Part shown: positions 1-64,000 of the stretch, piece by piece | Layout: each line of letters begins with the position of its first letter | Position numbering within the stretch: position 1 is the stretch's first letter | Source: a virus | Strand: one strand, 5' to 3' | IMG/VR virus record: IMGVR_UViG_3300020057_000001 | Span: 96,072 to 160,071 of that record | Length of the DNA stretch: 64,000 nucleotides | Notes under the pieces: generated by a model | The model's input: only the letters and a program-made list of their open reading frames with translations | Told to the model about the DNA's origin: nothing | Database searches by the model: none | Position numbers and translations under genes: made by a program

Positions 1-1092
1 TTTCAGTTCCGTTGCGTCTTTAACTTTCATGAGTACCTTCCGAGCAAGGTCAAGTTGATTGACGCACAAGGCTTCCATATGTGTTTTAGACGTGATGTTA
101 AACTCAGGAAGGATCTCTACAATCTTTTTCTTAAACTTAGACTGCTCTTTGATCTTAAGCGCTTGCCGCACTGCCATAATAGGATCAGCGAATTCTTGAA
201 AAAAGACTTGGTCAATATCTGCTACTTCTTTGTTTACGTCTTTGACGTATTGCAATAAAGCCGCGCGATCGACGTTAATCCCAGTTATTTGTGCGTCTAC
301 AATTAAATGCGCCATGCTCATAAATAGCTCGTGGTCGGTTTCCCAGTCGTACTTCTGTGCAGCGAAACTGTTCGCTATAAACCGCGCAAGCTTAAGCGTG
401 CAGTCAGTGTCACCAACGTTGTACTCCTCAAGCGCCGTATCGTCAGCGAGATAGATGTACTTCATAAGATTCTTTTTAGTCATTTTGATTTCCTTGGTGA
501 CAAATTTTGTCTCCCAGGTACCGCTAAAAAAAATAGCGTCGTCGTGCTCCACGCCGTCGTCGAGCCAGACACGTTCACCATCGTCGTCGATAATTGCTAG
601 GCGTTGGTCTTTTCCATTGTCGTCGGGGGTCCAAGTTTTTTCTGTAAGGGATTTGTTAGTCTGGGCAAGAGCTACCTGTTGTTTCAGGTGCTCATAAAAT
701 TTTTGCTTGTGCCCGACGAGGTGCGGGAGGATGCGGGCTAGCGAGTCGTCTAGACCGAAGCCCTCACCCATTTCGTTTGCGTGACCAAAAAGCTGCGAAA
801 GGCGCATGCTGTCGTATTTAAGATTTAAGTTTAGCTCGGGAAATCGGCACTTAATAACGAGTAGCTCAAAGCCCACGTTGTGGGCTACAAGTGGAATTTG
901 TGCGTCCGAGAGCATTTTCAAGAAAGCGCGAACTTGATCTTCACCTTTGGCAAAGTATGTCTGCGTAATATCGTCGTCGGGATCGCCGACAAGCCAGCTT
1001 GCTGCTACGGAGAGTACGCGAAAATCGGGCTCCCACGCGTTTAGTCCAGTCGTTTCGAAGTCTATGCATATTAAATTTGAAAAATTTATCAT
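1..1092 (-). CDS. polA: Family A DNA polymerase, N-terminal part (3'-5' exonuclease domain); runs off the window start
   Basis: Not in the ORF track. Manual translation from ATG 1092 gives MINFSNLICIDFETTGL...AHNVGFE...YDSMRL...EEYNVGDTDCT...GINVDRAAL...FNITS. This has ExoI/II/III motifs and the PolA G-x-x-VD and FN-x-x-S thumb motifs. Confidence 0.8.
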   Translation of the reverse strand, partial: MINFSNLICIDFETTGLNAWEPDFRVLSVAASWLVGDPDDDITQTYFAKGEDQVRAFLKMLSDAQIPLVAHNVGFELLVIKCRFPELNLNLKYDSMRLSQLFGHANEMGEGFGLDDSLARILPHLVGHKQKFYEHLKQQVALAQTNKSLTEKTWTPDDNGKDQRLAIIDDDGERVWLDDGVEHDDAIFFSGTWETKFVTKEIKMTKKNLMKYIYLADDTALEEYNVGDTDCTLKLARFIANSFAAQKYDWETDHELFMSMAHLIVDAQITGINVDRAALLQYVKDVNKEVADIDQVFFQEFADPIMAVRQALKIKEQSKFKKKIVEILPEFNITSKTHMEALCVNQLDLARKVLMKVKDATELK

Positions 1093-1104
1093 AGAGACCC
1101 GCTT

Positions 1105-1827
1105 TCATTTATTTAACATCTCTAAAAGATAAGTATGTTTCGCCACGTAATTCGCGGTTTCCGTGTTAATTGCCGTAAGGGCTTCTAAAGATTTTAGAGA
1201 TTTGGAGTACAGACCTGCGTTGTACGCAACAAGCGTTAAGGCAACAGATCCATTTACTCTTTCATTGATCAGGTTAAACAAGCACGCAGAAATATTTAAA
1301 TTCACGACAGGCTCGTTTAGATCGTGTGCATCGAGTTTTTCTTGAAACCCGCAGCGCAGCGAGAAATCAGATGCCGTAGGTGGAGTAACTTGCCCGACGC
1401 CTCTAGCGCCTGCGGAAGATTTAGCGTCTGGTGAGAAGGCACTCTCGATAGCGAGTGTAGCAATCCAAGCATTCCTAAGTTCAATGCTAGGTAGGCGCTT
1501 TACAGCGGTCTGTGCAATTAAAGCAGCCATTGATGTCCTCTGATACGTCGACAAGGGCGATCTAGATATTTCCATTGCGTTTAGCGTAAGACTAATAATA
1601 CGCAGAAATTCTAGGTCTGCAAGACGCGCCGTCTCTTCTTTTTTCTCGAACTCGACCACCTTGGACTGCAACGCTTGAACTTTCTCGTCTACGCTAGAAA
1701 GAGCTAAAGTTTCGGCGGAGAACCTTAAAGAATTATAGCCGAGCACTATAAACACGCCTAAGATAAGAACAGCAACACCAACTCGAAAAAACCGTCGCAA
1801 AAAAGATCTAACTTGAATATATAGCAT
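1105..1827 (-). CDS. Lytic transglycosylase (SLT domain) with N-terminal transmembrane anchor and coiled coil
   Basis: SLT motifs AIESAF (catalytic Glu), SSAGARGVGQV, AYNAG and ETANYV. Hydrophobic segment at aa 17-31. AGGAGG RBS. Confidence 0.85.
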   Translation of the reverse strand: MLYIQVRSFLRRFFRVGVAVLILGVFIVLGYNSLRFSAETLALSSVDEKVQALQSKVVEFEKKEETARLADLEFLRIISLTLNAMEISRSPLSTYQRTSMAALIAQTAVKRLPSIELRNAWIATLAIESAFSPDAKSSAGARGVGQVTPPTASDFSLRCGFQEKLDAHDLNEPVVNLNISACLFNLINERVNGSVALTLVAYNAGLYSKSLKSLEALTAINTETANYVAKHTYLLEMLNK

Positions 1828-1849
1828 ACTTGATGCCTCCTAAATACAG

Positions 1850-1876
1850 TGTTCGGACGGGATGTCCGAAACTTTA
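1850..1876 (-). promoter_or_regulatory. sigma28/FliA-like promoter upstream of the transglycosylase
   Basis: TAAAGTTT-N11-TCCGAACA. Overlaps a perfect inverted repeat TTCGGAC-N5-GTCCGAA (1852-1870). Confidence 0.55.
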
Positions 1877-4006
1877 GCAAAAAATGACGTCGTCAAATGA
1901 CGAGTCGTTAACTCCATGTTCTACAAGTAATATTAATTTTGACTGCCCTACCACACGCAGATGGTCTAAGATATCATCTCGTAGTTCTGTGTGGCTTCCA
2001 GTGAGTGCTTCGTCGAGACAGAGAATAGGGGATGCGAACATGTCAGAAATAGCTAACTGCGCGGCTAACAAGCACCTATTTTCGGCGCCACCTGAAAAAT
2101 CTTCAATAGCCATCTCCAAGCCTTTATGAATAATCTTGAGCCCCATCTTAGCTCTGCGCTCGTCTTTTTTCGTAAAACTCTCATTTGTAATGAATATGTG
2201 TGTACCAGCATCGGGGAAAAAGAGGTCGATATAGTGTTTTAAATTTGTGTTTATGGCATTCACAATTGCGCTAACAGAAGACATCGTAGACTCGTCGCTG
2301 AGTTTTTTGAGTTTCGTAGCCGTTGTCACACTCTTCAGCAGAGAGTTCTCGCCCTCTACGACTTTGTTTAGGGATTCCTCTAGCAAAAGGTGCGCCTTGA
2401 GGGCAGCGCTAAAAGCTTGGTCTAGTGTAATGGCACGCTCTCGCGTTGCTTTACGAGCCAACCCCTCGGCTTGCTTCTGCTCTAGGTCTTTTAAAAAAGA
2501 CCTGTGGTCGGCTGAGCGGATGTTCAACGCATGCAAACTCTCTCTTATTAGGGTTTCATCTGGGAGATCTTGAACCCACTGCGCTGACAGGGTGCGCAGT
2601 TGATTGCGCTTAGACGCTAGGTTTTGTTCCAAAAAATGCAGATTGTTAATTTCTTGAACAACTACGGTCATTTCGGCATGTACATCTTGCTGTTTTTTAG
2701 TCGTGAGTTGTACGAGTTCTGTAAAGTCTGTGTCAGACACGGGGTGCGCTTTCGCTAAGAGCCCAGTACTCTCCTCAAACATCTGCCTTTGGACGACGCT
2801 TGCGGCCCTGTAGCGTTCCCAGTCGAGTACAAAACTAGCAGCCTGTTTCTCTTCTAGCTCTAAGGTATTTAGTGTCGCCACGAGTGCAGACTTAGCCGTG
2901 CCATCGTGTGAATGATGTAGTGTATTCGACGCTAACGTCAGGGGTGCTTGGCATGCAGGGCACTCATAGATAGACGTCATTGCATGAAGTGTTTGCGCTT
3001 TTTCAGCGGCTAACGTGGCAATACGTTGGCGAATCGCAGCAAGGTTAGCGTCTGCGGAAACAATCCCTTCCCTAGCTTGTTCGAGAGTTGTCGAGAGACC
3101 TGATTGAAGGGCTATCTGTAGCTTGTCGCGGGCTTGCTTCTTTAGCTCCTGCCTGTTGATTTGGTCAGATGCGTCCGCTAAAACGGCAGCCGCCTGTTGA
3201 ATCTCAGTGGAGAGGCTAAATTTGCGGGCGTCGAGGGCACTTCTTGTAGGTAGTGTATTCTCTAATGCCGCAATCTCAACTTGCAGGTTGTGAATAAGGG
3301 GAGCCAGCGTGCGGCTAGGGTGGTTTAGAAGGGCGGTTTGAGCCTGTATTGCGGAATCTACTTCGCGTATCTGTTGTCTAGCGTACTCAAACGTGTCACT
3401 AGACCACTGGTCGGTGTCCGCAGGTGGAACCGGAGGGTGATCGAGTGTCTCTAAGTGCGCTTTGCTGCGGGTTACGTTTTCTTGCGCCTGTGCTCGCAAG
3501 GACGTCTTGATGGTAAGATTCTGGGTGTACGACGTTAATTTGTCCTGTATAACTTTTTTATATTTCTCAGGGTCGTGGGCACCGAAAGCGAGCGTCTGGA
3601 TAAAGCGGACTTGATCCGCCGCACCTAGCGTAAGGAGTGACCCTCTAAGCTTCTGCTTGACGTAAGAGGAAGCAGAAAACTGCTCATGGCTCATACCAAG
3701 CACCCGCTGTATCTCAGCTTGTCCCACGTCGTTCTCAAGGTGGTCATTCACAATTAACCGACCCGGACCTTTAAAACGAGCTATGGAAGCAAGACCAGAA
3801 AAACCTGTAAGAATAACAGAGGCTTTAGTTTCACCCAACGGGGCGACCGCACGTATGGCTTCATCGCCGTAGAGCGCCCAGTTGATGGCTTGCAGTATTG
3901 TGCTCTTACCGGCCTCACTATTCCCTGCGATTCTTACTAACCCAGTCTGGGGTAATTCTATAGTTTTGTCTTTAAGTCCCTTAAATGCTTTAATCTCTAG
4001 TCTCAA
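1874..4006 (-). CDS. sbcC: SbcC/Rad50/T4 gp46-like SMC ATPase
   Basis: Walker A GNSEAGKST, Q-loop YVKQ, long coiled coil with zinc hook CPAC, signature FSGGAE, Walker B LCLDEA, H-loop VEH. Confidence 0.92.
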   Translation of the reverse strand: MRLEIKAFKGLKDKTIELPQTGLVRIAGNSEAGKSTILQAINWALYGDEAIRAVAPLGETKASVILTGFSGLASIARFKGPGRLIVNDHLENDVGQAEIQRVLGMSHEQFSASSYVKQKLRGSLLTLGAADQVRFIQTLAFGAHDPEKYKKVIQDKLTSYTQNLTIKTSLRAQAQENVTRSKAHLETLDHPPVPPADTDQWSSDTFEYARQQIREVDSAIQAQTALLNHPSRTLAPLIHNLQVEIAALENTLPTRSALDARKFSLSTEIQQAAAVLADASDQINRQELKKQARDKLQIALQSGLSTTLEQAREGIVSADANLAAIRQRIATLAAEKAQTLHAMTSIYECPACQAPLTLASNTLHHSHDGTAKSALVATLNTLELEEKQAASFVLDWERYRAASVVQRQMFEESTGLLAKAHPVSDTDFTELVQLTTKKQQDVHAEMTVVVQEINNLHFLEQNLASKRNQLRTLSAQWVQDLPDETLIRESLHALNIRSADHRSFLKDLEQKQAEGLARKATRERAITLDQAFSAALKAHLLLEESLNKVVEGENSLLKSVTTATKLKKLSDESTMSSVSAIVNAINTNLKHYIDLFFPDAGTHIFITNESFTKKDERRAKMGLKIIHKGLEMAIEDFSGGAENRCLLAAQLAISDMFASPILCLDEALTGSHTELRDDILDHLRVVGQSKLILLVEHGVNDSSFDDVIFC

Positions 4007-4008
4007 AA

Positions 4009-5010
4009 TTACACTCCTACTGCTGTTACGACCTCTTGAAAAAGGAAGTTTACGTCATTATCGGCGAGTTCGTCCACCATATGAGACAAAACATCTAAAT
4101 AAGTTTTACGGTCTGTGGAACTAGAGGAGAACACGACGTCGTCCGCCGCAAGTATTATTTTTACACCTAGCGCGTTAAATTCTTTGTAAGCATCGCTTTT
4201 CTTAAACTTTGAGAGTTCTAAGAAGGAGCCTGACAGCTTGAGACGAAAAGAGTCACCTGTGTTAAACAGCTCTACACGCGGTAGATTTTCTACCTTGCAC
4301 TCGTAGGTCAATTTTCGAGGAAGACCGAGCGAGATTAAATTTTCAGTGTACGTCCCTGCGCTGAAGTTAAATAGAGATATCGTCTTTTCCGCTACTTCGC
4401 CAAACGAGTGGTGAAAAGGTGTACCTACGTATATGACGTTTGAGTGAGGCTTTTGTCTATCGTGAAAGTGTCCCGCAATAAGAAGGGGCCAATTAGCGTC
4501 CCACCTGTCACCTTTTGCGCAGACGACTTTAGGCGCCATAAACGAGCCCTCGATTTCGGGGTGCGCAAACACCGCTGAAGATGTGCGCCAGTCGGGTAGC
4601 AAATCTAGAGCTTCTACAAGTCGTCCTGGCGGGGTGTACGGTGTGAAGGAAAATGATAAGCCACCTATAGTGGCTTGAGTAGGGTGGTCAACTATAGTGA
4701 TATTGCGTAGGTTTTTTAGAACTTTAAACGGATGGTCTGATTCAAGAAACCGTGAAGGCGCTACCATATCGTGATTACCGATAAGGAGGTAGACGGGTAC
4801 ATGTTCAGCTAGGCTCTTAATCCAATCGTATGCAGTGTTTAAAAGCGTACTGTGACAAACTGCGTGGGTGTGGTTAAGGTCGCCCGTGATCACTACAGCG
4901 TCGGGTTTGGTTTGCTTTACGACTTCTAACGTAGTCTCTGCCATCTTAAGAAAAACGGGTAGAGTACTCATTTGACAATGAGGGTCACCTATCACGAGAA
5001 CATTAGACAT
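4009..5010 (-). CDS. sbcD: SbcD/Mre11/T4 gp47-like metallophosphoesterase nuclease
   Basis: GDPH, GDLNH, GNHD and GHFH phosphoesterase motifs; adjacent to sbcC. Confidence 0.9.
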   Translation of the reverse strand: MSNVLVIGDPHCQMSTLPVFLKMAETTLEVVKQTKPDAVVITGDLNHTHAVCHSTLLNTAYDWIKSLAEHVPVYLLIGNHDMVAPSRFLESDHPFKVLKNLRNITIVDHPTQATIGGLSFSFTPYTPPGRLVEALDLLPDWRTSSAVFAHPEIEGSFMAPKVVCAKGDRWDANWPLLIAGHFHDRQKPHSNVIYVGTPFHHSFGEVAEKTISLFNFSAGTYTENLISLGLPRKLTYECKVENLPRVELFNTGDSFRLKLSGSFLELSKFKKSDAYKEFNALGVKIILAADDVVFSSSSTDRKTYLDVLSHMVDELADNDVNFLFQEVVTAVGV

Positions 5011-5031
5011 AAAATTTCCTTCGGTGCAAAT

Positions 5032-6465
5032 TTATTCGGCGCGCCATTTTGTATCGATAAGCATAACTAGTTGGCGTTGCTTACCCGTGTAAAGGATACC
5101 ATTGCAATGCATCCAAGTCGATGCACCCTTATCGTTGTACCCGAGTTTGAGAAAAGTTGAGGTTCCTACTTGCCAGCAGCCACCCGGATGGATACCGGGA
5201 CTATGCGAGTGACCCACAAAACAATCTCCGACCGCTTTAGATAATCCCGCTAGTCCGCCTTTAGAGCCGTTAAGTCCAAGGTGCCCATGTTGTGAAAACT
5301 CTACTCCTTCTACTTTAAATGATGCTGCGGCGGACAGCCAATTCCAACTTCCATCTGGGTCGGTAGCGTATGATAGTGGGTTGTGTCCTTGGCGAAGTTT
5401 TACTGCCAGTTCTAGCGCGATTTCGATGTTTTGTACATCGTTCACAAATCGCATTTCGTTCAGGTAGCGGCTTAAAAAGTAGTCGTGGTTACTCTCTTTA
5501 ACGTAGCATTCTGTGTGTGCGGGTAGAAAAGATTTAATCGTATTCAGTAGTTCGCCGCAGACCTCAAGTTCCGCGTCCAAAGTGGCGATATGTGTATGTA
5601 CGAGGGAACGGTCAATCTTTTTAGTTTCAATGTGATGATTCACAGAAGCGCCAGAAAATACGTCTTGAACAAACACTTTTTTAGGAAGGACTACAGATGC
5701 TAAGTCTTGTAAAAACGCTAGAGCCACAGGATCAGTTTCCCCAGCATGTAAGTCGCCGACTTCGATTGCCTCTGCTTGCTCTTTCCAAGTTGAGCCGTCA
5801 GCAAAGTAGCGTGTACCAAGGTCGATTATGGAGTTATTCTCAGCATGCGCCTGAAGTTGACGAAGATGAAAAATATCGTCGTCTATCTCTATTACCAGTG
5901 CGCCGTAAACGTGCCGCTGTTCCGCCAATTTGCCTGGACGAGTTGGTTGATAGTTGGGTTGCGTCACGACACCAGTTGAGTGCACGATACGTGGCAAAGA
6001 CCCGATCTTACCGGGCAGCATGCGCATGGATTGTACGGGTGCCGCAACAATAAGGCTGATTCGTTCACCATTGTCTAGCGACAGCTCGCTTAGACCCCGT
6101 AGAGGGTCTACGAGTTGCGGAACGTTTTGAATGTCAAAAGCAACAAGGTTTGAATTAAATCGGTAGCTCGTTACTAATTGACCACTTTTGAAATACTTTG
6201 TAAGAGGTGAATCGTAAAACTCGTCTTGTTTTTCTAAGGCGCGTTGATGCGGGCGCATCCCTAGAATGATAAGGGTGGCATTATTCTGATGGCAGTAGGC
6301 TTCAAGGCTTTTTAAAAAGTCTTTGTTCACGTACGCGTTCTGCACTGCGGCAGTAACGACAAAGCGCCCTTGTGTGTGGTCAGCCGTAATGTTCTGAGCT
6401 TCGAGGGAGTCTCGGGTAATTGCGTTGGGTTTTTTCTCTTTTTTAATCTTTGTCGTATCGGTCAT
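5032..6465 (-). CDS. T5 A1-like metallophosphoesterase-fold nuclease
   Basis: GDLHAG, SNHD, QHGHLGLNGSKG, GHSHSPGI, VGTS..LKLGYN and G-x-RQL..WR resemble the C-terminal pattern of T5 A1-family phage proteins. Confidence 0.7.
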   Translation of the reverse strand: MTDTTKIKKEKKPNAITRDSLEAQNITADHTQGRFVVTAAVQNAYVNKDFLKSLEAYCHQNNATLIILGMRPHQRALEKQDEFYDSPLTKYFKSGQLVTSYRFNSNLVAFDIQNVPQLVDPLRGLSELSLDNGERISLIVAAPVQSMRMLPGKIGSLPRIVHSTGVVTQPNYQPTRPGKLAEQRHVYGALVIEIDDDIFHLRQLQAHAENNSIIDLGTRYFADGSTWKEQAEAIEVGDLHAGETDPVALAFLQDLASVVLPKKVFVQDVFSGASVNHHIETKKIDRSLVHTHIATLDAELEVCGELLNTIKSFLPAHTECYVKESNHDYFLSRYLNEMRFVNDVQNIEIALELAVKLRQGHNPLSYATDPDGSWNWLSAAASFKVEGVEFSQHGHLGLNGSKGGLAGLSKAVGDCFVGHSHSPGIHPGGCWQVGTSTFLKLGYNDKGASTWMHCNGILYTGKQRQLVMLIDTKWRAE

Positions 6466-6472
6466 AAAACTC

Positions 6473-6772
6473 CTAGAGTCGTTGAAATGTGGACTTTTGA
6501 AAGCGGTTCAAGTTGTCTTCTTGGTCTTTTTTTCGAGCGTGTTCGTCTGACACTTTCTTTGATAAATGTGCTGAATCGTAAATGGGATACATATGCCGGT
6601 ATCCAATGCTCGTACCGACGGTGGTGATAGTTTTCGGGCTTTCTTTTAACCAAAGACACTCGCTGTCCGAACCATCCCGTTTACGAAACCCGTCCTCTAA
6701 GGGCTCTACTTCGTCGTCGAATAAGTCGAGTGTGCGATCGCAGTGCACACAGTGGAATTTGTACATCGGCAT
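6473..6772 (-). CDS. FmdB-like zinc-ribbon protein
   Basis: N-terminal MPMYKFHCVHC; packed tightly between its neighbours. Confidence 0.5.
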   Translation of the reverse strand: MPMYKFHCVHCDRTLDLFDDEVEPLEDGFRKRDGSDSECLWLKESPKTITTVGTSIGYRHMYPIYDSAHLSKKVSDEHARKKDQEDNLNRFQKSTFQRL

Positions 6773-6773
6773 T

Positions 6774-7451
6774 TCATGCCTCGACTATAGCGAAATGTTT
6801 GTTTTGCCAATTTTTAATTTCGTCAGTGGAAAGTTTCTTGAGCCAATTTTTAGAAGCGTTGTCAAAAAAGAACCCTTCAGCTTTTGCGAAGTCTTTTTGA
6901 TGAAACGAAACCAAGGCTTTAACCGTCTTTTTTGGCTGTAGAGCATCCTGTATAACACTGTCGAGGTTCGGTAGAGCGCATAAGATTTGAATCAACAAGC
7001 GCACGTCGGCTGCTGCCCTATGGAGTTTTAAAACAGGCAATCCAAGGTCAACGGCAATGTGCGAGAGTTTGCTGGCCTTCGTGCCCGTGATTCGAATGTC
7101 TTCGCGTGTGCAAAGAAAAGGGCGGTCGATCGGCAAGCCTAGCATCTGTAGGCGAGGAGCATCAAACTTTACGTTATGGGCGACAAGGGCGTCTGCTTGA
7201 GAAGCGTAGTAAGACAGTATACAAAGACCAACGTTGAGCCATTCAGGGCTAGAGGGGATTTCTTGAAGGGCTGCGTCAGGTATACCGTTGACGTGAAAGG
7301 TCGCGTTGAGTTTGTCAGTCTTCACCAAAAAACTAAACTCAGCCAGTACTTCTTTTGTCGTCGTAGACAAAAGAGCCCCTGCCACTTCAATAACAGGGTC
7401 GTCGGCGAGGTCGAGCCCTGTAGTTTCAGTATCTAGTACAAGTAGTTTCAC
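6774..7451 (-). CDS. DEDDh (DnaQ-like) 3'-5' exonuclease with small C-terminal domain
   Basis: LDTETTG, AHNVKFD, HRAAADV. Confidence 0.87.
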   Translation of the reverse strand: MKLLVLDTETTGLDLADDPVIEVAGALLSTTTKEVLAEFSFLVKTDKLNATFHVNGIPDAALQEIPSSPEWLNVGLCILSYYASQADALVAHNVKFDAPRLQMLGLPIDRPFLCTREDIRITGTKASKLSHIAVDLGLPVLKLHRAAADVRLLIQILCALPNLDSVIQDALQPKKTVKALVSFHQKDFAKAEGFFFDNASKNWLKKLSTDEIKNWQNKHFAIVEA

Positions 7452-10078
7452 CCACCACCCCCATGCCGAGCTTGCTCTTGAAAGAGCATCCGAGCTTCAT
7501 TGATTTTCCCAAGGTCCGCAGTTACGGCTATACATCCGGTAGTGGCGCACAAAATCCCAAGTTCCACACCGTTGCGAATTACAGACGTGACCGTCACGGA
7601 CGAATCTGCTACACCGAGGTCCCGGAAGTCCCCGATAACAACCCCACTTTCTTCAAAGCGGACAGTTGTCGTACCCGTATCGGCTAGTGCTAGATCAAAA
7701 GTTAGCGCAGTTCCGTAATTTTCACATAATTGTAAAAGAACGGATTTAAAAGCTTCGCTCAAACCAGCCGACATGCCCGATGCCCTTGCAGCGTAGATGT
7801 AAGACATGCCTGCGCCAGGGACGACGCCGTTGCGGGAAGCTGCTTGAACGGCTTGAATAGCATCGTCAACTCGGTCGGCTCTTTCTTGAATGCTTGCAGA
7901 GTGCCCGCCACCGACAGAAATTGTAACCAGACCGCCCGTGAGTTCGGCGTTGCGTGCCGAAATAACATCGGCACCTTGGCGTGTGGGCGCAAAGCTAACA
8001 GCTTTTTCGTTCTGCGCAGCTCGCTCGGGAATCGTGTGCTTTGCCGCACGACCTGTGAGGATAGTCTTAAAGGGCTGCACCTCAATAGAGGTACAAGTAC
8101 CTAGGTCGTCGTAGGTGGACGTTCGGTAACTAGCGCCATCTTGCAGGGTGGCGCACGTGATAGCGGAAATGTCCAAGAGTCTCTGATACTCGACGTTCAT
8201 TTCCGGGCTTAAAGCGAGTTTCGATAAAAAGATGCGTCCTGTGTGCTTTCCGTGAGCGAGGTTGCGGTTCTGCACCATTACCTCGTTGGCAAGACCTTCA
8301 CCGATATCTTTTGCGAAACAGACCAAGTGTTGCTTGAATTGCCCATTGCTCTGGGCAGCAATACTGTTAACAGCTTGTGTGATCTGCTCCATGCTCTCAA
8401 GGTTCCCATTGTAGATAAAGACTGCGGGACCTTGAAGAACAAAAGAGTCGTTCTCGGCAGATTTTTCTGACACTGAAATAGCTAAGCTCTTGTGGTACTC
8501 GTACCCACGACCTGCACAGTAACCGTTTTGGCGTACAATTTTGTAGAGTTCATTCTGCAAAGCATCTTTTGCGATAGTGACCGTCCCATAGGCACCTACG
8601 TTGTCTAGGGCTTCTAGCGCAGCGGTGGCGATGTCGGAATCGCCATTAGAAGAAGTCATAGCTACGTGGTGTAAAAGGCTCGCATCTCGGATAGCAAGTT
8701 CCTCTACCTTGAGAATGGCTGCTTCTGCTTCTCGTTTAAATTGACGGGCGAGAGCTTGAGGATTTTTAGAAGAACTGTTGAGTATAGCGCTGGATACTGC
8801 CGCCGCAAGCACGAGAGTGGACGTCGTGTTGTGGGTGACAATGAAATTGTCTGTGATGTAAAGATTGTCAGGGTTACTGACTTTTATACACATCATAGGG
8901 GTTGTAACCCCTGTGGCTGTAATTTTGTCTAGCCTATTTCCGTACTTAAAGTTTTCTAAATGTGTGACGCTCCAGATCGGCGGCGGGAAGTAGAGGTTAC
9001 CTTCTTCGTGTTTCTGTAGCGACATCTTTACAGGTTTACCTAAACTGAGGCAAAGGTCGGTAAAGTCTTGAGCCAGCTCTTTACTGACGCTGCTAAACGC
9101 AACCACGCTGCTGTTAGTCGTGTAAGCGTCAGCGTCTGTTAAACCTTGAAATAATTTTTCACGATGATTCGCAGTTGTGTAGAGGTATGATTTAGGGATA
9201 AATTGTGCGCCTAGCAATCCTATAGACGCAAGAATTTGTTGCATGGTCTTACCGTCGGTCGAACGTCCCTGTATGCTTACGCGAAATGAAGAATCACTTA
9301 CTACGTAGGTAGAAGAGAGGTTAAACCCTTCGGGAAGAACCAACTTAGCGATAATGTGCTCTTTTGGCTTACTCAAAGAAATTTCAACAGATCCCGTACC
9401 ACGAAGTGAGACATCGCCAAGTAAGACACCCACGAGGTATGGGTCGAGAGGCATCTCTGCCTCATTGTTGCAGAATTGGACGTGAGTGAGAGGCGAGTAG
9501 TATCGTTTTTGGGTCTCTCCTTCGTTGTTAGCAATTATATAATCTTTGGCTAAATCACCCGTTGTTTTTGTTTCTAATCGAGGGCCGGTAGTACCCGCGT
9601 TTGTAACAGTCCAGAGGTGGTCGGCGCAGCATTCCACCTCGCGGTTGTCACTGAACAGCAGTTTGTAAATCTCTCGCTCGCCTTTAGGGAACACCCCTAA
9701 GACGGTTTGAATGGTTCCGTTTGTCCCACAGATTCCCATGCCTACTGTGACGTCCCGCATCTCAATGAAGCCTTTAGGTGTCAGCACTTTAGAGTACAGA
9801 GGCTGAGGGCCGTCGCCTGCATCTAATACTGTCTTGGCAGAAGACTGGTTGCAGAAGTAATGAATGGCGTGCTCTATCGGGTCGTTGAATTCTAATGCCT
9901 TTAAGACAGTAATACCGTCCTTGGTGTAAGTGGCACAAAAATCACCGAGCGGGTCACGCTTTTCAATAATTGCGGGTTTGCCGGAAGGTCCGAGGGTGGA
10001 CCCCACCGCTTGAGCGATCTTCGAGAGAGCTTCTACGGCTTTGCGTGAAGCGTCCTGTATTTCTAAAGTTTTTGTCAT
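7448..10078 (-). CDS. groEL: Phage chaperonin (GroEL/Cpn60 family), intein-containing precursor; ~549 aa after splicing
   Basis: STLGPSG, TKDGITV, AGDG|TTS (split by intein), DRVDDAIQA and GVVPGAG motifs, Gly-rich tail. Likely start is ATG 10078, overlapping the upstream TGA. Confidence 0.93.
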   Translation of the reverse strand: MTKTLEIQDASRKAVEALSKIAQAVGSTLGPSGKPAIIEKRDPLGDFCATYTKDGITVLKALEFNDPIEHAIHYFCNQSSAKTVLDAGDGPQPLYSKVLTPKGFIEMRDVTVGMGICGTNGTIQTVLGVFPKGEREIYKLLFSDNREVECCADHLWTVTNAGTTGPRLETKTTGDLAKDYIIANNEGETQKRYYSPLTHVQFCNNEAEMPLDPYLVGVLLGDVSLRGTGSVEISLSKPKEHIIAKLVLPEGFNLSSTYVVSDSSFRVSIQGRSTDGKTMQQILASIGLLGAQFIPKSYLYTTANHREKLFQGLTDADAYTTNSSVVAFSSVSKELAQDFTDLCLSLGKPVKMSLQKHEEGNLYFPPPIWSVTHLENFKYGNRLDKITATGVTTPMMCIKVSNPDNLYITDNFIVTHNTTSTLVLAAAVSSAILNSSSKNPQALARQFKREAEAAILKVEELAIRDASLLHHVAMTSSNGDSDIATAALEALDNVGAYGTVTIAKDALQNELYKIVRQNGYCAGRGYEYHKSLAISVSEKSAENDSFVLQGPAVFIYNGNLESMEQITQAVNSIAAQSNGQFKQHLVCFAKDIGEGLANEVMVQNRNLAHGKHTGRIFLSKLALSPEMNVEYQRLLDISAITCATLQDGASYRTSTYDDLGTCTSIEVQPFKTILTGRAAKHTIPERAAQNEKAVSFAPTRQGADVISARNAELTGGLVTISVGGGHSASIQERADRVDDAIQAVQAASRNGVVPGAGMSYIYAARASGMSAGLSEAFKSVLLQLCENYGTALTFDLALADTGTTTVRFEESGVVIGDFRDLGVADSSVTVTSVIRNGVELGILCATTGCIAVTADLGKINEARMLFQEQARHGGGG
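8828..9808 (-). mobile_element. Class 3 intein (327 aa) with degenerate LAGLIDADG domain, in groEL
   Basis: Begins PQPLYSKVLTP. Block B CCADHLW, block F MMCIKV, block G VTHN, then Thr(+1). LAGLIDADG-like PYLVGVLLGDV and LFQGLTDADA. Confidence 0.92.
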
Positions 10079-10746
10079 GGCAAATCCTCGTATTTTTTGA
10101 GTAGTGTAGCGGCTTCGTCCATGCTCTTGGCGAAACACTCTACCTGTACTTTAAATGTTTTGGCAAAAGATAACAGGTTGACGTCAGGTGGGTTACCCCA
10201 GACTAATTTACGGTGGCGTAACGGATGCACAAGGCAGAGCGTTAAAAGCCCGAGGTCCCAAGCAAACTGCCCATAGGAAGTTTTGGCAACAGGTTCTTTC
10301 ACGTCGTGAGAATACGGTGTTAGATCCCATACGTTCCCTGCGTTGGTTGAGTCTTCTCGGTACCATGAGGTTTGGTCCCAGGTCGGAGGCGTCGTGCCTT
10401 TGGAAAGAATGACTGCGGCCTCGCCTAGTTTGGATAGTGTGCCTCTTTTCGAGGTCGTCTGGTAGTGCATAAACACGACGTCACCAAACGTAAGCTGCGG
10501 GTACGCCGAAAGGTCTGCGGTATGCGACATCGCTTTTACAAGGTCCATCTTGCTATGTCTAAAGGTCAGTAAGGTGACACTATCACTAGAGGTGCCTTGG
10601 TTCAAACGAGTGAGGAGGGTTTTTGCTTCTTCTTGTTTGACGGGCATGTTGAACACGTAGACGTCGGCACTCGGCATAGGGGCTTCCCACACACTGTCAG
10701 TGCTGACGACTTGAATTGAGATAAGATTGTCTTCAGACTTCATCAT
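10075..10746 (-). CDS. Hypothetical protein resembling a catalytically degenerate beta-class N4C/N6A DNA methyltransferase
   Basis: Collinear MTase-like blocks (SADVYVFNMPV, GEAAVILSKG, GNVWDL, GQFAWDL) but no xPPY or DPFxGxG motif. Probable start MMKSE at 10746/10743. Confidence 0.45.
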   Translation of the reverse strand: MMKSEDNLISIQVVSTDSVWEAPMPSADVYVFNMPVKQEEAKTLLTRLNQGTSSDSVTLLTFRHSKMDLVKAMSHTADLSAYPQLTFGDVVFMHYQTTSKRGTLSKLGEAAVILSKGTTPPTWDQTSWYREDSTNAGNVWDLTPYSHDVKEPVAKTSYGQFAWDLGLLTLCLVHPLRHRKLVWGNPPDVNLLSFAKTFKVQVECFAKSMDEAATLLKKYEDLP

Positions 10747-11107
10747 CGGGGGTAGCCTCTTTTGCAAACTTAGAGAAGCCTGCTTGGTCGTGTCGGTTAA
10801 ATGCAACGATGTCCGTAAGGACAACTTCTTGAATTAAGTCTTCTGTTATAGTTTTGTCGGCTTCTTCAAACTCTACGTAGAAACTGCTCATAAAACCGTG
10901 AGCGATTACTACAGAGCCGCGCTTGACATGCTGTAAAGCATGACGAGCTACATCGTCTTTCGCAACTACCGTGTGGGGGAAGGATTCACCTCGGCTGTTT
11001 ACGATACCGATATCAAATTTAACTAGGGAGCCGCCGTTTCGGCGGGTTTTTACGTTAAGGTCAGAAGTTACAACCCCCATCAACTCACACCTGAAGTACG
11101 AAAACAT
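10733..11107 (-). CDS. ssb: Single-stranded DNA-binding protein (OB fold)
   Basis: L-x-G-x-x-x-x-D pattern, VKRGSVVIAHG and acidic C-terminal tail PDDEV. Confidence 0.7.
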   Translation of the reverse strand: MFSYFRCELMGVVTSDLNVKTRRNGGSLVKFDIGIVNSRGESFPHTVVAKDDVARHALQHVKRGSVVIAHGFMSSFYVEFEEADKTITEDLIQEVVLTDIVAFNRHDQAGFSKFAKEATPDDEV

Positions 11108-11142
11108 TTTTAAATCCTTTTTAAAATTTCTAGCACTTCTGT

Positions 11143-11171
11143 AGTGTAACGGGCGCTAAGAAAAAAATCAA
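11143..11171 (-). promoter_or_regulatory. sigma70-like promoter upstream of ssb
   Basis: TTGATT-N17-TACACT. Confidence 0.5.
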
Positions 11172-12979
11172 GCGAGGCTGTTCCAGTCTAGGTGCTGGGC
11201 GGTCGAGAGAGGGTTGTCGCAAGTAGGAGCACCCGTGAGGCTCCTCTTACCTTCGCGTGCTTTGTTTGACGCAGCGGTGTAATGCCCTAGATACACGTCT
11301 TTGTAAATGACCGTTTGAACTTCTTTCGATAGCTTAAAAGGTATATTAAAGGTATCCGTAAATTCCTTTACCGCAGGTTTAAACGATTCCAGTCTGCCAC
11401 CCAGTCTTTGCTGTATAACAACGAATACAGCGTCGATCAGTTGGTTTATCAAACTCACCATATGACTTTCAACCATAAAAGAAGGCGTAAGGTATTGAGA
11501 CGTCCCCAGTTCTATACGGCACAAGCAGTGCAACATAGCGGCTCTAGGGTTGCTAAAGCGCTCAGGGTACTGTTGAAATTCAGCTCGCACAAGCTGAGGT
11601 AGCAGACCAAAGTAAAACGCGTTAAAGTCGGGCGGTAACCTTGGGCCGTGTGTGTTTAACGGGTCGTAGGGGTTAATAAACGAACATCTTTCCCAGCCTA
11701 GCGAAGCAGCGTCCAGATCCTTTGTGTGCTCGTTAAAGTCAAAAAATTGCTGAGTATACGGGGGAAGCTCGCGCATAGGCGGAAACCCCTCAAGCGTGCG
11801 ATCCGCTTTTGCTCGGTCGACATCTAGTTTGCCGTGGCGTGTGTAAGTAAGCCAACAGAAAGGCCGATGTTGATAAATGACAGCTACTTTACGGTAGTTC
11901 TCAAGCACTAGCTCATGGTACTTGGCAAGCTGCTCCGTAGAGGAGAAGAGCCACTGATCTGGCGCCTCGCCGCAATCCACACGCCTGAAGTACTCTACCC
12001 ACCACGTGTAACGCGCCATCTCGGTAATGTTTTCACGGTAAGGGATGAACATGGGCGCTACGCTCTCGTTCATGTCGAGTTCGCCCGTGTAGTAGTGGTC
12101 GGTACGAAAGTCTAAAAACACTTTTAATTGTGCATGGAGTTTATACTTTTCGTCTCGTTCAGGCAAACCCCCGGATGCACGTTGCAGCACTAAGCCTCGG
12201 AGGGTTTTCTCAATTGCTTCGGTGTATTGGATGGACGAAGAAAAATCGTTGTTCCGTGCTTTGACAGCAGCGAAGTAAAAATAATCTTTTGGCTTTTCTA
12301 CGTAGGTGGTTATCCACTTTAAAAACGTAGTGAAATACTCGGGGCGCAGTCGCGGGTGAATATCAAAGGGGGTCATGTAGATATGCGCTATTTTCTCTGC
12401 GGGCTCTTCGGGCTCAAGTTGTACGGCTATGTGCCCGAAGCGCATAGGTAAGGCTAGGCGCGTCATGAGGCAGCTACGTCTCTCTATACCGTCCCAGAAT
12501 TCTAACCCACCAAACAGAAAAGTCAGGATTTTCGAAAACAGAAACTGGATATCGTCGCTGTCTTCAGGGTTTTGCCACGCTGCGGGACTGACGCAACCAA
12601 TACGCTCGTCTAGTATCTCTAAAAGCTCGCGATGCGTAGCGACGGGCATCGGGATAACATCCATCTTGGTCGGGTTACAAGTGAAATACTCGTAAAACAC
12701 GTTACCGGAGACGTCAGGGCTAGGGAAGTAGGGGTCAATGAGAGGACGGAAGTTAACCATGTCCGTTTTTGAATTTTCATGAAACTCAATAAAAGAGGGG
12801 TCGTATACAACGCGCCCGTTGAAGGAGCCGTTGAATGCGGGGTTTACGGTAGGGCGCTTCCCTGCGGCGTAGAGAGCTTTAATCTTCTCTAGAGTAGGGT
12901 CACGTACCACGACGTCGTCGTGAAGAGTAGTAGATCTAAGCGCCGTGACATTTGCAATAGCTCGTTTTTTCTTAATCAC
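11168..12979 (-). CDS. Hypothetical protein (603 aa), replication-module associated
   Basis: Long ORF between the HTH gene and ssb; no motif recognised. Confidence 0.6.
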   Translation of the reverse strand: MIKKKRAIANVTALRSTTLHDDVVVRDPTLEKIKALYAAGKRPTVNPAFNGSFNGRVVYDPSFIEFHENSKTDMVNFRPLIDPYFPSPDVSGNVFYEYFTCNPTKMDVIPMPVATHRELLEILDERIGCVSPAAWQNPEDSDDIQFLFSKILTFLFGGLEFWDGIERRSCLMTRLALPMRFGHIAVQLEPEEPAEKIAHIYMTPFDIHPRLRPEYFTTFLKWITTYVEKPKDYFYFAAVKARNNDFSSSIQYTEAIEKTLRGLVLQRASGGLPERDEKYKLHAQLKVFLDFRTDHYYTGELDMNESVAPMFIPYRENITEMARYTWWVEYFRRVDCGEAPDQWLFSSTEQLAKYHELVLENYRKVAVIYQHRPFCWLTYTRHGKLDVDRAKADRTLEGFPPMRELPPYTQQFFDFNEHTKDLDAASLGWERCSFINPYDPLNTHGPRLPPDFNAFYFGLLPQLVRAEFQQYPERFSNPRAAMLHCLCRIELGTSQYLTPSFMVESHMVSLINQLIDAVFVVIQQRLGGRLESFKPAVKEFTDTFNIPFKLSKEVQTVIYKDVYLGHYTAASNKAREGKRSLTGAPTCDNPLSTAQHLDWNSLA

Positions 12980-12992
12980 TGGTTTGTAAATC

Positions 12993-13982
12993 CTATTTAG
13001 AACGTGTGTGGGTATTTAAGCGTTGCGTTAATGAAAGAGATTCGGTAAAATCTGTAGCCGCTTCGTGAAGAGCGTGTTCCGCAGCGGCATGAACTTCGGG
13101 CGTAGTTGCATCGTGTAGGAGAGCTACGCGGAATTCTTCTTCTACTAGTAACCCCGAGTTCACAGGGAGGTTAAACCGTTCAACGGCACTCAGTAAATGG
13201 CTCAGCTCCGTTCTGTAGGGTACCACGAGAGTATTGGCTGTGTTTGTATTAGCGAAGAGCAAAAACGGGCACAAGGAGAGTTTTCGATAGTCGAAGCAGT
13301 CAATCATCGGTGGAATCCCTGTAGTGTACTGCTTATGTACCAGAGCACGGGCGGTCTCTATTTCAAAAGCCGAGGATGCGCAGTATTCAAAAACAGATTC
13401 AAGGTACTCGTTCCCTAGGGCTTTGTATATAGCTGCACGGCTAGGGCGAAGCTGGCGTGCCAAATTAAGCGCTGTCAGGTCGGACGCTAGCAAACCAACA
13501 ATATCGTAGCTCTCTGTAAAGATGCGAAGACCTCGTTTAAGTAGTTCGGCCCTTATTATTACGGTATTGCGATTCAAACTAGACTTGTAGCTAAAGAAAA
13601 AGGAACCGGGTAACCGTGTACCTTGGCGTAGAGATGTTCTGCTTTTGGTGGATTCACCTACCGGAGAGGTAAGCCAGTTACTCATAGGCTTGAGTGTGTA
13701 CTGGGGATGGTTACCGGCGGTATGCGTAATATCAAGTACACCCCGAGACGTTAAATGTCTAAGTGCGGCAGCAACAGCGGTCTTTCCCATCCCTGTTGCG
13801 TCAGTGAGATTCTGGCGAGACGGCATGAAGGCGTCCGAGTGAAACAATAGATGCATCAGGATAACAAACCCCCCCGAATCGAGCCTTAAATCCAAAAGCT
13901 CCCGCCGCAGCGTAAGGTACTTAGTTGTTTTAGCTTTTACCGCTTGATACGTACTCTCAACATACTCTGATTTCCCTAACAT
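12993..13982 (-). CDS. N-terminal winged-HTH protein, replication-initiator-like
   Basis: FMPSRQNLTDATGMGKTAVAAALRHLTSRGVL...PQYTL resembles the HTH of phage replication initiators; adjacent to iteron-like repeats. Confidence 0.6.
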   Translation of the reverse strand: MLGKSEYVESTYQAVKAKTTKYLTLRRELLDLRLDSGGFVILMHLLFHSDAFMPSRQNLTDATGMGKTAVAAALRHLTSRGVLDITHTAGNHPQYTLKPMSNWLTSPVGESTKSRTSLRQGTRLPGSFFFSYKSSLNRNTVIIRAELLKRGLRIFTESYDIVGLLASDLTALNLARQLRPSRAAIYKALGNEYLESVFEYCASSAFEIETARALVHKQYTTGIPPMIDCFDYRKLSLCPFLLFANTNTANTLVVPYRTELSHLLSAVERFNLPVNSGLLVEEEFRVALLHDATTPEVHAAAEHALHEAATDFTESLSLTQRLNTHTRSK

Positions 13983-14022
13983 AAACCCTCTCAGTAAATT
14001 GCGATCAATACTACTTTCAACC

Positions 14023-14049
14023 GTATCGGCAGACCCAAACGAAAGTCAA
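14023..14049 (-). promoter_or_regulatory. Leftward promoter, sigma70 -35 / sigma28 -10 hybrid
   Basis: TTGACTTT-N11-GCCGATAC upstream of 13982. Confidence 0.4.
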
Positions 14050-14078
14050 GCTCTATTTCTACCTGACCTAGAATTCAA

Positions 14079-14370
14079 CCCAAGGGGTACCCTGGTATCA
14101 AAACCGGACAGGGGGTACCCTGGTATCAAAACCAGCCAAGGGGTACCCTGTCCGGTTTGAAGGATAGCTTGTCCGGTTTTAATTTCCAAACAGGTACCCA
14201 ACTAGTGCTTGTTAAGGTACCCACCCCGGTCATGTAAAGCAAAATTCTAAGTTTGTAATCAACCTGGGGTAGGCTGGTTTTAGGTACCCCCCCTGCCCGT
14301 GCGACGGGCAGCTATTAATAATAACTAATAAAAACTTATTAATAAAAAAAAAAACTAACAATAAAACCAA
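14079..14370. repeat. Iteron-like direct/inverted repeats plus AT-rich tract; candidate replication origin
   Basis: GGGGTACCCTG at a 28-bp period (14084, 14112, 14140), six GGTACC palindromes in ~200 bp, AAACCGGACA/TGTCCGGTTT inverted pairs, a GC hairpin at 14294-14310, then an almost pure A/T tract at 14313-14366. Located at the strand switch. Confidence 0.6.
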
Positions 14371-14626
14371 TGCGCGAGGCGCAAATTGCTGCGCGCTCCG
14401 CTTGCACACTTCGGAATCCGGAAGGCGGTGGATCATTCTTACCTCCAGCAATGAAGCCAACTCCCTCCTGAAGGCATTTCCTCTCTGAAGCCTACTTTTA
14501 GCCCTCCTGTGATGCCCTAGACCTCTGACCCTTGTCAGTGTAGCCATTGAGCTTTAGAACGTCACCTTGAGGCTGAAAACAACTTTCCCCTGTAGCCCTG
14601 TGCCCATGTAGCCAAAAGTAGCACCA

Positions 14627-14655
14627 TTGCAAAACTAGAACATCCAAGGTAAAAT
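14627..14655 (+). promoter_or_regulatory. Rightward promoter of the structural arm
   Basis: TTGCAA-N17-TAAAAT, 28 nt before ATG 14683. Confidence 0.55.
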
Positions 14656-14682
14656 CATGTAGCAACTCATGAAGGATTTGAA

Positions 14683-15519
14683 ATGATTAATAAAACTAGC
14701 ATTTCTGATGTGAATACTACCCCTGGACTGACTGGAATTGGGAACCTACTGGGTAAAAGCCCTGTAGCCTCCTTCAATCTCGACGGCATAGAAAATCTTA
14801 TCAACACCAAAGGGTTTTTGGGGTTTCATATCAAATCGGCGATAAATCCCGACAGAAACACGGTCACTGCTGGCTTAAATCCTAACGATAACGGCTACTC
14901 ACGTATTTTCTACTCTGTTCATCCTGTACGTCTGGTGCCAACAAACATGAGCCTGACGGATACCCTTACGCGTGTCGGGTTAGCGATTCAAGGCAGTTCT
15001 GTACTCAACCTTTCTGGATCCTACTTAGACAACCCAAACGCAAGAGTTCACGCAAAAACCGGCGACCTTATTGTAATGAACCCGAGTTTCACCGAGGTCT
15101 ACGATCAGATCGTCGACTACGACGGAGAAGCGGTACTAAAACTTCACTACCCTGCCCGTGAGGTGGACTACCTAGCGTCCTCGAAACAAGCCTTCGAGTT
15201 TGGCGTAGACTTCCTACTTACCCCGGACGGCTCAATTCAGTGGCTGAGAGGTGCACTCAGTCCTTCCAAGGGGGACGTGCTTAGCATCGTGTACACAGCC
15301 TCACCCATCTACGTAGTAAACCGCGTAGAGCATAGTTTGCGAATTCTGCCTAGTAACACCACGGGCAACGGTAGTAGCCCAAGACAAGCGCGCTACGCGC
15401 CTCAACTGCTTTTAGCCAATCTCTCAAACGTTCGATCCGAGGGACCTTCCTTTGACCCATTCTCACTTCCTGTCGTCCAAGACTGGCAAAAATATTTACT
15501 CGCTCACGAAAAATACTAA
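14683..15519 (+). CDS. Neck / head-completion protein (Twort/K-like)
   Basis: LHYP...FEFGVDF...W...G-x-x-LSIVY...PIYVV...H-x-x-R resembles Herelleviridae neck proteins; context. Confidence 0.55.
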   Translation: MINKTSISDVNTTPGLTGIGNLLGKSPVASFNLDGIENLINTKGFLGFHIKSAINPDRNTVTAGLNPNDNGYSRIFYSVHPVRLVPTNMSLTDTLTRVGLAIQGSSVLNLSGSYLDNPNARVHAKTGDLIVMNPSFTEVYDQIVDYDGEAVLKLHYPAREVDYLASSKQAFEFGVDFLLTPDGSIQWLRGALSPSKGDVLSIVYTASPIYVVNRVEHSLRILPSNTTGNGSSPRQARYAPQLLLANLSNVRSEGPSFDPFSLPVVQDWQKYLLAHEKY

Positions 15520-15532
15520 AGGAACCAGCAGC

Positions 15533-16381
15533 ATGCAAGACTTAGACAAAAAGAACGACCCTCTCAATGCGGAACAACCACCGAAAGACGTGAAGAAGCT
15601 CGTAGCGGCATTCCAAACTGTATTTGAACACCAAAACGGGCGCATGCCTGACGAAGGCGAAGTAGGTGAATTTCTACAAGCTGCTGGCCTAGAGGAAGAA
15701 GTAGACAAGAGTGAAGGCGATGAACCCGATGTGCTACATACCCAGGTCATTGAAAGTAAGAACGGTGACCCTTTGTTTTACCTTCTACCAAACGACCGCT
15801 GCTTTGACGTAGAGCAAGGCGCGTGGCTTTCCAATGTTCCCAGTTTTGTCGCAGAGCTTCAAGCAAGACCTATGAACCGAGAAGATTTAGTTCCTATGAT
15901 CATTCATGGTCTTGTAGACCCTCAAAGTTTCGCGGCGCTTAAGGAAAGAAAGCTCGTGAGCAATGTAGTAGTTCGGTTGTACGACCAAATGAACCAGCAG
16001 CAAGAGTTAGTTAAATCGGTTGATTCGGTTGATTCTGACGAAGGTTACGACTTGTTCAATGACGGTGATTTTGACGACAGCGACTTGAACGAATTCGGCA
16101 CAAACGAAAGCAATGGCGTCGAATTTGCGCCGTTGGTTGAAGCTCAGGTTGGTCCCAACCAAGTCGACGAGCTGTTTCGCCTAGCTCAAATCTACACGCT
16201 CGATAAGCGTCTTGAGGAAGCGATTCGCAAAATAGTACGCGACGAAATTGGCGTAACGTCAGTTGAGCCACTTGAGCAATCGTTGGACCTCGCAGCGGCA
16301 GACCGCATGCATCAAGCCGATGCAGCGGCTAATGAAACCAGTAACGCTGGGGTCGTCCCTGGTAACTACTCACCGGTGTAA
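15533..16381 (+). CDS. Acidic hypothetical protein, possibly head morphogenesis
   Basis: Likely start MQDLDKK with AAGGA RBS; VDKS and LVKS motifs. Confidence 0.55.
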   Translation: MQDLDKKNDPLNAEQPPKDVKKLVAAFQTVFEHQNGRMPDEGEVGEFLQAAGLEEEVDKSEGDEPDVLHTQVIESKNGDPLFYLLPNDRCFDVEQGAWLSNVPSFVAELQARPMNREDLVPMIIHGLVDPQSFAALKERKLVSNVVVRLYDQMNQQQELVKSVDSVDSDEGYDLFNDGDFDDSDLNEFGTNESNGVEFAPLVEAQVGPNQVDELFRLAQIYTLDKRLEEAIRKIVRDEIGVTSVEPLEQSLDLAAADRMHQADAAANETSNAGVVPGNYSPV

Positions 16382-16383
16382 TC

Positions 16384-17157
16384 ATGGCAGACGAGAAGAG
16401 CCCTTTTGATGAAGCGCTCGAGTTCTTTGGTCGTGTGGCTAAAGGATTAGAGATCGGTATTATCAAAGCTATGACAGCTTCTCCTTTGCTTATAAAGCAA
16501 GAATTTGCATCGCAAGCAAAGCGCAAGCTCAACACATCCAGAGACACTTACCTAGCCGCCATAGATATCGACATTAAAGGTGGCGTTATTATAGTAGAAC
16601 TTGACCCTAAAAACTGGTTGGCGCAGGCTGTAGAAGATGGTGCCAGTGCATTTGACCTTCATAAAATGCTACAGACGTCTCAAAAAGTGAGAATAAGCCG
16701 TGAAGGCTTTCGCTGGCTAACGATACCGATGGAGAAAACAAAGAGCAGTACACTCAATCCCGGAACAAGTGTAGGGCAGCAACTTGACCAAAAGATTCGA
16801 AACGCCTTGAACGGTAAACCTCGCTGGACAATCCCCTACACAAGCCAACGACCCGATGGCACAGTGACGTCAGCCGAAACTCTAATCACTAAAGACCCCG
16901 AGCTTATAGGGCTCTCAAGAATCCGTCGGTACTCTAGCCCTGAAGACCCACCGCGAGGGAAGCGCCCTATTTCAAGTCAATTTGTTTTGTTTCGTAGGAT
17001 GTCTGAAAATCCTCGCAGTAAATCGTATGGCCGGTGGCAGCATCCTGGAATTACAGAAAGAAGTCTGTTTCCTGCTGTAGAGACTTGGGCGAACACGACG
17101 TTAATTAAGATTATTGAAAAAATTATGACCAATTCGGTAGACAAGGAATTGAAATGA
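16384..17157 (+). CDS. Neck / tail-completion protein (HK97 gp10-like, Twort-type)
   Basis: EDGASAFDLH...WLTIPM...FRRMS...WQHPG pattern. Confidence 0.55.
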   Translation: MADEKSPFDEALEFFGRVAKGLEIGIIKAMTASPLLIKQEFASQAKRKLNTSRDTYLAAIDIDIKGGVIIVELDPKNWLAQAVEDGASAFDLHKMLQTSQKVRISREGFRWLTIPMEKTKSSTLNPGTSVGQQLDQKIRNALNGKPRWTIPYTSQRPDGTVTSAETLITKDPELIGLSRIRRYSSPEDPPRGKRPISSQFVLFRRMSENPRSKSYGRWQHPGITERSLFPAVETWANTTLIKIIEKIMTNSVDKELK

Positions 17158-18089
17158 GTTTTTACGCACCACATATTTCGTTAGCCGCTGTTCTTAAGGA
17201 TAAGGTAGCTAATCTCGAAAACTACGCACCCGACCTGTTCTTAGTCTTCGAAGAATTTATTTGCATTCCCGATTCCGCCGCCCTTGTGGGCGGCTACAAG
17301 TACGTCAAGCAAATCATGGAGTCGCTCGTAGGCCCTAACAAGAAACCCATTGATGTGCAGCTCTACAACACCCCGACACCGCCCGGAAACTATGCCTTGT
17401 TTGTTGAGTTCCTTGGAAGCTCGGGCGAGGAGCAATTCTTAGGTGAGCACGCAGGCTACTCCTACACGCCTAACGTCACGAAGAAGATCTTTACTTCTTT
17501 TACACCACGCAATCTGCTTGCTTCCTGCCCAAAGACATTGATATTAAACCCTGCGGAAATTAATGAATGTGCTCTTTGGCCTCTTCAAGAAGCTGCGGTT
17601 TCAACATCAGCTGACTGCGAAGAAACATTTATTCTAAAGTCGGTTATTCTTTTAAACGGGCTTTTAAATCTTGAGTTTGACCGCGCAATCGACAAAAGTT
17701 TATTAGGCCGAAGTTGGGTTACTAGGGCTCCGTCGTTCGGCACGGTTAACGCTTACTCTGGTACCATCGACGATGTGCGCTTGCGGGTTATTCTTAGAAC
17801 CGTAGGCGAAATCGAAATACACTTACTCATGGCTATGTTGACACGTTGGCTTATTAAGCTAGCACGTACCGATTTGAGGTTTACAGCCGACAATCTTCAA
17901 GCGTCTCGGGTCACGCAAGGCGCTCCTTCGTTAGAGTCCGAAAGCCCAGATGTCTTTGTGACCGCCTTTGACTTTTCCTGCCGTTCAGGCGATACTTGGA
18001 TCTCAAACCGTACTCCAACATCTAGTCATATGGGTCTGGCTGTTGGAGCCGAGAGTACCGACGAAAGCGAGACCATCCTATATGTCTAA
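17154..18089 (+). CDS. Probable tail terminator / neck protein
   Basis: Follows the neck genes with an ATGA overlap; EEQFLG and a C-terminal beta/alpha pattern typical of this position. Confidence 0.45.
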   Translation: MSFYAPHISLAAVLKDKVANLENYAPDLFLVFEEFICIPDSAALVGGYKYVKQIMESLVGPNKKPIDVQLYNTPTPPGNYALFVEFLGSSGEEQFLGEHAGYSYTPNVTKKIFTSFTPRNLLASCPKTLILNPAEINECALWPLQEAAVSTSADCEETFILKSVILLNGLLNLEFDRAIDKSLLGRSWVTRAPSFGTVNAYSGTIDDVRLRVILRTVGEIEIHLLMAMLTRWLIKLARTDLRFTADNLQASRVTQGAPSLESESPDVFVTAFDFSCRSGDTWISNRTPTSSHMGLAVGAESTDESETILYV

Positions 18090-18423
18090 GAAACCGCAAT
18101 CAAAAACAAGTGCGCCAAAAAAGCCACACGTTACCGAAGAAGTTTCCGAGCTTCTACCGACCACCGACAACACTGATACAAAGACGGAAGAAATTCCTCA
18201 AGTCGTAGAAGTGCTCGCCGATACCCCCGAAAGAACAATGCACTCTGAGCACGGTGCCCTTTACGAGCTGGACGAAGCTGCGCAAACTTTGATTGCACAT
18301 TTCAACCCGAGTTGGTTACCGAGCATTCGCGCTTATGCCAAGTCTCATGGGCTTTCTCCACAGTGCCCTCTCGCTCTGTGGTCGTGGTTATTTAAATCTT
18401 GGGGTGCCGTTCTTAAAACTTAA
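18082..18423 (+). CDS. Hypothetical protein (113 aa)
   Basis: Probable start MSKKPQ overlapping the upstream stop. Confidence 0.5.
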   Translation: MSKKPQSKTSAPKKPHVTEEVSELLPTTDNTDTKTEEIPQVVEVLADTPERTMHSEHGALYELDEAAQTLIAHFNPSWLPSIRAYAKSHGLSPQCPLALWSWLFKSWGAVLKT

Positions 18424-18441
18424 TTTTTTGAGAGGATTTTT

Positions 18442-18969
18442 GTGAAACTCGCATTTGGTTCGAAGGCCCGCAGTGGAAAAGACACCGCAGCCGAGTATCT
18501 GACCTCTCTATACGGAGGTACAAGCTTTAAGTTCGCCTCCGCCATCTACGACATCTCCCGTTATGCCTACACGCGTGCAGGTCTACCCTTTGAAAAAAAC
18601 GCTAAGCTGCTTCAGTTTTTAGGGACAGACTTTGGGAGGTCGATCGATAAAGACATTTGGGTGAAGTCTTGCCTAGCCGACATTCAGCGGTTCGAGGACG
18701 TTAATTCTGTAGAGAACATTTTTGTTACAGACTGTCGCTTCGAGAACGAAGCTGACGCATTAAAACAAAGCGGTTTTGTCCTTGTACAGATTGACCGATC
18801 TGCCGACCTTCGTGGTGATATTGGTCGCGACCCTAACCACCCCTCCGAGATTGCATTAGACCATTATACTCGGTGGGATTACACGATCGGCAACAACGGG
18901 ACGCTCGAAGAATTTCATAATAAAATTCACACCTTATATTTACAGCTTCTCGACTCTTCCCCGCAGTAA
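18442..18969 (+). CDS. Deoxynucleoside monophosphate kinase
   Basis: P-loop GSKARSGKDT, LLQFLGTDFGR, TDCRFENE, HPSE. Confidence 0.9.
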   Translation: MKLAFGSKARSGKDTAAEYLTSLYGGTSFKFASAIYDISRYAYTRAGLPFEKNAKLLQFLGTDFGRSIDKDIWVKSCLADIQRFEDVNSVENIFVTDCRFENEADALKQSGFVLVQIDRSADLRGDIGRDPNHPSEIALDHYTRWDYTIGNNGTLEEFHNKIHTLYLQLLDSSPQ

Positions 18970-18993
18970 AATGGAATTTCCACTTCTCTAAAC

Positions 18994-20859
18994 ATGTCCA
19001 CCGAGGTTGTCGCTGTGTCCTTTCCAAATCTTCTTGCCGAGATTGCTTTTTACCGTACTTACTCCGCAGTCAAGCCTAATGGCTATAAAGAATCCTGGGA
19101 CGATGTCGTCCTTAGATATCAGAATTGCCTGATCAAACGCTATTCACACCTAGAGCAAGATATTAAGGACGCTTGCGAATTTGTTAAACTGTCCAAGATT
19201 CTTCCCTCGATGCGAATGCTCCAGTTTGCCGGAACTGGGATTGAGCGAGAAAATGCTAGGGCTTTTAACTGCTCAGCTACCAACATTACTAGTTTTCGTA
19301 CTATTGCTGAGAACATGTACGTTCTACTCTGCGGCGCGGGTAATGGATTTAGCGTCCAACAAGAACACATTTCGCACTTACCCGTTATTTCTGAAGGCTA
19401 CGCCCAAACTTTTGTTATCACGGACGACAAAGCAGGCTGGTGTGACTCTGTTATTGCTCTTCTTGAGAACCCTCAAGTCACGTTCAATTACGACCTCGTG
19501 CGCCCCTCAGGAGCACGAATTAGCACTGGAGGTACCGCAAGCGGTCCTGAGCCCTTGCGCACTGCGCATGAGGCGGTACGAGCGATTCTTCAAAACGCCA
19601 CAAACCGGCAGCTCTTTGATATAGAAGTAGCAGACGTAGAGTGCTTGTTCAGCGACGCTGTAATCGTCGGTGGCGTGCGCCGTAGCGCCCGCATCTGTAT
19701 TTTCGATAACGAATCTAAAGCAATGTGCGAATATAAATCCGGTACTTGGTGGCAAAACCACCCTTACAGGGCGCGCACTAACATTTCGGCAATGCTAAAA
19801 CGAGACGAAGTAACCCAAGACCAGTTCAACGAAGTCCTCGACGCTTGCTTTAATAGTATGTCTGGTGAACCCGGAGTTTTTTGGTCAAACAACAAATCAA
19901 TGATCACCAATCCGTGTGTCGAGATTGCGTTAAACAACAAACAGTTTTGCAATCTTACGACCGTCAACATAGCTTCCTGCAAAGATTCTTCAGACTTTTA
20001 CGAGCGGGCTCTGAAGGCCACTTTCTTGGGGACCCTCCAAGCAGGATTTACCGATTTTGCGTACCTTTCCCCCGAATGGAAAGAAATTACAGACGCTGAG
20101 GCTCTCTTAGGCGTCAGTATGACAGGTATCTGTGACAACTGGCCGCTTATCGTAAGTTTAGCAGAATCAGGGTTTATGAGTAAGACTGTAGCAGCTATGC
20201 GGGTAACTAACGCACGTGTAGCCGCACTAATCGGTATCCGACCCGCAGCACGTATCACGTGTGTTAAACCCGAAGGTACCACCTCGTCGGTCTTAGGTAC
20301 TTCAAGTGGAGCCAACGCAACATTTAGCCCCTATTTCATTCGAACTGTAAGAGTTGATAAAGCCAACCCCGTAGGTGCGCATTTAGCTCGTGTCCTTAGT
20401 GGGACCCCCTTTATCGAAGAAGACGTTACAAAATCCTCGATGTGGGTTGTAAGCGTCCCGATGAAAAGTCCCGCCGTCATTACTGAACAGAATCAAAAAG
20501 CCTTAGACGCTCTTGAACGCGTCAAGCTGCTTCACACCTTTTGGATACGCCCAGGTCATGTCTACGGGGACAATACGCATAACGTGTCTTGTACAATTAA
20601 CTACAGGGACCACGAAAAAGAAGAGGTTAAAGCGTGGATGTGGGAGAACCGTGAGTCTTACGCAGGGATCGCACTCTTTCCTCTGTATGATTCAACGTAC
20701 GCCCAAGCGCCGTATCAGTTGAGTACAGAAGACAAGTACAACGAGCTTATCAAGTGCTTGCCTCCGATAGACCTCGCCTCGGTGTTCTACGGACTAGACG
20801 CCGAAGACACTCGCAAAGAGATTCTGGCTTGCGCCGGTGGAAGTTGCGAAATCACCTAA
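18994..20859 (+). CDS. nrdJ: Class II (AdoCbl-dependent, monomeric type) ribonucleotide reductase
   Basis: RTYS, FNCS, GGVRRSA, TNPCVEI, FCNLT, VKPEGT and C-terminal ACAGGSCEI; no NrdB nearby. Confidence 0.9.
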   Translation: MSTEVVAVSFPNLLAEIAFYRTYSAVKPNGYKESWDDVVLRYQNCLIKRYSHLEQDIKDACEFVKLSKILPSMRMLQFAGTGIERENARAFNCSATNITSFRTIAENMYVLLCGAGNGFSVQQEHISHLPVISEGYAQTFVITDDKAGWCDSVIALLENPQVTFNYDLVRPSGARISTGGTASGPEPLRTAHEAVRAILQNATNRQLFDIEVADVECLFSDAVIVGGVRRSARICIFDNESKAMCEYKSGTWWQNHPYRARTNISAMLKRDEVTQDQFNEVLDACFNSMSGEPGVFWSNNKSMITNPCVEIALNNKQFCNLTTVNIASCKDSSDFYERALKATFLGTLQAGFTDFAYLSPEWKEITDAEALLGVSMTGICDNWPLIVSLAESGFMSKTVAAMRVTNARVAALIGIRPAARITCVKPEGTTSSVLGTSSGANATFSPYFIRTVRVDKANPVGAHLARVLSGTPFIEEDVTKSSMWVVSVPMKSPAVITEQNQKALDALERVKLLHTFWIRPGHVYGDNTHNVSCTINYRDHEKEEVKAWMWENRESYAGIALFPLYDSTYAQAPYQLSTEDKYNELIKCLPPIDLASVFYGLDAEDTRKEILACAGGSCEIT

Positions 20860-20953
20860 CCATTGCTTTTAACTCCAGAACGTGTAAAATGGCTATAGAG
20901 TTATCTAGAGTGATAATTTTAAAAACCGTAACATGTTAATATTGGAGACTTAA

Positions 20954-21451
20954 ATGTCAGGACAAATCGCATCATTGAGGTTGCTCGAACAACTAGTTGA
21001 GACTCAGCTCAAAAATTTCGGATTCAAGGCTCCTGTAGTCCTTGAAGCTAAACTCGTTGACGGAAAACCGTCACTATACGTCAACTACTCCGACGCCACC
21101 CTCAGCGCTACTGACGCAGCTGTTCAGATTCGTCTAGTATTCGCTAACGCAGCTTTTGCTGACATTGCTCAACAGAGCATCAATGGTTCGGCTATTGTCG
21201 CTGGACCGGTTTCAGCTCTAGTTGTTGCTTTTGCCGCTGCTTCAGACGGTTCAACTCCACAGTTGGGCAAGCTAGTAATTCAAACAGTTCAAGCGCTTAA
21301 CCGCAATAACATTCCGACAAGCCTCTGCCTTGCCGATCCCGCTGGCCCAGTACCTGCACTTAAAGGTCTCAACGGCGCTACTGCCGACGCAAACATTCCT
21401 GCGGCTTTGGGTATTTTCCAAGAAGCTCCTCTTTCTTCAACCGGTGGATAA
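20954..21451 (+). CDS. Hypothetical protein, probably virion-associated
   Basis: GGAG RBS, upstream TTGCTT-N16-TAAAAT, Ala-rich with capsid-gene-like codon use. Confidence 0.6.
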   Translation: MSGQIASLRLLEQLVETQLKNFGFKAPVVLEAKLVDGKPSLYVNYSDATLSATDAAVQIRLVFANAAFADIAQQSINGSAIVAGPVSALVVAFAAASDGSTPQLGKLVIQTVQALNRNNIPTSLCLADPAGPVPALKGLNGATADANIPAALGIFQEAPLSSTGG

Positions 21452-21475
21452 CCCTAAAAGAAAGGAGCACACCAC

Positions 21476-22324
21476 ATGTCTAGATATACTACACACGCTA
21501 AGGCTATGGCTGACGCGCTGACTCCCGAACAGGTTGTCGCCCAGCTTAACACCTTGGCTACACAACTAGAAACGCTACAGAAATCAACCCCGATGTACAA
21601 AGCCGACGAAGACCAAGCACCTCTGGACGGCGAAATGCCTCCGATGGAAGGCGAGCAACCCCCTATGGAAGGCGAGCAACCCCCTATGGACCCAATGGCT
21701 CCCGAAGGCGAGATGCCTCCTATGGACCCAATGGCTCCTGAAGGCGACCCCGCTTTAGACGCAGATCCAGACGCAGCTCCTGCTGAAGGCGCTGAACAAG
21801 AAGTAGAGCAAGCAATTGAAGGCGGCGACGAAGCTGAACTTCGAGAAGTGTTCGGCGACATGGAAGGCGAAGAACTCAGCCAACTGGTTGAATTTCTTGT
21901 TAAACTCCAAGAAGAAAAGTCGGCGCAGGTTGACAAATCGTCGGCTGGTATGGACCCACTTGCTATGAGCGAGTGCTTTACGGATATGAAAAAGAGCCAA
22001 AACGCCTTGCAAGCTCAAGTGGCAGCTCTTACAAAGAGCATCACTACTTTGACTGCACAAGTCAAAAAGCCCGCTCCCCGCCCCGCAAGCCGCCCTGCCA
22101 TGATGAACAGCGAATCACTCTCTAAGAGCGACCGCTTTCCTGAGATGCTGAAAAAGAGCGAAGTTGTTGAATTTCTTGGCACTCAGATTCGCCGAGCTGG
22201 TAAGCCAGACGCCGACCTTTTGAGCCTTTGGCAAGACGCTTCCGCTACTGGGGAAGACCCATCAGCTCTTCGTAGTCTCTACAGCCGTGCCGAACGCATT
22301 GGCGTAAAGATTCCCCACAAGTAA
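21476..22324 (+). CDS. Scaffold-like prohead core protein
   Basis: Acidic, with EG(E/Q)(M/Q)PPM repeats, a coiled coil and multiple x-x-K-S sites (LQKS, VDKS, MKKS, LTKS, LSKS, LKKS). Confidence 0.6.
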   Translation: MSRYTTHAKAMADALTPEQVVAQLNTLATQLETLQKSTPMYKADEDQAPLDGEMPPMEGEQPPMEGEQPPMDPMAPEGEMPPMDPMAPEGDPALDADPDAAPAEGAEQEVEQAIEGGDEAELREVFGDMEGEELSQLVEFLVKLQEEKSAQVDKSSAGMDPLAMSECFTDMKKSQNALQAQVAALTKSITTLTAQVKKPAPRPASRPAMMNSESLSKSDRFPEMLKKSEVVEFLGTQIRRAGKPDADLLSLWQDASATGEDPSALRSLYSRAERIGVKIPHK

Positions 22325-22348
22325 TCGCGCAGCCCAATCGCTTAAAAT

Positions 22349-22385
22349 AGCCTTAGAGCCCTAGTTCTCTAAGGCTTTTTCTTTT
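22349..22385 (+). terminator. Rho-independent terminator
   Basis: AGCCTTAGAG-N8-CTCTAAGGCT followed by a T-run. Confidence 0.75.
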
Positions 22386-22394
22386 GGAGATCAT

Positions 22395-22583
22395 ATGAAA
22401 CGAATCTGGACTTGTAGGCGAACGTTCCTCGCCGTCTTGGGAATAGCCTGCCTTACTTTTTTAGGTTACAGGATGGGTAGCACCGACGTGGCTCTAAGCA
22501 TAGCTGGAATAGTAGCGTCAATTGCGGGTTCAAACGCTTTTGAGGCGGGTAAAAAGCAACTACCAAAGGCGGATGCTTCATGA
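22395..22583 (+). CDS. Small two-TM membrane protein, holin-like
   Basis: Two hydrophobic helices, basic N-terminus, charged C-terminal tail, GGAG RBS. Confidence 0.5.
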   Translation: MKRIWTCRRTFLAVLGIACLTFLGYRMGSTDVALSIAGIVASIAGSNAFEAGKKQLPKADAS

Positions 22584-22738
22584 ACCCACGTGACACCTCC
22601 TCTGTTTCTTTCACAAGCCAAGACCAATTGGCAGCCCTCTGTCGAAAAGCACAAAAGGGTGCTACGATAGGGAAATACATTGTGAGCGGGGTGGTGCTCT
22701 TAGCCCTTCTCGCTCTTCTGCTTCAAATCAACAACTAA
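22580..22738 (+). CDS. Small single-TM protein (52 aa)
   Basis: Manual translation MNPRD...IVSGVVLLALLALLLQINN; ATGA overlap. Confidence 0.45.
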   Translation: MNPRDTSSVSFTSQDQLAALCRKAQKGATIGKYIVSGVVLLALLALLLQINN

Positions 22739-22750
22739 AAGGATTTCACA

Positions 22751-22903
22751 ATGCTCGGCAAAAAGATCAAAGACAAAATGAATACATGTTGGGGTGGCTC
22801 TATGGAAAAAGCGGATGGCTGCGAGAAAGCGCCCAAGCTGGAAAAGTCCAAAGAAGAAAAAGCCCTCTTGCTAAAGTCTGTCGTTAAAAAATTAAAACTC
22901 TAA
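22751..22903 (+). CDS. 50-aa basic protein made largely of the KS/KA and KLK motifs of the downstream array
   Basis: MLGKKIKDKM...MEKA...LEKS...LLLKSVVKKLKL; AAGGA RBS. Confidence 0.55.
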   Translation: MLGKKIKDKMNTCWGGSMEKADGCEKAPKLEKSKEEKALLLKSVVKKLKL

Positions 22904-22904
22904 G

Positions 22905-25900
22905 GTGACCGTTGTGCAACCCACTCGCTTGTCTTCGCTGGTCCGTAAATTAAAAAATAAAGTGGTAGCGCGCAGGGAAAATACTTTACATCCTGACGTT
23001 CATGCACAACTCTGGTCGGAACCAGAGGCCGAAACGATGCAAAAGTCAGACAAGCTCCCACACTACCAAAAGTTTATGGGCACTCACCCTAAAGCTCAAG
23101 AAACAGCAAGCTGGGTGGATGATAATATAAGCCACCGAGGGTTGGCTGAATTTGGCATGAGGCAAGCCAAGACAAGACCAGAAGGGTTAGGCAACGAAGA
23201 AAAGTCTCAACTAAAGCACTTTAACGATTCCCTACACATGCCGGAAGTGAAAAAGGGCGCAGGAGAGTTGACGAAAGATCACACTTGGGAAAGTGGGATT
23301 GAAAAGTTAAACGCACATGAAGCGGCGTACACTGAAAAACATAAAAAAATAGCACCCTCGCTTGTGCCTTCGGAAGGCGAAAAACTCCTTGACTTAGGCG
23401 AAGGCGTCGGCCTTTATAATCTACCTCTTGATGGTGCGCGCAAGAACAAACATGAAGCAGTGGGCATGGGTCACTGCGCTACTGCACTTGAGGGTGGTGA
23501 TCTTTGGTCGATCCGCAAAGACCATGGCAACGGGATGGTGGAACCTATGGTTACCCTTTCTCACGCGGATGGGTACGTAGGTGAAGTGAAGGGAAAACAC
23601 AACTGGAAGCCTTCAGAAAAACACCACTCAGCTATTTTGAAAGTTTTGGCAAGTGACTTAGTAAAGGGTTTTGTTGGTGGCGGTTATGCGCCAGAAAGCA
23701 ATTTTAGCTTAAATGACGTAAAACCTGAATGGAAACAGAAGCTCACATCCGTTAAGCCTACGCTCATGCAAAAACCTTACATAGAAACGTTACCGCTACC
23801 ATTTGCGGACGGGTATAACCACGAGCCCGACGTCCCGACAATTGCAAAAATCAAAGACCCTGCAAAAATGCTTCGCCTCGCCCAAGCAAGCGAGCCCAAA
23901 TCCGCTGTTCACAATTACTCAGCCAAAAACCCCAACATTTCTCCCGAAGTTGCACAGCACTTAGCGCAAACAAACAACCCAGGCTCTAGGGTTCACGAAA
24001 ACTTAGCCAAAAACCCCAACCTCTCTCCAGAAGTTGCACATCATTTAGTCCAAACAAACAAGCCCAGATCCGGCGTTCACGTTCTCTTAGCCGAAAACCC
24101 CAACCTTTCTCCAGAAGCTGTGAAGCACTTAGCCCAAACAAACGAGCCCGATTCGCCCGTTCACGGAATCTTAGCCGAAAACCCCAACCTTTCTCCCGAA
24201 CTTGCGCAGCACTTAGCCCAAACAAACGAGCCCGATTACCCCATTCACAACAGCTTAGCCAAAAACCCCAACCTCTCTCCAGAAGTTGCACATCATTTAG
24301 CCCAAACAAACAAGCCCGATTCCGACGTTCACAAATACTTAGCCAAAAACCCCAACCTCCCACCAGAAGTTGCACAACATTTAGCCCAAACAAACAAGCC
24401 AGGGGCCTTCGTTCACGTACTCTTAGCCAAAAACCCCAACCTCTCTCCAGAACTCGCACATCATTTAGCCCAAACAGACAAGCCAGGGGCCTTCGTTCAC
24501 AACAGCTTAGCTCAAAACCCCAACCTCTCTCCAGAACTCGCACATCATTTAGCCCAAACAAACAAGCCCGATTCCTCCGTTCACCTTGCCTTAGCCAAAA
24601 ACCCCAACCTTTCTCCCGAACTTGCACATCATTTAGCCCAAGCAAGCGGACCCGCATCCGGCGTTCACCTTGCCTTAGCCAAAAACCCCAACCTTTCTCC
24701 AGAACTCGCACATCATTTAGCCCAAGCAAACGAGCCCGTATCCTCCGTTCACCTTCTCTTAGCCAAAAACCCCAACCTTTCTCCAGAAGCTGCGCAGCAT
24801 TTAGCCCAAACAAACAAGCCCGATTCCTCCATTCACGCATACTTAGCTGAAAACCCCAACCTTTCTCCAGAAGCTGCGCAGCATTTAGCCCAAACAAACA
24901 AGCCCGATTCCGACGTTCACAACAGCTTAGCCCAAAACCCCAAATACGCACATCTTGCGTTATCCGCACCACGCCCTCAACAAGCTACGCACATCCAAAA
25001 ACTTATCGGCATTCTCAACGACGAAAACGCTGATAGAGGTCTTCAACGTCAAGCCGCACAAGAAATTAAAACAAGAAGAGAAGAAGAACTGCAACACCGA
25101 CTGTCTGACAAAGGCGATATGCAAGACCTCTTAAATTTAGCGGAATCTTCAGACGACGACGTGTCTGAAAAAGCCACTAAAGAAATTCAGAGAAGAAACC
25201 TACAAAAATCAATGCGTAAGTCCGAGAGCAAGGCCAAAACAAGTGTAGTAGCTAAGTTAAAAGCCAAAATAACTACAAAACCAAAAGACGCTCCGGTTCC
25301 TCCCCACGAGGTCATTGATTCAGGCATTTTGACGCCTTTCCATCAAACGTTAATTATGCACGGATCAAAAGTCTCATTAAAAGAAGCACGCGTCGGGCAT
25401 TCAGAAGTAAACCCTAGCAGTAATAAGGAGCGGGCGGTGAATAAGGATCTTAAAAAGGGCGATATCGTTGGTGGAAACCCTGAAGCAAAAGAAAAACTAG
25501 CACTCACGAACGAAAACAGGGTGTCTTCGAGCCCCGCCGCGATTGGTGCATATAAAAAACCATTTCAATTTACACAGCGCGACGGGGCTAGTGGACGGCG
25601 CGTTAACGTACAAACCAGCAGTGGTAAAAATATCATGTCACATTTTGACCATGCGGCGCATCAAGACTTCAGCTCTGCGGATCACAAAGAAGCCGCCGTT
25701 GCCCACCAGAGACACCTTATTGAGTTAAAGGAGGGTCGACCGCACCCAGACCTTCTAAAGTTTCATCAAGACCAGTACAAAAACCATTGGCAGCAACACC
25801 AAGATCTAAAGAACCGGAGTAACACGATGTTAGGTAAGTCCTTAAAGGCAAAGTTTCTCAAAAAGGCTTCTCTTGACAAATCACAGACTTTAAGCCATTC

Positions 25901-26054
25901 TTCAGCGCCTAAGCTTTCCAAGTCCTCCACGCTGGGACAGAGAATCAAGGCTGCTCTGGCAAGTCCTGAGATGCCGACCTTTCCACGGAACCACCACTCC
26001 GAAGTGCCTCACCATGACCCCCGAGACGTAAAATATTTTGATATCGAGGAATAA
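22905..26054 (+). CDS. Array member 1: PcfJ-like N-terminal domain + 12.5 x 28-aa LRV-like helical repeats + KS-delimited C-terminal modules
   Basis: E..GMGHC...WSIRK...EPMVT...GEVKGKHN motif. Repeat LAKNPNLSPExAxHLAQTNxPxxxVHxx at ~23901-24942. Confidence 0.75.
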   Translation: MTVVQPTRLSSLVRKLKNKVVARRENTLHPDVHAQLWSEPEAETMQKSDKLPHYQKFMGTHPKAQETASWVDDNISHRGLAEFGMRQAKTRPEGLGNEEKSQLKHFNDSLHMPEVKKGAGELTKDHTWESGIEKLNAHEAAYTEKHKKIAPSLVPSEGEKLLDLGEGVGLYNLPLDGARKNKHEAVGMGHCATALEGGDLWSIRKDHGNGMVEPMVTLSHADGYVGEVKGKHNWKPSEKHHSAILKVLASDLVKGFVGGGYAPESNFSLNDVKPEWKQKLTSVKPTLMQKPYIETLPLPFADGYNHEPDVPTIAKIKDPAKMLRLAQASEPKSAVHNYSAKNPNISPEVAQHLAQTNNPGSRVHENLAKNPNLSPEVAHHLVQTNKPRSGVHVLLAENPNLSPEAVKHLAQTNEPDSPVHGILAENPNLSPELAQHLAQTNEPDYPIHNSLAKNPNLSPEVAHHLAQTNKPDSDVHKYLAKNPNLPPEVAQHLAQTNKPGAFVHVLLAKNPNLSPELAHHLAQTDKPGAFVHNSLAQNPNLSPELAHHLAQTNKPDSSVHLALAKNPNLSPELAHHLAQASGPASGVHLALAKNPNLSPELAHHLAQANEPVSSVHLLLAKNPNLSPEAAQHLAQTNKPDSSIHAYLAENPNLSPEAAQHLAQTNKPDSDVHNSLAQNPKYAHLALSAPRPQQATHIQKLIGILNDENADRGLQRQAAQEIKTRREEELQHRLSDKGDMQDLLNLAESSDDDVSEKATKEIQRRNLQKSMRKSESKAKTSVVAKLKAKITTKPKDAPVPPHEVIDSGILTPFHQTLIMHGSKVSLKEARVGHSEVNPSSNKERAVNKDLKKGDIVGGNPEAKEKLALTNENRVSSSPAAIGAYKKPFQFTQRDGASGRRVNVQTSSGKNIMSHFDHAAHQDFSSADHKEAAVAHQRHLIELKEGRPHPDLLKFHQDQYKNHWQQHQDLKNRSNTMLGKSLKAKFLKKASLDKSQTLSHSSAPKLSKSSTLGQRIKAALASPEMPTFPRNHHSEVPHHDPRDVKYFDIEE

Positions 26055-26056
26055 AA

Positions 26057-28564
26057 GTGGAAAAGTTAGCAAAAGCTGGGTTTACACAACTGAAACAGAT
26101 GTTTGCGGAAACCAACGATCACGACCACGTCGTAAAATGGGCTGCTGACAGCATCAAACCTAACGACATGCAGTCTTGGTACTTGCGCAACTATAAGCAA
26201 AATCCGGCTATTCACACAAAGGCCAACCAAGAAAAAATCGCACATTTTTCTGGAATGCATGGTCTTTCTGAGGATATCAAAAACGTTAAATTAGATAAAA
26301 ACGACACGTTAGAATCAGGTTTAGCGAAATACGATCAGGCTGAAAAAAAATGGCAATCCAGTAGTGGGAGCCGTTTTACTGCTCCAGAAGGTAAGAAGAT
26401 CGTTGACCTTGGTAACAACATGGGTTGGTACAATCTCAAAAAGCCTACGTCAGATGAAGAGGCTAGCTGCATGGGACATTGTGGAAATTATGGAAATCCT
26501 CACGAAAAAGACCAAATTTTTTCTTTGCGAAAAGAAGTAAAAGTTGGAAACAAGACCTATCACGAGCCTATGTCAACTGCCATTTACAATAAAGGTTGGC
26601 TGGGGGAAATGAAAGGTCGAGCAAATTCTCGTCCAGGTGCGAAGTTTCATGAACACTATGCGGCACTGTTGAAACACCCTAAAATCAAAGGGTTAATCGG
26701 GGCGGGGCATAAACCACACGAAAATTTTCATTTCGACGACCTAAGCCCAGAACTTCAACAGCAAGTCAAAACAGCAAACCCAAAGATGGTGGACTTAAGA
26801 AGTAATGCTTGGGACACAGCAACAAAACATAAAGCCACAGCGTCCGTTCCGAAAATTGAAAAGTATCAGAGCACTGTCAAAGACATTCACCGATCGACTG
26901 AACTGAAAGATCAATTGGATCAGGGACATCCAATGGACGCTCTTGACCCAAACGACTTAAGACTAGTCGTTGATCATCCAGCTTTTCAAAAAGGGCACCT
27001 TGACAAATTAGTAAAGGGTCTAGCGGATCAAAAAGGCATCAAGGATGTGTATTCAAAACTCCAAGCATATGGCGCTATTGAGAGATCCCCACATTTAAAC
27101 GACCAGCACATCGACCACTTAATCGATTCAGATGAAACGGCTAACACAGCTCAATTATTAAGAAAAAAACTCAACCAAAGCCACGTAGACAACATCGTTC
27201 AAAAAGCTCCTGCCATGGCAGCAGAACAGTTAAAAGACCACCGTCTGTTAAACCAAAGCCACATAACCCATATTGTTAAAGAATACCCCGGTAGAGCAGC
27301 CCTATATTTAAACAACCACCCCCTCTTAAACGCAACCCACATAGACCAAATTGCTCAAAAAGCACCCCACGCAGCAGCCGTACATTTAAAAGACCACCCC
27401 CTTCTCAACGCAAGCCACATAGACCACATTGTCCGACAAGAACCCAGAGAAGCAGCGAAACATTTAAAAGACCACCCCCTCTTAAACGCAAGCCACATAG
27501 ACCGTATTGCGCAAGACGAACCCTTCGCCGCAGCAAGACATTTAACCGACCACCCCGTCTTCAACGCAAGCCACATAGACCGTATTGTCCAACAAGACCC
27601 CGCTTCCGCCGCCGCAAATTTAAAAGACCACCCCCTCTTTAACCAAAGCCACCTAGACCAAATTGTTCAAGGCAACTCCGGCGCAGCAGCCGTACATTTA
27701 AAAGACCACCCCCTTCTCAACGCAAGCCACATAGACCGTATTGTTCAAAAAGAACCCGGCACAGCAGCCTACCATTTAAACAACCACCCCCTCTTCAACG
27801 CAAGCCACATAACCCAGCTTGCCCAAAAAGACCCCAACGCCGCAGCCCTATATTTAAATAATCACCGCCTCTTCAACCAAAGCCATATAGACCACATTGT
27901 TCAAGAGCACCCCAACGCAGCGCTAGAGTATTTAAGAAAACACCCCCTTCTCAACGTAAGCCACATAACCCATATTGCCCAAAAAGAACCCGGCGCAGCC
28001 GCCCAATATTTAAACGACCACCCTCTCTTCAACGCAAGCCATATAGACCACATTGTTCAACAAGACCCCTATAGAGCAGCTGGATTTTTAAACGACCACC
28101 CCCTCTTTAACCAAAGCCACATAACCCATATTGTTCAAGAAGCACCCCACATAGCAGCCGAATATTTAAAAGACCACCCCCTTCTCAACCAAAGCCATAT
28201 AGACCACATGGTTCAAGAAGCACCCTTCAGAGCAGCCGCATATTTAAAAGACCACCCCCTTCTCAACCAAAGCCATATAGACCACATTGTTCAAGAAGCA
28301 CCCCACATAGCAGCCGAATATTTAAAAGACCACCCCCTCTTTGCAGAAGCTATGAGACGCGCTAAAGCTAAAAAAGTACAGAAACCCGAAGCAACTGCTC
28401 CGCTAACCAAATCTGAGAAAAACTTAAAGAGCGTCGTTCAAAAATTGAAACGTAAGGCTACACCACAAACACCAGACACAGCGTTCGAAGCCCAAACCGC
28501 TAGGAAAAACCTTCTCAGTAGTATAGCATCCAAACTGAAGAAGATACCCGCTGGCCCAACTTGA
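26057..28564 (+). CDS. Array member 2: 375-aa conserved N-terminal region + 15 x 26-aa His-rich variable repeats
   Basis: Repeat HIDHIVQxxPxxAAxxLKDHPLLNxS at 27182-28351. Confidence 0.85.
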   Translation: MEKLAKAGFTQLKQMFAETNDHDHVVKWAADSIKPNDMQSWYLRNYKQNPAIHTKANQEKIAHFSGMHGLSEDIKNVKLDKNDTLESGLAKYDQAEKKWQSSSGSRFTAPEGKKIVDLGNNMGWYNLKKPTSDEEASCMGHCGNYGNPHEKDQIFSLRKEVKVGNKTYHEPMSTAIYNKGWLGEMKGRANSRPGAKFHEHYAALLKHPKIKGLIGAGHKPHENFHFDDLSPELQQQVKTANPKMVDLRSNAWDTATKHKATASVPKIEKYQSTVKDIHRSTELKDQLDQGHPMDALDPNDLRLVVDHPAFQKGHLDKLVKGLADQKGIKDVYSKLQAYGAIERSPHLNDQHIDHLIDSDETANTAQLLRKKLNQSHVDNIVQKAPAMAAEQLKDHRLLNQSHITHIVKEYPGRAALYLNNHPLLNATHIDQIAQKAPHAAAVHLKDHPLLNASHIDHIVRQEPREAAKHLKDHPLLNASHIDRIAQDEPFAAARHLTDHPVFNASHIDRIVQQDPASAAANLKDHPLFNQSHLDQIVQGNSGAAAVHLKDHPLLNASHIDRIVQKEPGTAAYHLNNHPLFNASHITQLAQKDPNAAALYLNNHRLFNQSHIDHIVQEHPNAALEYLRKHPLLNVSHITHIAQKEPGAAAQYLNDHPLFNASHIDHIVQQDPYRAAGFLNDHPLFNQSHITHIVQEAPHIAAEYLKDHPLLNQSHIDHMVQEAPFRAAAYLKDHPLLNQSHIDHIVQEAPHIAAEYLKDHPLFAEAMRRAKAKKVQKPEATAPLTKSEKNLKSVVQKLKRKATPQTPDTAFEAQTARKNLLSSIASKLKKIPAGPT

Positions 28565-28620
28565 ATAGGCTACTCAACCTTGACCCGAGACGTAAAATAT
28601 TTTGATATCGAGGAGTAAAA

Positions 28621-31600
28621 GTGGAAAAGTTAGCAAAAGCTGGGTTTACACAACTGAAACAGATGTTTGCAGATTCGGACGATCACGACCACGTCGTTAA
28701 GTGGGCTGCTGACAGCATCAAACCAAACGACATGCAGTCTTGGTACTTGCGAAATTACAAACAAAATCCGGCTATTCACACAACGGAAAACCAAGAAAAA
28801 ATTGCACATTTTTCGGGAATGCATGGTCTTTCCGAGGATATCAAAAACGTTAAGCTGGACAAGAACGACACGTTAGAATCAGGTTTAGCGAAATACGATC
28901 AGGCCGAGAAAAAATGGCAATCCAGTAGTGGGAGCCGTTTCACGGCTCCAGAAGGTAAGAAGATCGTTGAGCTTGGGAACGGTATGGGTTGGTACGATTT
29001 AAAGAAGCCGGTGTCAAGTGAAGAGGCTAACTGCATGGGCCATTGTGGAAATTCGGGAAATCCTCACGAAAAAGACCAAATTTTTTCTTTGCGAAAAGAA
29101 GTAAAAGTCGGAAATAAAACGTACCACGAGCCCATGTCAACTGCTATTTACAATAAGGGTTGGTTAGGCGAAATGAAAGGTCGAGCCAATTCTCGTCCAG
29201 GTGAAAAGTTTCATGAACACTACGCGGCACTCCTAAAGCACCCTAAAATCAAAGGGTTAATCGGTGCGGGGCATAAACCACAAGAAAATTTTCATTTCGA
29301 CGACTTGAGCCCAGAACTTCAACAACAAGTCAAAACAGCAAATCCGGCAATGGTGGACTTAAGAAGTAATGCTTGGGACACAGCAACAAAATACAAAGCC
29401 ACGGCGTCCGTTCCTAAAATTAAAAAATATCAGCATACTGTCAAAGACATTCACCGATCCACGGAACTGAAAGATCAATTGGATCAGGGACATCCAATGG
29501 ACGCGCTCAAGTCAAGCGACTTAAGACTAGTCGTTGACCATCCAGCTTTTCAAAAAGGACACCTTGACAAATTAGTAAAAGGTATAGCTAACCAAAAAGG
29601 CATCAAGGATGTGTATTCAAAACTCCAAGCCTACGGTGCTATTGAAAGATCTCCGCATTTAAACGACCAACACATCGACCACTTAATCGATTCAGATGAG
29701 ATCGCTAACACAGCGCAACTATTAAGAAAAAAACTCAACCAAAGCCACGTAGATAGCATTGTGCAAAAAGCTCCCGTCATGGCAGCAAAACAGTTAAAAG
29801 ACCACCGTCTGTTAAACCAAAGCCACGTAGACCACATTGTTCAAAAAGCCCCTGGCATGGCAGCGGAATATTTAAACGACCACCCCCTCTTCAACGCAAG
29901 CCACATAGACCACATTGCTCAAAAATACCCCTCCAAAGCAGCTGGATATTTAAACGACCACCCCCTCTTCAACCAAAGCCACCTAGACCATATTGTTCAA
30001 GAGTACCCCAACGCAGCCGAATATTTAAAAGACCACCCCCTATTCAACCAAAGCCACGTAGATAGCATTGTGCAAACAGACCCCGGCATGGCAGCAGAAC
30101 AGTTAAAAGACCACCGTCTCTTTAATCAAAGTCATATAGACCGTATTGCGCAAGAATCACCCTACTCAGCAGCAGAACAGTTAAAAGACCACCCCCTTCT
30201 CAACCAAAGCCACATAGACCACATTGTTCAAGAAAACCCCCGCGTAGCCGCCCAATATTTAAATAAGCACCTCCTCCTCAACCAAAGCCACATAGACCAC
30301 ATTGTTCAACAAGACCCCCGCTTAGCAGCCTCCCGTTTAAAAGACCACCCCCTTTTCAACCAAAGCCACATAACACATATTGTTCAACAAGAACCCAGCG
30401 AAGCAGCGGAACAGTTAAAAGACCACCCCCTTCTCAACCAAAGCCACATAGACCACATTGTTCAAGAAAACCCCCGCGTAGCCGCCCAATATTTAAATAA
30501 GCACCTCCTCCTCAACCAAAGCCACATAGACCATATTGTCCAAAAAGAACCCAGCAAAGCAGCCTACCGTTTAAAAGACCACCCACTCTTCAACGCAAGC
30601 CACGTAGATCACATTGTCCAAAACGTCCCCTATTCCGCAGTCGAGGCTTTACAAAACCACCCCCTCCTCAACCAAAGCCACATAGACCACCTTGTTCAAC
30701 AAGTACCCCACATAGCAGCCGAATATTTAAAAGACCACCCCCTCTTTGCAGAAGCTGTGAGACGAGCCGAAGCTAAAAAAGTACAGAAATCCGAAGCAAC
30801 TGCTCCGCTAACCAAATCTGAGAAAAACTTAAAAAGCGTCGTTCAAAAATTGAAACGTAAGGCTACACCGCAAAAGCCTTGGAACCCAGAATCATACGGG
30901 TATGACGACGGCTCCGACGATGTTTACAATGACATCGACGACGCGGTAGATCATCACAACCTATCCGCAAACCGTCGTATGGAAAGATATCAGGAAATAA
31001 ATCCGGAACACACAGAAAAAATGATGGACCCGAGTGAGTTAATTCCCTCTGCGCACCTACCTCAAACGTCAGGTTGGTTAAAGCAGCACCCGGAGCAAGA
31101 GTGGATCAATCGCTTGAAAGAGCAATTTCCAGATCGAGATTTCGCTCACACTTTAGACAAAAAGAATAAAAAAGCGTTATCGCCAGCCATCACCATCAAC
31201 GGTGAACTTGCGGACGGTTATGGACGAGCCCACCTTGCGCATGCCCTTGGTGAGCACTTACCGACGTATGATTATAAAAGAAAATTACAAAAATCCATCG
31301 TAGGCGTACCGCAAATGAAAAAATCCAACGACCTTGCCCAAGACCTTAAGAAACAGGGCGCAAAAGACCCCAAAGCCATACTTCAAACGCAAAAAGAAAA
31401 AGAAGACCTAAAGAAAGGCGACGTAGTAACTTTAGGCGCAAAAATCAAAGCAAAGATCAAAGCAAAAAAAGAAAGCTCTTCCACGGAAGCGTCAACGGTA
31501 AAACGGCTTTCCCCGGAAGAGCAATTGGCCAATAGAAAAAAACATCAGGCTGAGGCAAACAGCTCCGCAATGACCGACGTCTCTTCTCATAGGAGAGGAG

Positions 31601-33357
31601 CCTACGCCCCGCAGAATAGTGCAGCGGAACGCCTGAAGGAACGTGCTGAGACAGTTAAAAAGCTAAAAGACCAAAGCGACCATAAAGACCGCCTCGTTCA
31701 CATGATGGGCGAACAACACGGACCCGTAGGCGCTTCCGCAGCAAGCCATGTTTTTGAAGCAAACGCAGATCGTTATTCGTTATCGTTAAATCGTGACGAC
31801 ACCCGTGAAAAGGAACGCGTCGCAGGAAAAGCGAAGACCTATATTACGCATTACGGACAGACGCCCGAAGGGCACCACGTGTTTCTTCACCAGAACGCAG
31901 GATTAGCCCGTCTTATGGCAGTGCCTTCAGACGGGTCTGCTGTCAAGCATCTTGGGTCAATTCACCGCGCAACAGACGCAGTACGCGTACCTAATCCTAA
32001 ATACTATACTTCTGCGGAAGCAGCTCAAGCGGATCAAGCCGATTCGCTCGAACGTTACAAGCAGAGCCATCAAGATCCCAAAGGTAACGCTTTACGCGAA
32101 AAAGAATTGCGATCAACGAAACTTCTCTCAGATGCCATACCTTCGATGGCAAAGTACAAAGACGCGGGCGAATTCAATAAAAAGGACTACACGATTTCTA
32201 GGGGACCGCATAGTTGGGGATTCGAAATACGCAAAAAGGGCAATGATCGCGAATCGTTTAGATACCACGTACAAAAAGGAGTGCCGAAAGACCATGCAGA
32301 ACACAATAGCTTGGACGCGCAACCTCTAGTAATTACGCCCGCGTACACTAAGGATGAAGAGAACCACGGACAAGCGATGCGCTTCTTTCAACAGCATATG
32401 CAAGGACATTTTAAAGTGAAGAGCGCCTACGGTGACTTCAGTTTACAGCCAGAACAGAATCCTTCTTGGACGCCACAACCAGAAGCAGTACCCCCTCGTG
32501 GCGAAAAAGTGCCAAGTATGTTTGGTAAAAAGACGGAGCAACCTAAAAAGCCTAACCCCTTTTCAGTGGTTAAATCTCAGCGCCTCGCCAAAGGTGATGT
32601 AATAAATTTAGGCGCAAAAATCAAAGCGAAGATCAAAGAAAAAAAAGAAAGCGTCAAGCCAGGGAGCCCTGAGGCACGCCAAGCCACAATCGAAAAGTAC
32701 GGCCCCTCGATGGCGGATCTTTATGGCGCATTCGACAAGCACAAAGCGAAGATCGAGAAAAAGAAAGCTCCTGTCTCACGGGATGCGCAGATTGAGCAAG
32801 CTTTCAACCAGCAGAACGGCACACCAGATTTAGTAGATACCCCGCGACCCCCTATGCCTTTACATACCCCTCAAGAGACAGACGCAAGACACCTCCACGA
32901 TGTTCTTGTGAACGAGTACGATTACGACAGTAAGATACATAGACCGTCCGACGGCTATGAAGACGGAGACCTTGTCGAAGACTATGCAGCAATTCACTTG
33001 GGTAGCACACCGCAACACCGCAGCGAACAAGGGATACACAGACAAATTCCTTTTGCTCAATGGAAAGAACTTCACGAATCACCCGTCCACGAGCAGGGGT
33101 CAGACGCCAAAGATGCGCAAGCACCAATGGTTGAACGTCTTGCCTCGGATGCTATAGAGACCGCCGGAAGCCAAGGCTTTAGTCGTATCTTCCTGCATCC
33201 TGATTACAATTCTAAAGACTTTGCGGCTTTCAAATTTAAGCAGGCAGCCGACAAAGCCCCCAAGCCGGATTTGAGCCCTGAAGCCCAAACCGCTAGGAAA
33301 AACCTTCTGAGTAGTATAGCCTCCAAACTGAAGAAGAAACCCGATGGCCCAACTTAA
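28621..33357 (+). CDS. Array member 3: same N-terminal region + 13 repeats + ~800-aa modular insertion
   Basis: Repeats at 29746-30756; insertion ~30880-33267 within the shared C-terminal tail. Confidence 0.85.
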   Translation: MEKLAKAGFTQLKQMFADSDDHDHVVKWAADSIKPNDMQSWYLRNYKQNPAIHTTENQEKIAHFSGMHGLSEDIKNVKLDKNDTLESGLAKYDQAEKKWQSSSGSRFTAPEGKKIVELGNGMGWYDLKKPVSSEEANCMGHCGNSGNPHEKDQIFSLRKEVKVGNKTYHEPMSTAIYNKGWLGEMKGRANSRPGEKFHEHYAALLKHPKIKGLIGAGHKPQENFHFDDLSPELQQQVKTANPAMVDLRSNAWDTATKYKATASVPKIKKYQHTVKDIHRSTELKDQLDQGHPMDALKSSDLRLVVDHPAFQKGHLDKLVKGIANQKGIKDVYSKLQAYGAIERSPHLNDQHIDHLIDSDEIANTAQLLRKKLNQSHVDSIVQKAPVMAAKQLKDHRLLNQSHVDHIVQKAPGMAAEYLNDHPLFNASHIDHIAQKYPSKAAGYLNDHPLFNQSHLDHIVQEYPNAAEYLKDHPLFNQSHVDSIVQTDPGMAAEQLKDHRLFNQSHIDRIAQESPYSAAEQLKDHPLLNQSHIDHIVQENPRVAAQYLNKHLLLNQSHIDHIVQQDPRLAASRLKDHPLFNQSHITHIVQQEPSEAAEQLKDHPLLNQSHIDHIVQENPRVAAQYLNKHLLLNQSHIDHIVQKEPSKAAYRLKDHPLFNASHVDHIVQNVPYSAVEALQNHPLLNQSHIDHLVQQVPHIAAEYLKDHPLFAEAVRRAEAKKVQKSEATAPLTKSEKNLKSVVQKLKRKATPQKPWNPESYGYDDGSDDVYNDIDDAVDHHNLSANRRMERYQEINPEHTEKMMDPSELIPSAHLPQTSGWLKQHPEQEWINRLKEQFPDRDFAHTLDKKNKKALSPAITINGELADGYGRAHLAHALGEHLPTYDYKRKLQKSIVGVPQMKKSNDLAQDLKKQGAKDPKAILQTQKEKEDLKKGDVVTLGAKIKAKIKAKKESSSTEASTVKRLSPEEQLANRKKHQAEANSSAMTDVSSHRRGAYAPQNSAAERLKERAETVKKLKDQSDHKDRLVHMMGEQHGPVGASAASHVFEANADRYSLSLNRDDTREKERVAGKAKTYITHYGQTPEGHHVFLHQNAGLARLMAVPSDGSAVKHLGSIHRATDAVRVPNPKYYTSAEAAQADQADSLERYKQSHQDPKGNALREKELRSTKLLSDAIPSMAKYKDAGEFNKKDYTISRGPHSWGFEIRKKGNDRESFRYHVQKGVPKDHAEHNSLDAQPLVITPAYTKDEENHGQAMRFFQQHMQGHFKVKSAYGDFSLQPEQNPSWTPQPEAVPPRGEKVPSMFGKKTEQPKKPNPFSVVKSQRLAKGDVINLGAKIKAKIKEKKESVKPGSPEARQATIEKYGPSMADLYGAFDKHKAKIEKKKAPVSRDAQIEQAFNQQNGTPDLVDTPRPPMPLHTPQETDARHLHDVLVNEYDYDSKIHRPSDGYEDGDLVEDYAAIHLGSTPQHRSEQGIHRQIPFAQWKELHESPVHEQGSDAKDAQAPMVERLASDAIETAGSQGFSRIFLHPDYNSKDFAAFKFKQAADKAPKPDLSPEAQTARKNLLSSIASKLKKKPDGPT

Positions 33358-33426
33358 AAAGGTTGATAACAGGCTTCTCCACAATGACCCCCGAGACGTA
33401 AAATATTTTGATATCGAGGAGTAAAA

Positions 33427-35928
33427 GTGGAAAAGTTAGCAAAAGCCGGATTTAAACAACTGAAACAGATGTTTGCAGATTCGGACGATCACGACCACGT
33501 CGTTAAGTGGGCTGCTGACAGCATAAAGCCAAACGACATGCAGTCTTGGTACTTGCGCAACTATAAGCAAAACCCCACTATCCACACAAAAGCCAACCAA
33601 GAAAAAATTGCACATTTTTCAGGAATGCATGGGATTTCTGACGATATCAAAAACGTTAAGCTGGACAAGAACGACACGTTAGAATCCGGTTTAGCGAAAT
33701 ACGATCAGGCCGAGAAAAAGTGGCAATCGAGTAGTGGGAGCCGTTTCACGGATCCAGAAGGTAAAAAGATTGTCGACCTTGGGAACAACATGGGTTGGTA
33801 CAATCTCAAAAAGCCTACGTCAGATGAAGAGGCTAGCTGCATGGGACATTGTGGAAATTATGGAAATCCTCACGAAAAAGACCAAATTTTTTCTTTGCGA
33901 AAAGAAGTAAAAGTTGGAAACAAGACCTATCACGAGCCTATGTCAACTGCCATTTACAATAAAGGTTGGCTGGGGGAAATGAAAGGTCGAGCAAATTCTC
34001 GTCCAGGTGCGAAGTTTCATGAACACTATGCGGCACTGTTGAAACACCCTAAAATCAAAGGGTTAATCGGGGCGGGGCATAAACCACACGAAAATTTTCA
34101 TTTCGACGACCTAAGCCCAGAACTTCAACAGCAAGTCAAAACAGCAAACCCAAAGATGGTGGACTTAAGAAGTAATGCTTGGGACACAGCAACAAAACAT
34201 AAAGCCACAGCGTCCGTTCCGAAAATTGAAAAGTATCAGAGCACTGTCAAAGACATTCACCGATCGACTGAACTGAAAGATCAATTGGATCAGGGACATC
34301 CAATGGACGCTCTTGACCCAAACGACTTAAGACTAGTCGTTGATCATCCAGCTTTTCAAAAAGGGCACCTTGACAAATTAGTAAAGGGTCTAGCGGATCA
34401 AAAAGGCATCAAGGATGTGTATTCAAAACTCCAAGCATATGGCGCTATTGAGAGATCCCCACATTTAAACGACCAGCACATCGACCACTTAATCGATTCA
34501 GATGAAACGGCTAACACAGCTCAATTATTAAGAAAAAAACTCAACCAAAGCCACGTAGACAGGATTGTTCAAAAAGCTCCTGCCATGGCAGCAGAACAGT
34601 TAAAAGACCACCGTCTCTTCAACGCAAACCACCTAGACCACATTGTTCAACAAGAACCCCGCGCAGCAGCCCTATATTTAAACAACCACCCCCTCTTAAA
34701 CGCAACCCACATAGACCAAATTGTTCAAGAAAACCCCTACGCAGCAGTCAAATATTTAAAAGACCACCCACTCTTAAACGCAAATCACATAACACACCTT
34801 GTCCAAAAAGAACCCCGCAGCGTAGCACTATATTTAAACGACCACCCCCTCTTCAACGCAAGCCACATAGACCAAATTGTTCAAGAAAACCCCTACGCAG
34901 CAGTCAAATATTTAAAAGACCACCCACTCTTCAACGCAAACCACCTAGACCACATTGTTCAACAAGAACCCCGCGCAGCAGCCATACATTTAAAAGACCA
35001 CCCCCTGTTAAATCAAAGTCACGTAGACCACATTGTTCAAGAAGCACCCCACAGAGCAGCCGAATATTTAAAAGACCACCCACTCTTAAACGCAAAGCAC
35101 ATAGACCATCTTGTTCAAGGAGCACCCTTCCTTGCCGCGCGAGCGTTAAAAGACCACCCACTCTTCAACGCAAGCCACATATACCCAGCTATTCAAGAGA
35201 ACCCCTCTGAAGCACTCGACTATTTTAAAGACCACCCACTCTTAAACGCAAATCACATAACACACCTTGTCCAAAAAGAACCTGTTCGTGCGGCACGACA
35301 GTTAAAGGGCCACCCACTCTTAAACGCAAAGCACATAGACCATCTTGTTCAAGGAGCACCTGCCATAGCAGCGGAGTATTTAAACAACCACCCCCTTCTC
35401 AACGCAAGCCACATAGACCACATTGTTCAAGAAGCACCCCGCGCAGCAGCCATACATTTAAAAGACCACCCCCTCTTCAACGCAAGCCACATAGACCAAA
35501 TTGTTCAAAAATCACCTCACTACGCAGCCGCATATTTAAAAGACCACCCCCTTCTCAACGCAAGCCACATAACCCATATTGTCAAAAAAGAACCGTTCGA
35601 GGCAGTCCGAGAGTTAAAAGACCACCCCCTTCTCAACGCAAGCCACATAGACCATCTTGTTCAACAAGAACCCCACACCGCAGCCAAATATTTAAAAGAC
35701 CACCCCCTTTACGCAGAAGCTGTGAGACGAGCTGAAGCTAAAAAAGTACAGAAATCCGAAGCAACAGCTCCGTTAACCAAATCTGAGAAAACCTTAAAGA
35801 GCGTCGTTCAAAAATTGAAACGCAAGGTGACACCGCAAAAGCCCGACACAGCGCTCGAAGCCCAAACTGCTAGGAAAAACCTTCTGAGTAGTATAGCCTC
35901 CAAACTGAAGAAGCTACCCGATGCCTGA
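33427..35928 (+). CDS. Array member 4: same N-terminal region + 15 repeats
   Basis: Repeats at 34552-35721. Confidence 0.85.
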   Translation: MEKLAKAGFKQLKQMFADSDDHDHVVKWAADSIKPNDMQSWYLRNYKQNPTIHTKANQEKIAHFSGMHGISDDIKNVKLDKNDTLESGLAKYDQAEKKWQSSSGSRFTDPEGKKIVDLGNNMGWYNLKKPTSDEEASCMGHCGNYGNPHEKDQIFSLRKEVKVGNKTYHEPMSTAIYNKGWLGEMKGRANSRPGAKFHEHYAALLKHPKIKGLIGAGHKPHENFHFDDLSPELQQQVKTANPKMVDLRSNAWDTATKHKATASVPKIEKYQSTVKDIHRSTELKDQLDQGHPMDALDPNDLRLVVDHPAFQKGHLDKLVKGLADQKGIKDVYSKLQAYGAIERSPHLNDQHIDHLIDSDETANTAQLLRKKLNQSHVDRIVQKAPAMAAEQLKDHRLFNANHLDHIVQQEPRAAALYLNNHPLLNATHIDQIVQENPYAAVKYLKDHPLLNANHITHLVQKEPRSVALYLNDHPLFNASHIDQIVQENPYAAVKYLKDHPLFNANHLDHIVQQEPRAAAIHLKDHPLLNQSHVDHIVQEAPHRAAEYLKDHPLLNAKHIDHLVQGAPFLAARALKDHPLFNASHIYPAIQENPSEALDYFKDHPLLNANHITHLVQKEPVRAARQLKGHPLLNAKHIDHLVQGAPAIAAEYLNNHPLLNASHIDHIVQEAPRAAAIHLKDHPLFNASHIDQIVQKSPHYAAAYLKDHPLLNASHITHIVKKEPFEAVRELKDHPLLNASHIDHLVQQEPHTAAKYLKDHPLYAEAVRRAEAKKVQKSEATAPLTKSEKTLKSVVQKLKRKVTPQKPDTALEAQTARKNLLSSIASKLKKLPDA

Positions 35929-35986
35929 CTTGAACAACTTCCACCTTGACACGAGACGTAAAATATTTTGATATCGAGGAGTAAAA

Positions 35987-38701
35987 GTGGAAAAGTTAGC
36001 AAAAGCCGGGTTTACACAACTAAAACAGATGTTTGCAGATTCGGACGATCACGACCATGTCGTGAAATGGGCTGCCGATAGCATCAAACCTAACGACATG
36101 CAGTCTTGGTACTTGCGAAATTACAAACAAAATCCCGCTATCCACACAACTGACAACCAAGAAAAAATTGCACATTTTTCAGGAATGCACGGTCTTTCCG
36201 AGGACATCAAAAACGTTAAATTAGATAAAAACGACACGTTAGAATCCGGTTTAGCAAAATACGATCAGGCTGAAAAAAAATGGCAATCGAGTAGTGGGAG
36301 CCGTTTCACGGCTCCAGAAGGTAAAAAGATTGTCGACCTTGGTAACAACATGGGTTGGTACAATCTCAAAAAGCCTACGTCAGATGAAGAGTCTAGTTGT
36401 ATGGGGCATTGTGGAAATTATGGAAATCCTCACGAAAAAGACCAAATCCTTTCGTTAAGAAAAGAAGTAAAAGTCGGAAATAAAACCTATCACGAGCCCA
36501 TGTCAACTGCTATTTACAATAAAGGTTGGCTAGGCGAAATGAAAGGTCGAGCAAATTCTCGTCCAGGTGAGAAGTTGCATGAACACTATGCCGCTCTTTT
36601 AAAGCACCCTAAAATCAAAGGGTTAATTGGTGCAGGCCATAAACCCGAAGGAAATTTTCATTTCGACGACTTAAGCCCAGAACTTCAACAGCAAGTCAAA
36701 ACAGCAAATCCGGCAATGGTGGACTTAAGAAGTAATGCTTGGGATACAGCAACAAAACACAAAGCCACAGCGTCCGTGCCTAAAATTAAAAAATATCAGC
36801 ATACTGTCAAAGACATTCACCGATCCACGGAACTAAAAGATCAATTGGATCAGGGACATTCAATCGATGCGCTCAAGTCAAACGACTTAAGACTAGTCGT
36901 TGATCATCCAGCTTTTCAAAAAGGGCACCTTGACAAATTAGTAAAAGGTATAGCTAACCAAAAAGGCATCAAGGATGAATACTCAAAACTCCAAGCATAT
37001 GGTGCTATTGAAAGATCTCCGCATTTAAACGACCAACACATCGACCACTTAATCGATTCAGATGAGATCGCTAACACAGCTCAATTATTAAGAAAAAAAC
37101 TCAACCAAAGCCACGTACACAGGATTGTGGAAACAGACCCCGTCATGGCAGCAGAACAGTTAAAAGACCACCGTCTCTTCAACGCAAGCCACATAACCCA
37201 CATTGTTCAAGAATCACCCGGCGCAGCAGCCGTACATTTAAAAGACCACCCCCTTCTCAACGCAAGCCACATAGACCGTATTGTTCAAGAAAAACCCTAC
37301 AGAGCAGCAGAACAGTTAAAAGACCACCCCCTCTTTAATCAAAGTCACATAGACCACCTTGTTCAAAAAGACCCCCGCGCAGCAGCCGAATATTTAAACG
37401 ACCACCCCCTCTTTAATCAAAGCCACATAGACCATATTGCTCAAAAAACACCCTACGAAGCAGCCGTATATTTAAAAGACCACCCCCGTCTCAACGCAAG
37501 CCACATAGACCACATTGCTCAAAAAGCACCCCACGCAGCAGCCGAACATCTAAAAGACCACCCCCGTCTCAACGCAAACCACATAGACCAAATTGCCCAA
37601 CAAGAACCCTTCAGAGCAGCACAATATTTAGGCACCCACCCTCTCTTCAACGCAAGCCACATATTTTCTGCTATCCACCAAGCGCCCCGCGAGGCAGCCG
37701 ACTATTTAAAAGACCACCCCCTCTTCAACGCAAGCCACATAGACCATATTGTTCAAACATCTCCGAGAGATGCGGCCCGATTTTTAAAAAACCACCCCCT
37801 TCTCAACCAAAGCCACATAACCCACATTGTTCAAGAATCGCCCGCCACAGCAGCCGACTATTTAAAAGACCACCCCCTCTTTAATCAAAGCCACATAACC
37901 CACATTGTCCAAAAATCACCCGACGCAGCCTCCCGTTTAAAAGACCACCCCCTTTTCAACCAAAGCCACATAACACATATTGTTCAACAAGAACCCAGCG
38001 AAGCAGCGGAACAGTTAAAAGACCACCCCCTTCTCAACCAAAGCCACATAGACCAAATTGTTCACAGAAACCCCTACGCCGCAGCCGACTATTTAAGAAA
38101 ACACCCCCTCTTCAACGCAAGCCACATAGACCAAATTGTTCAAGAAAACCCCTACGCAGCAGTCAAATATTTAAAAGACCACCCACTCTTCAACGCAAAC
38201 CACCTAGACCACATTGTTCAACAAGAACCCCGCGCAGCAGCCTTACATTTAAAAAACCACCCCCTCTTCAACGCAAGCCACATAGACCACATTGTTCAAC
38301 AAGACCCCTCCAAAGCTGCCATATATTTAAACGACCACCCCCTTCTCAACGCAAGCCACATAGACCACATTGTTCAACAAGACCCCGGCGCAGCAGCCTT
38401 ACATTTAAAAAACCACCCCCTTCTCAACGCAAGCCACATAGACCACATTGTTCAACAAGACCCCTCCAAAGCTGCCATATATTTAAACGACCACCCCCTT
38501 TACGCAGAAGCTGTGAGACGAGCTGAAGCTAAAAAAGTGGAAAAGTCCGCAGCAACAGCTCCGTTAACCAAATCTGAGAAAAACTTAAAGAGCGTCGTTC
38601 AAAAATTGAAACGCAAAGTGACCCCACTAACACCACCCAAAGCCCAACCTGCTAGGAAAAACCTTCTCAGTAGTGTAGCCTTAAAACTAAGAGGAAAATA
38701 A
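35987..38701 (+). CDS. Array member 5: same N-terminal region + 18 repeats
   Basis: Repeats at 37112-38512. Confidence 0.85.
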   Translation: MEKLAKAGFTQLKQMFADSDDHDHVVKWAADSIKPNDMQSWYLRNYKQNPAIHTTDNQEKIAHFSGMHGLSEDIKNVKLDKNDTLESGLAKYDQAEKKWQSSSGSRFTAPEGKKIVDLGNNMGWYNLKKPTSDEESSCMGHCGNYGNPHEKDQILSLRKEVKVGNKTYHEPMSTAIYNKGWLGEMKGRANSRPGEKLHEHYAALLKHPKIKGLIGAGHKPEGNFHFDDLSPELQQQVKTANPAMVDLRSNAWDTATKHKATASVPKIKKYQHTVKDIHRSTELKDQLDQGHSIDALKSNDLRLVVDHPAFQKGHLDKLVKGIANQKGIKDEYSKLQAYGAIERSPHLNDQHIDHLIDSDEIANTAQLLRKKLNQSHVHRIVETDPVMAAEQLKDHRLFNASHITHIVQESPGAAAVHLKDHPLLNASHIDRIVQEKPYRAAEQLKDHPLFNQSHIDHLVQKDPRAAAEYLNDHPLFNQSHIDHIAQKTPYEAAVYLKDHPRLNASHIDHIAQKAPHAAAEHLKDHPRLNANHIDQIAQQEPFRAAQYLGTHPLFNASHIFSAIHQAPREAADYLKDHPLFNASHIDHIVQTSPRDAARFLKNHPLLNQSHITHIVQESPATAADYLKDHPLFNQSHITHIVQKSPDAASRLKDHPLFNQSHITHIVQQEPSEAAEQLKDHPLLNQSHIDQIVHRNPYAAADYLRKHPLFNASHIDQIVQENPYAAVKYLKDHPLFNANHLDHIVQQEPRAAALHLKNHPLFNASHIDHIVQQDPSKAAIYLNDHPLLNASHIDHIVQQDPGAAALHLKNHPLLNASHIDHIVQQDPSKAAIYLNDHPLYAEAVRRAEAKKVEKSAATAPLTKSEKNLKSVVQKLKRKVTPLTPPKAQPARKNLLSSVALKLRGK

Positions 38702-39130
38702 ATGACAACCCAACCTAAAATTGATTACTCCCCGATTAACATGATGGCACCCCCAAACTTTTACGCCGAAGTGCCGGAGTTCAACATCACACAGAATCAA
38801 GCAACCACCCTCTGGGTACAAGTGTCCCTCACGGACGCTCTTGGTACCCGTAGGCGAATACCCGCAGCGGGAGCCACATACAAGCTGAGGTTTCCGAGAG
38901 CCAGACAAGCGATCGTAGGGTCAGCTACTCAAGGCGCCGACCAAACGTTCGACGTCACCGGAACCCTTCTTTCGGATGATCGTTCTATGGCATCGTTTGC
39001 GCTCACCGCAGACCAAACGAAGCTCGTGTTTCCAGGAAACGTCCTTCTTGTTATCACGGAGGGTGTCAACGTGACCACAATCACTAAACCCCTCGTTCTG
39101 AAAAAACACTTTCCCTTGGGGCAATGTTAA
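38702..39130 (+). CDS. Hypothetical virion protein (beta-rich)
   Basis: Contiguous with the array and the neck gene. Confidence 0.55.
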   Translation: MTTQPKIDYSPINMMAPPNFYAEVPEFNITQNQATTLWVQVSLTDALGTRRRIPAAGATYKLRFPRARQAIVGSATQGADQTFDVTGTLLSDDRSMASFALTADQTKLVFPGNVLLVITEGVNVTTITKPLVLKKHFPLGQC

Positions 39131-39978
39131 TGACAAACTGGCAAAAAGCACAACAATACCCCGTATTCGCAGAAGAGGATGGACAAGAAACAGCCGTTTC
39201 ACGGTACCGTGCCTTCCCTACGATAGAAGACTTACGCGCAGTGGCGCTGTTTGGATTTAGCGTCTACGCCAACCCTGCGGTCTTAGAGCAGATCACTGAC
39301 GACTTCCTTTACAACGCCATTACCTCTGCCATGAACGAAATAGAGATGAAGGAAGGCATTACGATTACCCCTACTGAATACACTGAGCCCTACGACCTAT
39401 CGGAAGGCTCTGCGGACTACTTCAACCCCTTTAACGGCTACAAGCTTACAAAATGGCCCGCAACTCAACTACTCTCGCTGCAATACGTGTACCCGCATGC
39501 CACGTCGACAGACCCTACGCTGTCGTATGAAGTCCCCCCTCAGTGGATTTCGCTAAGAAGAAATAGAATTTCAGTTATACCCGGTAAAGGAAGCCCTGCT
39601 ATCACTCAAGGAGGGAGTGGCTCTCTTGCTGCGGGTGTCATGGGCAGATCGTTCAGCGCAAGTATCTACCGACCGTCGGCTTTACGCATTCGGTACATTG
39701 CTGGTTTTGACCCCTGCAAAGTACCTGCCTTACTTGTCGACATGATTCTCACTCTAGCGACTATACGGCTTTTAACTGATATTACCCCCGTACTGTTCCC
39801 CTACAGCGGAGTAAGCAACAGTATCGACGGCGTGAGTCAATCCGCACAAACACCTATCTTTCAATTTCTGCAAACACGTATCACAATGCTTGAAAAGAAG
39901 TACGTGCAGCAAGCCGCAGCCTTAAAAGGCGCGTTTGGTCGATTAATGAAAATGTCAATTTTGACTTCCGGTGGGTAA
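39124..39978 (+). CDS. Head-tail adaptor / neck protein (Twort-type)
   Basis: DDFLYNAI..A..EIE...GITITP...E.YD...KWP...LSL...PPQWI...IRYIAGF...SIDGVSQS pattern. Confidence 0.7.
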   Translation: MLMTNWQKAQQYPVFAEEDGQETAVSRYRAFPTIEDLRAVALFGFSVYANPAVLEQITDDFLYNAITSAMNEIEMKEGITITPTEYTEPYDLSEGSADYFNPFNGYKLTKWPATQLLSLQYVYPHATSTDPTLSYEVPPQWISLRRNRISVIPGKGSPAITQGGSGSLAAGVMGRSFSASIYRPSALRIRYIAGFDPCKVPALLVDMILTLATIRLLTDITPVLFPYSGVSNSIDGVSQSAQTPIFQFLQTRITMLEKKYVQQAAALKGAFGRLMKMSILTSGG

Positions 39979-40010
39979 CCTCTTAAACTCCCTATCATTT
40001 AAAAAAACCC

Positions 40011-40037
40011 TAAAGTTGTTTTCGCTTCCGACGAAGA
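40011..40037 (+). promoter_or_regulatory. sigma28-like promoter
   Basis: TAAAGTTG-N11-GACGAAGA upstream of 40076. Confidence 0.45.
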
Positions 40038-40075
40038 ACCTTGTAAGAGCCAATTAAGGCTGCAAGGAGAACACA

Positions 40076-40414
40076 ATGCAATTCCAAGAATCTATGTTTC
40101 GTAAAGTCACAAACAGTTTTTTATTTTTCCGTTCTACACCCCCTCAAGCACGCGTAGCCGTCAAAATTATCCTCGTAGACGAGGACAAAGAGCGTCGCTT
40201 GGCTTATGGTGAAAAGCTTACGGCACAGGGTTTTGTTGTTCTGGCTGCCGCAACAATCTCTACGGTGGAAAAATACAGTCACCTTTATGAGGGTGCCACC
40301 TACCTTACGTCTATCGGCCCGAAGCCCGAAGACTTGATTAGTAGTTTAAGTTTTCTAAGTTCTTTTAGCCATCTACGGTTTTTTACTTTGAATACAACTA
40401 GCGAAAACTGCTAA
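40076..40414 (+). CDS. Small protein resembling a degenerate CheY-like receiver domain
   Basis: KIILVDEDKERRLAYGEKLTAQGFVVLAAATISTV; AAGGAG RBS. Confidence 0.45.
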   Translation: MQFQESMFRKVTNSFLFFRSTPPQARVAVKIILVDEDKERRLAYGEKLTAQGFVVLAAATISTVEKYSHLYEGATYLTSIGPKPEDLISSLSFLSSFSHLRFFTLNTTSENC

Positions 40415-40524
40415 TAAAATTTTTAACCTCCCGTTATGTCACCCCCTTCTCCAAACTTTAGCCAAAAGACGTGTAAAATAGTAGAGACAGTGTTTTACAC
40501 TCTTCCTTAAACTTGGAGAATACA

Positions 40525-42063
40525 ATGATCCCTGGCGTAAACAACGACCTAATGAACCAAATCGTATCTGGCTTTGAGCGACTCAACAAATCTTTCACTG
40601 CCGCAGGTCACCAACCTATCATGGCTGGTAAGACCGGTATGGCTGCATTCAGCGCATTGAACGTTGATCCAGTTATTTACAGCATCACTGCTGACAAAAA
40701 AATGTTTAAACTTACGGGCAACATGCCGAACGAAAAGACTAATACTCTTGTTCATGAATGGCGCATGATGACCGCTTCTGGTTCAGTTGGCGCTGACCTC
40801 TTTTCTGTAGAACAGACAAATTTCCTCGAAGACGCCGGTAAATATGAAGTTGTTGCTGAACCGCTAAAGCTTATCGGTACACAGCGCTCGGTTGGCTCAG
40901 TTGTAGAAATGGTAGCAGACGCTGGTGGTTATTCCGCTGGCTTCGAACCGTACAAACAAGCTGAAGTCGAAGCTTCTACACAAATTGCCAAGGCCGACGA
41001 ACTCGCTGCCTACGAAGGCGCTGACTACTACATCGACGCTGCCGGTGAAATCGACGCTCAACTTCCTTTGAACGCTTTCAACGCTTTCGGTAACCTTAAG
41101 AATCCTAAAGCTATCCGCTCATACCGCGGTCTTCAGTCCATCATCCGTAAGGGCGACCAGTCTACCTACGGTATCCCTGGCGACTTCATCGGTTTCGGAA
41201 ACAACACTTCAGTCGTGTTTAACAACGAGCAAGCTTCTCTTGACCAAACATCTTTGGACAAGGTTGGTCTCTCCTTGGCTAACAACGCTGCGGACGTTTC
41301 GAGTACAGAGGGTCACTTGACTCCAGCTCAAGCTTCTGCTCTTCGTACTTCGCTCTTGGCTTTCCAACGCCTCGACATGTACGCTAAAGGAACTGTTACT
41401 GGACCTGTAGCTGACTTGGCACGACCAGACGGCAGTATTGGCTTCATGACTGGTTCGGGGATGCTCGAACTGTGTGGCGCTCTTCTAAAGAATTCGATTG
41501 TTCAAATTCCAGTGCCTTCGCAACTTGGACAAGGACAGGCTCCTAACTCACCGGCTGCTCCTACTGTTTCTCAGACCGCCGGAAGCACCTACCTCGCCGC
41601 TGCTCAGACAGTAATGTTCGCAGTACAAGCTGTAAACATCTACGGTCGCTCTTACCCAATCTACACTGCGGTTATCACCGTTGGTGTTGCTGGTAACTCT
41701 ATCAACCTCTCAATCCCCGCTGATGCTATGGTTGCCGAATACCACGTGTTTATGACCAATCCTGCCGGTCCTTCAACTGCTGACCGTGTTCGCTTCGTAG
41801 GACGCATTCAAGCTGCGCAATCTGGCGCTACAGTGTTCAAATACATCGGCGCAATCCGTCCTGGATTCGAAACCGCAGTATTTATGCCAAAAGACGAAGC
41901 ACGCGCTAAGTCTTTGTCACTAGGACCAATTCTTTCGAGAGTTGAAGTTAATCCTTTCGGTCTAAACAAGACAATTATGTGGTTTGCTATTAAAGCAATC
42001 AAAGTCGTTTTCCCACGCCGCTTCGCACTCGTTGACAACTGCGGGTTCACTAACCTCAAGTAA
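40525..42063 (+). CDS. Major capsid protein (SPO1/K-like) with FN3/Ig-like insertion
   Basis: N-terminal LNK-SFTAAG maturation-like site, then IAKADELAAYEG and YRGL; insertion APNSPAAPTV...FAVQAVNIYGRS; GGAG RBS before ATG 40525; terminator after the gene. Confidence 0.85.
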   Translation: MIPGVNNDLMNQIVSGFERLNKSFTAAGHQPIMAGKTGMAAFSALNVDPVIYSITADKKMFKLTGNMPNEKTNTLVHEWRMMTASGSVGADLFSVEQTNFLEDAGKYEVVAEPLKLIGTQRSVGSVVEMVADAGGYSAGFEPYKQAEVEASTQIAKADELAAYEGADYYIDAAGEIDAQLPLNAFNAFGNLKNPKAIRSYRGLQSIIRKGDQSTYGIPGDFIGFGNNTSVVFNNEQASLDQTSLDKVGLSLANNAADVSSTEGHLTPAQASALRTSLLAFQRLDMYAKGTVTGPVADLARPDGSIGFMTGSGMLELCGALLKNSIVQIPVPSQLGQGQAPNSPAAPTVSQTAGSTYLAAAQTVMFAVQAVNIYGRSYPIYTAVITVGVAGNSINLSIPADAMVAEYHVFMTNPAGPSTADRVRFVGRIQAAQSGATVFKYIGAIRPGFETAVFMPKDEARAKSLSLGPILSRVEVNPFGLNKTIMWFAIKAIKVVFPRRFALVDNCGFTNLK

Positions 42064-42084
42064 GAACTTCCTGTTCTACTGACC

Positions 42085-42116
42085 AAAGCCCAGCATCCTG
42101 CTGGGTTTTTCTTTTT
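42085..42116 (+). terminator. Rho-independent terminator after MCP
   Basis: CCCAGCA-TCC-TGCTGGG followed by a T-run. Confidence 0.85.
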
Positions 42117-42126
42117 GAAATAGTTC

Positions 42127-42153
42127 TAAAGTTTCAAAAAAATGCTACGATAC
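42127..42153 (+). promoter_or_regulatory. sigma28-like promoter
   Basis: TAAAGTTT-N11-TACGATAC upstream of 42174. Confidence 0.55.
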
Positions 42154-42173
42154 CTCATGAAGCGAGGTGTTGC

Positions 42174-43700
42174 GTGAGTAAAAAAATAACCGCCGAGGAA
42201 ACCGAAATACGTGCCCAAAGCTTAAACCCTAAGTTGTCTTTAGTAAGAGCAACCTACGTCGATACTCATACCCCTTGTGAATGGATTGAAGAGGGCTTCG
42301 GAGCTTTTATACGTTCACCCAAAAAAGTCGTATCCGGCAAACAGTGCCACCATCCTGCGTCCACGCAAGCGCGGAAAGAAACAACTAGTCTCAAACGCTA
42401 CGGTACCAAAAATCCCCACCAAGCAAAAATAATCCAAGACAAGCAACAAAACACGGTACGCCAGAGGTATGGCGTGGTCAATGTAAGTGAGCTGGCATGG
42501 GTCAAAGCAAAAAAGCAGGACACCGCTCGTGCACGCTATAACTGTGAGCATACTCTGCAAGCACCGGAAGTACGCGCAAAGGGCGTCCAAACGTGCCTAG
42601 TAAAGTATGGAGCTACCAACTACATGAAATGCCCTACCATGGTGCGGCGCATCAGTGCCAGCCTCCGTGCAAAACATGGCGTTGACTGGACACCACAACT
42701 GCCAGAGATGAAGCGTAAAACGCAAGTAACAAATCTACTCAGGTACAAATTTAAATGCGCTTTACAGAACCCCGACGTCGCTGCCAAAGGGCACGCAACA
42801 AAATTGCGTAGAGGGTCGTATTACAAGTCAGAAGCTGAACGCCAAATTTTAGCCTACTTACAGGAAACCATTGACCCATTAGCTCGGTCTACCCAAACGA
42901 CATACGCCAATCGTCAGTTTCAGATTGACATTTTCGTTCCTTCCAAGAGCCTTTGTGTGGAATACAACGGGATGTTCTGGCACTCCGAGGGAAATAAGAA
43001 CACCTACACCACGAAACACTTAGACAAGACCAGAGGCTGTAACGACCAAGGGCGGCGTCTCATACACATTTGGGAAACCGAGTGGACACGTAAGCAGAGC
43101 CAAGTCAAGTCTTACCTCAACGCCGTGTGTGGCGTATTCGAGCGCCGCGTAGCGGCGCGAAAATGCACCATTGTTGAATTACTAGACCGCGACCTCGTCC
43201 AGCGGTTTTTAAATCAGAATCATCTTTTAGGCTCTTGCGTATACACAACAGCGCTGGGTCTCGTGTTCAATGATGAACTCCTTGGAGTGGCTCTGCTGGG
43301 TCGCCACCACCGCTTAAATTCTACTAACGTCGCTAAACGATTTGCATTTCTTTCTGGGGTGCAGGTTATAGGGGGGATTAGCAAGTTAACCAAGCACTTG
43401 TTCTCATACACTCAATCGGACCACCTCGTGACATGGGCGGAAATTCGACTAGGTGCAGAGGCATCGTATTCAGCCGCAGGGTGGGTGCCGCAAGCAACTT
43501 TACCGCCCGATTACTTTTATTGGAACGACAACAAAAAAATGGTAGTTTCCAAGCAGTCACGGAAAACCAATCACAAGGGGACAGGCTTGACCGAACGTCA
43601 GAAAGCACTCGAAGATGGGCTACTACGGATATATGATTGTGGGAAAGTACGTTTTGTGATCCGACGCCCTCACGTAAAACCTCCCTGTTCTACAGACTGA
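42174..43700 (+). CDS. Hef-like / Vsr-type (PD-(D/E)XK) putative homing endonuclease with (K/R)YG repeats and a C-terminal GNAT-like domain
   Basis: Repeated T...(K/R)YG units; SEAE, IDIFVPSKSLCVEYNGMFWHS, LIHIWETEW; then ARKC..FLNQNH...GGISKL...RIYDCG. Confidence 0.75.
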   Translation: MSKKITAEETEIRAQSLNPKLSLVRATYVDTHTPCEWIEEGFGAFIRSPKKVVSGKQCHHPASTQARKETTSLKRYGTKNPHQAKIIQDKQQNTVRQRYGVVNVSELAWVKAKKQDTARARYNCEHTLQAPEVRAKGVQTCLVKYGATNYMKCPTMVRRISASLRAKHGVDWTPQLPEMKRKTQVTNLLRYKFKCALQNPDVAAKGHATKLRRGSYYKSEAERQILAYLQETIDPLARSTQTTYANRQFQIDIFVPSKSLCVEYNGMFWHSEGNKNTYTTKHLDKTRGCNDQGRRLIHIWETEWTRKQSQVKSYLNAVCGVFERRVAARKCTIVELLDRDLVQRFLNQNHLLGSCVYTTALGLVFNDELLGVALLGRHHRLNSTNVAKRFAFLSGVQVIGGISKLTKHLFSYTQSDHLVTWAEIRLGAEASYSAAGWVPQATLPPDYFYWNDNKKMVVSKQSRKTNHKGTGLTERQKALEDGLLRIYDCGKVRFVIRRPHVKPPCSTD

Positions 43701-43890
43701 AGCCACGCGTTACGCGGGGTCTTCTTTAAATTTGCTTTAGAACCACCCCTTCCGCATTGGTAAACTGTAAGGGTTTTTTCGCCAGTAGTAGACATTCTTT
43801 CCTATACCTACCAAAACGTACACTTTCGCTCCTTGCATGCACCAATAGTAAGTTAAACAGAATTGCTTCTTTTTGATGCAAATGTTAAAC

Positions 43891-43917
43891 TCAAGTCTAG
43901 TGGTGAACCGCCGATAC
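43891..43917 (+). promoter_or_regulatory. sigma28-like promoter
   Basis: TCAAGTCT-N11-GCCGATAC upstream of 43949. Confidence 0.6.
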
Positions 43918-43948
43918 CACACTAGCCGCAAACCCCCAAGGAGCCCCC

Positions 43949-44155
43949 ATGAAATTCATTATTGTACTTTGCCTCTGCATCTCTCAAATTGCCTTCGCAC
44001 GTAACTCAGACAAAAATGTTCCTGATTCTGCTACGCCTACTACCCTATGCACAGCGAAAGTCAAATTGAAAAACAAAGAACTTGAAGTAAAGGGTTGTGT
44101 TAAAGACCCAGTGAAGCCCTCCACGGCTCCGGCAAAAGCGGACAAAACAAAATAA
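43949..44155 (+). CDS. Small secreted/periplasmic protein
   Basis: Signal peptide MKFIIVLCLCISQIAFA, two Cys in the mature part, AAGGAG RBS. Confidence 0.6.
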   Translation: MKFIIVLCLCISQIAFARNSDKNVPDSATPTTLCTAKVKLKNKELEVKGCVKDPVKPSTAPAKADKTK

Positions 44156-44275
44156 TCCTTGACCGTCGTGGAATTGATCGGTAGAGCTTTCCCTTTTGCG
44201 GAGCGACCCCAAGCCAAACTTTAGAGTGCCCTACACAATAGTCATTATGCATGAACCCCAACCCTTAGGAACGCC

Positions 44276-44776
44276 ATGACAGACGAGACACCAAGCCAAA
44301 CTTTAGTCACGATGCCGAAGATAGAGTTCAAACCGAAATATATCTCAGAGGACCTTTCTCCCAAGTACGAGACAAGCTTGTCAGCTTGTTTTGATCTGCG
44401 GGCGGACATCAGCCACTTCATTGTCGTAGGGGACAGCCCAGCGGTCGTGGTCATACCGACAGGGGTTTACTTGTCACAAACAGAGGGCAAGCAGATGGCG
44501 CTGATGGCTGACTCCGTGCGCCTAAAACTCAGAATAGAAGAAAAATCCTCCTTGGCTGCCAAAGGGTGGGACGTTAAAGCCGGTGTGGTTGACGCAGACT
44601 ACCCACAGGAGATAAAAGTGATTCTGCGTCTCCCAGCAGGATCGGCTCTCAACACAGGGGACAGGATTGCCCAAGCGAGCTGGGAGATGGTCTTTGTGGC
44701 TTTGGGCGTCGAGACCCGAGAGGTTGAGCGCGTCGGTGGCTTTGGTTCTACTAGTGAACCATTAGGTAATACCTAA
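44276..44776 (+). CDS. dut: dUTPase (trimeric family)
   Basis: SACFDL, KSSLA, GVVDADY, GDRIAQ, RVGGFGST. Confidence 0.9.
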   Translation: MTDETPSQTLVTMPKIEFKPKYISEDLSPKYETSLSACFDLRADISHFIVVGDSPAVVVIPTGVYLSQTEGKQMALMADSVRLKLRIEEKSSLAAKGWDVKAGVVDADYPQEIKVILRLPAGSALNTGDRIAQASWEMVFVALGVETREVERVGGFGSTSEPLGNT

Positions 44777-44955
44777 CTGTTGATTCAATCGACATATGCC
44801 TTTTGCTCTGTCGATTTTTCTGCGTTTTGTCGACATAACGCCCGTACTCGACACTCTTGACCAAAACTAACCCGTATTATAATAGCAGTTTTTTAGTTGG
44901 TAAAATCTACTTTGAACTGTCTTACTCCGTCAATTAAGCTTAGGAGCCTAACCCA

Positions 44956-47781
44956 ATGATACTATTCACATTACCAGATGGTAGCACTACCGTGATCCCA
45001 TCCGTTGCCGGATTGATCAAGATTGATAACTCGCTTATCAACATAGCCGCGTCACCAGCGAACATCTTGCTAGTCGGTGAGTCCACAGAAGGCGCACCCG
45101 TTCAAGCTTTGAATCTTCAAGGAAATTTCTATACTGATTTCGCGGAACTTAAGAACGTACAGAAATCAGGCCCCGTCGTTGACGCCGCTCGCCAAGCGTT
45201 TACAAACCAACCCTCGGTAATCTTTTCACAATCTATTAACAGAGTTTATGTTGCCAAGACCAACCAGTCGACGTCAGCATCAAAGCTTATTGCTTTGCCT
45301 ACAAATTACGGCAGAATCGCTTCCACCCGTTTTGGCGAATCCGGTAACCTCATAAAGAGCCAGATCGTCACTAGCCAGTCAGAAGTAAAGCCCAGCCAAA
45401 CTCTCTCATGGCTTCCTGCTCCTGCCGTTTCTGCAAAACTTGCGGTTAACGGTGCGCATATCGGTACTTACGCACTCGACGTCACTTCGCTTACCGCAAG
45501 TGCTTTCCCGTTCATTACCACTATCAATAGTAACCTCTCAGGTCTTGGCTCAATCACAAGTGGCTTCAAAGACATTATCTCTGGAACACCGACGCTTACA
45601 GTCACAGCCACTGACGACACAGTTGTTATCGTGAACTCTGCGACTTGGATCAACCAACCTGCGGTAAACGACACACTTGTTATTCCCGCAGGCTCGGTCA
45701 TTGCGGGCGCCGCAGACGCAAATGTAGGGTCTTACCTCATTACTGCATCGACAGGTGTCAGCGTATCAGCGCAAAAAATTGTTTCTACTAACGCGGGCTT
45801 TACAACCGTAGTTGGCTACATCGCTCCCGTAAACGTCGCAGCCGCAGCCGTCACAGGTGCTCAAACCGCTTGGGCTACAGCCGACTTAATCTGCTTGGCT
45901 CCTCTTACGCTCGCCCTCACGGTAGCCGCAGACGCTGGTCAAGGTCTTTCCTTTGAACTCGCTGGCGTGAACGACAAACTCGGTACCAGCCTCGTAAAGC
46001 CTGCTTCTTGGAGCGCAGCTATCTCCGCTTCTTCTGCGGCTACTGGTTCTATCTCCGCAGCCGCTTCGGGCTCCTCACTAACAGTAAGCCTTTCAGGCAT
46101 CTCTTGGTCTACTCGACCAGCAGCCGGTGCGATTGCTATCATTGCCAAAGACAGCCCAATCGCAGGTGCCTCAGGCGCAAACGTAGGCGCTTGGCTCGTC
46201 GCAAGCTCAGGGCAGTCTTCAGTTGTTTTGACAAGTGTATACGCTCTTACAGGCGCAACAGTTGCTTCTACAGCTTTGATTGGAGATGCTTCCCCTGTCT
46301 TGTTCCAAGGCACTCAAGTCAGTAACTCCCTCGTAGCTGCCCTTCAAGCTTCTGCCTTTGAGCGCAAAGTTTCCTTGGTCGCTACTCGAGTAACCGACGG
46401 AGAATCCTTTCCTACAGACGCAATCGGTGGGCAAGTTGGATTGTCGGTCTCATTCTATGACTCCGCCGCTACTGCGTGTACGGTAGAAATCACGACAGCT
46501 AACAAACTTCTAATCACCCCGACGGCAAGCCCCGCAATTGCTCCTATCAGTATTCCCTTGGGCAAGTATGCCACCCTGCGAGACCTAGCCCTCTACTTGA
46601 ACACGGTGTCAGGCGTATCGGCTAAAGTAAATCCTGCGTGGAACGCTTTTCCTCCGTCGGTTCTTGACCAAGTAAGTGCCATCGGTTGTCTTTCGGAAAG
46701 CGTCCAACCATCTCACGCCGGTCGTATTAAAACCGACCACTACGCTTGGGTTACCTTTTTCGCTCAAAGCGCTTCTATTGTCTCTTTCATAGCTGGCGCA
46801 GCTCGCAAAGCTGGTCTACCACTTGCAGAAGCGGCATCATCCTTCCTCGCAGGCGGCGCTGTCGGCGCAACTAGTAACGCAGATATCCAAGCAGGACTTG
46901 ACGCGGGTATTAAAACCCCTGTTCGAATCGTTATTCCACTCTTCTCACGAGATGCGGCTAAAGATATCGAAGACGGCCTTACAGACCCATCGTCTACTTA
47001 TTCAATTGAAAGTGTGCACGCAGCTACAGTAGGGCATGTAGCTACAGCTTCTACCCCTAAAGCAGGGCGCAGACGCTTTGCCAACCTTTCGTTCTACGGA
47101 TCGTTTGCAGACAGCCTTGACGCTGCTCGCACTCTCAACTACGAGCGCGCACAGATATCCTTTCAGCTTGTAAGAGCACTCGATGGAGAGGGTACAGTTC
47201 GCCGCTTCTTGCCTTGGATGTCCGCAGCTCAAATTGCAGCAGGACGTGGGCAAGCACCGATTGGAACCTCTATGCTTCGCAAGGGTTTCGCAATTACGGA
47301 AGCTGTACACCTTAAAGACAGCTCCATCTACTCAGATACCACGGTTTTAGACTTTGACACAGAAGACCAAGGACAGCTTTCAGAAGCGATTTCCGCAGGC
47401 TTGTTGGTGTTTGGGAACGTACCAGGACAAGGGCTTCGATTGATATCCCCTGACCTTTCGACTCTTTCTCTGGTTAACAGCGGACAGAGTTGGGCACGTG
47501 AACGCATCAACGTTCAATACGCACTTGACCAGTACTACGACACTGTGAAATCCGTCTTGGAAAACTACATCGGCGAGCGTACCAGCGACGTCTCCCCAGC
47601 AGTTATCCAAACGTCAATTGACAACGTTGCGGCTGCTTTCGTTCAACAAGGTATCCTCCTTAGCTTCAAGCCTTCGAAGGTTACATCCATCGGTAACGGC
47701 TACAACGCCCTTACACTGGTAATTCCAGCCGAAGCAGTCGAGTTTATTGGCGTGACAGTAGAAGCGACTCGGTCGGTCTAA
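44956..47781 (+). CDS. Tail sheath protein (941 aa, with large insertion domains)
   Basis: N-terminal LLVGESTEG, FLAGG.VG and C-terminal LENYIGER sheath-type motifs; precedes the tube genes. Confidence 0.85.
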   Translation: MILFTLPDGSTTVIPSVAGLIKIDNSLINIAASPANILLVGESTEGAPVQALNLQGNFYTDFAELKNVQKSGPVVDAARQAFTNQPSVIFSQSINRVYVAKTNQSTSASKLIALPTNYGRIASTRFGESGNLIKSQIVTSQSEVKPSQTLSWLPAPAVSAKLAVNGAHIGTYALDVTSLTASAFPFITTINSNLSGLGSITSGFKDIISGTPTLTVTATDDTVVIVNSATWINQPAVNDTLVIPAGSVIAGAADANVGSYLITASTGVSVSAQKIVSTNAGFTTVVGYIAPVNVAAAAVTGAQTAWATADLICLAPLTLALTVAADAGQGLSFELAGVNDKLGTSLVKPASWSAAISASSAATGSISAAASGSSLTVSLSGISWSTRPAAGAIAIIAKDSPIAGASGANVGAWLVASSGQSSVVLTSVYALTGATVASTALIGDASPVLFQGTQVSNSLVAALQASAFERKVSLVATRVTDGESFPTDAIGGQVGLSVSFYDSAATACTVEITTANKLLITPTASPAIAPISIPLGKYATLRDLALYLNTVSGVSAKVNPAWNAFPPSVLDQVSAIGCLSESVQPSHAGRIKTDHYAWVTFFAQSASIVSFIAGAARKAGLPLAEAASSFLAGGAVGATSNADIQAGLDAGIKTPVRIVIPLFSRDAAKDIEDGLTDPSSTYSIESVHAATVGHVATASTPKAGRRRFANLSFYGSFADSLDAARTLNYERAQISFQLVRALDGEGTVRRFLPWMSAAQIAAGRGQAPIGTSMLRKGFAITEAVHLKDSSIYSDTTVLDFDTEDQGQLSEAISAGLLVFGNVPGQGLRLISPDLSTLSLVNSGQSWARERINVQYALDQYYDTVKSVLENYIGERTSDVSPAVIQTSIDNVAAAFVQQGILLSFKPSKVTSIGNGYNALTLVIPAEAVEFIGVTVEATRSV

Positions 47782-47837
47782 AGCGAAGGGTGGGATGTTT
47801 CCCACCCTTTAAAATATAATTACTTTAGGAGACAAAC

Positions 47838-48365
47838 ATGAGTTCGCAACTATCAAAAGGGTTAAACGGTTCCGACTGCATCATCAGGATTGGTGAGCGG
47901 ACGTTAGCCTACGGTTCTTCCATTTCGTTCAGTGAGGACTTCGCTAACCAAGTGATCGGTTCTCTAGGGTCAGGCGGCCCTTTGGCGCTCGAACCAACAG
48001 CATACTCCGGTGGCTCAGGGTCGTTCACGATCTCTAGGTACGCAGTTAAGGATGCTCCGGTCACAACTAAAGAGCGCCCTAAGCTGGGTACTGCATCCTC
48101 CGACGCTAAGGATAACTCGTTCTACAGCAAGAACGCATTCTCCCCAGCGCGCATACTCATGGACAGTACGTTTGACATCACAATCAATTACAAAACAGGA
48201 TCAGGCACGCAAGTGGCTCAGTACAAGCTAGTTGACTGTCTTTTGACGGGTTTTGACATTTCTTTCAATCCCGGCGGAATCTCGTCAGAAAACGTGTCCT
48301 TCGAATGCCGCCTTGTCATTGACTCTGCGGCTGAGCCTGAAAAAGAAGCAAATAACAACCACTAA
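47838..48365 (+). CDS. Tail tube protein (paralogue 1)
   Basis: Position after sheath; G....I.I, GSFTI..Y, FDITI, L.DC...ENVSF. Confidence 0.75.
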   Translation: MSSQLSKGLNGSDCIIRIGERTLAYGSSISFSEDFANQVIGSLGSGGPLALEPTAYSGGSGSFTISRYAVKDAPVTTKERPKLGTASSDAKDNSFYSKNAFSPARILMDSTFDITINYKTGSGTQVAQYKLVDCLLTGFDISFNPGGISSENVSFECRLVIDSAAEPEKEANNNH

Positions 48366-48374
48366 GGAATTGCC

Positions 48375-49019
48375 ATGAAAACCACACCTTCGTTCGTTTC
48401 AGGAGCCCGCATCCTGATTAAAGTCGGAAACAACACGGCGGTGTTTGGCGTTGCTACTAGCATCCGCACCTCGGCTACCGTCGTTAAGCCTAACGTACTA
48501 GGTCAGTACGACCCCGCATTCATTCAAAAGCTTATGCAAGGTCCCGTACAGGGCTCCTTCACTATCTTAAAAGTGCTTAACAAAGCAGGACGCGACGCCC
48601 TCACTGCGCAAGCAAAGCTAGCAGCTTCCACAAGCGGTGCTGTAAACCCTCAGGACATTACGAATAACGCAAACAGTACCGTAAAAACCCCTCTTGTCAG
48701 TACGGCCCCCGTAACGCCAGCTAGTTTCACGACTATGACCAATGCAAACAACAGCCCTTTGACGGACATGTTTGTGAACCACATGGACCCCGCTAAGGTT
48801 CTTTTGTCGACCGCGGTCGACATTGACATCTATCACCGCTACCCGACAGACGACGGTAAGTTTCAGGACGCTCTTCTGTTCTCCGTGAAGAATTGCCGCC
48901 TTACAAGTCGCTCGACAAGCATCTCTCCAGGCTCTCTAGTAAACGAGAGCTTCAGCTTTACTGGATTGCTTTTAGACGACGGTTCTGGTACTTTTGCCTT
49001 AGACAACTCTGGCTTTTAG
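48375..49019 (+). CDS. Tail tube-like protein (paralogue 2)
   Basis: SGARILIKV, VLGQY, GSFTI, DIDIY, VKNCR...NESFSF. Confidence 0.7.
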   Translation: MKTTPSFVSGARILIKVGNNTAVFGVATSIRTSATVVKPNVLGQYDPAFIQKLMQGPVQGSFTILKVLNKAGRDALTAQAKLAASTSGAVNPQDITNNANSTVKTPLVSTAPVTPASFTTMTNANNSPLTDMFVNHMDPAKVLLSTAVDIDIYHRYPTDDGKFQDALLFSVKNCRLTSRSTSISPGSLVNESFSFTGLLLDDGSGTFALDNSGF

Positions 49020-49027
49020 AGGGAAAT

Positions 49028-49333
49028 ATGCTTTCAATCGTACCGGGCGGACATAACGGAAATAATAAAAATTCCGACAAAAACGTCCTTAAGGTGTGGC
49101 GTATAACCGTAGACAATGGTGACGTTTACCTTGTAAAAGGTACCGAAGTGTATGTGGGCGACGAAGGCGAAAGCCTTGTAGTCTACAACCGCGAGACCAT
49201 AGTCTTCTCTGAAAAGACACACGTAAACGTCTCTATTGACGATAAAGAGTGGGTCACCAAAGAAGCCCGCCCTGTAAAAAAGCGAGCAGTTTCAAAAGTA
49301 AAAGCTCCAGCAAAAAAAAAGTCTAAAGTCTGA
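49028..49333 (+). CDS. Hypothetical protein with basic C-terminal tail
   Basis: Start MLSIVPG with GAGG RBS. Confidence 0.5.
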   Translation: MLSIVPGGHNGNNKNSDKNVLKVWRITVDNGDVYLVKGTEVYVGDEGESLVVYNRETIVFSEKTHVNVSIDDKEWVTKEARPVKKRAVSKVKAPAKKKSKV

Positions 49334-49350
49334 CCGAAAATGTGCGATAG
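49324..49350 (+). promoter_or_regulatory. sigma28-like promoter
   Basis: TAAAGTCT-N11-TGCGATAG. Confidence 0.5.
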
Positions 49351-49373
49351 CTACGTAGACCCCTTTTCATTCA

Positions 49374-49404
49374 GCCCTTCTGCAAAGAAGGGTTTTTTCT
49401 TTTT
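49374..49404 (+). terminator. Rho-independent terminator
   Basis: CCCTTCT-GCAA-AGAAGGG followed by a T-run. Confidence 0.85.
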
Positions 49405-49412
49405 AAAAGTGC

Positions 49413-49439
49413 TAAAGTCTAACCAAAGGAGTCCGACAT
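49413..49439 (+). promoter_or_regulatory. sigma28-like promoter driving the small-gene/ankyrin cluster
   Basis: TAAAGTCT-N11-TCCGACAT. Confidence 0.55.
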
Positions 49440-49458
49440 GTTTCTCGGAGGGAAAATC

Positions 49459-49656
49459 ATGGAAAAAGAATACGGGGTTGTCCGGTCGGACGAGAACCTT
49501 ACCGAAGACGCAGCCAAGATGTACCTGCATGAGGCGAAAGCGCTTTTTCAACGATCCAGCCCTGGCTATAGACTAGTCCGCTTAGGGAACTACCCTGCGT
49601 ACCAAGACAAGGGACGCTACATGTTCCCTGTTGTCGAAATACTAGGCGTCAAGTAA
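49459..49656 (+). CDS. Hypothetical protein (65 aa)
   Basis: GGAGG RBS before ATG 49459. Confidence 0.55.
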   Translation: MEKEYGVVRSDENLTEDAAKMYLHEAKALFQRSSPGYRLVRLGNYPAYQDKGRYMFPVVEILGVK

Positions 49657-49938
49657 GTGGACTGGCTTGAAGGGTTTGCCGCCGCGTCAGAGGGCAACGT
49701 CGAGAAAGTCCGTGAATTCGTAACGACTTGCTCAGTGAAAGAAAAAGCTGCTTTAGGTACCTATTTTCTTCATGCCGCAGAAGAAGGTCATTTAGAGGTG
49801 GTACACTACCTTTTGGAGTTCGTGGAGCACGACGACGTTGAGATCGCCCTGAAGTGGGCTGTAGACAAAGACCGTCGTGCCGTAGTACATTTTTTGATAC
49901 CCCTGGTAGACCCAAGTTTCATCAGGCAGTACATTTGA
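49657..49938 (+). CDS. Mini ankyrin-repeat protein
   Basis: AAEEGHLEVVHYLL; ends LIPLVDPSFIRQYI. Confidence 0.75.
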   Translation: MDWLEGFAAASEGNVEKVREFVTTCSVKEKAALGTYFLHAAEEGHLEVVHYLLEFVEHDDVEIALKWAVDKDRRAVVHFLIPLVDPSFIRQYI

Positions 49939-49949
49939 AGGAGGGTGCG

Positions 49950-50264
49950 GTGATACTGTCACACACCGTGTTAGACGCAACAGTTTTTGAAGTACTTTTC
50001 TCAGTGGTGTTGCGGGGTGAGTTGGAGTGCGTAAAGAATTTGTACGCCACGCCCTCTGCAAACATATTGCTGGCCGCGCCCACTCTGTTTGCGCACGCCG
50101 CTGAAAAGGGACATGCGGACATCGTGGAATTTTTAGTAAATTTTGTTCACGACCAAGAAGACATCCAGTTTGCGTTTAGACTAGCCTACACACAACAGCG
50201 CCAAAGCGTAGTTGACGTGCTGATACCTTTGGTAGACCCCCACACCTTAAGACAATACATTTGA
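49950..50264 (+). CDS. Mini ankyrin-repeat protein
   Basis: AGGAGG + GTG 49950; AAEKGHADIVEFLV; ends LIPLVDPHTLRQYI. Confidence 0.75.
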   Translation: MILSHTVLDATVFEVLFSVVLRGELECVKNLYATPSANILLAAPTLFAHAAEKGHADIVEFLVNFVHDQEDIQFAFRLAYTQQRQSVVDVLIPLVDPHTLRQYI

Positions 50265-50276
50265 GAGGTTGCAGCG

Positions 50277-50558
50277 ATGGTTGATTGGTGCGTAGTACAC
50301 GATGCAGTGTCAGAAGGAAATTTAGATTTCATCATTGCGCATATAAACTCCGTGCAGGGCATGGCTTCAGAAGTTCATTGGGTAACAGTACAGGCTGCAA
50401 GCCGCGGTCAACTAGAAATCCTCAAATACACCACTCCTTGGGCGCAACCCATGACTTTGCACGCAGCGCTTATTCGCGCACTTAACTACGACCACCAAAA
50501 TATCGTTGATTTTTTGATTCCCTTTTTGCAACCTGAACTTGTTCGACAATACATTTAA
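50277..50558 (+). CDS. Mini ankyrin-repeat protein
   Basis: AASRGQLEILKY; ends LIPFLQPELVRQYI. Confidence 0.75.
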   Translation: MVDWCVVHDAVSEGNLDFIIAHINSVQGMASEVHWVTVQAASRGQLEILKYTTPWAQPMTLHAALIRALNYDHQNIVDFLIPFLQPELVRQYI

Positions 50559-50569
50559 AGGACACCGTT

Positions 50570-50749
50570 ATGAATTCCGCTAAAGAATGGTCTGACTACT
50601 ACCGACAAGCTCTTGAGACAGTCCAAAAGGATTTGGCCGCTTCCCTTAAAGAGGGGGAAAACTTTACCCAACGGCGCGCTTACGTGCTGGGCTACATCGA
50701 AGGCGCTTTAAAAATGGTCACCGTAGAAGTGGACCGTGAGCACAAATGA
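50570..50749 (+). CDS. Hypothetical protein (59 aa)
   Basis: Manual translation MNSAKEWSDYYRQ...; AAGGA RBS. Confidence 0.5.
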   Translation: MNSAKEWSDYYRQALETVQKDLAASLKEGENFTQRRAYVLGYIEGALKMVTVEVDREHK

Positions 50750-50873
50750 CAATAGACTTAGCCGAGTTGAAAGAAGTTGATAACCGGCTGACGCTGCGTT
50801 TTTGATAATTGTATTTTTGTTTCCGTTATGGCACCATGTGTTTAGTTTTCAAACCCCATTTACAGGACTATGT

Positions 50874-51473
50874 ATGCAAATTGTATTAGACGTAAAAAGT
50901 ACAGACCTCGACAAAGAAGTGACGGAGATCTTGAGTTGCTTGTCGCCGGAACAAAAATCTGAGATGGCATATCAGTTAGTCAATTTAAACTTAAATTCTG
51001 TATCGTCCGAACTAAAGGTTTCTGCGGTCCGTGAAAAAATAATAGCGGAATACGCCGAAAAAGATAAGCACATCCGGTGGAACGATGTAAAAAATGAGTG
51101 GGAGGTCAAAAACCGATATTACGATTACTCTGCGGTTGGCTGGGAGGAACGCGAAGCGCTAGCAAAAGAGACATCCGCCAAGCTTGGCGTGAACAAGTTT
51201 TTTAGATCAGACGTGCTGTCGGCCTTACTAACAGACGCAAAAGCACATTGCGCAACGGCAGTAAAAGAAAGCCCTGAAATGCAAGAAGCGATTGCGCTTG
51301 CCATTTCGGCAATAAAAGAAGAGATCCCAGCCTTGGTGAAACAAGCTATGGTTTTGCAGTTTGCACAACAACTTGAAACATGTATGGCAACAATCAGAGG
51401 GAGCCACACGGCGCACTCTTCCCTTCACGACCAGTTGGTGGTAAGACTACAGAATAAAATAGGATCATTCTAA
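50874..51473 (+). CDS. Hypothetical helical protein
   Basis: Start MQIVLDV with AGGA RBS. Confidence 0.55.
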   Translation: MQIVLDVKSTDLDKEVTEILSCLSPEQKSEMAYQLVNLNLNSVSSELKVSAVREKIIAEYAEKDKHIRWNDVKNEWEVKNRYYDYSAVGWEEREALAKETSAKLGVNKFFRSDVLSALLTDAKAHCATAVKESPEMQEAIALAISAIKEEIPALVKQAMVLQFAQQLETCMATIRGSHTAHSSLHDQLVVRLQNKIGSF

Positions 51474-51475
51474 CT

Positions 51476-51604
51476 ATGCGTAATTTTTGGATTCTCGTGA
51501 TGATTGCTCTGATTCCCATTCTCGCCGTCGGTATAGGCGAACTTTTAGGCGTGTGGAATGCCATTGATTGCATCGCACCACCAACAATTGGATGTGAGGA
51601 ATGA
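51476..51604 (+). CDS. Small membrane protein (42 aa)
   Basis: MRNFWILVMIALIPILAVGIGELLGVW... Confidence 0.35.
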   Translation: MRNFWILVMIALIPILAVGIGELLGVWNAIDCIAPPTIGCEE

Positions 51605-51778
51605 TTTATTTTTGGGCATTACTTTGTTATTTTTCTGTGACTTTCCTGTTAGCCCTGTTCATCGGGCATTTCATCCATGCTGGACAAAGCGATAACCGGC
51701 CCTAAAACTCGTATTTTAAAATGTAAGAAGACTTGAGCTTGTGGATATTTCTTTTCCTCAAGTCTCTTACACAGAGGT

Positions 51779-52390
51779 ATGCGCAACATGACAACCCCCG
51801 ATGGCAAAACTGCTAAGCCCAAAGCCGCACAAGTTCTCATAGGCGACAATGCGCTCATCGTGGGCGAAAGAGCCAAAAAGCGAATAAGTACCCCCTACGC
51901 CAAGCTCCCAGAAGCCTACGCAGGCGGCAGAGCCATCATCTCTGTAGCCGACGCCACGGTTGCCTTTGTGCAATCAGCCTCTTGGTCAGTATCTGTGGAC
52001 ATGGAAGAGGTCAAAACTGTAGATTCGATCCTACCGTGGGAAATCGCAATCAACCAAGTGCGGGTAAGAGCCAACCTGTCACAGTTTGTCGACCCCGCCA
52101 GTAGCCCTGACTCGCAACTCCTATTCTCAAACGTACAAGCTTTACTGCACCAACCGCTCGTGTTTATTGAGTTCTTTGACAAACTCGGAACTAAAATGTT
52201 TACATCAAAGGGTATGTTCGAATCTATAAGCGGCAGTATCGGAAACGCGTCGCTCGCTACACTCACGGCATCTTTTATAGGGATCGGTTGGGCAACTAAC
52301 ACGGTGCAGTCATTTACCCCCTACGCCGACGACAACCTTTTGGGTCGGGTGCAAGGTGCTTTGAACTCTATTAAAAAGATCGGTTTCTAA
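51779..52390 (+). CDS. Tail tube-like protein (paralogue 3; tube initiator?)
   Basis: GGRAIISV..VAFVQSASWSV...EVKTVD...PWEI tube-fold pattern. Confidence 0.6.
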   Translation: MRNMTTPDGKTAKPKAAQVLIGDNALIVGERAKKRISTPYAKLPEAYAGGRAIISVADATVAFVQSASWSVSVDMEEVKTVDSILPWEIAINQVRVRANLSQFVDPASSPDSQLLFSNVQALLHQPLVFIEFFDKLGTKMFTSKGMFESISGSIGNASLATLTASFIGIGWATNTVQSFTPYADDNLLGRVQGALNSIKKIGF

Positions 52391-52442
52391 TTCCCTCCTC
52401 TTGTGCTACCCTTTACTCATAATTTGCGTTTAATCACACTGC

Positions 52443-52871
52443 ATGAATTGCGAACCTATGACAACGTACATCGAACCTTTTCTAGAAGAACGTATGGAAA
52501 AAGCCAAGGCCAAAGCAAAGCGTATAGCGCATGGTAAGGTCGAATCGGAATCAGATTTAGAACAGGTTTTTCGAGCCAGCCTGTCCAGACGCTACAATAT
52601 CCCTGTCTTCGACACATATTTCGACGACAAAACCTTAGACGAAATCGCCTACGAGGTATTCCTACACAAAGAGCTAGACCGAAAAGAATCGGGTGGTACA
52701 GACGAGGACGCTCAAAAAGAACTGACACAAGTCTCGAACGAAGACCGTGAGGACTTGTTTAGCGACCTAGTTGAAGATTCTGAGTTTGCTCAACGGTGGG
52801 CTGAAGCGTCAGAACCACCTCCCCCAACGGAAATAGACGAACTACACTACGAGCAAGGAGAATCACAATGA
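52443..52871 (+). CDS. Tail assembly chaperone (gpT-like)
   Basis: RRYNIP.FD..F...TLDEI..E motif; upstream of TMP. Confidence 0.5.
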   Translation: MNCEPMTTYIEPFLEERMEKAKAKAKRIAHGKVESESDLEQVFRASLSRRYNIPVFDTYFDDKTLDEIAYEVFLHKELDRKESGGTDEDAQKELTQVSNEDREDLFSDLVEDSEFAQRWAEASEPPPPTEIDELHYEQGESQ

Positions 52872-53335
52872 GTAACGAAATTAAGTATTTAGATATTGAC
52901 GTCGTCGGCGAAAACACTGGAACCGTCTACACGGGCACCCTCGAAGTCCGACCTTTCATGACCTCTAGAGGAAAAGTTGAGTACACTCGTCTTTTGAACC
53001 GAGAGACTAAGGGTTTAGTGAGGGATGTACGACCAAACCTGGAGCAGTTTCGACGGTTACTAGAAGCACTCGCTGAGAAAGACCAACCCTTTTCGAAGGA
53101 GCAAGTCGACCTCGTTGTCAACGTAGCTGCGCAGACATTTGGTATCTCTGACCCTGTTGTCGAAGAGATCTCTATTATCGCAGAACTAACTGTGCTGGTA
53201 GAAAAGGGACCCTCATGGTGGAAACCATTTGACCTTATTGACGAAAGTCCCTATGTAGAGATTAAAAAGCAACTTTTAAGCTTGCAAAACCCCACAAAAG
53301 AACAACCCGAAGAAGCGCCAAAAGCCGCCGAATAA
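52868..53335 (+). CDS. Tail assembly chaperone (gpG-like)
   Basis: IDVVGENTG..Y.G.L.V...AEL.V...GPSWW; immediately upstream of TMP. Confidence 0.55.
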   Translation: MSNEIKYLDIDVVGENTGTVYTGTLEVRPFMTSRGKVEYTRLLNRETKGLVRDVRPNLEQFRRLLEALAEKDQPFSKEQVDLVVNVAAQTFGISDPVVEEISIIAELTVLVEKGPSWWKPFDLIDESPYVEIKKQLLSLQNPTKEQPEEAPKAAE

Positions 53336-53365
53336 AATCTCTTAATACAGTATAGGGGATAACGC

Positions 53366-56300
53366 GTGGCAAGCTTTGAGTTTAAGGGTTTAAAAGACCT
53401 TTTAGCAGACATCCAGAAGATGAAAGCGGAGATATCCTCTGCCACGGGGGACGTAAAGAACCTTGCCGGTGCCTTTCAAGCGTTCAACCAAGGCTCCTCT
53501 CAACTATCTGTTAATAAACAGCTAGTTGAACTGCGCCAACAGATGACCGCTGTGCACGAGACAACCATCAAAAGTCAAATGCAGACGGGTGGTGTGTCGG
53601 GCTTCTCGCAAGGGCTCCAAACGCTCGTTAAATCGCGCAAAGCGGCACAAGAGGGAAACCTCTACACGGCTAACTTTGGTGGTACCCAACCAGCAGGACC
53701 GCCACCCCCTACTACAGAAGCTCCTGCTCAAGGGATGGGTCAAGCACCAAAAGGTCAAGCACGCCCTACTACAGAAGCTCCTGCTCAAAGGATGGGTCAA
53801 GCACGCCCTACTACAGAAGCTCCTGCTCAAGGGATGGGTCAAGCACCAAAAGGTCAAGCACGCCCTACTACAGAAGCTCCTGCTCAAAGGATGGGTCAAG
53901 CACGCCCTACTACAGAAGCTCCTGCTCAAGGGATGGGTCAAGCACGCCCTACTACAGAAGCTCCTGCTCAAAGGATGGGTCAAGCACCAAAAGGTCAAGC
54001 ACTCCCTTTCATGAGCGATTCCGCGCGTTCTTCCGCAGCTATACTAGGGTCTTTAGGTGGTACGCGAGGCGGAGGTCTAACGGACGTCATTCAAGCCCAA
54101 AAGTTTGCATCCGCTTTTGAGCAAAACAAAGAAGCCCGTTCAAAGATTATGACTAATCTTGCCGGACAGGACAGCCTAGTTGCCAAAGACCTTGTCAAAG
54201 CAATGCAGCAAAACGAAAAAACCGTTCAAACTCTGACCAAAGCCATGACGAAACTAGAGGCAGGTATTGTCAAAGCGGAAGCAGGCGGAGACGTCGCAAA
54301 AGCGGACGCTTTGCGCCGACGCTTAGGTGCCGTATCAGGTAAAGTACTTGACGAAGGCGAAAAAGCTGAAGACCTCATGCGATATGGCGGCGGCATGGGT
54401 GGTGGCGGTGGACCAGGAGGACGCCTTGGTAAAGCTCGTGAGTTCGTGGAAAACAACCGAAACGCGTTGCAAGCAGGGGGTATGCTCGTTGGTGCAGCCG
54501 CGCACGGATACATTACATATAGTGAAATAGGCGAACAGATAGAGCGCCGCAATATCAACTCCCCTTACGCCGCAATGCAAGCCCGTGCGCAATCGGAAAT
54601 GGCTGGCGTCAACAGAGAAATGCTGCTCGGCGACCCTACTAACGGACGGTCCTTGTTGCTCGGTGCGGGCGACGTTATGTTCCCTACTTCAGACGCTAGA
54701 ACGACTGGTCTCGGGCTTACGGGAAGAAAAACTAGCGAAACTAATGCAAGACAGACAGCAACTCAAGAACTCGCAGCATCTAAAGCAGAGCTGGCTACCG
54801 AGATTACAAAGATTGGGTTCGGGCTAGTCGCAGCAGTCGGAGCAGCGGCGGTGACCGTAGTCACCGGTGGTGGTGCCGCACTCATAGCAGGCGGGATTGC
54901 AGCGGGGGGATTGAGCGCGGCAGCTCAAGGGCTCAGCGGTCTAAGTAATAACACATACGGTCAATCGCAAGGTGGCTTTGTTGGGTTGCTCTCAAAGCTC
55001 CCTGGCTTGGACTTTTTAAAAGAAAGTAAGAGCGTTGGCTTAGAGAAGAATGTATTCCAAGCGCAACAAGAAGCACAGGTTCAATCGCGCATAGACCAAA
55101 TGCGCAATGACTCGTTAGAGACCCGAGAAGCTCAACGCTTCATGTCAGGATTTAGTCAAGTCCGTGCTGCCGCCGATGTAAAGCGAATGGCGATCGGTCA
55201 CCTCGGTGCCTACGCTCGTTCCGGTCTCGAAGGGATGGACGTCCCTTCCGCCGCAGGCGATCTTATTTCTGCAGGTTTAGACGCAGAGTATGTAAATAAC
55301 AACGTCAAAGTTAAGGGGCGCCAAGCCGCACTTGATAGCCTAAACGTCACGGCGTCCGAGTTTGGTGGAGCCCAGAACACGCTGTCAGGCTCTATGCTAA
55401 ACAACAGAGCAGCTACAGGGCAAGAAACTTCGCAGTTCTTACGACTATCCCGCGCCGGTCTCGGCTCCATGGAACAACTTTCAGGAAACCTTCTAGGCTT
55501 GGGACAAGTTGCAAACACTGGCAACGCCGACAAGCAACTCCGAGAGGTGTTAACCGACGCAGTATCCCTTGGGTTTACTAAGTCGCCCATGTCGCAGAAA
55601 TTTGTTCAAAGTGTTGTAGACCTATCGGGAAGCTTGCGCACCTCGTCGACAGAAACCATTTCCACGGCGATGCGCAACGCAGCCTCACTCTTAGGCGTAG
55701 GTGGGCAAGCAGATATTCGCTCCTTACAAGGAGCAAAAGAGGGATTGGGTGCCTACGCTGCGGTCACAAATCAAACCACTGGTATGGGTGGTGTACTCAG
55801 AGCAGACGCGCTCATGCGGAGCGGAATAACGCTCGCTAAAGGCGGTGGTATCTTAAACGGTATGAATGATTTACAAATTCAAGCCGCAATTAAGCAAATC
55901 GAAAACAAAAAAATTACGGACACCGAGACTGAGACCCTATCTCGGTCTATGGGTCTAAACCTCGACGACAAAAATAACATTACTGGCGACACGAAAGACG
56001 TCCTCGGTAAACTGAAGGGTTTTTCGTCGACCGTAAAGGCACCGACAGAAGCGGTGATCAAAGCGATGTTCAAGACCGAGGGTATGGACTACGACGCGTT
56101 GAAATCTAAAGTATTATCCAAAAATAAAAAAGAAGGGCGAGACGCTTACGCTAACTTAGTCTCCCTCATTCAGGGTACGATTCCGGGTTTAGACACGGCG
56201 GATAAGGCAGGTACTTACGCAGCTCAAGTAACTGGTTATCAGGACACAAGTAAGAGAGGGTCACTTGCTGAACAAATCAGACAAGGTGACGCAGCTCAAC

Positions 56301-56665
56301 GCGGTGACGTTTTTTACTCGGCACGTACAAAATTTATCAACCAGCTCACGTCGGAAGCCAACAACGCTACTACGGGGGACTTGAGGAAAGACCAAGTCGA
56401 GCAATATTTTGCCTCTGGACCCGATGCCCGCCTGAGGTTCTCGGACAAAGAAGGTAAGACCCGTATTGCAACAAGCCCAACTGACTATGAAAATCAGAAA
56501 AAGCAGTTTGGTGGCGCGGCGCAGCTTCAAGACGTCTTGGCGCAAAAGCAAGCGGAGAGTGCTCAAGCTGAAGGTAAGTACGTTTTTGCCACTCTTGACA
56601 ATATTGGCCCAAACGCCAAAGCTGTGCTACAGTCAGTATTTAGCGGCGTTCCTGATAAACGGTAA
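53366..56665 (+). CDS. Tape measure protein
   Basis: 1099 aa, Ala/Gly/Gln-rich and helical, with a central hydrophobic segment; lies between chaperones and baseplate hub. Confidence 0.8.
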   Translation: MASFEFKGLKDLLADIQKMKAEISSATGDVKNLAGAFQAFNQGSSQLSVNKQLVELRQQMTAVHETTIKSQMQTGGVSGFSQGLQTLVKSRKAAQEGNLYTANFGGTQPAGPPPPTTEAPAQGMGQAPKGQARPTTEAPAQRMGQARPTTEAPAQGMGQAPKGQARPTTEAPAQRMGQARPTTEAPAQGMGQARPTTEAPAQRMGQAPKGQALPFMSDSARSSAAILGSLGGTRGGGLTDVIQAQKFASAFEQNKEARSKIMTNLAGQDSLVAKDLVKAMQQNEKTVQTLTKAMTKLEAGIVKAEAGGDVAKADALRRRLGAVSGKVLDEGEKAEDLMRYGGGMGGGGGPGGRLGKAREFVENNRNALQAGGMLVGAAAHGYITYSEIGEQIERRNINSPYAAMQARAQSEMAGVNREMLLGDPTNGRSLLLGAGDVMFPTSDARTTGLGLTGRKTSETNARQTATQELAASKAELATEITKIGFGLVAAVGAAAVTVVTGGGAALIAGGIAAGGLSAAAQGLSGLSNNTYGQSQGGFVGLLSKLPGLDFLKESKSVGLEKNVFQAQQEAQVQSRIDQMRNDSLETREAQRFMSGFSQVRAAADVKRMAIGHLGAYARSGLEGMDVPSAAGDLISAGLDAEYVNNNVKVKGRQAALDSLNVTASEFGGAQNTLSGSMLNNRAATGQETSQFLRLSRAGLGSMEQLSGNLLGLGQVANTGNADKQLREVLTDAVSLGFTKSPMSQKFVQSVVDLSGSLRTSSTETISTAMRNAASLLGVGGQADIRSLQGAKEGLGAYAAVTNQTTGMGGVLRADALMRSGITLAKGGGILNGMNDLQIQAAIKQIENKKITDTETETLSRSMGLNLDDKNNITGDTKDVLGKLKGFSSTVKAPTEAVIKAMFKTEGMDYDALKSKVLSKNKKEGRDAYANLVSLIQGTIPGLDTADKAGTYAAQVTGYQDTSKRGSLAEQIRQGDAAQRGDVFYSARTKFINQLTSEANNATTGDLRKDQVEQYFASGPDARLRFSDKEGKTRIATSPTDYENQKKQFGGAAQLQDVLAQKQAESAQAEGKYVFATLDNIGPNAKAVLQSVFSGVPDKR
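53708..54001 (+). repeat. In-frame VNTR in TMP (six 42/57-bp units)
   Basis: CCTACTACAGAAGCTCCTGCTCAA(G/A)GGATGGGTCAAGCA(CCAAAAGGTCAAGCA)CGC. Confidence 0.9.
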
Positions 56666-56676
56666 AAGGATCTTTT

Positions 56677-58674
56677 ATGGTGAGTACAACACAAGCTTCG
56701 ATGCGCTGGCGTTTAGTGGCCTACCAAAACCAAAATCCCTATCCTTCTCGCGACGACAATGATAGCTCAGTTTTTCCTATTATCGTCGAGCAAGGGGTAG
56801 TTTCGATCTCTATCACGCGCGCTAAAAATAACCCAGAAGGTATTGCAAACGTCACTCTTGTAGGGCCTTTAAATGCCGCTATATTTCACGGCAATTGGGT
56901 AATTATTCGGTCTAAAGTCGGAGAGTTTACGAAAGACCCGCGCAACGGCGGAACCAGTGGTTTAGCACCGTCGGCAAGTTCAATTAAAAAGGCTTCGACA
57001 AACGGTGGTGTTACACCCAACCCACTCTACGTCGAGGGGTTACCTCGGTTTATCGGACAGATTGACTCAGTTCAATCGACGTATCAAGTTGACCCAGCTA
57101 CGGGTCTTGTATCTAGATCACACGCCGTGCGCATTCGCGAGTGGTCGCATGTGTTTCGCCAGACGATTAAATTTGACTTGTTTGACCTCTCCCAACAAGT
57201 TGCCACGACGCCCTTTGCGTCTATTCAATCCGCATCATCCGTGCTTCAAAGCGGGTCTATCAGCCCTGACCCGACGGCATCTCTGCAAGCAATCGCAAAA
57301 TCCGTTACAAACCCTTTTGAGTATGTAGCGATCGCCTTGGCAATGGTGTCGGGTATCAGTAAAAACGCGGCAGAACGTGTTACCTCTGCCAACTCAGAAA
57401 TTCAAAAGGCTTTAAACGCGGCTACGTTTTATTCAAACATTGCAACAAAAATGCCATCTATTCCTAAGGCACTTCTGACAGATATGGGCTTAGGGACAAA
57501 AGCCGATCCCGATCGCCCATTTGCTGCTGACGAAAGCTTTGCCTTAATACTGCTGGGTAATCAAAGACCAGGAATAGGTTCGAGCACCGCTGGATCACTT
57601 CTCTCTAACCCTGTTGCCCTACCAGTAGAACCGAGGACTAAAGAATCACAGGTAGGGCCGCAAGGTACTTTTGATGGTGTCTTCACTTCCGAAGACGAGA
57701 TCGTCAACAGTTTTAAAATTCCCCAAGACCGGCCAGTCATGTACGGCTCCCTTGCTGATTTCTCTCAAGAATTCGACCTGTGGGATCTGATAAGCGCAAG
57801 AATAGACGCAGATGTGAATGAAATCTTTACCGACATCTGGTACCATCAAGACGAAGATGTAGTCATTGGACGCCCTGTACTTGTTATGCGAGACAAGCCG
57901 TTTCTTTTAGACCAAATCAGAGAGAACATAGGCGACTTGTCAAAACAATGGTCGTCTTACGACGACCTTCCAAAAGTCTACATTCCTTCGGACCTCATAC
58001 AAGGTATCACAACAAATAGTACGTTCATCGGCGCACCGAACTACACACGCGTAAACGTCAAAGACCCCCTTCTAAGAACCGACTCCTCGGTAATCGCACA
58101 GGCTCAAGTAGCGGGACGCGCAACCAACTTTGCAGCTCAGTCACGCTACGGTGGTATTTTTTTCTCAGTAGACAGTGCTTACTTTGCACAGGTCGGGTCA
58201 AAGTTACCAGAGAGCTACGAGTTTAATGGTGTGGAGTGGTACACAGACCTTAGCAAGCTAATGCAAGGGTGGTACGGTACACGTATCTATTTTCCAAGTG
58301 GGCAGATCATGCTCAAAGACAACAACATCCCTATCATGGTGGGGTGCAATATCGTTTTTAGCGTCGGCAAGGACGTCACCTACGTAGCACACGTGGACAG
58401 TGTATCGTTCTCACACCAAATTAGTCCTCGAGGTGATAGGTCGTCCGCCACAACGATAAGCTTTTCGTACCTAGCAGGTTACGAAGATGGGAAAGCTTTT
58501 GTTCTGGGCGCAGAGACAGTCCAGGATTTATTCGTCAGCTCGAAAGCGGAAGTACCTAGCCTCTATTCAAGCTCGCTCGGAAAACTCGGAAACTTAATAG
58601 GTGGTGAGACCATCCGCACAGCGCAGAAAGCCGTTGCGGCACTAAGAAAACTCGAAAAAGCGTTGTTAGGATAA
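56677..58674 (+). CDS. Baseplate hub-like protein
   Basis: Position after TMP; VVSISITR, FIGQIDSV, NEIFTD, LVMRDKPF, AHVDSVSFS. Confidence 0.6.
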   Translation: MVSTTQASMRWRLVAYQNQNPYPSRDDNDSSVFPIIVEQGVVSISITRAKNNPEGIANVTLVGPLNAAIFHGNWVIIRSKVGEFTKDPRNGGTSGLAPSASSIKKASTNGGVTPNPLYVEGLPRFIGQIDSVQSTYQVDPATGLVSRSHAVRIREWSHVFRQTIKFDLFDLSQQVATTPFASIQSASSVLQSGSISPDPTASLQAIAKSVTNPFEYVAIALAMVSGISKNAAERVTSANSEIQKALNAATFYSNIATKMPSIPKALLTDMGLGTKADPDRPFAADESFALILLGNQRPGIGSSTAGSLLSNPVALPVEPRTKESQVGPQGTFDGVFTSEDEIVNSFKIPQDRPVMYGSLADFSQEFDLWDLISARIDADVNEIFTDIWYHQDEDVVIGRPVLVMRDKPFLLDQIRENIGDLSKQWSSYDDLPKVYIPSDLIQGITTNSTFIGAPNYTRVNVKDPLLRTDSSVIAQAQVAGRATNFAAQSRYGGIFFSVDSAYFAQVGSKLPESYEFNGVEWYTDLSKLMQGWYGTRIYFPSGQIMLKDNNIPIMVGCNIVFSVGKDVTYVAHVDSVSFSHQISPRGDRSSATTISFSYLAGYEDGKAFVLGAETVQDLFVSSKAEVPSLYSSSLGKLGNLIGGETIRTAQKAVAALRKLEKALLG

Positions 58675-58678
58675 CTCT

Positions 58679-59740
58679 ATGCGTTTCCAATCCAGCCCGA
58701 CCACTTTACCCATGATTACAGTCCCTGTAGATGGGGAGATCATAGAAGCTTATCCACCCTCGGACGTGTTTCAGTATTACACCTACGACGTTCTGATTCA
58801 AATACCCCAAGGTACAAAGACAATAGTCTCTAACGCAGTCACGTCGACTATGTTCGGCGGACCTTTTGACTATTTGCAAATGCGCCGCAGGTCGTCGTCG
58901 GACTCTGCTCCTAGCGCGCCCGGGTTACCAACGGAAGATTTAACAGTCGGTGATCGTGTTATCGTCATGTTCATCCAAGGAGACATGAGAAAGCCGTTAA
59001 TCATTGGTGGGATGCCACACCCTAGAATGGCTACTGACCTCCCTACTGAGACAGACGCTCCTCAAGCACGCCTCTCGTATCTCGGAATGACCTTTGACGT
59101 AGACCCTGACGGCGCGTTCGCAATCACACACAGAGGCAACCCCTCTAACGCAGACTTAGCGTTGGCTGTTCCGCCCGTGAATATTCCGACAAAGCTATCA
59201 TTCTTACAGATGCTAGATGATGGGTCCATTGCTCTTGGAGACGCGTTTAAACAAAAAATCACCATGACAGCGAGCAAGGACATTACGTTTGGAAACCCTT
59301 TGTCTACTATTAAGATAGGGCTTACCACACCGGATATCACGCTTGATGCATCAACGAAGATCAATGCGACGGCAAAACTCGCTGTAAGTTTAGCGTCGGG
59401 CTCAAACACATTAAAACTCGACACCGTAGGGCGGTCGATTGAAATGTCTTCTACCGGTACGTTTGCCGTATCTGCTATTCAAAGTGCAAAAGTTTCGGCG
59501 CCGCTCGGTATTTCCCTCGAAGCCGGTATAGCGAAATTGGTAATGAAAAACGGACAGGTAGCGCTAGGTACACCGGCAGGTGAGATTTTTGCCATGTTCG
59601 GGGAACTACTACAAGAAATCATCACGGCGGCTCCTACTTTTTGTGCCACAGCGGTAGGCCCAGGCGTACTGGCTCCAGGGCTGTTAGCGAAAGCTCTAGA
59701 ATTGAACATTAAAATTGCGCTGATCAAAGGAAGCCTGTAA
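58679..59740 (+). CDS. Baseplate spike (gpV/gp5 OB-fold + beta-helix)
   Basis: VGDRVIVMFIQGD...PLIIGG.PHP, then short beta repeats. Confidence 0.75.
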   Translation: MRFQSSPTTLPMITVPVDGEIIEAYPPSDVFQYYTYDVLIQIPQGTKTIVSNAVTSTMFGGPFDYLQMRRRSSSDSAPSAPGLPTEDLTVGDRVIVMFIQGDMRKPLIIGGMPHPRMATDLPTETDAPQARLSYLGMTFDVDPDGAFAITHRGNPSNADLALAVPPVNIPTKLSFLQMLDDGSIALGDAFKQKITMTASKDITFGNPLSTIKIGLTTPDITLDASTKINATAKLAVSLASGSNTLKLDTVGRSIEMSSTGTFAVSAIQSAKVSAPLGISLEAGIAKLVMKNGQVALGTPAGEIFAMFGELLQEIITAAPTFCATAVGPGVLAPGLLAKALELNIKIALIKGSL

Positions 59741-60306
59741 TGCCTTTTGACCCGCTTTCAAAATGGAAGAGTAGCTTCAAGACCATGGTGGTACCGACCA
59801 TGGGCGTCGATGGCCCTATAAAAATGGGCATGTGGCTTAACTCACACATTAGCAACAAGCCGATGTTAGACGCCGCCACAGTCTCGTCCCCGTCGTTCTC
59901 ATGCGTGTGGCAACCGGCTATATTTATCGCACAGATGTTAGCAATTCCCCCGTCACTTAGCCCTATCCCGTTTGCCCTTAAACTTGGGCAGGCTTGGGCG
60001 TCCGCCACTCAAGCGAGCGTACTCATGGTGCCGGCTGGCGCTTTTGTTGGGGCTCCTACACCGCCGACACTCTTCTCAGCACCACCCGTGGCTCTCTTTA
60101 ACCCCGCAACTATCGCATCGGGTACCGCATTGATCATTGCTAAAGTGTCGACAGCACCTCCCGCAACTGAATCCGATAAGTCGGCTATTATAGAAGCACT
60201 TTACCAAGCGACAACTCAGCTTGGGGTTATGCTTACTGGGCTTAATTCAATTCCTCCGCCCGCAGGGCCACTCCCTTTAATCGTCCCACTTTGCCCTTTA
60301 AAATAA
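59740..60306 (+). CDS. Pro-rich baseplate-associated protein (possible spike tip)
   Basis: Directly after the spike gene; Pro/Ala-rich. Confidence 0.45.
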   Translation: MPFDPLSKWKSSFKTMVVPTMGVDGPIKMGMWLNSHISNKPMLDAATVSSPSFSCVWQPAIFIAQMLAIPPSLSPIPFALKLGQAWASATQASVLMVPAGAFVGAPTPPTLFSAPPVALFNPATIASGTALIIAKVSTAPPATESDKSAIIEALYQATTQLGVMLTGLNSIPPPAGPLPLIVPLCPLK

Positions 60307-60321
60307 CGTAGAGGTGTATAA

Positions 60322-61401
60322 ATGGCGGTTTTCGACGTATCAAAGCTCGTACAAGCAGGAATGGACGCTTTTAAAAACAAAGGGCGTGGCGAAGAGGGCG
60401 TTATCGACATGTCGTATGCCGAGATCTTCGACGACTTACGATCCGACCTGTTCGATTCGAAGACGCAAAAAGCGTTTTACACAGTCAAAGCCAAGAACTG
60501 GCACCAAACCTACCCCTACAGGTTCGTGATTCGACTCGGCGGCGCTCAGTTTATTTACGCGCTACCTATTCCCCCAAGTTCTTATAATGTCTCGACTATC
60601 ATTCCCTCCAGAGCTACCGCAACTTTGGGCGGCGTGGTCGAAGAATCCAGCGAAGTCGTATTCTTCAACATCTCCATGCAGGGTACCTTTGGGCAAGCTA
60701 TTTCTAAACAGCGAGGTGAGACCCCTGCGGGTCGCTCTGACGAGTTTAGAAAAGTCTTTACAAGCGGCGGTCTCCTAGGTTCTGCTTTATCGACTTTGGC
60801 AAACACCGCAGGAAACCTCATTAAAGCCGCAACGTTGCAACTAAACCTGCTCGAACTTTTAGGGAATGCGCAACTTCCGTACTCCTCGTCGTTCGTGAAC
60901 GCGGATACCGCACCGTCAGAGGGCCTTATAGGCGACGTAATTAGCTCCGTGTCAAACATATTCAATCCCCCTGGAGCCAGTGATCCCACTAAGCTCACCA
61001 CCACCGGCGGTAACGGATTTACCGAAGTACACGCCTTTCAAAACTTTTTGCTCGCGTATCAAAAACTCGCTGCTAAAAGCCCAGGAGACTACAGCCTGCA
61101 CTTTCAAAATATAAAAGATAATTGCGAATGGCGATGTATTCTTGCTTCTCCCCCGACGTTTTCAAAAAACGCTCAGCGACCGTTTATCTACGACTACGCA
61201 CTCACTTTGTCCGCGTGGAATCTCCGACAGCTCGACGAGGTAGTTCCGCCCATTGACCGTTTCGGTCCAGGAGGCGACCTTTCCGACATAACATCCGCTT
61301 CTGCTACCGGCGCTTTTACCAAAATGGCTAACCTTGGTGCCACAGTATCCAAAGCACTGAAAAACCCCGCGTCTCTCCTGAAGATTAGGAGCATCGGCTA
61401 A
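60322..61401 (+). CDS. Baseplate / tube-initiator-like protein
   Basis: LPIPPSS, TLGGVVEE, ISMQGTFG, RPFIYDY.L.L pattern; context. Confidence 0.5.
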   Translation: MAVFDVSKLVQAGMDAFKNKGRGEEGVIDMSYAEIFDDLRSDLFDSKTQKAFYTVKAKNWHQTYPYRFVIRLGGAQFIYALPIPPSSYNVSTIIPSRATATLGGVVEESSEVVFFNISMQGTFGQAISKQRGETPAGRSDEFRKVFTSGGLLGSALSTLANTAGNLIKAATLQLNLLELLGNAQLPYSSSFVNADTAPSEGLIGDVISSVSNIFNPPGASDPTKLTTTGGNGFTEVHAFQNFLLAYQKLAAKSPGDYSLHFQNIKDNCEWRCILASPPTFSKNAQRPFIYDYALTLSAWNLRQLDEVVPPIDRFGPGGDLSDITSASATGAFTKMANLGATVSKALKNPASLLKIRSIG

Positions 61402-62948
61402 TGGCATTCTCAAACGTCTTTCAAATCATCAAAGACCTTACTCTATACCTTGGGCGTCAAGCGGGACTTCCGCCTACGTTTGACCTGCTGCCGCAAATAG
61501 CCCAAAACCGCTGGCCTTGGTTTTGTGCTCAGTGGCAACCTACTCTAAAGAGACAAATCTTCGCCGTCGCTGCGGGGGACGAGCAACTTACTGTGCTCGC
61601 AAACCGATTGCAGCGTGACGTGGCAACGTACAATCTGGGAGCTACTGCCTACAACCCTTTTGCTTCATCGACAAGGTTTGCTGAGTACCAACCCCTTCTA
61701 GCCTCTATTTCACTTACGGACATTCAACCAGACGTGAATGAACAGCTAACGGTAAACCTTGAGCTGCAACGTATCGGTAAGTTCACGCTGGATACGTTTC
61801 TGTTAATGCGTTCTGCTCTTAAAAAACAAAACACAATCGCCACACAAGAAATAGGGTTGGGGGACGCAGACGCAAATAGAGTGACAGGCTTACCCACGGT
61901 ATTGTCCCAAAGATCCGCACGCACGGACGACTACTATCAGCTCCAGTCGTTGTTTGAAATCGAAGAAACGCTCGACCAAATCATTTACGACTTTAAGCGC
62001 ACGTCCGTGCAAAAGAGCCCTAATTTACTAGCTGCGGCAAACGCAAATATTACGGGTGGGTCCGCCGTAAGAATTAGAGAATCTTGGCGAACCTTTGTGG
62101 GGGTGCCCTTTTACCAATCTTTAGAAGTGATGGCTCAGCGTTATATGGGTTCCACCAATTTGTGGTACGAACTGGTTACCGTAAACAACTTACAGGCACC
62201 TTATGTAGATGAATCGGGTATTAAATATCTTTTAAAAGCACCCGGCGCTGGCTTGAGCCTGCGTATTTCTTCAGATGCAATGACGCGAGTAAGGGTAGGT
62301 GCAAAGGTTCGTATTGGTTCTTTGACCAAACAAGCAGAAACACGGTTTATAGATAGAGTTGTCGAAAACTTAGATACCACTATTACTCTTTATCTTTCGG
62401 GCGAACCTACCCTCGCATCTTTCAAAACCACTGAACAAGCATATGTACGCGCGTTTGCGCCGGACACCGTAAACTCCGATTCGTTTATTAAGATTCCTCT
62501 AGACGTAGGGTCAGGCACTCAAAGCTTACCTGCACCGAAAGCCGATGTGTTAAAGCGGCTCGACAACGCATTAAGGGCGTTTGGGGTAGACGCGCTCAGG
62601 GCAGAAAACACAGGCGACCTTCTTATCGACAGCGGTGACTTTGCGCTCTCGTATGGAATTGCGAACGTGAGACAGAGTGTCCTTCAGGTACTAAGAACAA
62701 ACCCTGGCGAACTTCCGTTTCACCCAAGGTTTGGTTTACCGGTAGAACCGGGAGACACTTGGACAGCATCGGTAGATGAAGGGCTTATTATTGCAGAACT
62801 TATACAGAACTCTATTCGCGCTGACGGTAGGTATTCATTCGTTATTGTGAGAAGCATTGTGACTACCGGATCTTCTGTGTCCATAGACCTGTTAGTGGGT
62901 GTACCTGGAGCTGACACTGCTATTCCATTAAGTTTTGTTTCAAATTAA
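61401..62948 (+). CDS. Baseplate wedge protein: LysM-like domain fused to a C-terminal gp25/GPW domain
   Basis: SLEVMAQRYMG..LWYELVTVNNLQAPY; GIANVRQSV...LRTNPGELPFHPRFG. Confidence 0.7.
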   Translation: MAFSNVFQIIKDLTLYLGRQAGLPPTFDLLPQIAQNRWPWFCAQWQPTLKRQIFAVAAGDEQLTVLANRLQRDVATYNLGATAYNPFASSTRFAEYQPLLASISLTDIQPDVNEQLTVNLELQRIGKFTLDTFLLMRSALKKQNTIATQEIGLGDADANRVTGLPTVLSQRSARTDDYYQLQSLFEIEETLDQIIYDFKRTSVQKSPNLLAAANANITGGSAVRIRESWRTFVGVPFYQSLEVMAQRYMGSTNLWYELVTVNNLQAPYVDESGIKYLLKAPGAGLSLRISSDAMTRVRVGAKVRIGSLTKQAETRFIDRVVENLDTTITLYLSGEPTLASFKTTEQAYVRAFAPDTVNSDSFIKIPLDVGSGTQSLPAPKADVLKRLDNALRAFGVDALRAENTGDLLIDSGDFALSYGIANVRQSVLQVLRTNPGELPFHPRFGLPVEPGDTWTASVDEGLIIAELIQNSIRADGRYSFVIVRSIVTTGSSVSIDLLVGVPGADTAIPLSFVSN

Positions 62949-63319
62949 ATAAGTTGTCTTACAACTTTAGGGTCAGAGTGCGGTATTAAAAACTGTACTA
63001 TTTCGAAGTGACCATTCTCAGCAGCCCAGCGCAAAGCCTCAGAATAGTGAGCTTTAGGGTCGGAATGCGGTAGCAAAAACTTAACTATTTCTAAGTGACC
63101 ATTACCGGCAGCTACGCGAAAAGCCTGAGAACCATAAGCTTTAGGGTTAGCGTGCGGTAGTAAAAACTGCATTACTTCTAAATGACCGTTCAAAGCAGCC
63201 AAGCGCAAAGCCTCAGAATCTGAGCCTTTAGGGTCAACGAGCCTTGTTTCCACCAATCGCTTTACTGTCTCTAAATCGCCACTTTCGACTGCGTCCCAAA
63301 ATTCATCTTGATAATTCAT
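62945..63319 (-). CDS. Short (29-aa unit) ankyrin-repeat protein
   Basis: ALRxAAxNGHLExxxFLLPHSDPKA x3; ends LIPHSDPKVVRQLI; ATG 63319 with GAGGTG RBS. Confidence 0.85.
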   Translation of the reverse strand: MNYQDEFWDAVESGDLETVKRLVETRLVDPKGSDSEALRLAALNGHLEVMQFLLPHANPKAYGSQAFRVAAGNGHLEIVKFLLPHSDPKAHYSEALRWAAENGHFEIVQFLIPHSDPKVVRQLI

Positions 63320-63326
63320 ACGCACC

Positions 63327-64000
63327 TCAGATAAATTGTCTTACCACTTCAGGGTCGGAGTACGGGAGTAAAAACTGTACTACTTCTAAGTGCCCGTTCT
63401 CAGCAGCCGAGCGAAAAGCCTCAGAATCTTGAGCTTTAGGGTCGGAGTACGGTAGTAAAAACTGTACTACGTCTAAGTGCCCGTTCTCAGCAGCCGAGCG
63501 AAAAGCCTGAGAGCTATAAATTTTAGGGTCGGAATGCGGAAGTAAAAACTTAACTACTTCTACATGACCATTCTTAGCAGCCCAACGCAATGCCGCAGAT
63601 TCGTAAACTTTAGGAGCGGAGTATGGTAGTAAAAACTTAACCATTTCTAAGTGACCGTAAGCCGCAGCCGAGCGAAAAGCCTCAGATTCACACGCTTGTG
63701 GGTCGGAGTACGGGAGTAAAAACTGTACTACGTCTAAATGACCATTCTTAGCAGCCCAGCGAAAAGCCTGAGAACTATAAACTTCAGGGTCGGAATGCGG
63801 AAGTAAAAACTTAACTACTTTTAAGTGACCATTCTCAGCAGCCGAGCGAAAAGCCTGAGAATTGTAAGCTTTGGGGTCGGAATGCGGAAGTAAAAACTTA
63901 ACTACTTTTAAGTGACCATTCTCAGCAGCCGAGCGAAAAGCCTGAGAATTGTAAGCTTTGGGGTCGGAATGCGGAAGTAAAAACTTAACTACTTTTAAGT
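63327..64000 (-). CDS. Short ankyrin-repeat protein, at least 7 units, start beyond the window end
   Basis: Frame stays open to 64000 by manual translation; 87-bp unit HLKVVKFLLPHSDPKAYNSQAFRSAAENG; ends LLPYSDPEVVRQFI. Confidence 0.85.
   Translation of the reverse strand, partial: LKVVKFLLPHSDPKAYNSQAFRSAAENGHLKVVKFLLPHSDPKAYNSQAFRSAAENGHLKVVKFLLPHSDPEVYSSQAFRWAAKNGHLDVVQFLLPYSDPQACESEAFRSAAAYGHLEMVKFLLPYSAPKVYESAALRWAAKNGHVEVVKFLLPHSDPKIYSSQAFRSAAENGHLDVVQFLLPYSDPKAQDSEAFRSAAENGHLEVVQFLLPYSDPEVVRQFI

Follow-up and report, generated by a model that had tools for sequence, protein, structure and literature searches.

The locus described here raises the question of why an uncultured phage with a genome of 160 kb devotes about one tenth of it to five sister genes placed within its head-gene block, and of what their products might do. 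In this study, the window, which is the whole 64,000-nucleotide stretch of this genome that was analyzed, was found to carry five neighbouring paralogous genes at 22905-38701, all on the + strand, and the tandem array reported in a first-pass annotation of the sequence was thereby confirmed. The reading that we consider, on balance, probable is that these genes are tandem paralogues of polyvalent-type entry effectors, in which a globular N-terminal domain is combined with a variable-surface solenoid and a basic tail, and which would be delivered from the phage head and dock onto targets.

Architecture of the five genes

Members 2-5 shared an N-terminal region of 375 aa, with the first repeat unit beginning at residue 376, and their N-domains were 93-98% identical to one another (Table 1). 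The N-domain of member 1 was related to those of members 2-5, with 28% identity in a stretch of 290 aa and, against member 2, E 1.4e-24. Member 1 was laid out as a tail-like motif, a divergent PcfJ-like domain, an LRV_2 array and a basic C-terminal region of ~300 aa, and its core carried the motifs MGHC, S-x-R, EP-x-x-T, GE-x-KG-x-x-N-x-KP and GGGY-x-PE-x-NF. The unit counts given earlier for members 2-5 (15, 13, 15 and 18) were reproduced, amounting to 61 units in all, with a spacing of 26 aa except for two units of 25 aa.

The tails were basic (pI 10.5-11.6) and amphipathic, with the motif L-K/S-S-V/I-V/A-x-K-L-K-x-K. When the 160-kb genome was scanned, this motif was confined to the five array proteins; it had been sought as a link to the scaffold and head proteins and was absent from the scaffold. 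The short ORF ahead of member 1 is possibly a relic of a further family copy, or else a small tail-only gene. Moreover, a common C-terminal tail had been claimed for members 2-5, and it is indeed shared, but in member 3 it is split by an insertion of 798 aa. This insertion, referred to here as the cargo, contained the linker KGDV(V/I)-x-LGAKIKAKIK twice (at nt 31414 and 32590) and had no Pfam match, no homologue of near length and no PDB sequence match. In addition, a search for ParB_N (PF02195) across the genome, including the cargo of member 3, gave no match at E<=10.

Table 1. Features of the array and of its flanks, in window positions.
Feature	Position	Strand	Description
Scaffold-like gene	21476..22324	+	phrog_15087 head scaffolding protein, E 2.4e-4; upstream of array
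Terminator-like hairpin	22349..22376	+	10-pair stem and T-run; after scaffold-like gene
50-aa ORF	22751..22903	+	ends in copy of family basic tail motif (LLKSVVKKLKL)
Member 1	22905..26054	+	1049 aa; residues 9-19 = tail-like motif
Member 1 PcfJ-like core	23313..23894	+	about aa 137-330; alignment
Member 1 array	23928..24935	+	12 x 28-aa units (NPNLSPE...); Pfam LRV_2 E 8.2e-33
Member 2	26057..28564	+	835 aa; N-domain 26057-26866; basic tail 28352-28561
778-nt identical run	26414..27191	+	= 33784-34561 (member 2 = member 4)
Member 2 degenerate solenoid start	26867-27181	+	between N-domain and 15 units
Member 2 array	27182..28351	+	15 x 26 aa; AF2 pLDDT about 96
~40-nt 5' flank	28581..28620	+	also at 26017-26056, 33387-33426, 35947-35986
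Member 3	28621..33357	+	1578 aa; N-domain 28621-29430; 13 units; tail interrupted by insertion
Member 3 array	29746..30756	+	13 units, one of 25 aa; 125-nt exact duplication inside
Member 3 insertion (cargo)	30880..33273	+	798 aa, within shared tail
Member 4	33427..35928	+	833 aa; N-domain 33427-34236; 15 units; tail 35722-35925
Member 4 array	34552..35721	+	15 x 26 aa; 141-nt exact block common to member 5
Member 5	35987..38701	+	904 aa; N-domain 35987-36796; 18 units; tail 38513-38698
Member 5 array	37112..38512	+	18 units, one of 25 aa
Two downstream partner genes	38702..39978	+	142 aa, 284 aa; tblastn synteny
Major-capsid-like gene	40513..42063	+	phrog_752 E 8.7e-10

Repeat units, variable slots and their evolution

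The first-pass annotation described the units of members 2-5 as a fixed framework with three variable pairs (8-9, 11-12 and 15-16), and the per-position entropy of the 59 full units bore this out, with 2.08-3.20 bits at positions 8, 9, 11, 12, 15 and 16 and 0-1.61 bits at all remaining positions. The residues in these slots were polar or aromatic, with a strong bias to E, Y, Q, K, R and H. Histidine was invariant at positions 1 and 20 of the 26-aa units and was common at position 4, and these arrays therefore contained 11-12% His. The solenoid of member 1, for which a 28-aa LRV-like unit varying at fixed slots had been proposed, agreed with that description: it comprised 12 regular units and one degenerate unit, was variable at unit positions 17, 19, 21, 24 and 25, and matched the Pfam models LRV_2 (PF25591; 112.6 bits, cut-off 27) and LRV (PF01816; 23.6 bits, cut-off 21.6).

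Like LRV, LRV_2 and HEAT repeats of the PBS-lyase type, the units have two helices and a period of 26-28 aa, and they share the consensus N/H-P-x-L-x-x-x-H-x-x-x-L, a variable turn and V-R/A-A-x-x-(L/I)-A. Unlike these repeats, the 26-aa units (HIDHIVQ..P..AA..LKDHPLLN) of members 2-5 score under the Pfam cut-offs, the LRV/HEAT models giving no match to them at E<=0.1, and have their two invariant histidines; their relationship to LRV repeats is inferred only from the register and period that they have in common with the arrays of relatives. LRV matches were obtained in 7 of the 52 relatives of the N-domain (best E 1.5e-40), a 26-aa period followed the N-domain in at least 20 viral loci, and the identical slots were the most variable positions in nine arrays from other phages. 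The slot pattern is general to this LRV/HEAT-type repeat across many phages.

The repeats were predicted by AlphaFold to form a confident alpha-solenoid (pLDDT about 96), each unit being modelled as a helix A of 10 aa, a helix B of 7 aa and a loop of 8 aa. Positions 8-9 close helix A in this model, and positions 11-16 lie on the separate short helix B, where the slots occupy i, i+1, i+4 and i+5 and face away from the conserved A13, A14 and L17. The variable pairs had been assigned to one helix face with i, i+3, i+7 spacing, which the model contradicts, because the slots are divided between the end of helix A and helix B. The helix geometry and the residue types suggest that the slots are exposed at the surface. 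The Foldseek search with the solenoid matched only generic HEAT/ARM/importin-type solenoids, and the top PDB fold matches included designed armadillo and importin-alpha proteins. A rigid repeat framework bearing a few exposed and diverse positions per unit is likewise found in DARPins, designed armadillo repeats, TALE and VLR proteins. Unlike these, the present array has neither programmed or somatic diversification nor a small reusable code, and its proteins are candidate binders.

When dN/dS, which the first-pass annotation had put forward as a check, was pooled over all unit pairs, it was 2.0 at the slots (bootstrap 1.5-2.7) as against 0.41 in the framework; in 29 independent nearest unit pairs, however, pN/pS at the slots was 1.06, the level of unconstrained drift. 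These values support evolution of the slots at or above the synonymous rate and, as they run from 1.06 to 2.0, leave positive selection unproven. Furthermore, a search of the complete 160-kb genome for a reverse transcriptase (RVT_1) gave no match, and a second sample (contig L092) contained identical copies of the member 2 and member 3 arrays. On these two grounds, the locus represents an evolved repertoire of paralogues and not active hypervariation; DGRs and programmed hypermutation were ruled out, and the diversified library envisaged earlier has no hypermutation device.

Exact blocks of 125-141 nt recur within and between the arrays. The ~40-nt flank is a relic of the C-terminal coding sequence of member 1 (RDVKYFDIEE-stop) that now carries GAGGAG-TAAAA-GTG; this relic was read in frame in contig L092, and the flank marks the duplication unit. 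The comparison of the copies showed that the repertoire expanded through tandem duplication of a defined gene unit, through the duplication of repeat blocks and their exchange between arrays, and through substitutions concentrated at the six slots, without a programmed mutator.

The N-terminal domain and its family

The invariant features of the N-domain, established in 12 and then in 52 diverse members, were G-H(-C), S-x-R, P-x-x-T, E-x-K-G-x-x-N-x-x-P and GGGY-x-x-x-NF. A profile search with the domain retrieved 2,728 clusters, and an alignment-based scan found the family in 163 IMG/VR contigs, many of them 100-560 kb long; the family is large and resides mostly in big phages. A megablast search of the phage collection revealed no close DNA relatives, and a peptide-pattern scan of IMG/VR with a single protein gave no match where the alignment-based scan succeeded. 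Salicola phage SCTP-2 (gene 31) was the sole cultured relative found to have the N-domain, at 28% identity, and among bacteria the domain was found only in Verrucomicrobiota/Opitutia.

The domain had been called PcfJ-like in the first-pass annotation. The Pfam model of PcfJ (PF14284) had no match in the array proteins (E<=0.1), in the six frames of the genome (E<=1) or among the 52 relatives (E<=1e-4); no entry of Pfam, NCBIfam or PHROGs named the domain, and a PDB sequence search with its profile gave no match. In an hhalign comparison, however, 87 family members aligned with 24 true PF14284 proteins at a probability of 75.7% (E 2.4e-5, 69 columns), the aligned residues being EG-x-x-M-x-HC, P-x-x-(A/L)T and N, and a Foldseek fold search of BFVD returned more than 12 phage "PcfJ-like protein" matches (E 1e-5 to 1e-2). 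A single-sequence hhalign comparison with pCF10 PcfJ had a probability of 1%. This assignment holds as remote homology, seen by profile-profile and fold comparison, and the N-domain can be described as a divergent PcfJ-like domain. Like the PcfJ proteins (PF14284) of pCF10, Herelleviridae and other phages, it has the motif order EG-x-x-M-x-HC...G..I...P-x-x-(A/L)T...N and occurs in mobile-element contexts; unlike them, it adds the invariant S-x-R, GEMKGR-x-N-x-KP and GGGY-x-PE-x-NF and an N-terminal helical bundle. Phages that carry PcfJ-like proteins include Brochothrix phage A9 (gp163) and Listeria phage LP-064. In pCF10, PcfJ adjoins an AcrIIA9-family gene and lies near an ArdC-like gene. 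PcfJ-like domains have been reported upstream of DGR-diversified regions in CPR bacteria (PMC5758913). A literature search found no paper on the function of PcfJ and nothing relevant on LRV/HEAT repeats in phage virions.

In PDB fold searches with two aligners, GNAT/HAT1/MYST proteins dominated, the matches being weak (Foldseek E >=1.7e-3, VIA Z 4-5.7). The GNAT fold was defined by the core beta1-alpha-beta2-beta3-beta4-alpha3-beta5 with a phosphate-binding loop after beta4, and the secondary-structure order of the N-domain fits this core. The N-domain is probably an enzyme and is possibly built on a GNAT-like fold. Relatives were found to fuse it to ART-PolyVal, GNAT, NUDIX, nucleoside deoxyribosyltransferase-like, 2H ligase and PI3/4-kinase-like domains and to LRV/HEAT arrays; in one of them (L063), four ART-PolyVal stretches, Nuc_deoxyri_tr2 and GNAT were combined with two copies of the N-domain.

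Such company recalls the polyvalent proteins, which are predicted to be encoded near virion genes and to be injected (Iyer, Burroughs, Anand, de Souza, Aravind 2017, PMC5512222). Like the polyvalent proteins, which are large and multidomain, lie beside virion genes and are predicted to enter the host with the DNA (PMC5512222), the array is encoded beside virion/late genes, and relatives of its N-domain are fused to the hallmark ART-PolyVal, GNAT, NTase, NUDIX and 2H domains. Unlike them, all but one of the array proteins combine just a single globular domain with a solenoid, member 3 adding the cargo; the N-domain matches none of the Pfam LPD families, and PMC5512222 does not mention HEAT, LRV, PcfJ or a tandem array of five paralogues. 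The earlier statement that no described system matched this locus was too strong, since the polyvalent-protein concept covers the class, though not the N-domain family. We propose that the latter is an undescribed, mostly phage-borne protein family belonging to the "polyvalent" entry-effector world.

Genomic context and proposed role

The array genes sit between a scaffold-like gene and adaptor-/capsid-like genes. Scaffold and capsid flanks had been named in the first-pass annotation, and matches exist for both but are weak (Table 1), the capsid-like gene having 22% identity to the MCP of Myxococcus phage Mx1 over 96% of the query. The 284-aa partner matched phrog_772 (E 1.2e-15) and phrog_442 head-tail adaptor (E 1.7e-4). 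By tblastn synteny, the place in the head-gene block was kept in relatives. One of these (L013) has a scaffold-like homologue, two family genes side by side and the 142-aa and 284-aa genes in the same order; another (L007) has one family copy followed by both partner genes; and two more (L006 and L072) have one family copy followed by the 284-aa gene, with the capsid-like gene on the other side. Thus, the comparison of the locus across relatives revealed a conserved position beside the scaffold gene but differing copy numbers, one or two there against five here. As far as 39978, neither the repeat arrays nor the spacers separating the array genes had a + strand terminator-like site, and one weak 5-pair + strand hairpin lay inside the member 3 insertion (32499-32514). 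A scan for sigma-70-type promoters returned fewer sites than in shuffles, so that it permits no inference on promoters.

In the mechanism that we infer as most likely, the array genes would be co-transcribed with the head genes, and their products would be packaged in the head and enter the cell together with the DNA, where the solenoid surface would bring each N-domain copy to a host or competitor protein of its own. A set of five paralogues with different solenoid surfaces, one of them with a cargo of 798 aa, would therefore cover several targets, and the five proteins are probably target-seeking effectors. Packaging and injection are putative; neither MuF nor other known virion-targeting domains were detected in the array proteins, which also showed no recognizable capsid-targeting sequence at the N-terminus and no protease site. 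The T4 internal proteins and Alt and the inner-body/ejection families of phiKZ/SPN3US are packaged and ejected, some of them being enzymes, and resemble the array in being paralogous and encoded in the head module. The array proteins, whose packaging is putative, have no sequence or fold relation to these families.

It is also conceivable, although we think it unlikely, that the array proteins serve in bulk inside the head, as inner-body, filler or scaffold-like components that have no target of their own, with the solenoids as mere extended rods and the slots varying by neutral drift at unconstrained surface positions. The location in the head-gene block, the slot pN/pS of the independent nearest pairs and the basic tails, which could bind packaged DNA, would agree with such proteins, as would the framework/variable pattern in every array of the family, which is expected of any solenoid. 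However, the enzyme-like invariant polar residues of the N-domain are conserved over 2,728 clusters, relatives carry this domain in multi-enzyme polyvalent proteins, the slot residues are biased rather than random, and the pooled slot dN/dS lies above neutrality.

Quite improbable is the view that the products stay unpackaged and serve in the cytoplasm as enzymes of host takeover or counter-defence, their genes standing among late genes by chance. The place of pCF10 PcfJ among establishment and anti-defence genes and the lack of a detected known capsid-targeting domain are compatible with it, and the linkage to capsid genes is loose, because L006 and L072 have the capsid-like gene on the other side. 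Nevertheless, adjacency to the scaffold-like gene and to the 142-aa and 284-aa genes of the structural module is conserved in several lineages, and enzymes that are co-transcribed late would arrive too late to protect incoming DNA.

It is very improbable that the solenoids are sequence-specific readers of nucleic acid in the manner of TALE or PPR, one unit recognizing one base via its slots. The modular units, with variable residues at fixed positions, would suit such readers, as would the weak similarity (E 3.7e-7) that the arrays show to phrog_14131 ("DNA binding protein"), but 52 distinct six-residue combinations occurred in 59 units, with no small reused alphabet, and a TALE-like nucleotide code is unlikely because nearly all units have a unique combination; moreover, the arrays are neutral to acidic (pI 6.2-6.7), their fold matches are protein-binding HEAT/ARM solenoids, and Pfam gave no TALE or PPR family match for the array proteins.

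Hardly any weight is given to the possibility that the array of five genes arose for the most part in short-read assembly, one or two real genes having been inflated by mis-joined repeats. The run of 778 nt that is identical between members 2 and 4 reflects either gene conversion or a collapsed assembly path, and since short reads cannot link across it, the linkage of members 2 and 4 and the gene order there are ambiguous. In contig L092, which is independent and circularly permuted, the member 2 array is preceded by a 5' part that resembles member 4, so the assemblers resolve the locus differently. On the other hand, L092 confirms the junctions of member 2 with member 3 and of member 3 with a member 4-type gene, and it contains the member 2 array, the member 3 array and the cargo with no mismatches. 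The N-domain coding regions show 40-111 nt differences from one another, for the most part at synonymous positions; between the arrays, the median is 20 differences per 78-nt unit, and L013 also has two adjacent family genes.

The interpretation as polyvalent-type entry effectors can be taken further, to a repertoire delivered from the phage head whose single PcfJ-like enzyme is directed, through five different and positively selected LRV-solenoid surfaces, to several different proteins of host defence or housekeeping. This stronger form is considered doubtful. If true, it would constitute a natural and evolvable "DARPin-enzyme" library, the PcfJ domain could finally be assigned a function, and the PcfJ-like proteins that DGRs diversify in CPR bacteria would have a counterpart built on repeats.

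In conclusion, PcfJ-like domains occur widely on plasmids and in phages. The divergent branch described here, mostly from large uncultured phages, proves to be a regular partner of LRV/HEAT solenoids and polyvalent enzymes and sits at a conserved place in the head-gene block. The five-copy array is the extreme case, which makes it testable whether one effector domain addresses several targets through interchangeable repeat surfaces. If the slots merely drift, this study still offers a clean description of a large unnamed family of phage proteins; if binding partners exist, the 26-aa unit with its six variable slots would be a natural scaffold for binder engineering.

Anatomy and setting of the array

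The five tandem paralogues (members 1-5) encode proteins of 1049, 835, 1578, 833 and 904 aa, and the repeats of members 2-5 begin at residue 376. The 15, 13, 15 and 18 units of these four members follow one another at a spacing of 26 aa (two units have 25 aa), exactly as counted in the first-pass annotation. Its description of a fixed framework with three variable residue pairs was likewise borne out, since the per-position entropy over 59 full units peaked at precisely the six proposed slots (positions 8, 9, 11, 12, 15 and 16; 2.1-3.2 bits) and was 1.6 bits or less elsewhere. The slots are filled mainly with E, Y, A, Q, K, R and H, and 52 distinct six-residue combinations were found among the 59 units. 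Member 1, whose N-terminal domain is 28% identical to that of the other members, carries 12 units of 28 aa (Pfam LRV_2 match, 112.6 bits), which vary at places equivalent to the slots, around a V-H pair. The C-terminal tail proposed to be common to members 2-5 is indeed shared, although a 798-aa insertion that interrupts it in member 3, and in which a linker occurs twice, had been overlooked. The pI of the arrays is neutral to acidic (6.2-6.7), whereas that of the tails is very basic (10.5-11.6).

Histidine accounts for 11-12% of the array residues. Each array (26057-38701) holds 37-56 histidines, which are invariant at unit positions 1 and 20 (H1 and H20 in all 59 full units of members 2-5) and common at position 4. 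By analogy with the TPLH motif of ankyrin repeats, their role is likely structural; metal or pH sensing may be an alternative. Moreover, the 50-aa ORF just 5' of member 1 ends in the basic tail motif of the family (LLKSVVKKLKL), and the start of member 1 carries a copy as well (LSSLVRKLKNK). This ORF may be what remains of a sixth copy, or else a small protein that consists of the tail alone, and the family-specific motif may be a packaging or DNA-binding signal. A link between the motif and the prohead was not confirmed, nor was a ParB-type assignment of the member 3 insertion.

The source is a complete 160,071-bp IMG/VR virus record with direct terminal repeats (the window covers bases 96072-160071). 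No close relative was matched in the phage collection by megablast, and the capsid-like protein shared only 22% identity with the capsid protein of Myxococcus phage Mx1. Within the array, the only + strand terminator-like site was one weak hairpin in the member 3 insertion, which suggests that the array is co-transcribed with the head genes. Homologues of the HNH homing endonuclease also lie near the family gene in three other loci (L021, L024 and L027).

Features of the array and its surroundings (window coordinates)
Feature	Position	Strand	Remark
dNMP kinase gene, then ribonucleotide reductase gene	before the scaffold-like gene	+	
Scaffold-like gene	21476-22324	+	weak match
Terminator-like hairpin	22349-22376	+	directly 3' of the scaffold-like gene
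50-aa ORF	22751-22903		just 5' of member 1
Members 1-5	22905-38701	+	five tandem paralogues
Insertion in the member 3 tail	30880-33273	+	798 aa
142-aa gene, then 284-aa gene	3' of the five-gene array	+	284-aa product phrog_772 / head-tail adaptor-like
Capsid-like gene	3' of the 142-aa and 284-aa genes	+	
HNH homing endonuclease gene	42174-43700	+	phrog_3339, E 2.8e-85; directly after the capsid-like gene
Baseplate-like genes	farther downstream of the HNH gene	+	

The N-terminal domain and its relatives

The N-terminal domain has no name in Pfam, NCBIfam or PHROGs. In an alignment of 12 homologues the invariant features were H63, E135, G-H-C, S-x-R, P171, T174, G-E-x-K-G-x-x-N-x-x-P, H198, G215, F224 and D228, and the core motifs were invariant or almost so across 52 diverse viral members. 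The first-pass annotation had proposed that the domain is PcfJ-like. The Pfam PcfJ model had no match in the genome, and comparison with PcfJ of plasmid pCF10 alone gave a probability of 1%. When the family was compared by hhalign with 24 true PF14284 proteins, the probability was 75.7% (E 2.4e-5, 69 columns), and the PcfJ hallmarks L..EG..M.HCV, P-x-x-AT-L-x-I and N paired with L....C..EG.AMGHCGN, P-H-L-T-F-I and N-x-KP of the domain. The proposal was therefore right as remote homology; in a fold search of BFVD, over a dozen phage 'PcfJ-like proteins' also matched, down to E 1e-5. Judged by these remote similarities, the domain represents a divergent branch of the PcfJ-like type. In the AlphaFold model, residues 1-270 (pLDDT 86.5) form a bundle of helices and then an alpha/beta core. 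When this model was searched against the PDB, Foldseek and VIA-align both ranked GNAT-fold acetyltransferases (HAT1, MYST, GCN5, ESCO1) at the top, but with weak scores (E 1.7e-3 or worse; Z 4-5.7).

When a profile was run against 1.84 billion representatives, the domain was found in 2,728 clusters at E<=1e-3, and there were 163 IMG/VR relatives, many on contigs of 100-560 kb. Among 185,579 species genomes, the only carriers were five Verrucomicrobiota MAGs, four of them Opitutia/Opitutaceae, which may hint at the host or reflect prophage cargo. The Verrucomicrobiota proteins (L008-L012, L095-L097) are about 585 aa long, lack repeats and belong to a cluster of 72 members.

In multidomain relatives of up to 3,104 aa, the domain is joined to LRV, LRV_2 or HEAT arrays and to enzyme-type partners (ART-PolyVal, GNAT, NUDIX, nucleoside deoxyribosyltransferase-like, 2H-ligase, nucleotidyltransferase and PI3/PI4-kinase-like domains). 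One 1822-aa viral protein (L085:7288-12753) contains three PcfJ-like domains and adjoins a gene with one copy; in another relative (L033:2-2848), 26-aa repeat arrays flank the domain on both sides (period-26 match 0.66 N-terminal, 0.64 C-terminal). Sequence with a 26-aa period lies after the domain in 20 or more viral loci. The combination of a fixed framework with variable slots is characteristic of the family rather than of this phage, because nine arrays from different phages, when set in a common register, all vary most strongly at the turn before a V-R/A-A pair and at the two positions that follow this pair.

The locus shows conservation as well as plasticity. In L013, the closest relative (61% identity), a scaffold homologue is followed in turn by one gene of the member 2 type, one of the member 1 type and the homologues of the 142-aa and 284-aa proteins. 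L007, L006 and L072 each carry only one family gene, with the 284-aa homologue after it; in L007 the 142-aa homologue lies between the two. Relatives hold one or two copies against the five found here: among 79 viral loci, two adjacent copies occurred in five others and five copies in none.

Repeat structure and evolution of the array

The AlphaFold model of member 2 residues 271-835 reached a pLDDT of about 96 over the repeats. Each modelled unit comprises helix A of 10 residues (positions 25, 26 and 1-8), a break at 9-10 (Pro10), helix B of 7 residues (10-16) and a loop of 8 residues. Positions 11, 12, 15 and 16 are i, i+1, i+4 and i+5 of helix B and lie across from the conserved A13, A14 and L17, and positions 8-9 close helix A adjacent to these four slots. 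Given this modelled geometry and the slot residue types, the slots likely form a continuous exposed stripe. Foldseek matched the repeats only to generic HEAT/ARM/importin-type and designed solenoids.

Between the N-terminal domains of members 2-5 there are 40-111 differences in 1125 nt, for the most part at synonymous sites. The unit of duplication is defined by about 40 conserved nt preceding each of these members, a remnant of the sequence encoding the C terminus of member 1, which now provides the ribosome-binding site. Units differ at a median of 20 of 78 nt; block duplication and exchange nevertheless occur, because exact blocks of 125-141 nt are shared within and between arrays and three unit pairs are identical. 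Over all unit pairs (Nei-Gojobori), dN/dS was 2.0 at the slots (bootstrap 1.5-2.7), compared with 0.41 for framework positions; in 29 independent nearest pairs, pN/pS was 1.06 versus 0.41. The slot values are not well below 1, which would have spoken against the first-pass annotation, but positive selection at the slots is not proven. The genome contains no reverse transcriptase. Duplication and block exchange have built up the array, and change has centred on the six slots, which are probably exposed.

An independent 7373-bp contig from another JGI sample (3300020596; L092) was compared with 26010-33380. It matches the member 2 array in full, units 1-8 of member 3 and the remainder of member 3 including the insertion, all without mismatch, and it contains the junctions between members 2 and 3 and between member 3 and a member 4-type start. 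Since arrays, insertion and junctions are reproduced, the paralogues do not collapse to one gene; their exact order and the pairing of 5' parts with arrays, as given in this assembly, are tentative. The contig is circularly permuted, both ends lying at the same point in unit 8 of member 3, and its middle gene is a mosaic of member 2, a member 4-like 5' part and the member 2 array, joined across a 778-nt stretch identical in members 2 and 4 (26414-27191 = 33784-34561). The locus thus shows either a cycle in the assembly graph or a genuine recombinant. The identity of the arrays between the two samples argues against ongoing hypervariation.

Placement of the family

The five genes form a tandem family combining a PcfJ-like domain, an LRV-type solenoid and a basic tail, and the position that they occupy among the head genes is conserved. 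Since almost every unit has a slot combination of its own, a TALE-like code is unlikely. The idea of a binder repertoire is plausible, if unproven. According to Iyer et al. 2017 (PMC5512222), the genes of polyvalent proteins lie close to virion genes, and their products are predicted to enter the host by injection together with the DNA; the domain fusions seen here in relatives are their signature, although that study mentions neither this domain nor HEAT/LRV repeats. By analogy, the proteins would be packaged and ejected, and the solenoid would dock each of them onto a target. A parallel is offered by CPR bacteria, in which PcfJ-like domains precede DGR-diversified regions (PMC5758913), a constant PcfJ module being joined to a diversified binder as in the phage array.

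No paper on the function of PcfJ was found in the literature. In the region 10874-12984 of pCF10 (NC_006827, L094), the PcfJ gene overlaps an AcrIIA9-family Cas9 inhibitor gene by 10 nt on the same strand, and an ArdC-like gene lies nearby, which places the founding PcfJ in an anti-defence neighbourhood. The arrangement of this protein family is real, striking and undescribed, and it fits best among the phage effectors that are polyvalent or packaged, with a repeat of a known type as its basis.

Follow-up and report, generated by a model that had tools for sequence, protein, structure and literature searches.

The final part of a 160,071-bp IMG/VR virus record raises a question: neighbouring paralogous genes share long identical tracts between otherwise diverged sequences, and these tracts could stem from copying between the genes, from a dedicated diversification system, from recent duplication, or from the assembly itself. 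The window, that is, the whole stretch of DNA that was analysed, is the final 64 kb of this record, which has terminal repeats and a CheckV completeness estimate of 100%. It contains five large ORFs back to back on one strand, here m1 to m5: m1 (22905-26054), m2 (26057-28564), m3 (28621-33357), m4 (33427-35928), and m5 (35987-38701), all on the plus strand.

Regarding their organization, m2–m5 are four large genes (833-1578 aa), about 8-11% diverged from each other, with a constant domain of 370 aa and the same layout: a colinear N-terminal region of 1,134 nt (93-98% protein identity), a series of 15, 13, 15, and 18 in-frame units of 26 aa, and a conserved basic tail. The units, of 78 nt each, occupy positions 27170-28339 in m2, 29734-30744 in m3, 34540-35709 in m4, and 37100-38500 in m5, with one unit of 75 nt in m3 and one in m5; m3 also has an insertion of ∼2.4 kb ahead of the C-terminal tail common to the four genes. 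All of them are complete and intact ORFs, with a common pre-start segment that includes a GAGGAG ribosome-binding site, and with a GTG start. As for m1, it is a diverged paralogue, whose N-terminal domain has 27-29% amino acid identity with the m2 type (E ∼1e-23) and whose repeats are LRV repeats of 28 aa; the Pfam match to this repeat (PF25591/PF01816) was found for m1 only (LRV_2, 8e-33), and the repeats of m2–m5 gave no match to any repeat family. Exact repeats are present inside m1, and none of them is common to m1 and m2–m5.

The related contigs L002 and L003/L005 (53-55% protein identity) have a single m2-type gene with 4-9 units, and L003 and L005 also have one m1-type gene each. Because these relatives carry one m2-type gene only, the four-copy array is specific to this lineage, in which m2–m5 arose from one gene by tandem amplification. 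Further assemblies or close relatives were sought with blastn, tblastn, IMG/VR patterns, two metagenome scans, and protein fragments, and none was found beyond the contig L001 described below, a result that is no gauge of rarity; the sole blastn/tblastn match in the phage collection, at 28%, was to Salicola phage SCTP-2.

At the protein level, the predicted model of the repeat region (pLDDT 88.7) resolves each unit into two helices, of 10 and 7 residues, and a loop of 8 residues, and the modelled fold is a generic alpha-solenoid of two-helix units; with the repeat domain as query, Foldseek returned only generic Sel1, ARM, and TPR solenoids, with low TM-scores. Unit positions 2, 5, 14, 17, 21, and 24 are invariant or nearly so, while positions 12, 13, 15, 16, 19, and 20 have an entropy of 2-3.2 bits, and pN exceeds pS at several of these six, in an uncorrected and therefore suggestive comparison. 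In the model, the hypervariable positions map to the inter-helix turn and to one face of the second helix, an arrangement that fits a variable binding surface. The N-terminal core defines a family of 1,599 cluster representatives (E ≤ 0.001) that has no Pfam model, and the N-terminal domains of m1 and m2 had no Pfam match at E ≤ 1. The predicted model of this domain (pLDDT 83) had no Foldseek match at E ≤ 0.001, and its best VIA-align score, Z 7.2, was confined to the helical tail. Two candidate assignments were discarded: a PcfJ-like domain (PF14284), for which there was no Pfam match in m1, m2, or ten family members, and a GNAT/HAT1 acetyltransferase fold at residues 102-256, for which the resemblance was weak (Z 5-5.6) and the fold was not assigned.

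Scanning every diagonal of positions 22000-40000 revealed 71 exact matches of at least 40 nt. One tract of 778 nt is common to m2 (26414-27191) and m4 (33784-34561), with diverged flanks on both sides; another of 141 nt is common to units 4-6 of m4 (34843-34983) and units 13-15 of m5 (38102-38242), nine units out of register, and reaches 164 nt if two mismatches are allowed; a third of 131 nt, also out of register, is common to units 8-10 of m3 (30325-30455) and units 11-13 of m5 (37925-38055). These three tracts have no mismatches and each is maximal, as one more base breaks the match. Similar blocks recur within genes: m3 has a 125-nt duplicate (30175-30299 and 30409-30533) that places unit 7 again at unit 10, an offset of three units, and m5 has one of 77 nt (38268-38344 and 38424-38500) that involves units 16 and 18, an offset of two units. 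All the copies named so far are on the plus strand. Additional exact matches between genes measured 80, 71, 69, 69, and 67 nt, the first joining 29635-29714 with 37001-37080 and the second, out of register, 27678-27748 with 37218-37288.

The three long tracts and the two duplicates within genes had been listed in an earlier sequence-only reading of this DNA, and all were recovered, with units 7 and 10 of m3 being 100% identical and units 16 and 18 of m5 98.7% identical. The shared protein variants that it had named were likewise found in the translations, PAMVD and KIKKYQHT in m3 and m5, and NNMGWYNLKKPTSDEE in m2, m4, and m5. As for the matches that chance could produce, the arrays were rebuilt from column-resampled units so that position-specific conservation was kept; in 200 simulations, the longest exact match had a mean of 40 nt and a maximum of 55 nt, and ten of the observed matches were longer than 55 nt (141, 131, 125, 77, 71, 69, 59, 57, 57, and 56). 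Chance does not account for the exact tracts.

Another possibility is that the tracts are artefacts of assembly, namely short-read collapses or chimeric paths, perhaps of mixed strains, and that no genome carries them twice. The source record is indeed an IMG/VR metagenome contig, and the 131- and 141-nt tracts are near 127, the typical maximum k of the metaSPAdes defaults. This account can be confronted with L001 (JGI 3300020596), a contig of 7,373 nt found by protein search, which matches the window exactly at 30329-33420, 33485-34561, and 26414-30322. Its order is m3 tail, m4 head, 778-nt tract, m2 body, and m3 head, and its ∼7.3 kb depart from the window at two places only, a 64-nt patch of m2 type in the m4 head and a single change that lies 9 nt before the contig end. 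Both ends of L001 are within the 131-nt m3/m5 tract, and its length corresponds to the 7,370-nt spacing of the two 778-nt copies plus 3. Hence, L001 breaks exactly at one repeat and exits the other into a different gene body, a sign that assemblers have difficulty with this region; it is either a loop of the assembly graph or part of an alternative Eulerian path, in which the m2 head joins the m4 body, the m4 head joins the m2 body, and the tails of m3 and m5 are swapped. Because L001 takes this alternative path through the 778-nt repeat, the head-to-body phasing and the order of the genes are uncertain; the shared tracts exist whichever path holds.

Several points make an assembly artefact improbable as the source of the tracts. 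A repeat node with two entries and two exits requires real reads at four junctions, and for the 778-nt tract L001 independently holds two of them, from the m4 head into the tract and from the tract into the m2 body. In addition, copies that are 10% diverged have no long common k-mers and cannot merge as a bubble, while the tracts of up to 125 nt fit within one read, as does the fine-grained mosaic in the first 357 nt, discussed below; finally, even a strain chimera implies the same tract in two contexts within the population.

The patch that distinguishes L001 covers the m4 start region (33421-33484, plus strand), with nine differences at offsets from -6 to +57, and at all nine L001 has the base of m2. 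It is flanked by runs of 37 and 19 nt that are identical in m2 and m4; because a de Bruijn join at k of at least 21 needs a longer overlap than the 19-nt run offers, the patch is probably backed by reads, and it looks like a real short conversion tract at which the two assemblies carry different alleles. On a separate matter, in a metagenome contig such as this one, bubble-popping during assembly could have removed a small number of true differences from the tracts.

Exchange between the paralogues also bears on how the repeat units relate to each other. Two units of the same gene had a mean nucleotide identity of 75.5%, and two units of different genes one of 75.1%; the nearest neighbour lay in the same gene for only 20 of the 61 units. 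On the maximum likelihood tree of the units, the gene label needed 32 changes, with 3 as the minimum possible, and shuffled labels needed 34.2 on average, 47 of the 200 shuffles being as low as 32; the strict clustering by gene that would have spoken against exchange, according to the sequence-only reading, was not observed. Only the first unit of each gene keeps its positional correspondence, and the last does so in part. At 95% identity, five unit types recur in m3–m5: type A at units 7 and 10 of m3, type B at unit 9 of m3 and unit 12 of m5, type C at units 2 and 6 of m4 and unit 15 of m5, type D at units 3 and 5 of m4 and unit 14 of m5, and type E at units 16 and 18 of m5, with no lettered type at the other positions of these genes. 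When the units of L002 and L003 were added to the tree, all 59 full-length (78-nt) units of the window formed one clade with a support of 100, which is the classic signature of concerted evolution or of within-lineage expansion; the units of one genome belong together whatever their gene or position, as is characteristic of concerted evolution. The suggestion that the 78-bp unit is what is exchanged did not hold, because breakpoints lie inside the units too; the position of the breakpoints relative to the unit phase was set aside as evidence, the boundary being by definition the first variable site.

Hypervariability at unit positions 12, 13, 15, 16, 19, and 20 is what a dedicated diversification machinery would produce, be it a diversity-generating retroelement, an invertase or shufflon, or a one-way cassette conversion into one expressed copy; however, such a machinery is very unlikely in this phage. 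Regarding a diversity-generating retroelement, the 160-kb genome had no match to RVT_1 (reverse transcriptase), and the 286 differences between near-identical units are not confined to adenines, with 45% involving A, 70% involving C, and no adenine bias; the claim that the process is independent of a reverse transcriptase is in agreement with both results. For an invertase or shufflon, there was no match to a resolvase or to a serine or tyrosine recombinase in the same 160-kb genome, and no inverted repeat of at least 22 nt in positions 22000-40000, which include the array. Lastly, antigenic variation from silent cassettes, of the vlsE or pilE/pilS type, was rejected since none of the four copies is partial or lacks the common pre-start segment and the GTG start; as every gene is intact and the tracts link many different pairs, no copy is a silent donor.

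General recombination genes, instead, are encoded by the phage. The sequence-only reading had proposed a contribution from the phage SbcCD and SSB, and genes for the former are present, with an SbcC/Rad50-like ATPase (1874-4006, minus strand; phrog_77, 3e-23) next to an SbcD/Mre11-like nuclease (4009-5010, minus strand; phrog_100, 2e-26); the possible SSB, with an OB fold (10733-11107, minus strand), is a weak match that falls below the Pfam cut-off (21.7 bits versus 26). More relevant than either is a UvsX-like recombinase at 88.3 kb of the genome, outside the window (RecA, 37.7 bits; phrog_97, 2e-30).

The N-terminal region provides evidence of exchange in register. Its first 357 nt, corresponding to 26057-26413 of m2 (plus strand) and to the same offsets in m3, m4, and m5, are a mosaic zone. 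Here m2 and m4 differ at 40 positions (11.2%), of which 33 are third codon positions, in line with the synonymous differences reported earlier for this pair, and then at 0 of 778 nt; by simple arithmetic, the chance of 778 identical bases at 11.2% divergence is ∼1e-40. Across the 778-nt segment where m2 and m4 do not differ, m3 and m5 are 8.2% different. Because the N-terminal differences are mostly at third codon positions, all four copies are under purifying selection.

Within the mosaic zone, 25 sites are two-by-two informative; with a site scored A if m2 pairs with m3, B if it pairs with m4, and C if it pairs with m5, their order is ACCBBBBAABBBCCCCCACCAAAAC. All three 2:2 groupings of m2–m5 are present and they form clustered runs, 10 versus the 17.5 expected (runs test on the 25 sites, p = 0.0013); the Hudson-Kaplan Rm, the minimum number of recombination events, is 9 for these 357 nt. 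In a Sawyer-type test that covered the six gene pairs and all 165 polymorphic sites, p was ≤ 3e-4 for four of the six: m2-m4 (p < 1e-4), m3-m4 at offsets 35-92 (p = 3e-4), and both m2-m5 and m4-m5 at offsets 350-397 (p ∼1e-4). At these last offsets, m3 retains residues that are found in distant relatives too, which suggests that the patch of m2, m4, and m5 is a derived one that was passed between these three genes. Interlocus gene conversion is recognized by phylogenetic incongruence along an alignment and by tracts that are far above chance and bounded by diverged flanks; the former was found along the N-terminal alignment, and the latter among the exact tracts.

That no exchange occurred, with the identical tracts being the parts still unmutated after recent duplications and uneven divergence, agrees with the array being a lineage-specific amplification with some recent duplications, but it is scarcely credible: the 11% divergence must stop abruptly at one base and give way to 0% for 778 nt, no pair is more diverged than m2 and m4 over the first 357 nt, a stretch in which three incompatible groupings alternate, and identical blocks occur at different unit positions. 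An origin of m4-m5 as a duplicate of the m2-m3 block was ruled out, because it predicts equal ages for the two pairs, and the values are 11.2% and then 0% for m2-m4 versus 8.2% for m3-m5; no single duplication history fits all the data.

Exchange between the paralogues is the only reading that fits the data, and general homologous recombination is its most economical explanation; the probability that m2–m5 exchange sequence in this way, with the UvsX-like recombinase and the SbcCD-like nuclease as likely catalysts, is estimated at about 85%. Homologous recombination would repeatedly copy stretches among the four genes, with two types of outcome. Exchange in register would leave, in the N-terminal domain, gene-conversion tracts with lengths between tens of nt and 778 nt, while exchange out of register, by whole multiples of 78 nt, would move, duplicate, or delete blocks of units within and between genes, through unequal crossover, synthesis-dependent strand annealing, or slippage. 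The phage UvsX-like and SbcCD-like proteins would probably act during recombination-dependent replication or break repair; the tracts, the mosaic pattern, the scatter of units across genes, and the presence of these recombination genes are observed, whereas the enzymes at work on the array, the frequency of the events, and any selection on their outcome are matters that we infer.

Exchange among the paralogues, both in and out of register, was also the conclusion of the sequence-only reading, which saw in it a means of diversification; this second part is not supported by the largest tract, that of 778 nt, which homogenizes the constant domain. Because of this homogenization, and because all the units of the window form one clade, the array is a case of concerted evolution. 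It is possible, though doubtful, that the array is a phage repertoire of binding proteins, maybe packaged or injected, and that recombination of the units is selected for new combinations of the six hypervariable surface residues of each unit. The packaging or injection part of this idea is suggested by the location of the array between scaffold-like and head genes, as its upstream neighbour is a weak scaffold-like gene (phrog_15087, E 2.4e-4) and its downstream neighbours have weak matches to head-tail adaptor and major-head proteins. If the binding repertoire were true, natural populations would carry many array haplotypes, and the 64-nt patch of L001 would be the first glimpse of them.

Aside from function, the locus offers a clean and quantified example of concerted evolution and repeat-block shuffling within one phage genome, and it affects a large uncharacterised protein family, that of the 1,599 representatives without a Pfam model. 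It also implies that the head-to-body phasing of these genes in short-read metagenomes is untrustworthy, because the two assemblies of this phage take different paths through the 778-nt repeat.

Regarding known systems, ectopic recombination between paralogues that bear repeats is already a familiar process; a literature search on gene conversion between phage paralogues gave no phage case. Diversity-generating retroelements, of the Bordetella BPP-1 mtd type, are similar to m2–m5 in focusing the variability at few positions, but m2–m5 have neither the reverse transcriptase nor the pair of template and variable repeats, nor adenine-specific changes. In Xanthomonas, the TAL effector genes contain long arrays of 102-nt near-identical helical repeats with few specificity residues per unit, and the paralogues of one genome swap repeat blocks by recombination; their units are far more uniform and obey a known DNA-binding code, whereas those of m2–m5 are ∼75% identical.

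The nearest phage precedents are VR2 in bbp36 of Bordetella phage BMP-1 and Tweety gp54, whose in-frame repeats vary among isolates in number and in variant composition, with no link to a reverse transcriptase (PMC2884959). These are single genes with units of 12-24 nt, for which no exchange between paralogues is described (PMC2884959), whereas m2–m5 are four paralogues. Finally, in the yeast FLO adhesins, paralogues with in-frame repeats recombine by general homologous recombination and generate chimeric alleles (Christiaens et al. 2012, PMC3512402), much as is proposed for m2–m5. The FLO genes are eukaryotic, dispersed or subtelomeric, and experimentally tested, while m2–m5 are a tight tandem array of a phage, known through sequence inference.

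Regarding the N-terminal region of the four close paralogues of the array (m2-m5), a dense patch specific to m3 occurs at window positions 28981-29018 (m3 offsets 360-397), where 13 changes fall within 38 nt and some of them are non-synonymous. The m3 residues are common to relatives of 50% identity, and the alternative ones are common to m2, m4 and m5; this distribution suggests that a derived patch spread among these three copies.

At the end of m2, the reading frame stays open for 17 codons past the TGA stop (window 28562-28620), and its last residues are ...RDVKYFDIEE. The C-terminus (26010-26054) of m1, the diverged first gene of the array, has this peptide too. Most likely, this post-stop stretch is the relic of a duplicated m1/m2 junction, and it now serves as a conserved pre-start segment carrying a GAGGAG ribosome-binding site. 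In the JGI gene call on L001, the second metagenome contig, the TGA is translated as Trp, which gives a predicted protein of 853 aa (P0008). Outside the 64-nt m2-type patch in the m4 head, L001 departs from the window at a single position, L001:7365 (window 30323), where a Leu codon in unit 8 of m3 becomes TAA; this could be a genuine nonsense allele or, as the change sits 9 nt from the contig end, an end-of-contig error.

As for m1, stretches of 41-62 nt are repeated exactly within its array of 84-nt LRV units (window 24002-24922), the copies lying 1, 3 and 7 units apart, so that unit-level recombination or slippage acts in this gene too; no exchange of its repeats with m2-m5 was found.

Downstream of the array, an HNH/homing-endonuclease-like gene (window 42174-43700; phrog_3339, 3e-85; DUF7487) immediately follows an ORF that matches a major head protein family over its first ~135 residues, and the head gene in this region (40513-43700) may be interrupted. 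The endonuclease-like gene places a putative source of double-strand breaks 3.5 kb from the array. Regarding the genome ends, the reported terminal direct repeat of the 160,071-bp record C1 (C1:1-127 and 159858-160071, the latter being window 63787-64000) sits in a tandem repeat with a period of 87 nt; bases 1-127 of the record are found again at 159915, bases 1-70 at the very end, and for these reasons the terminal repeat may be an assembly overlap.

In m3, the tail that follows the repeats is separated from the common C-terminal end by an in-frame insertion of ~2.4 kb (window 30880-33267), and a Pfam search with this insertion returned no match at E<0.1. The related contigs L002 and L003 have different extensions at the C-terminus, following their own repeats. 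Finally, P0007, a JGI relative of 1073 aa at 36% identity, has a long N-terminal extension preceding the shared N-terminal domain and a precomputed Pfam match to PF00454, and P0013, another family member, has GNAT and nucleotidyltransferase domains; thus, the shared domain is fused to varied enzymatic modules.
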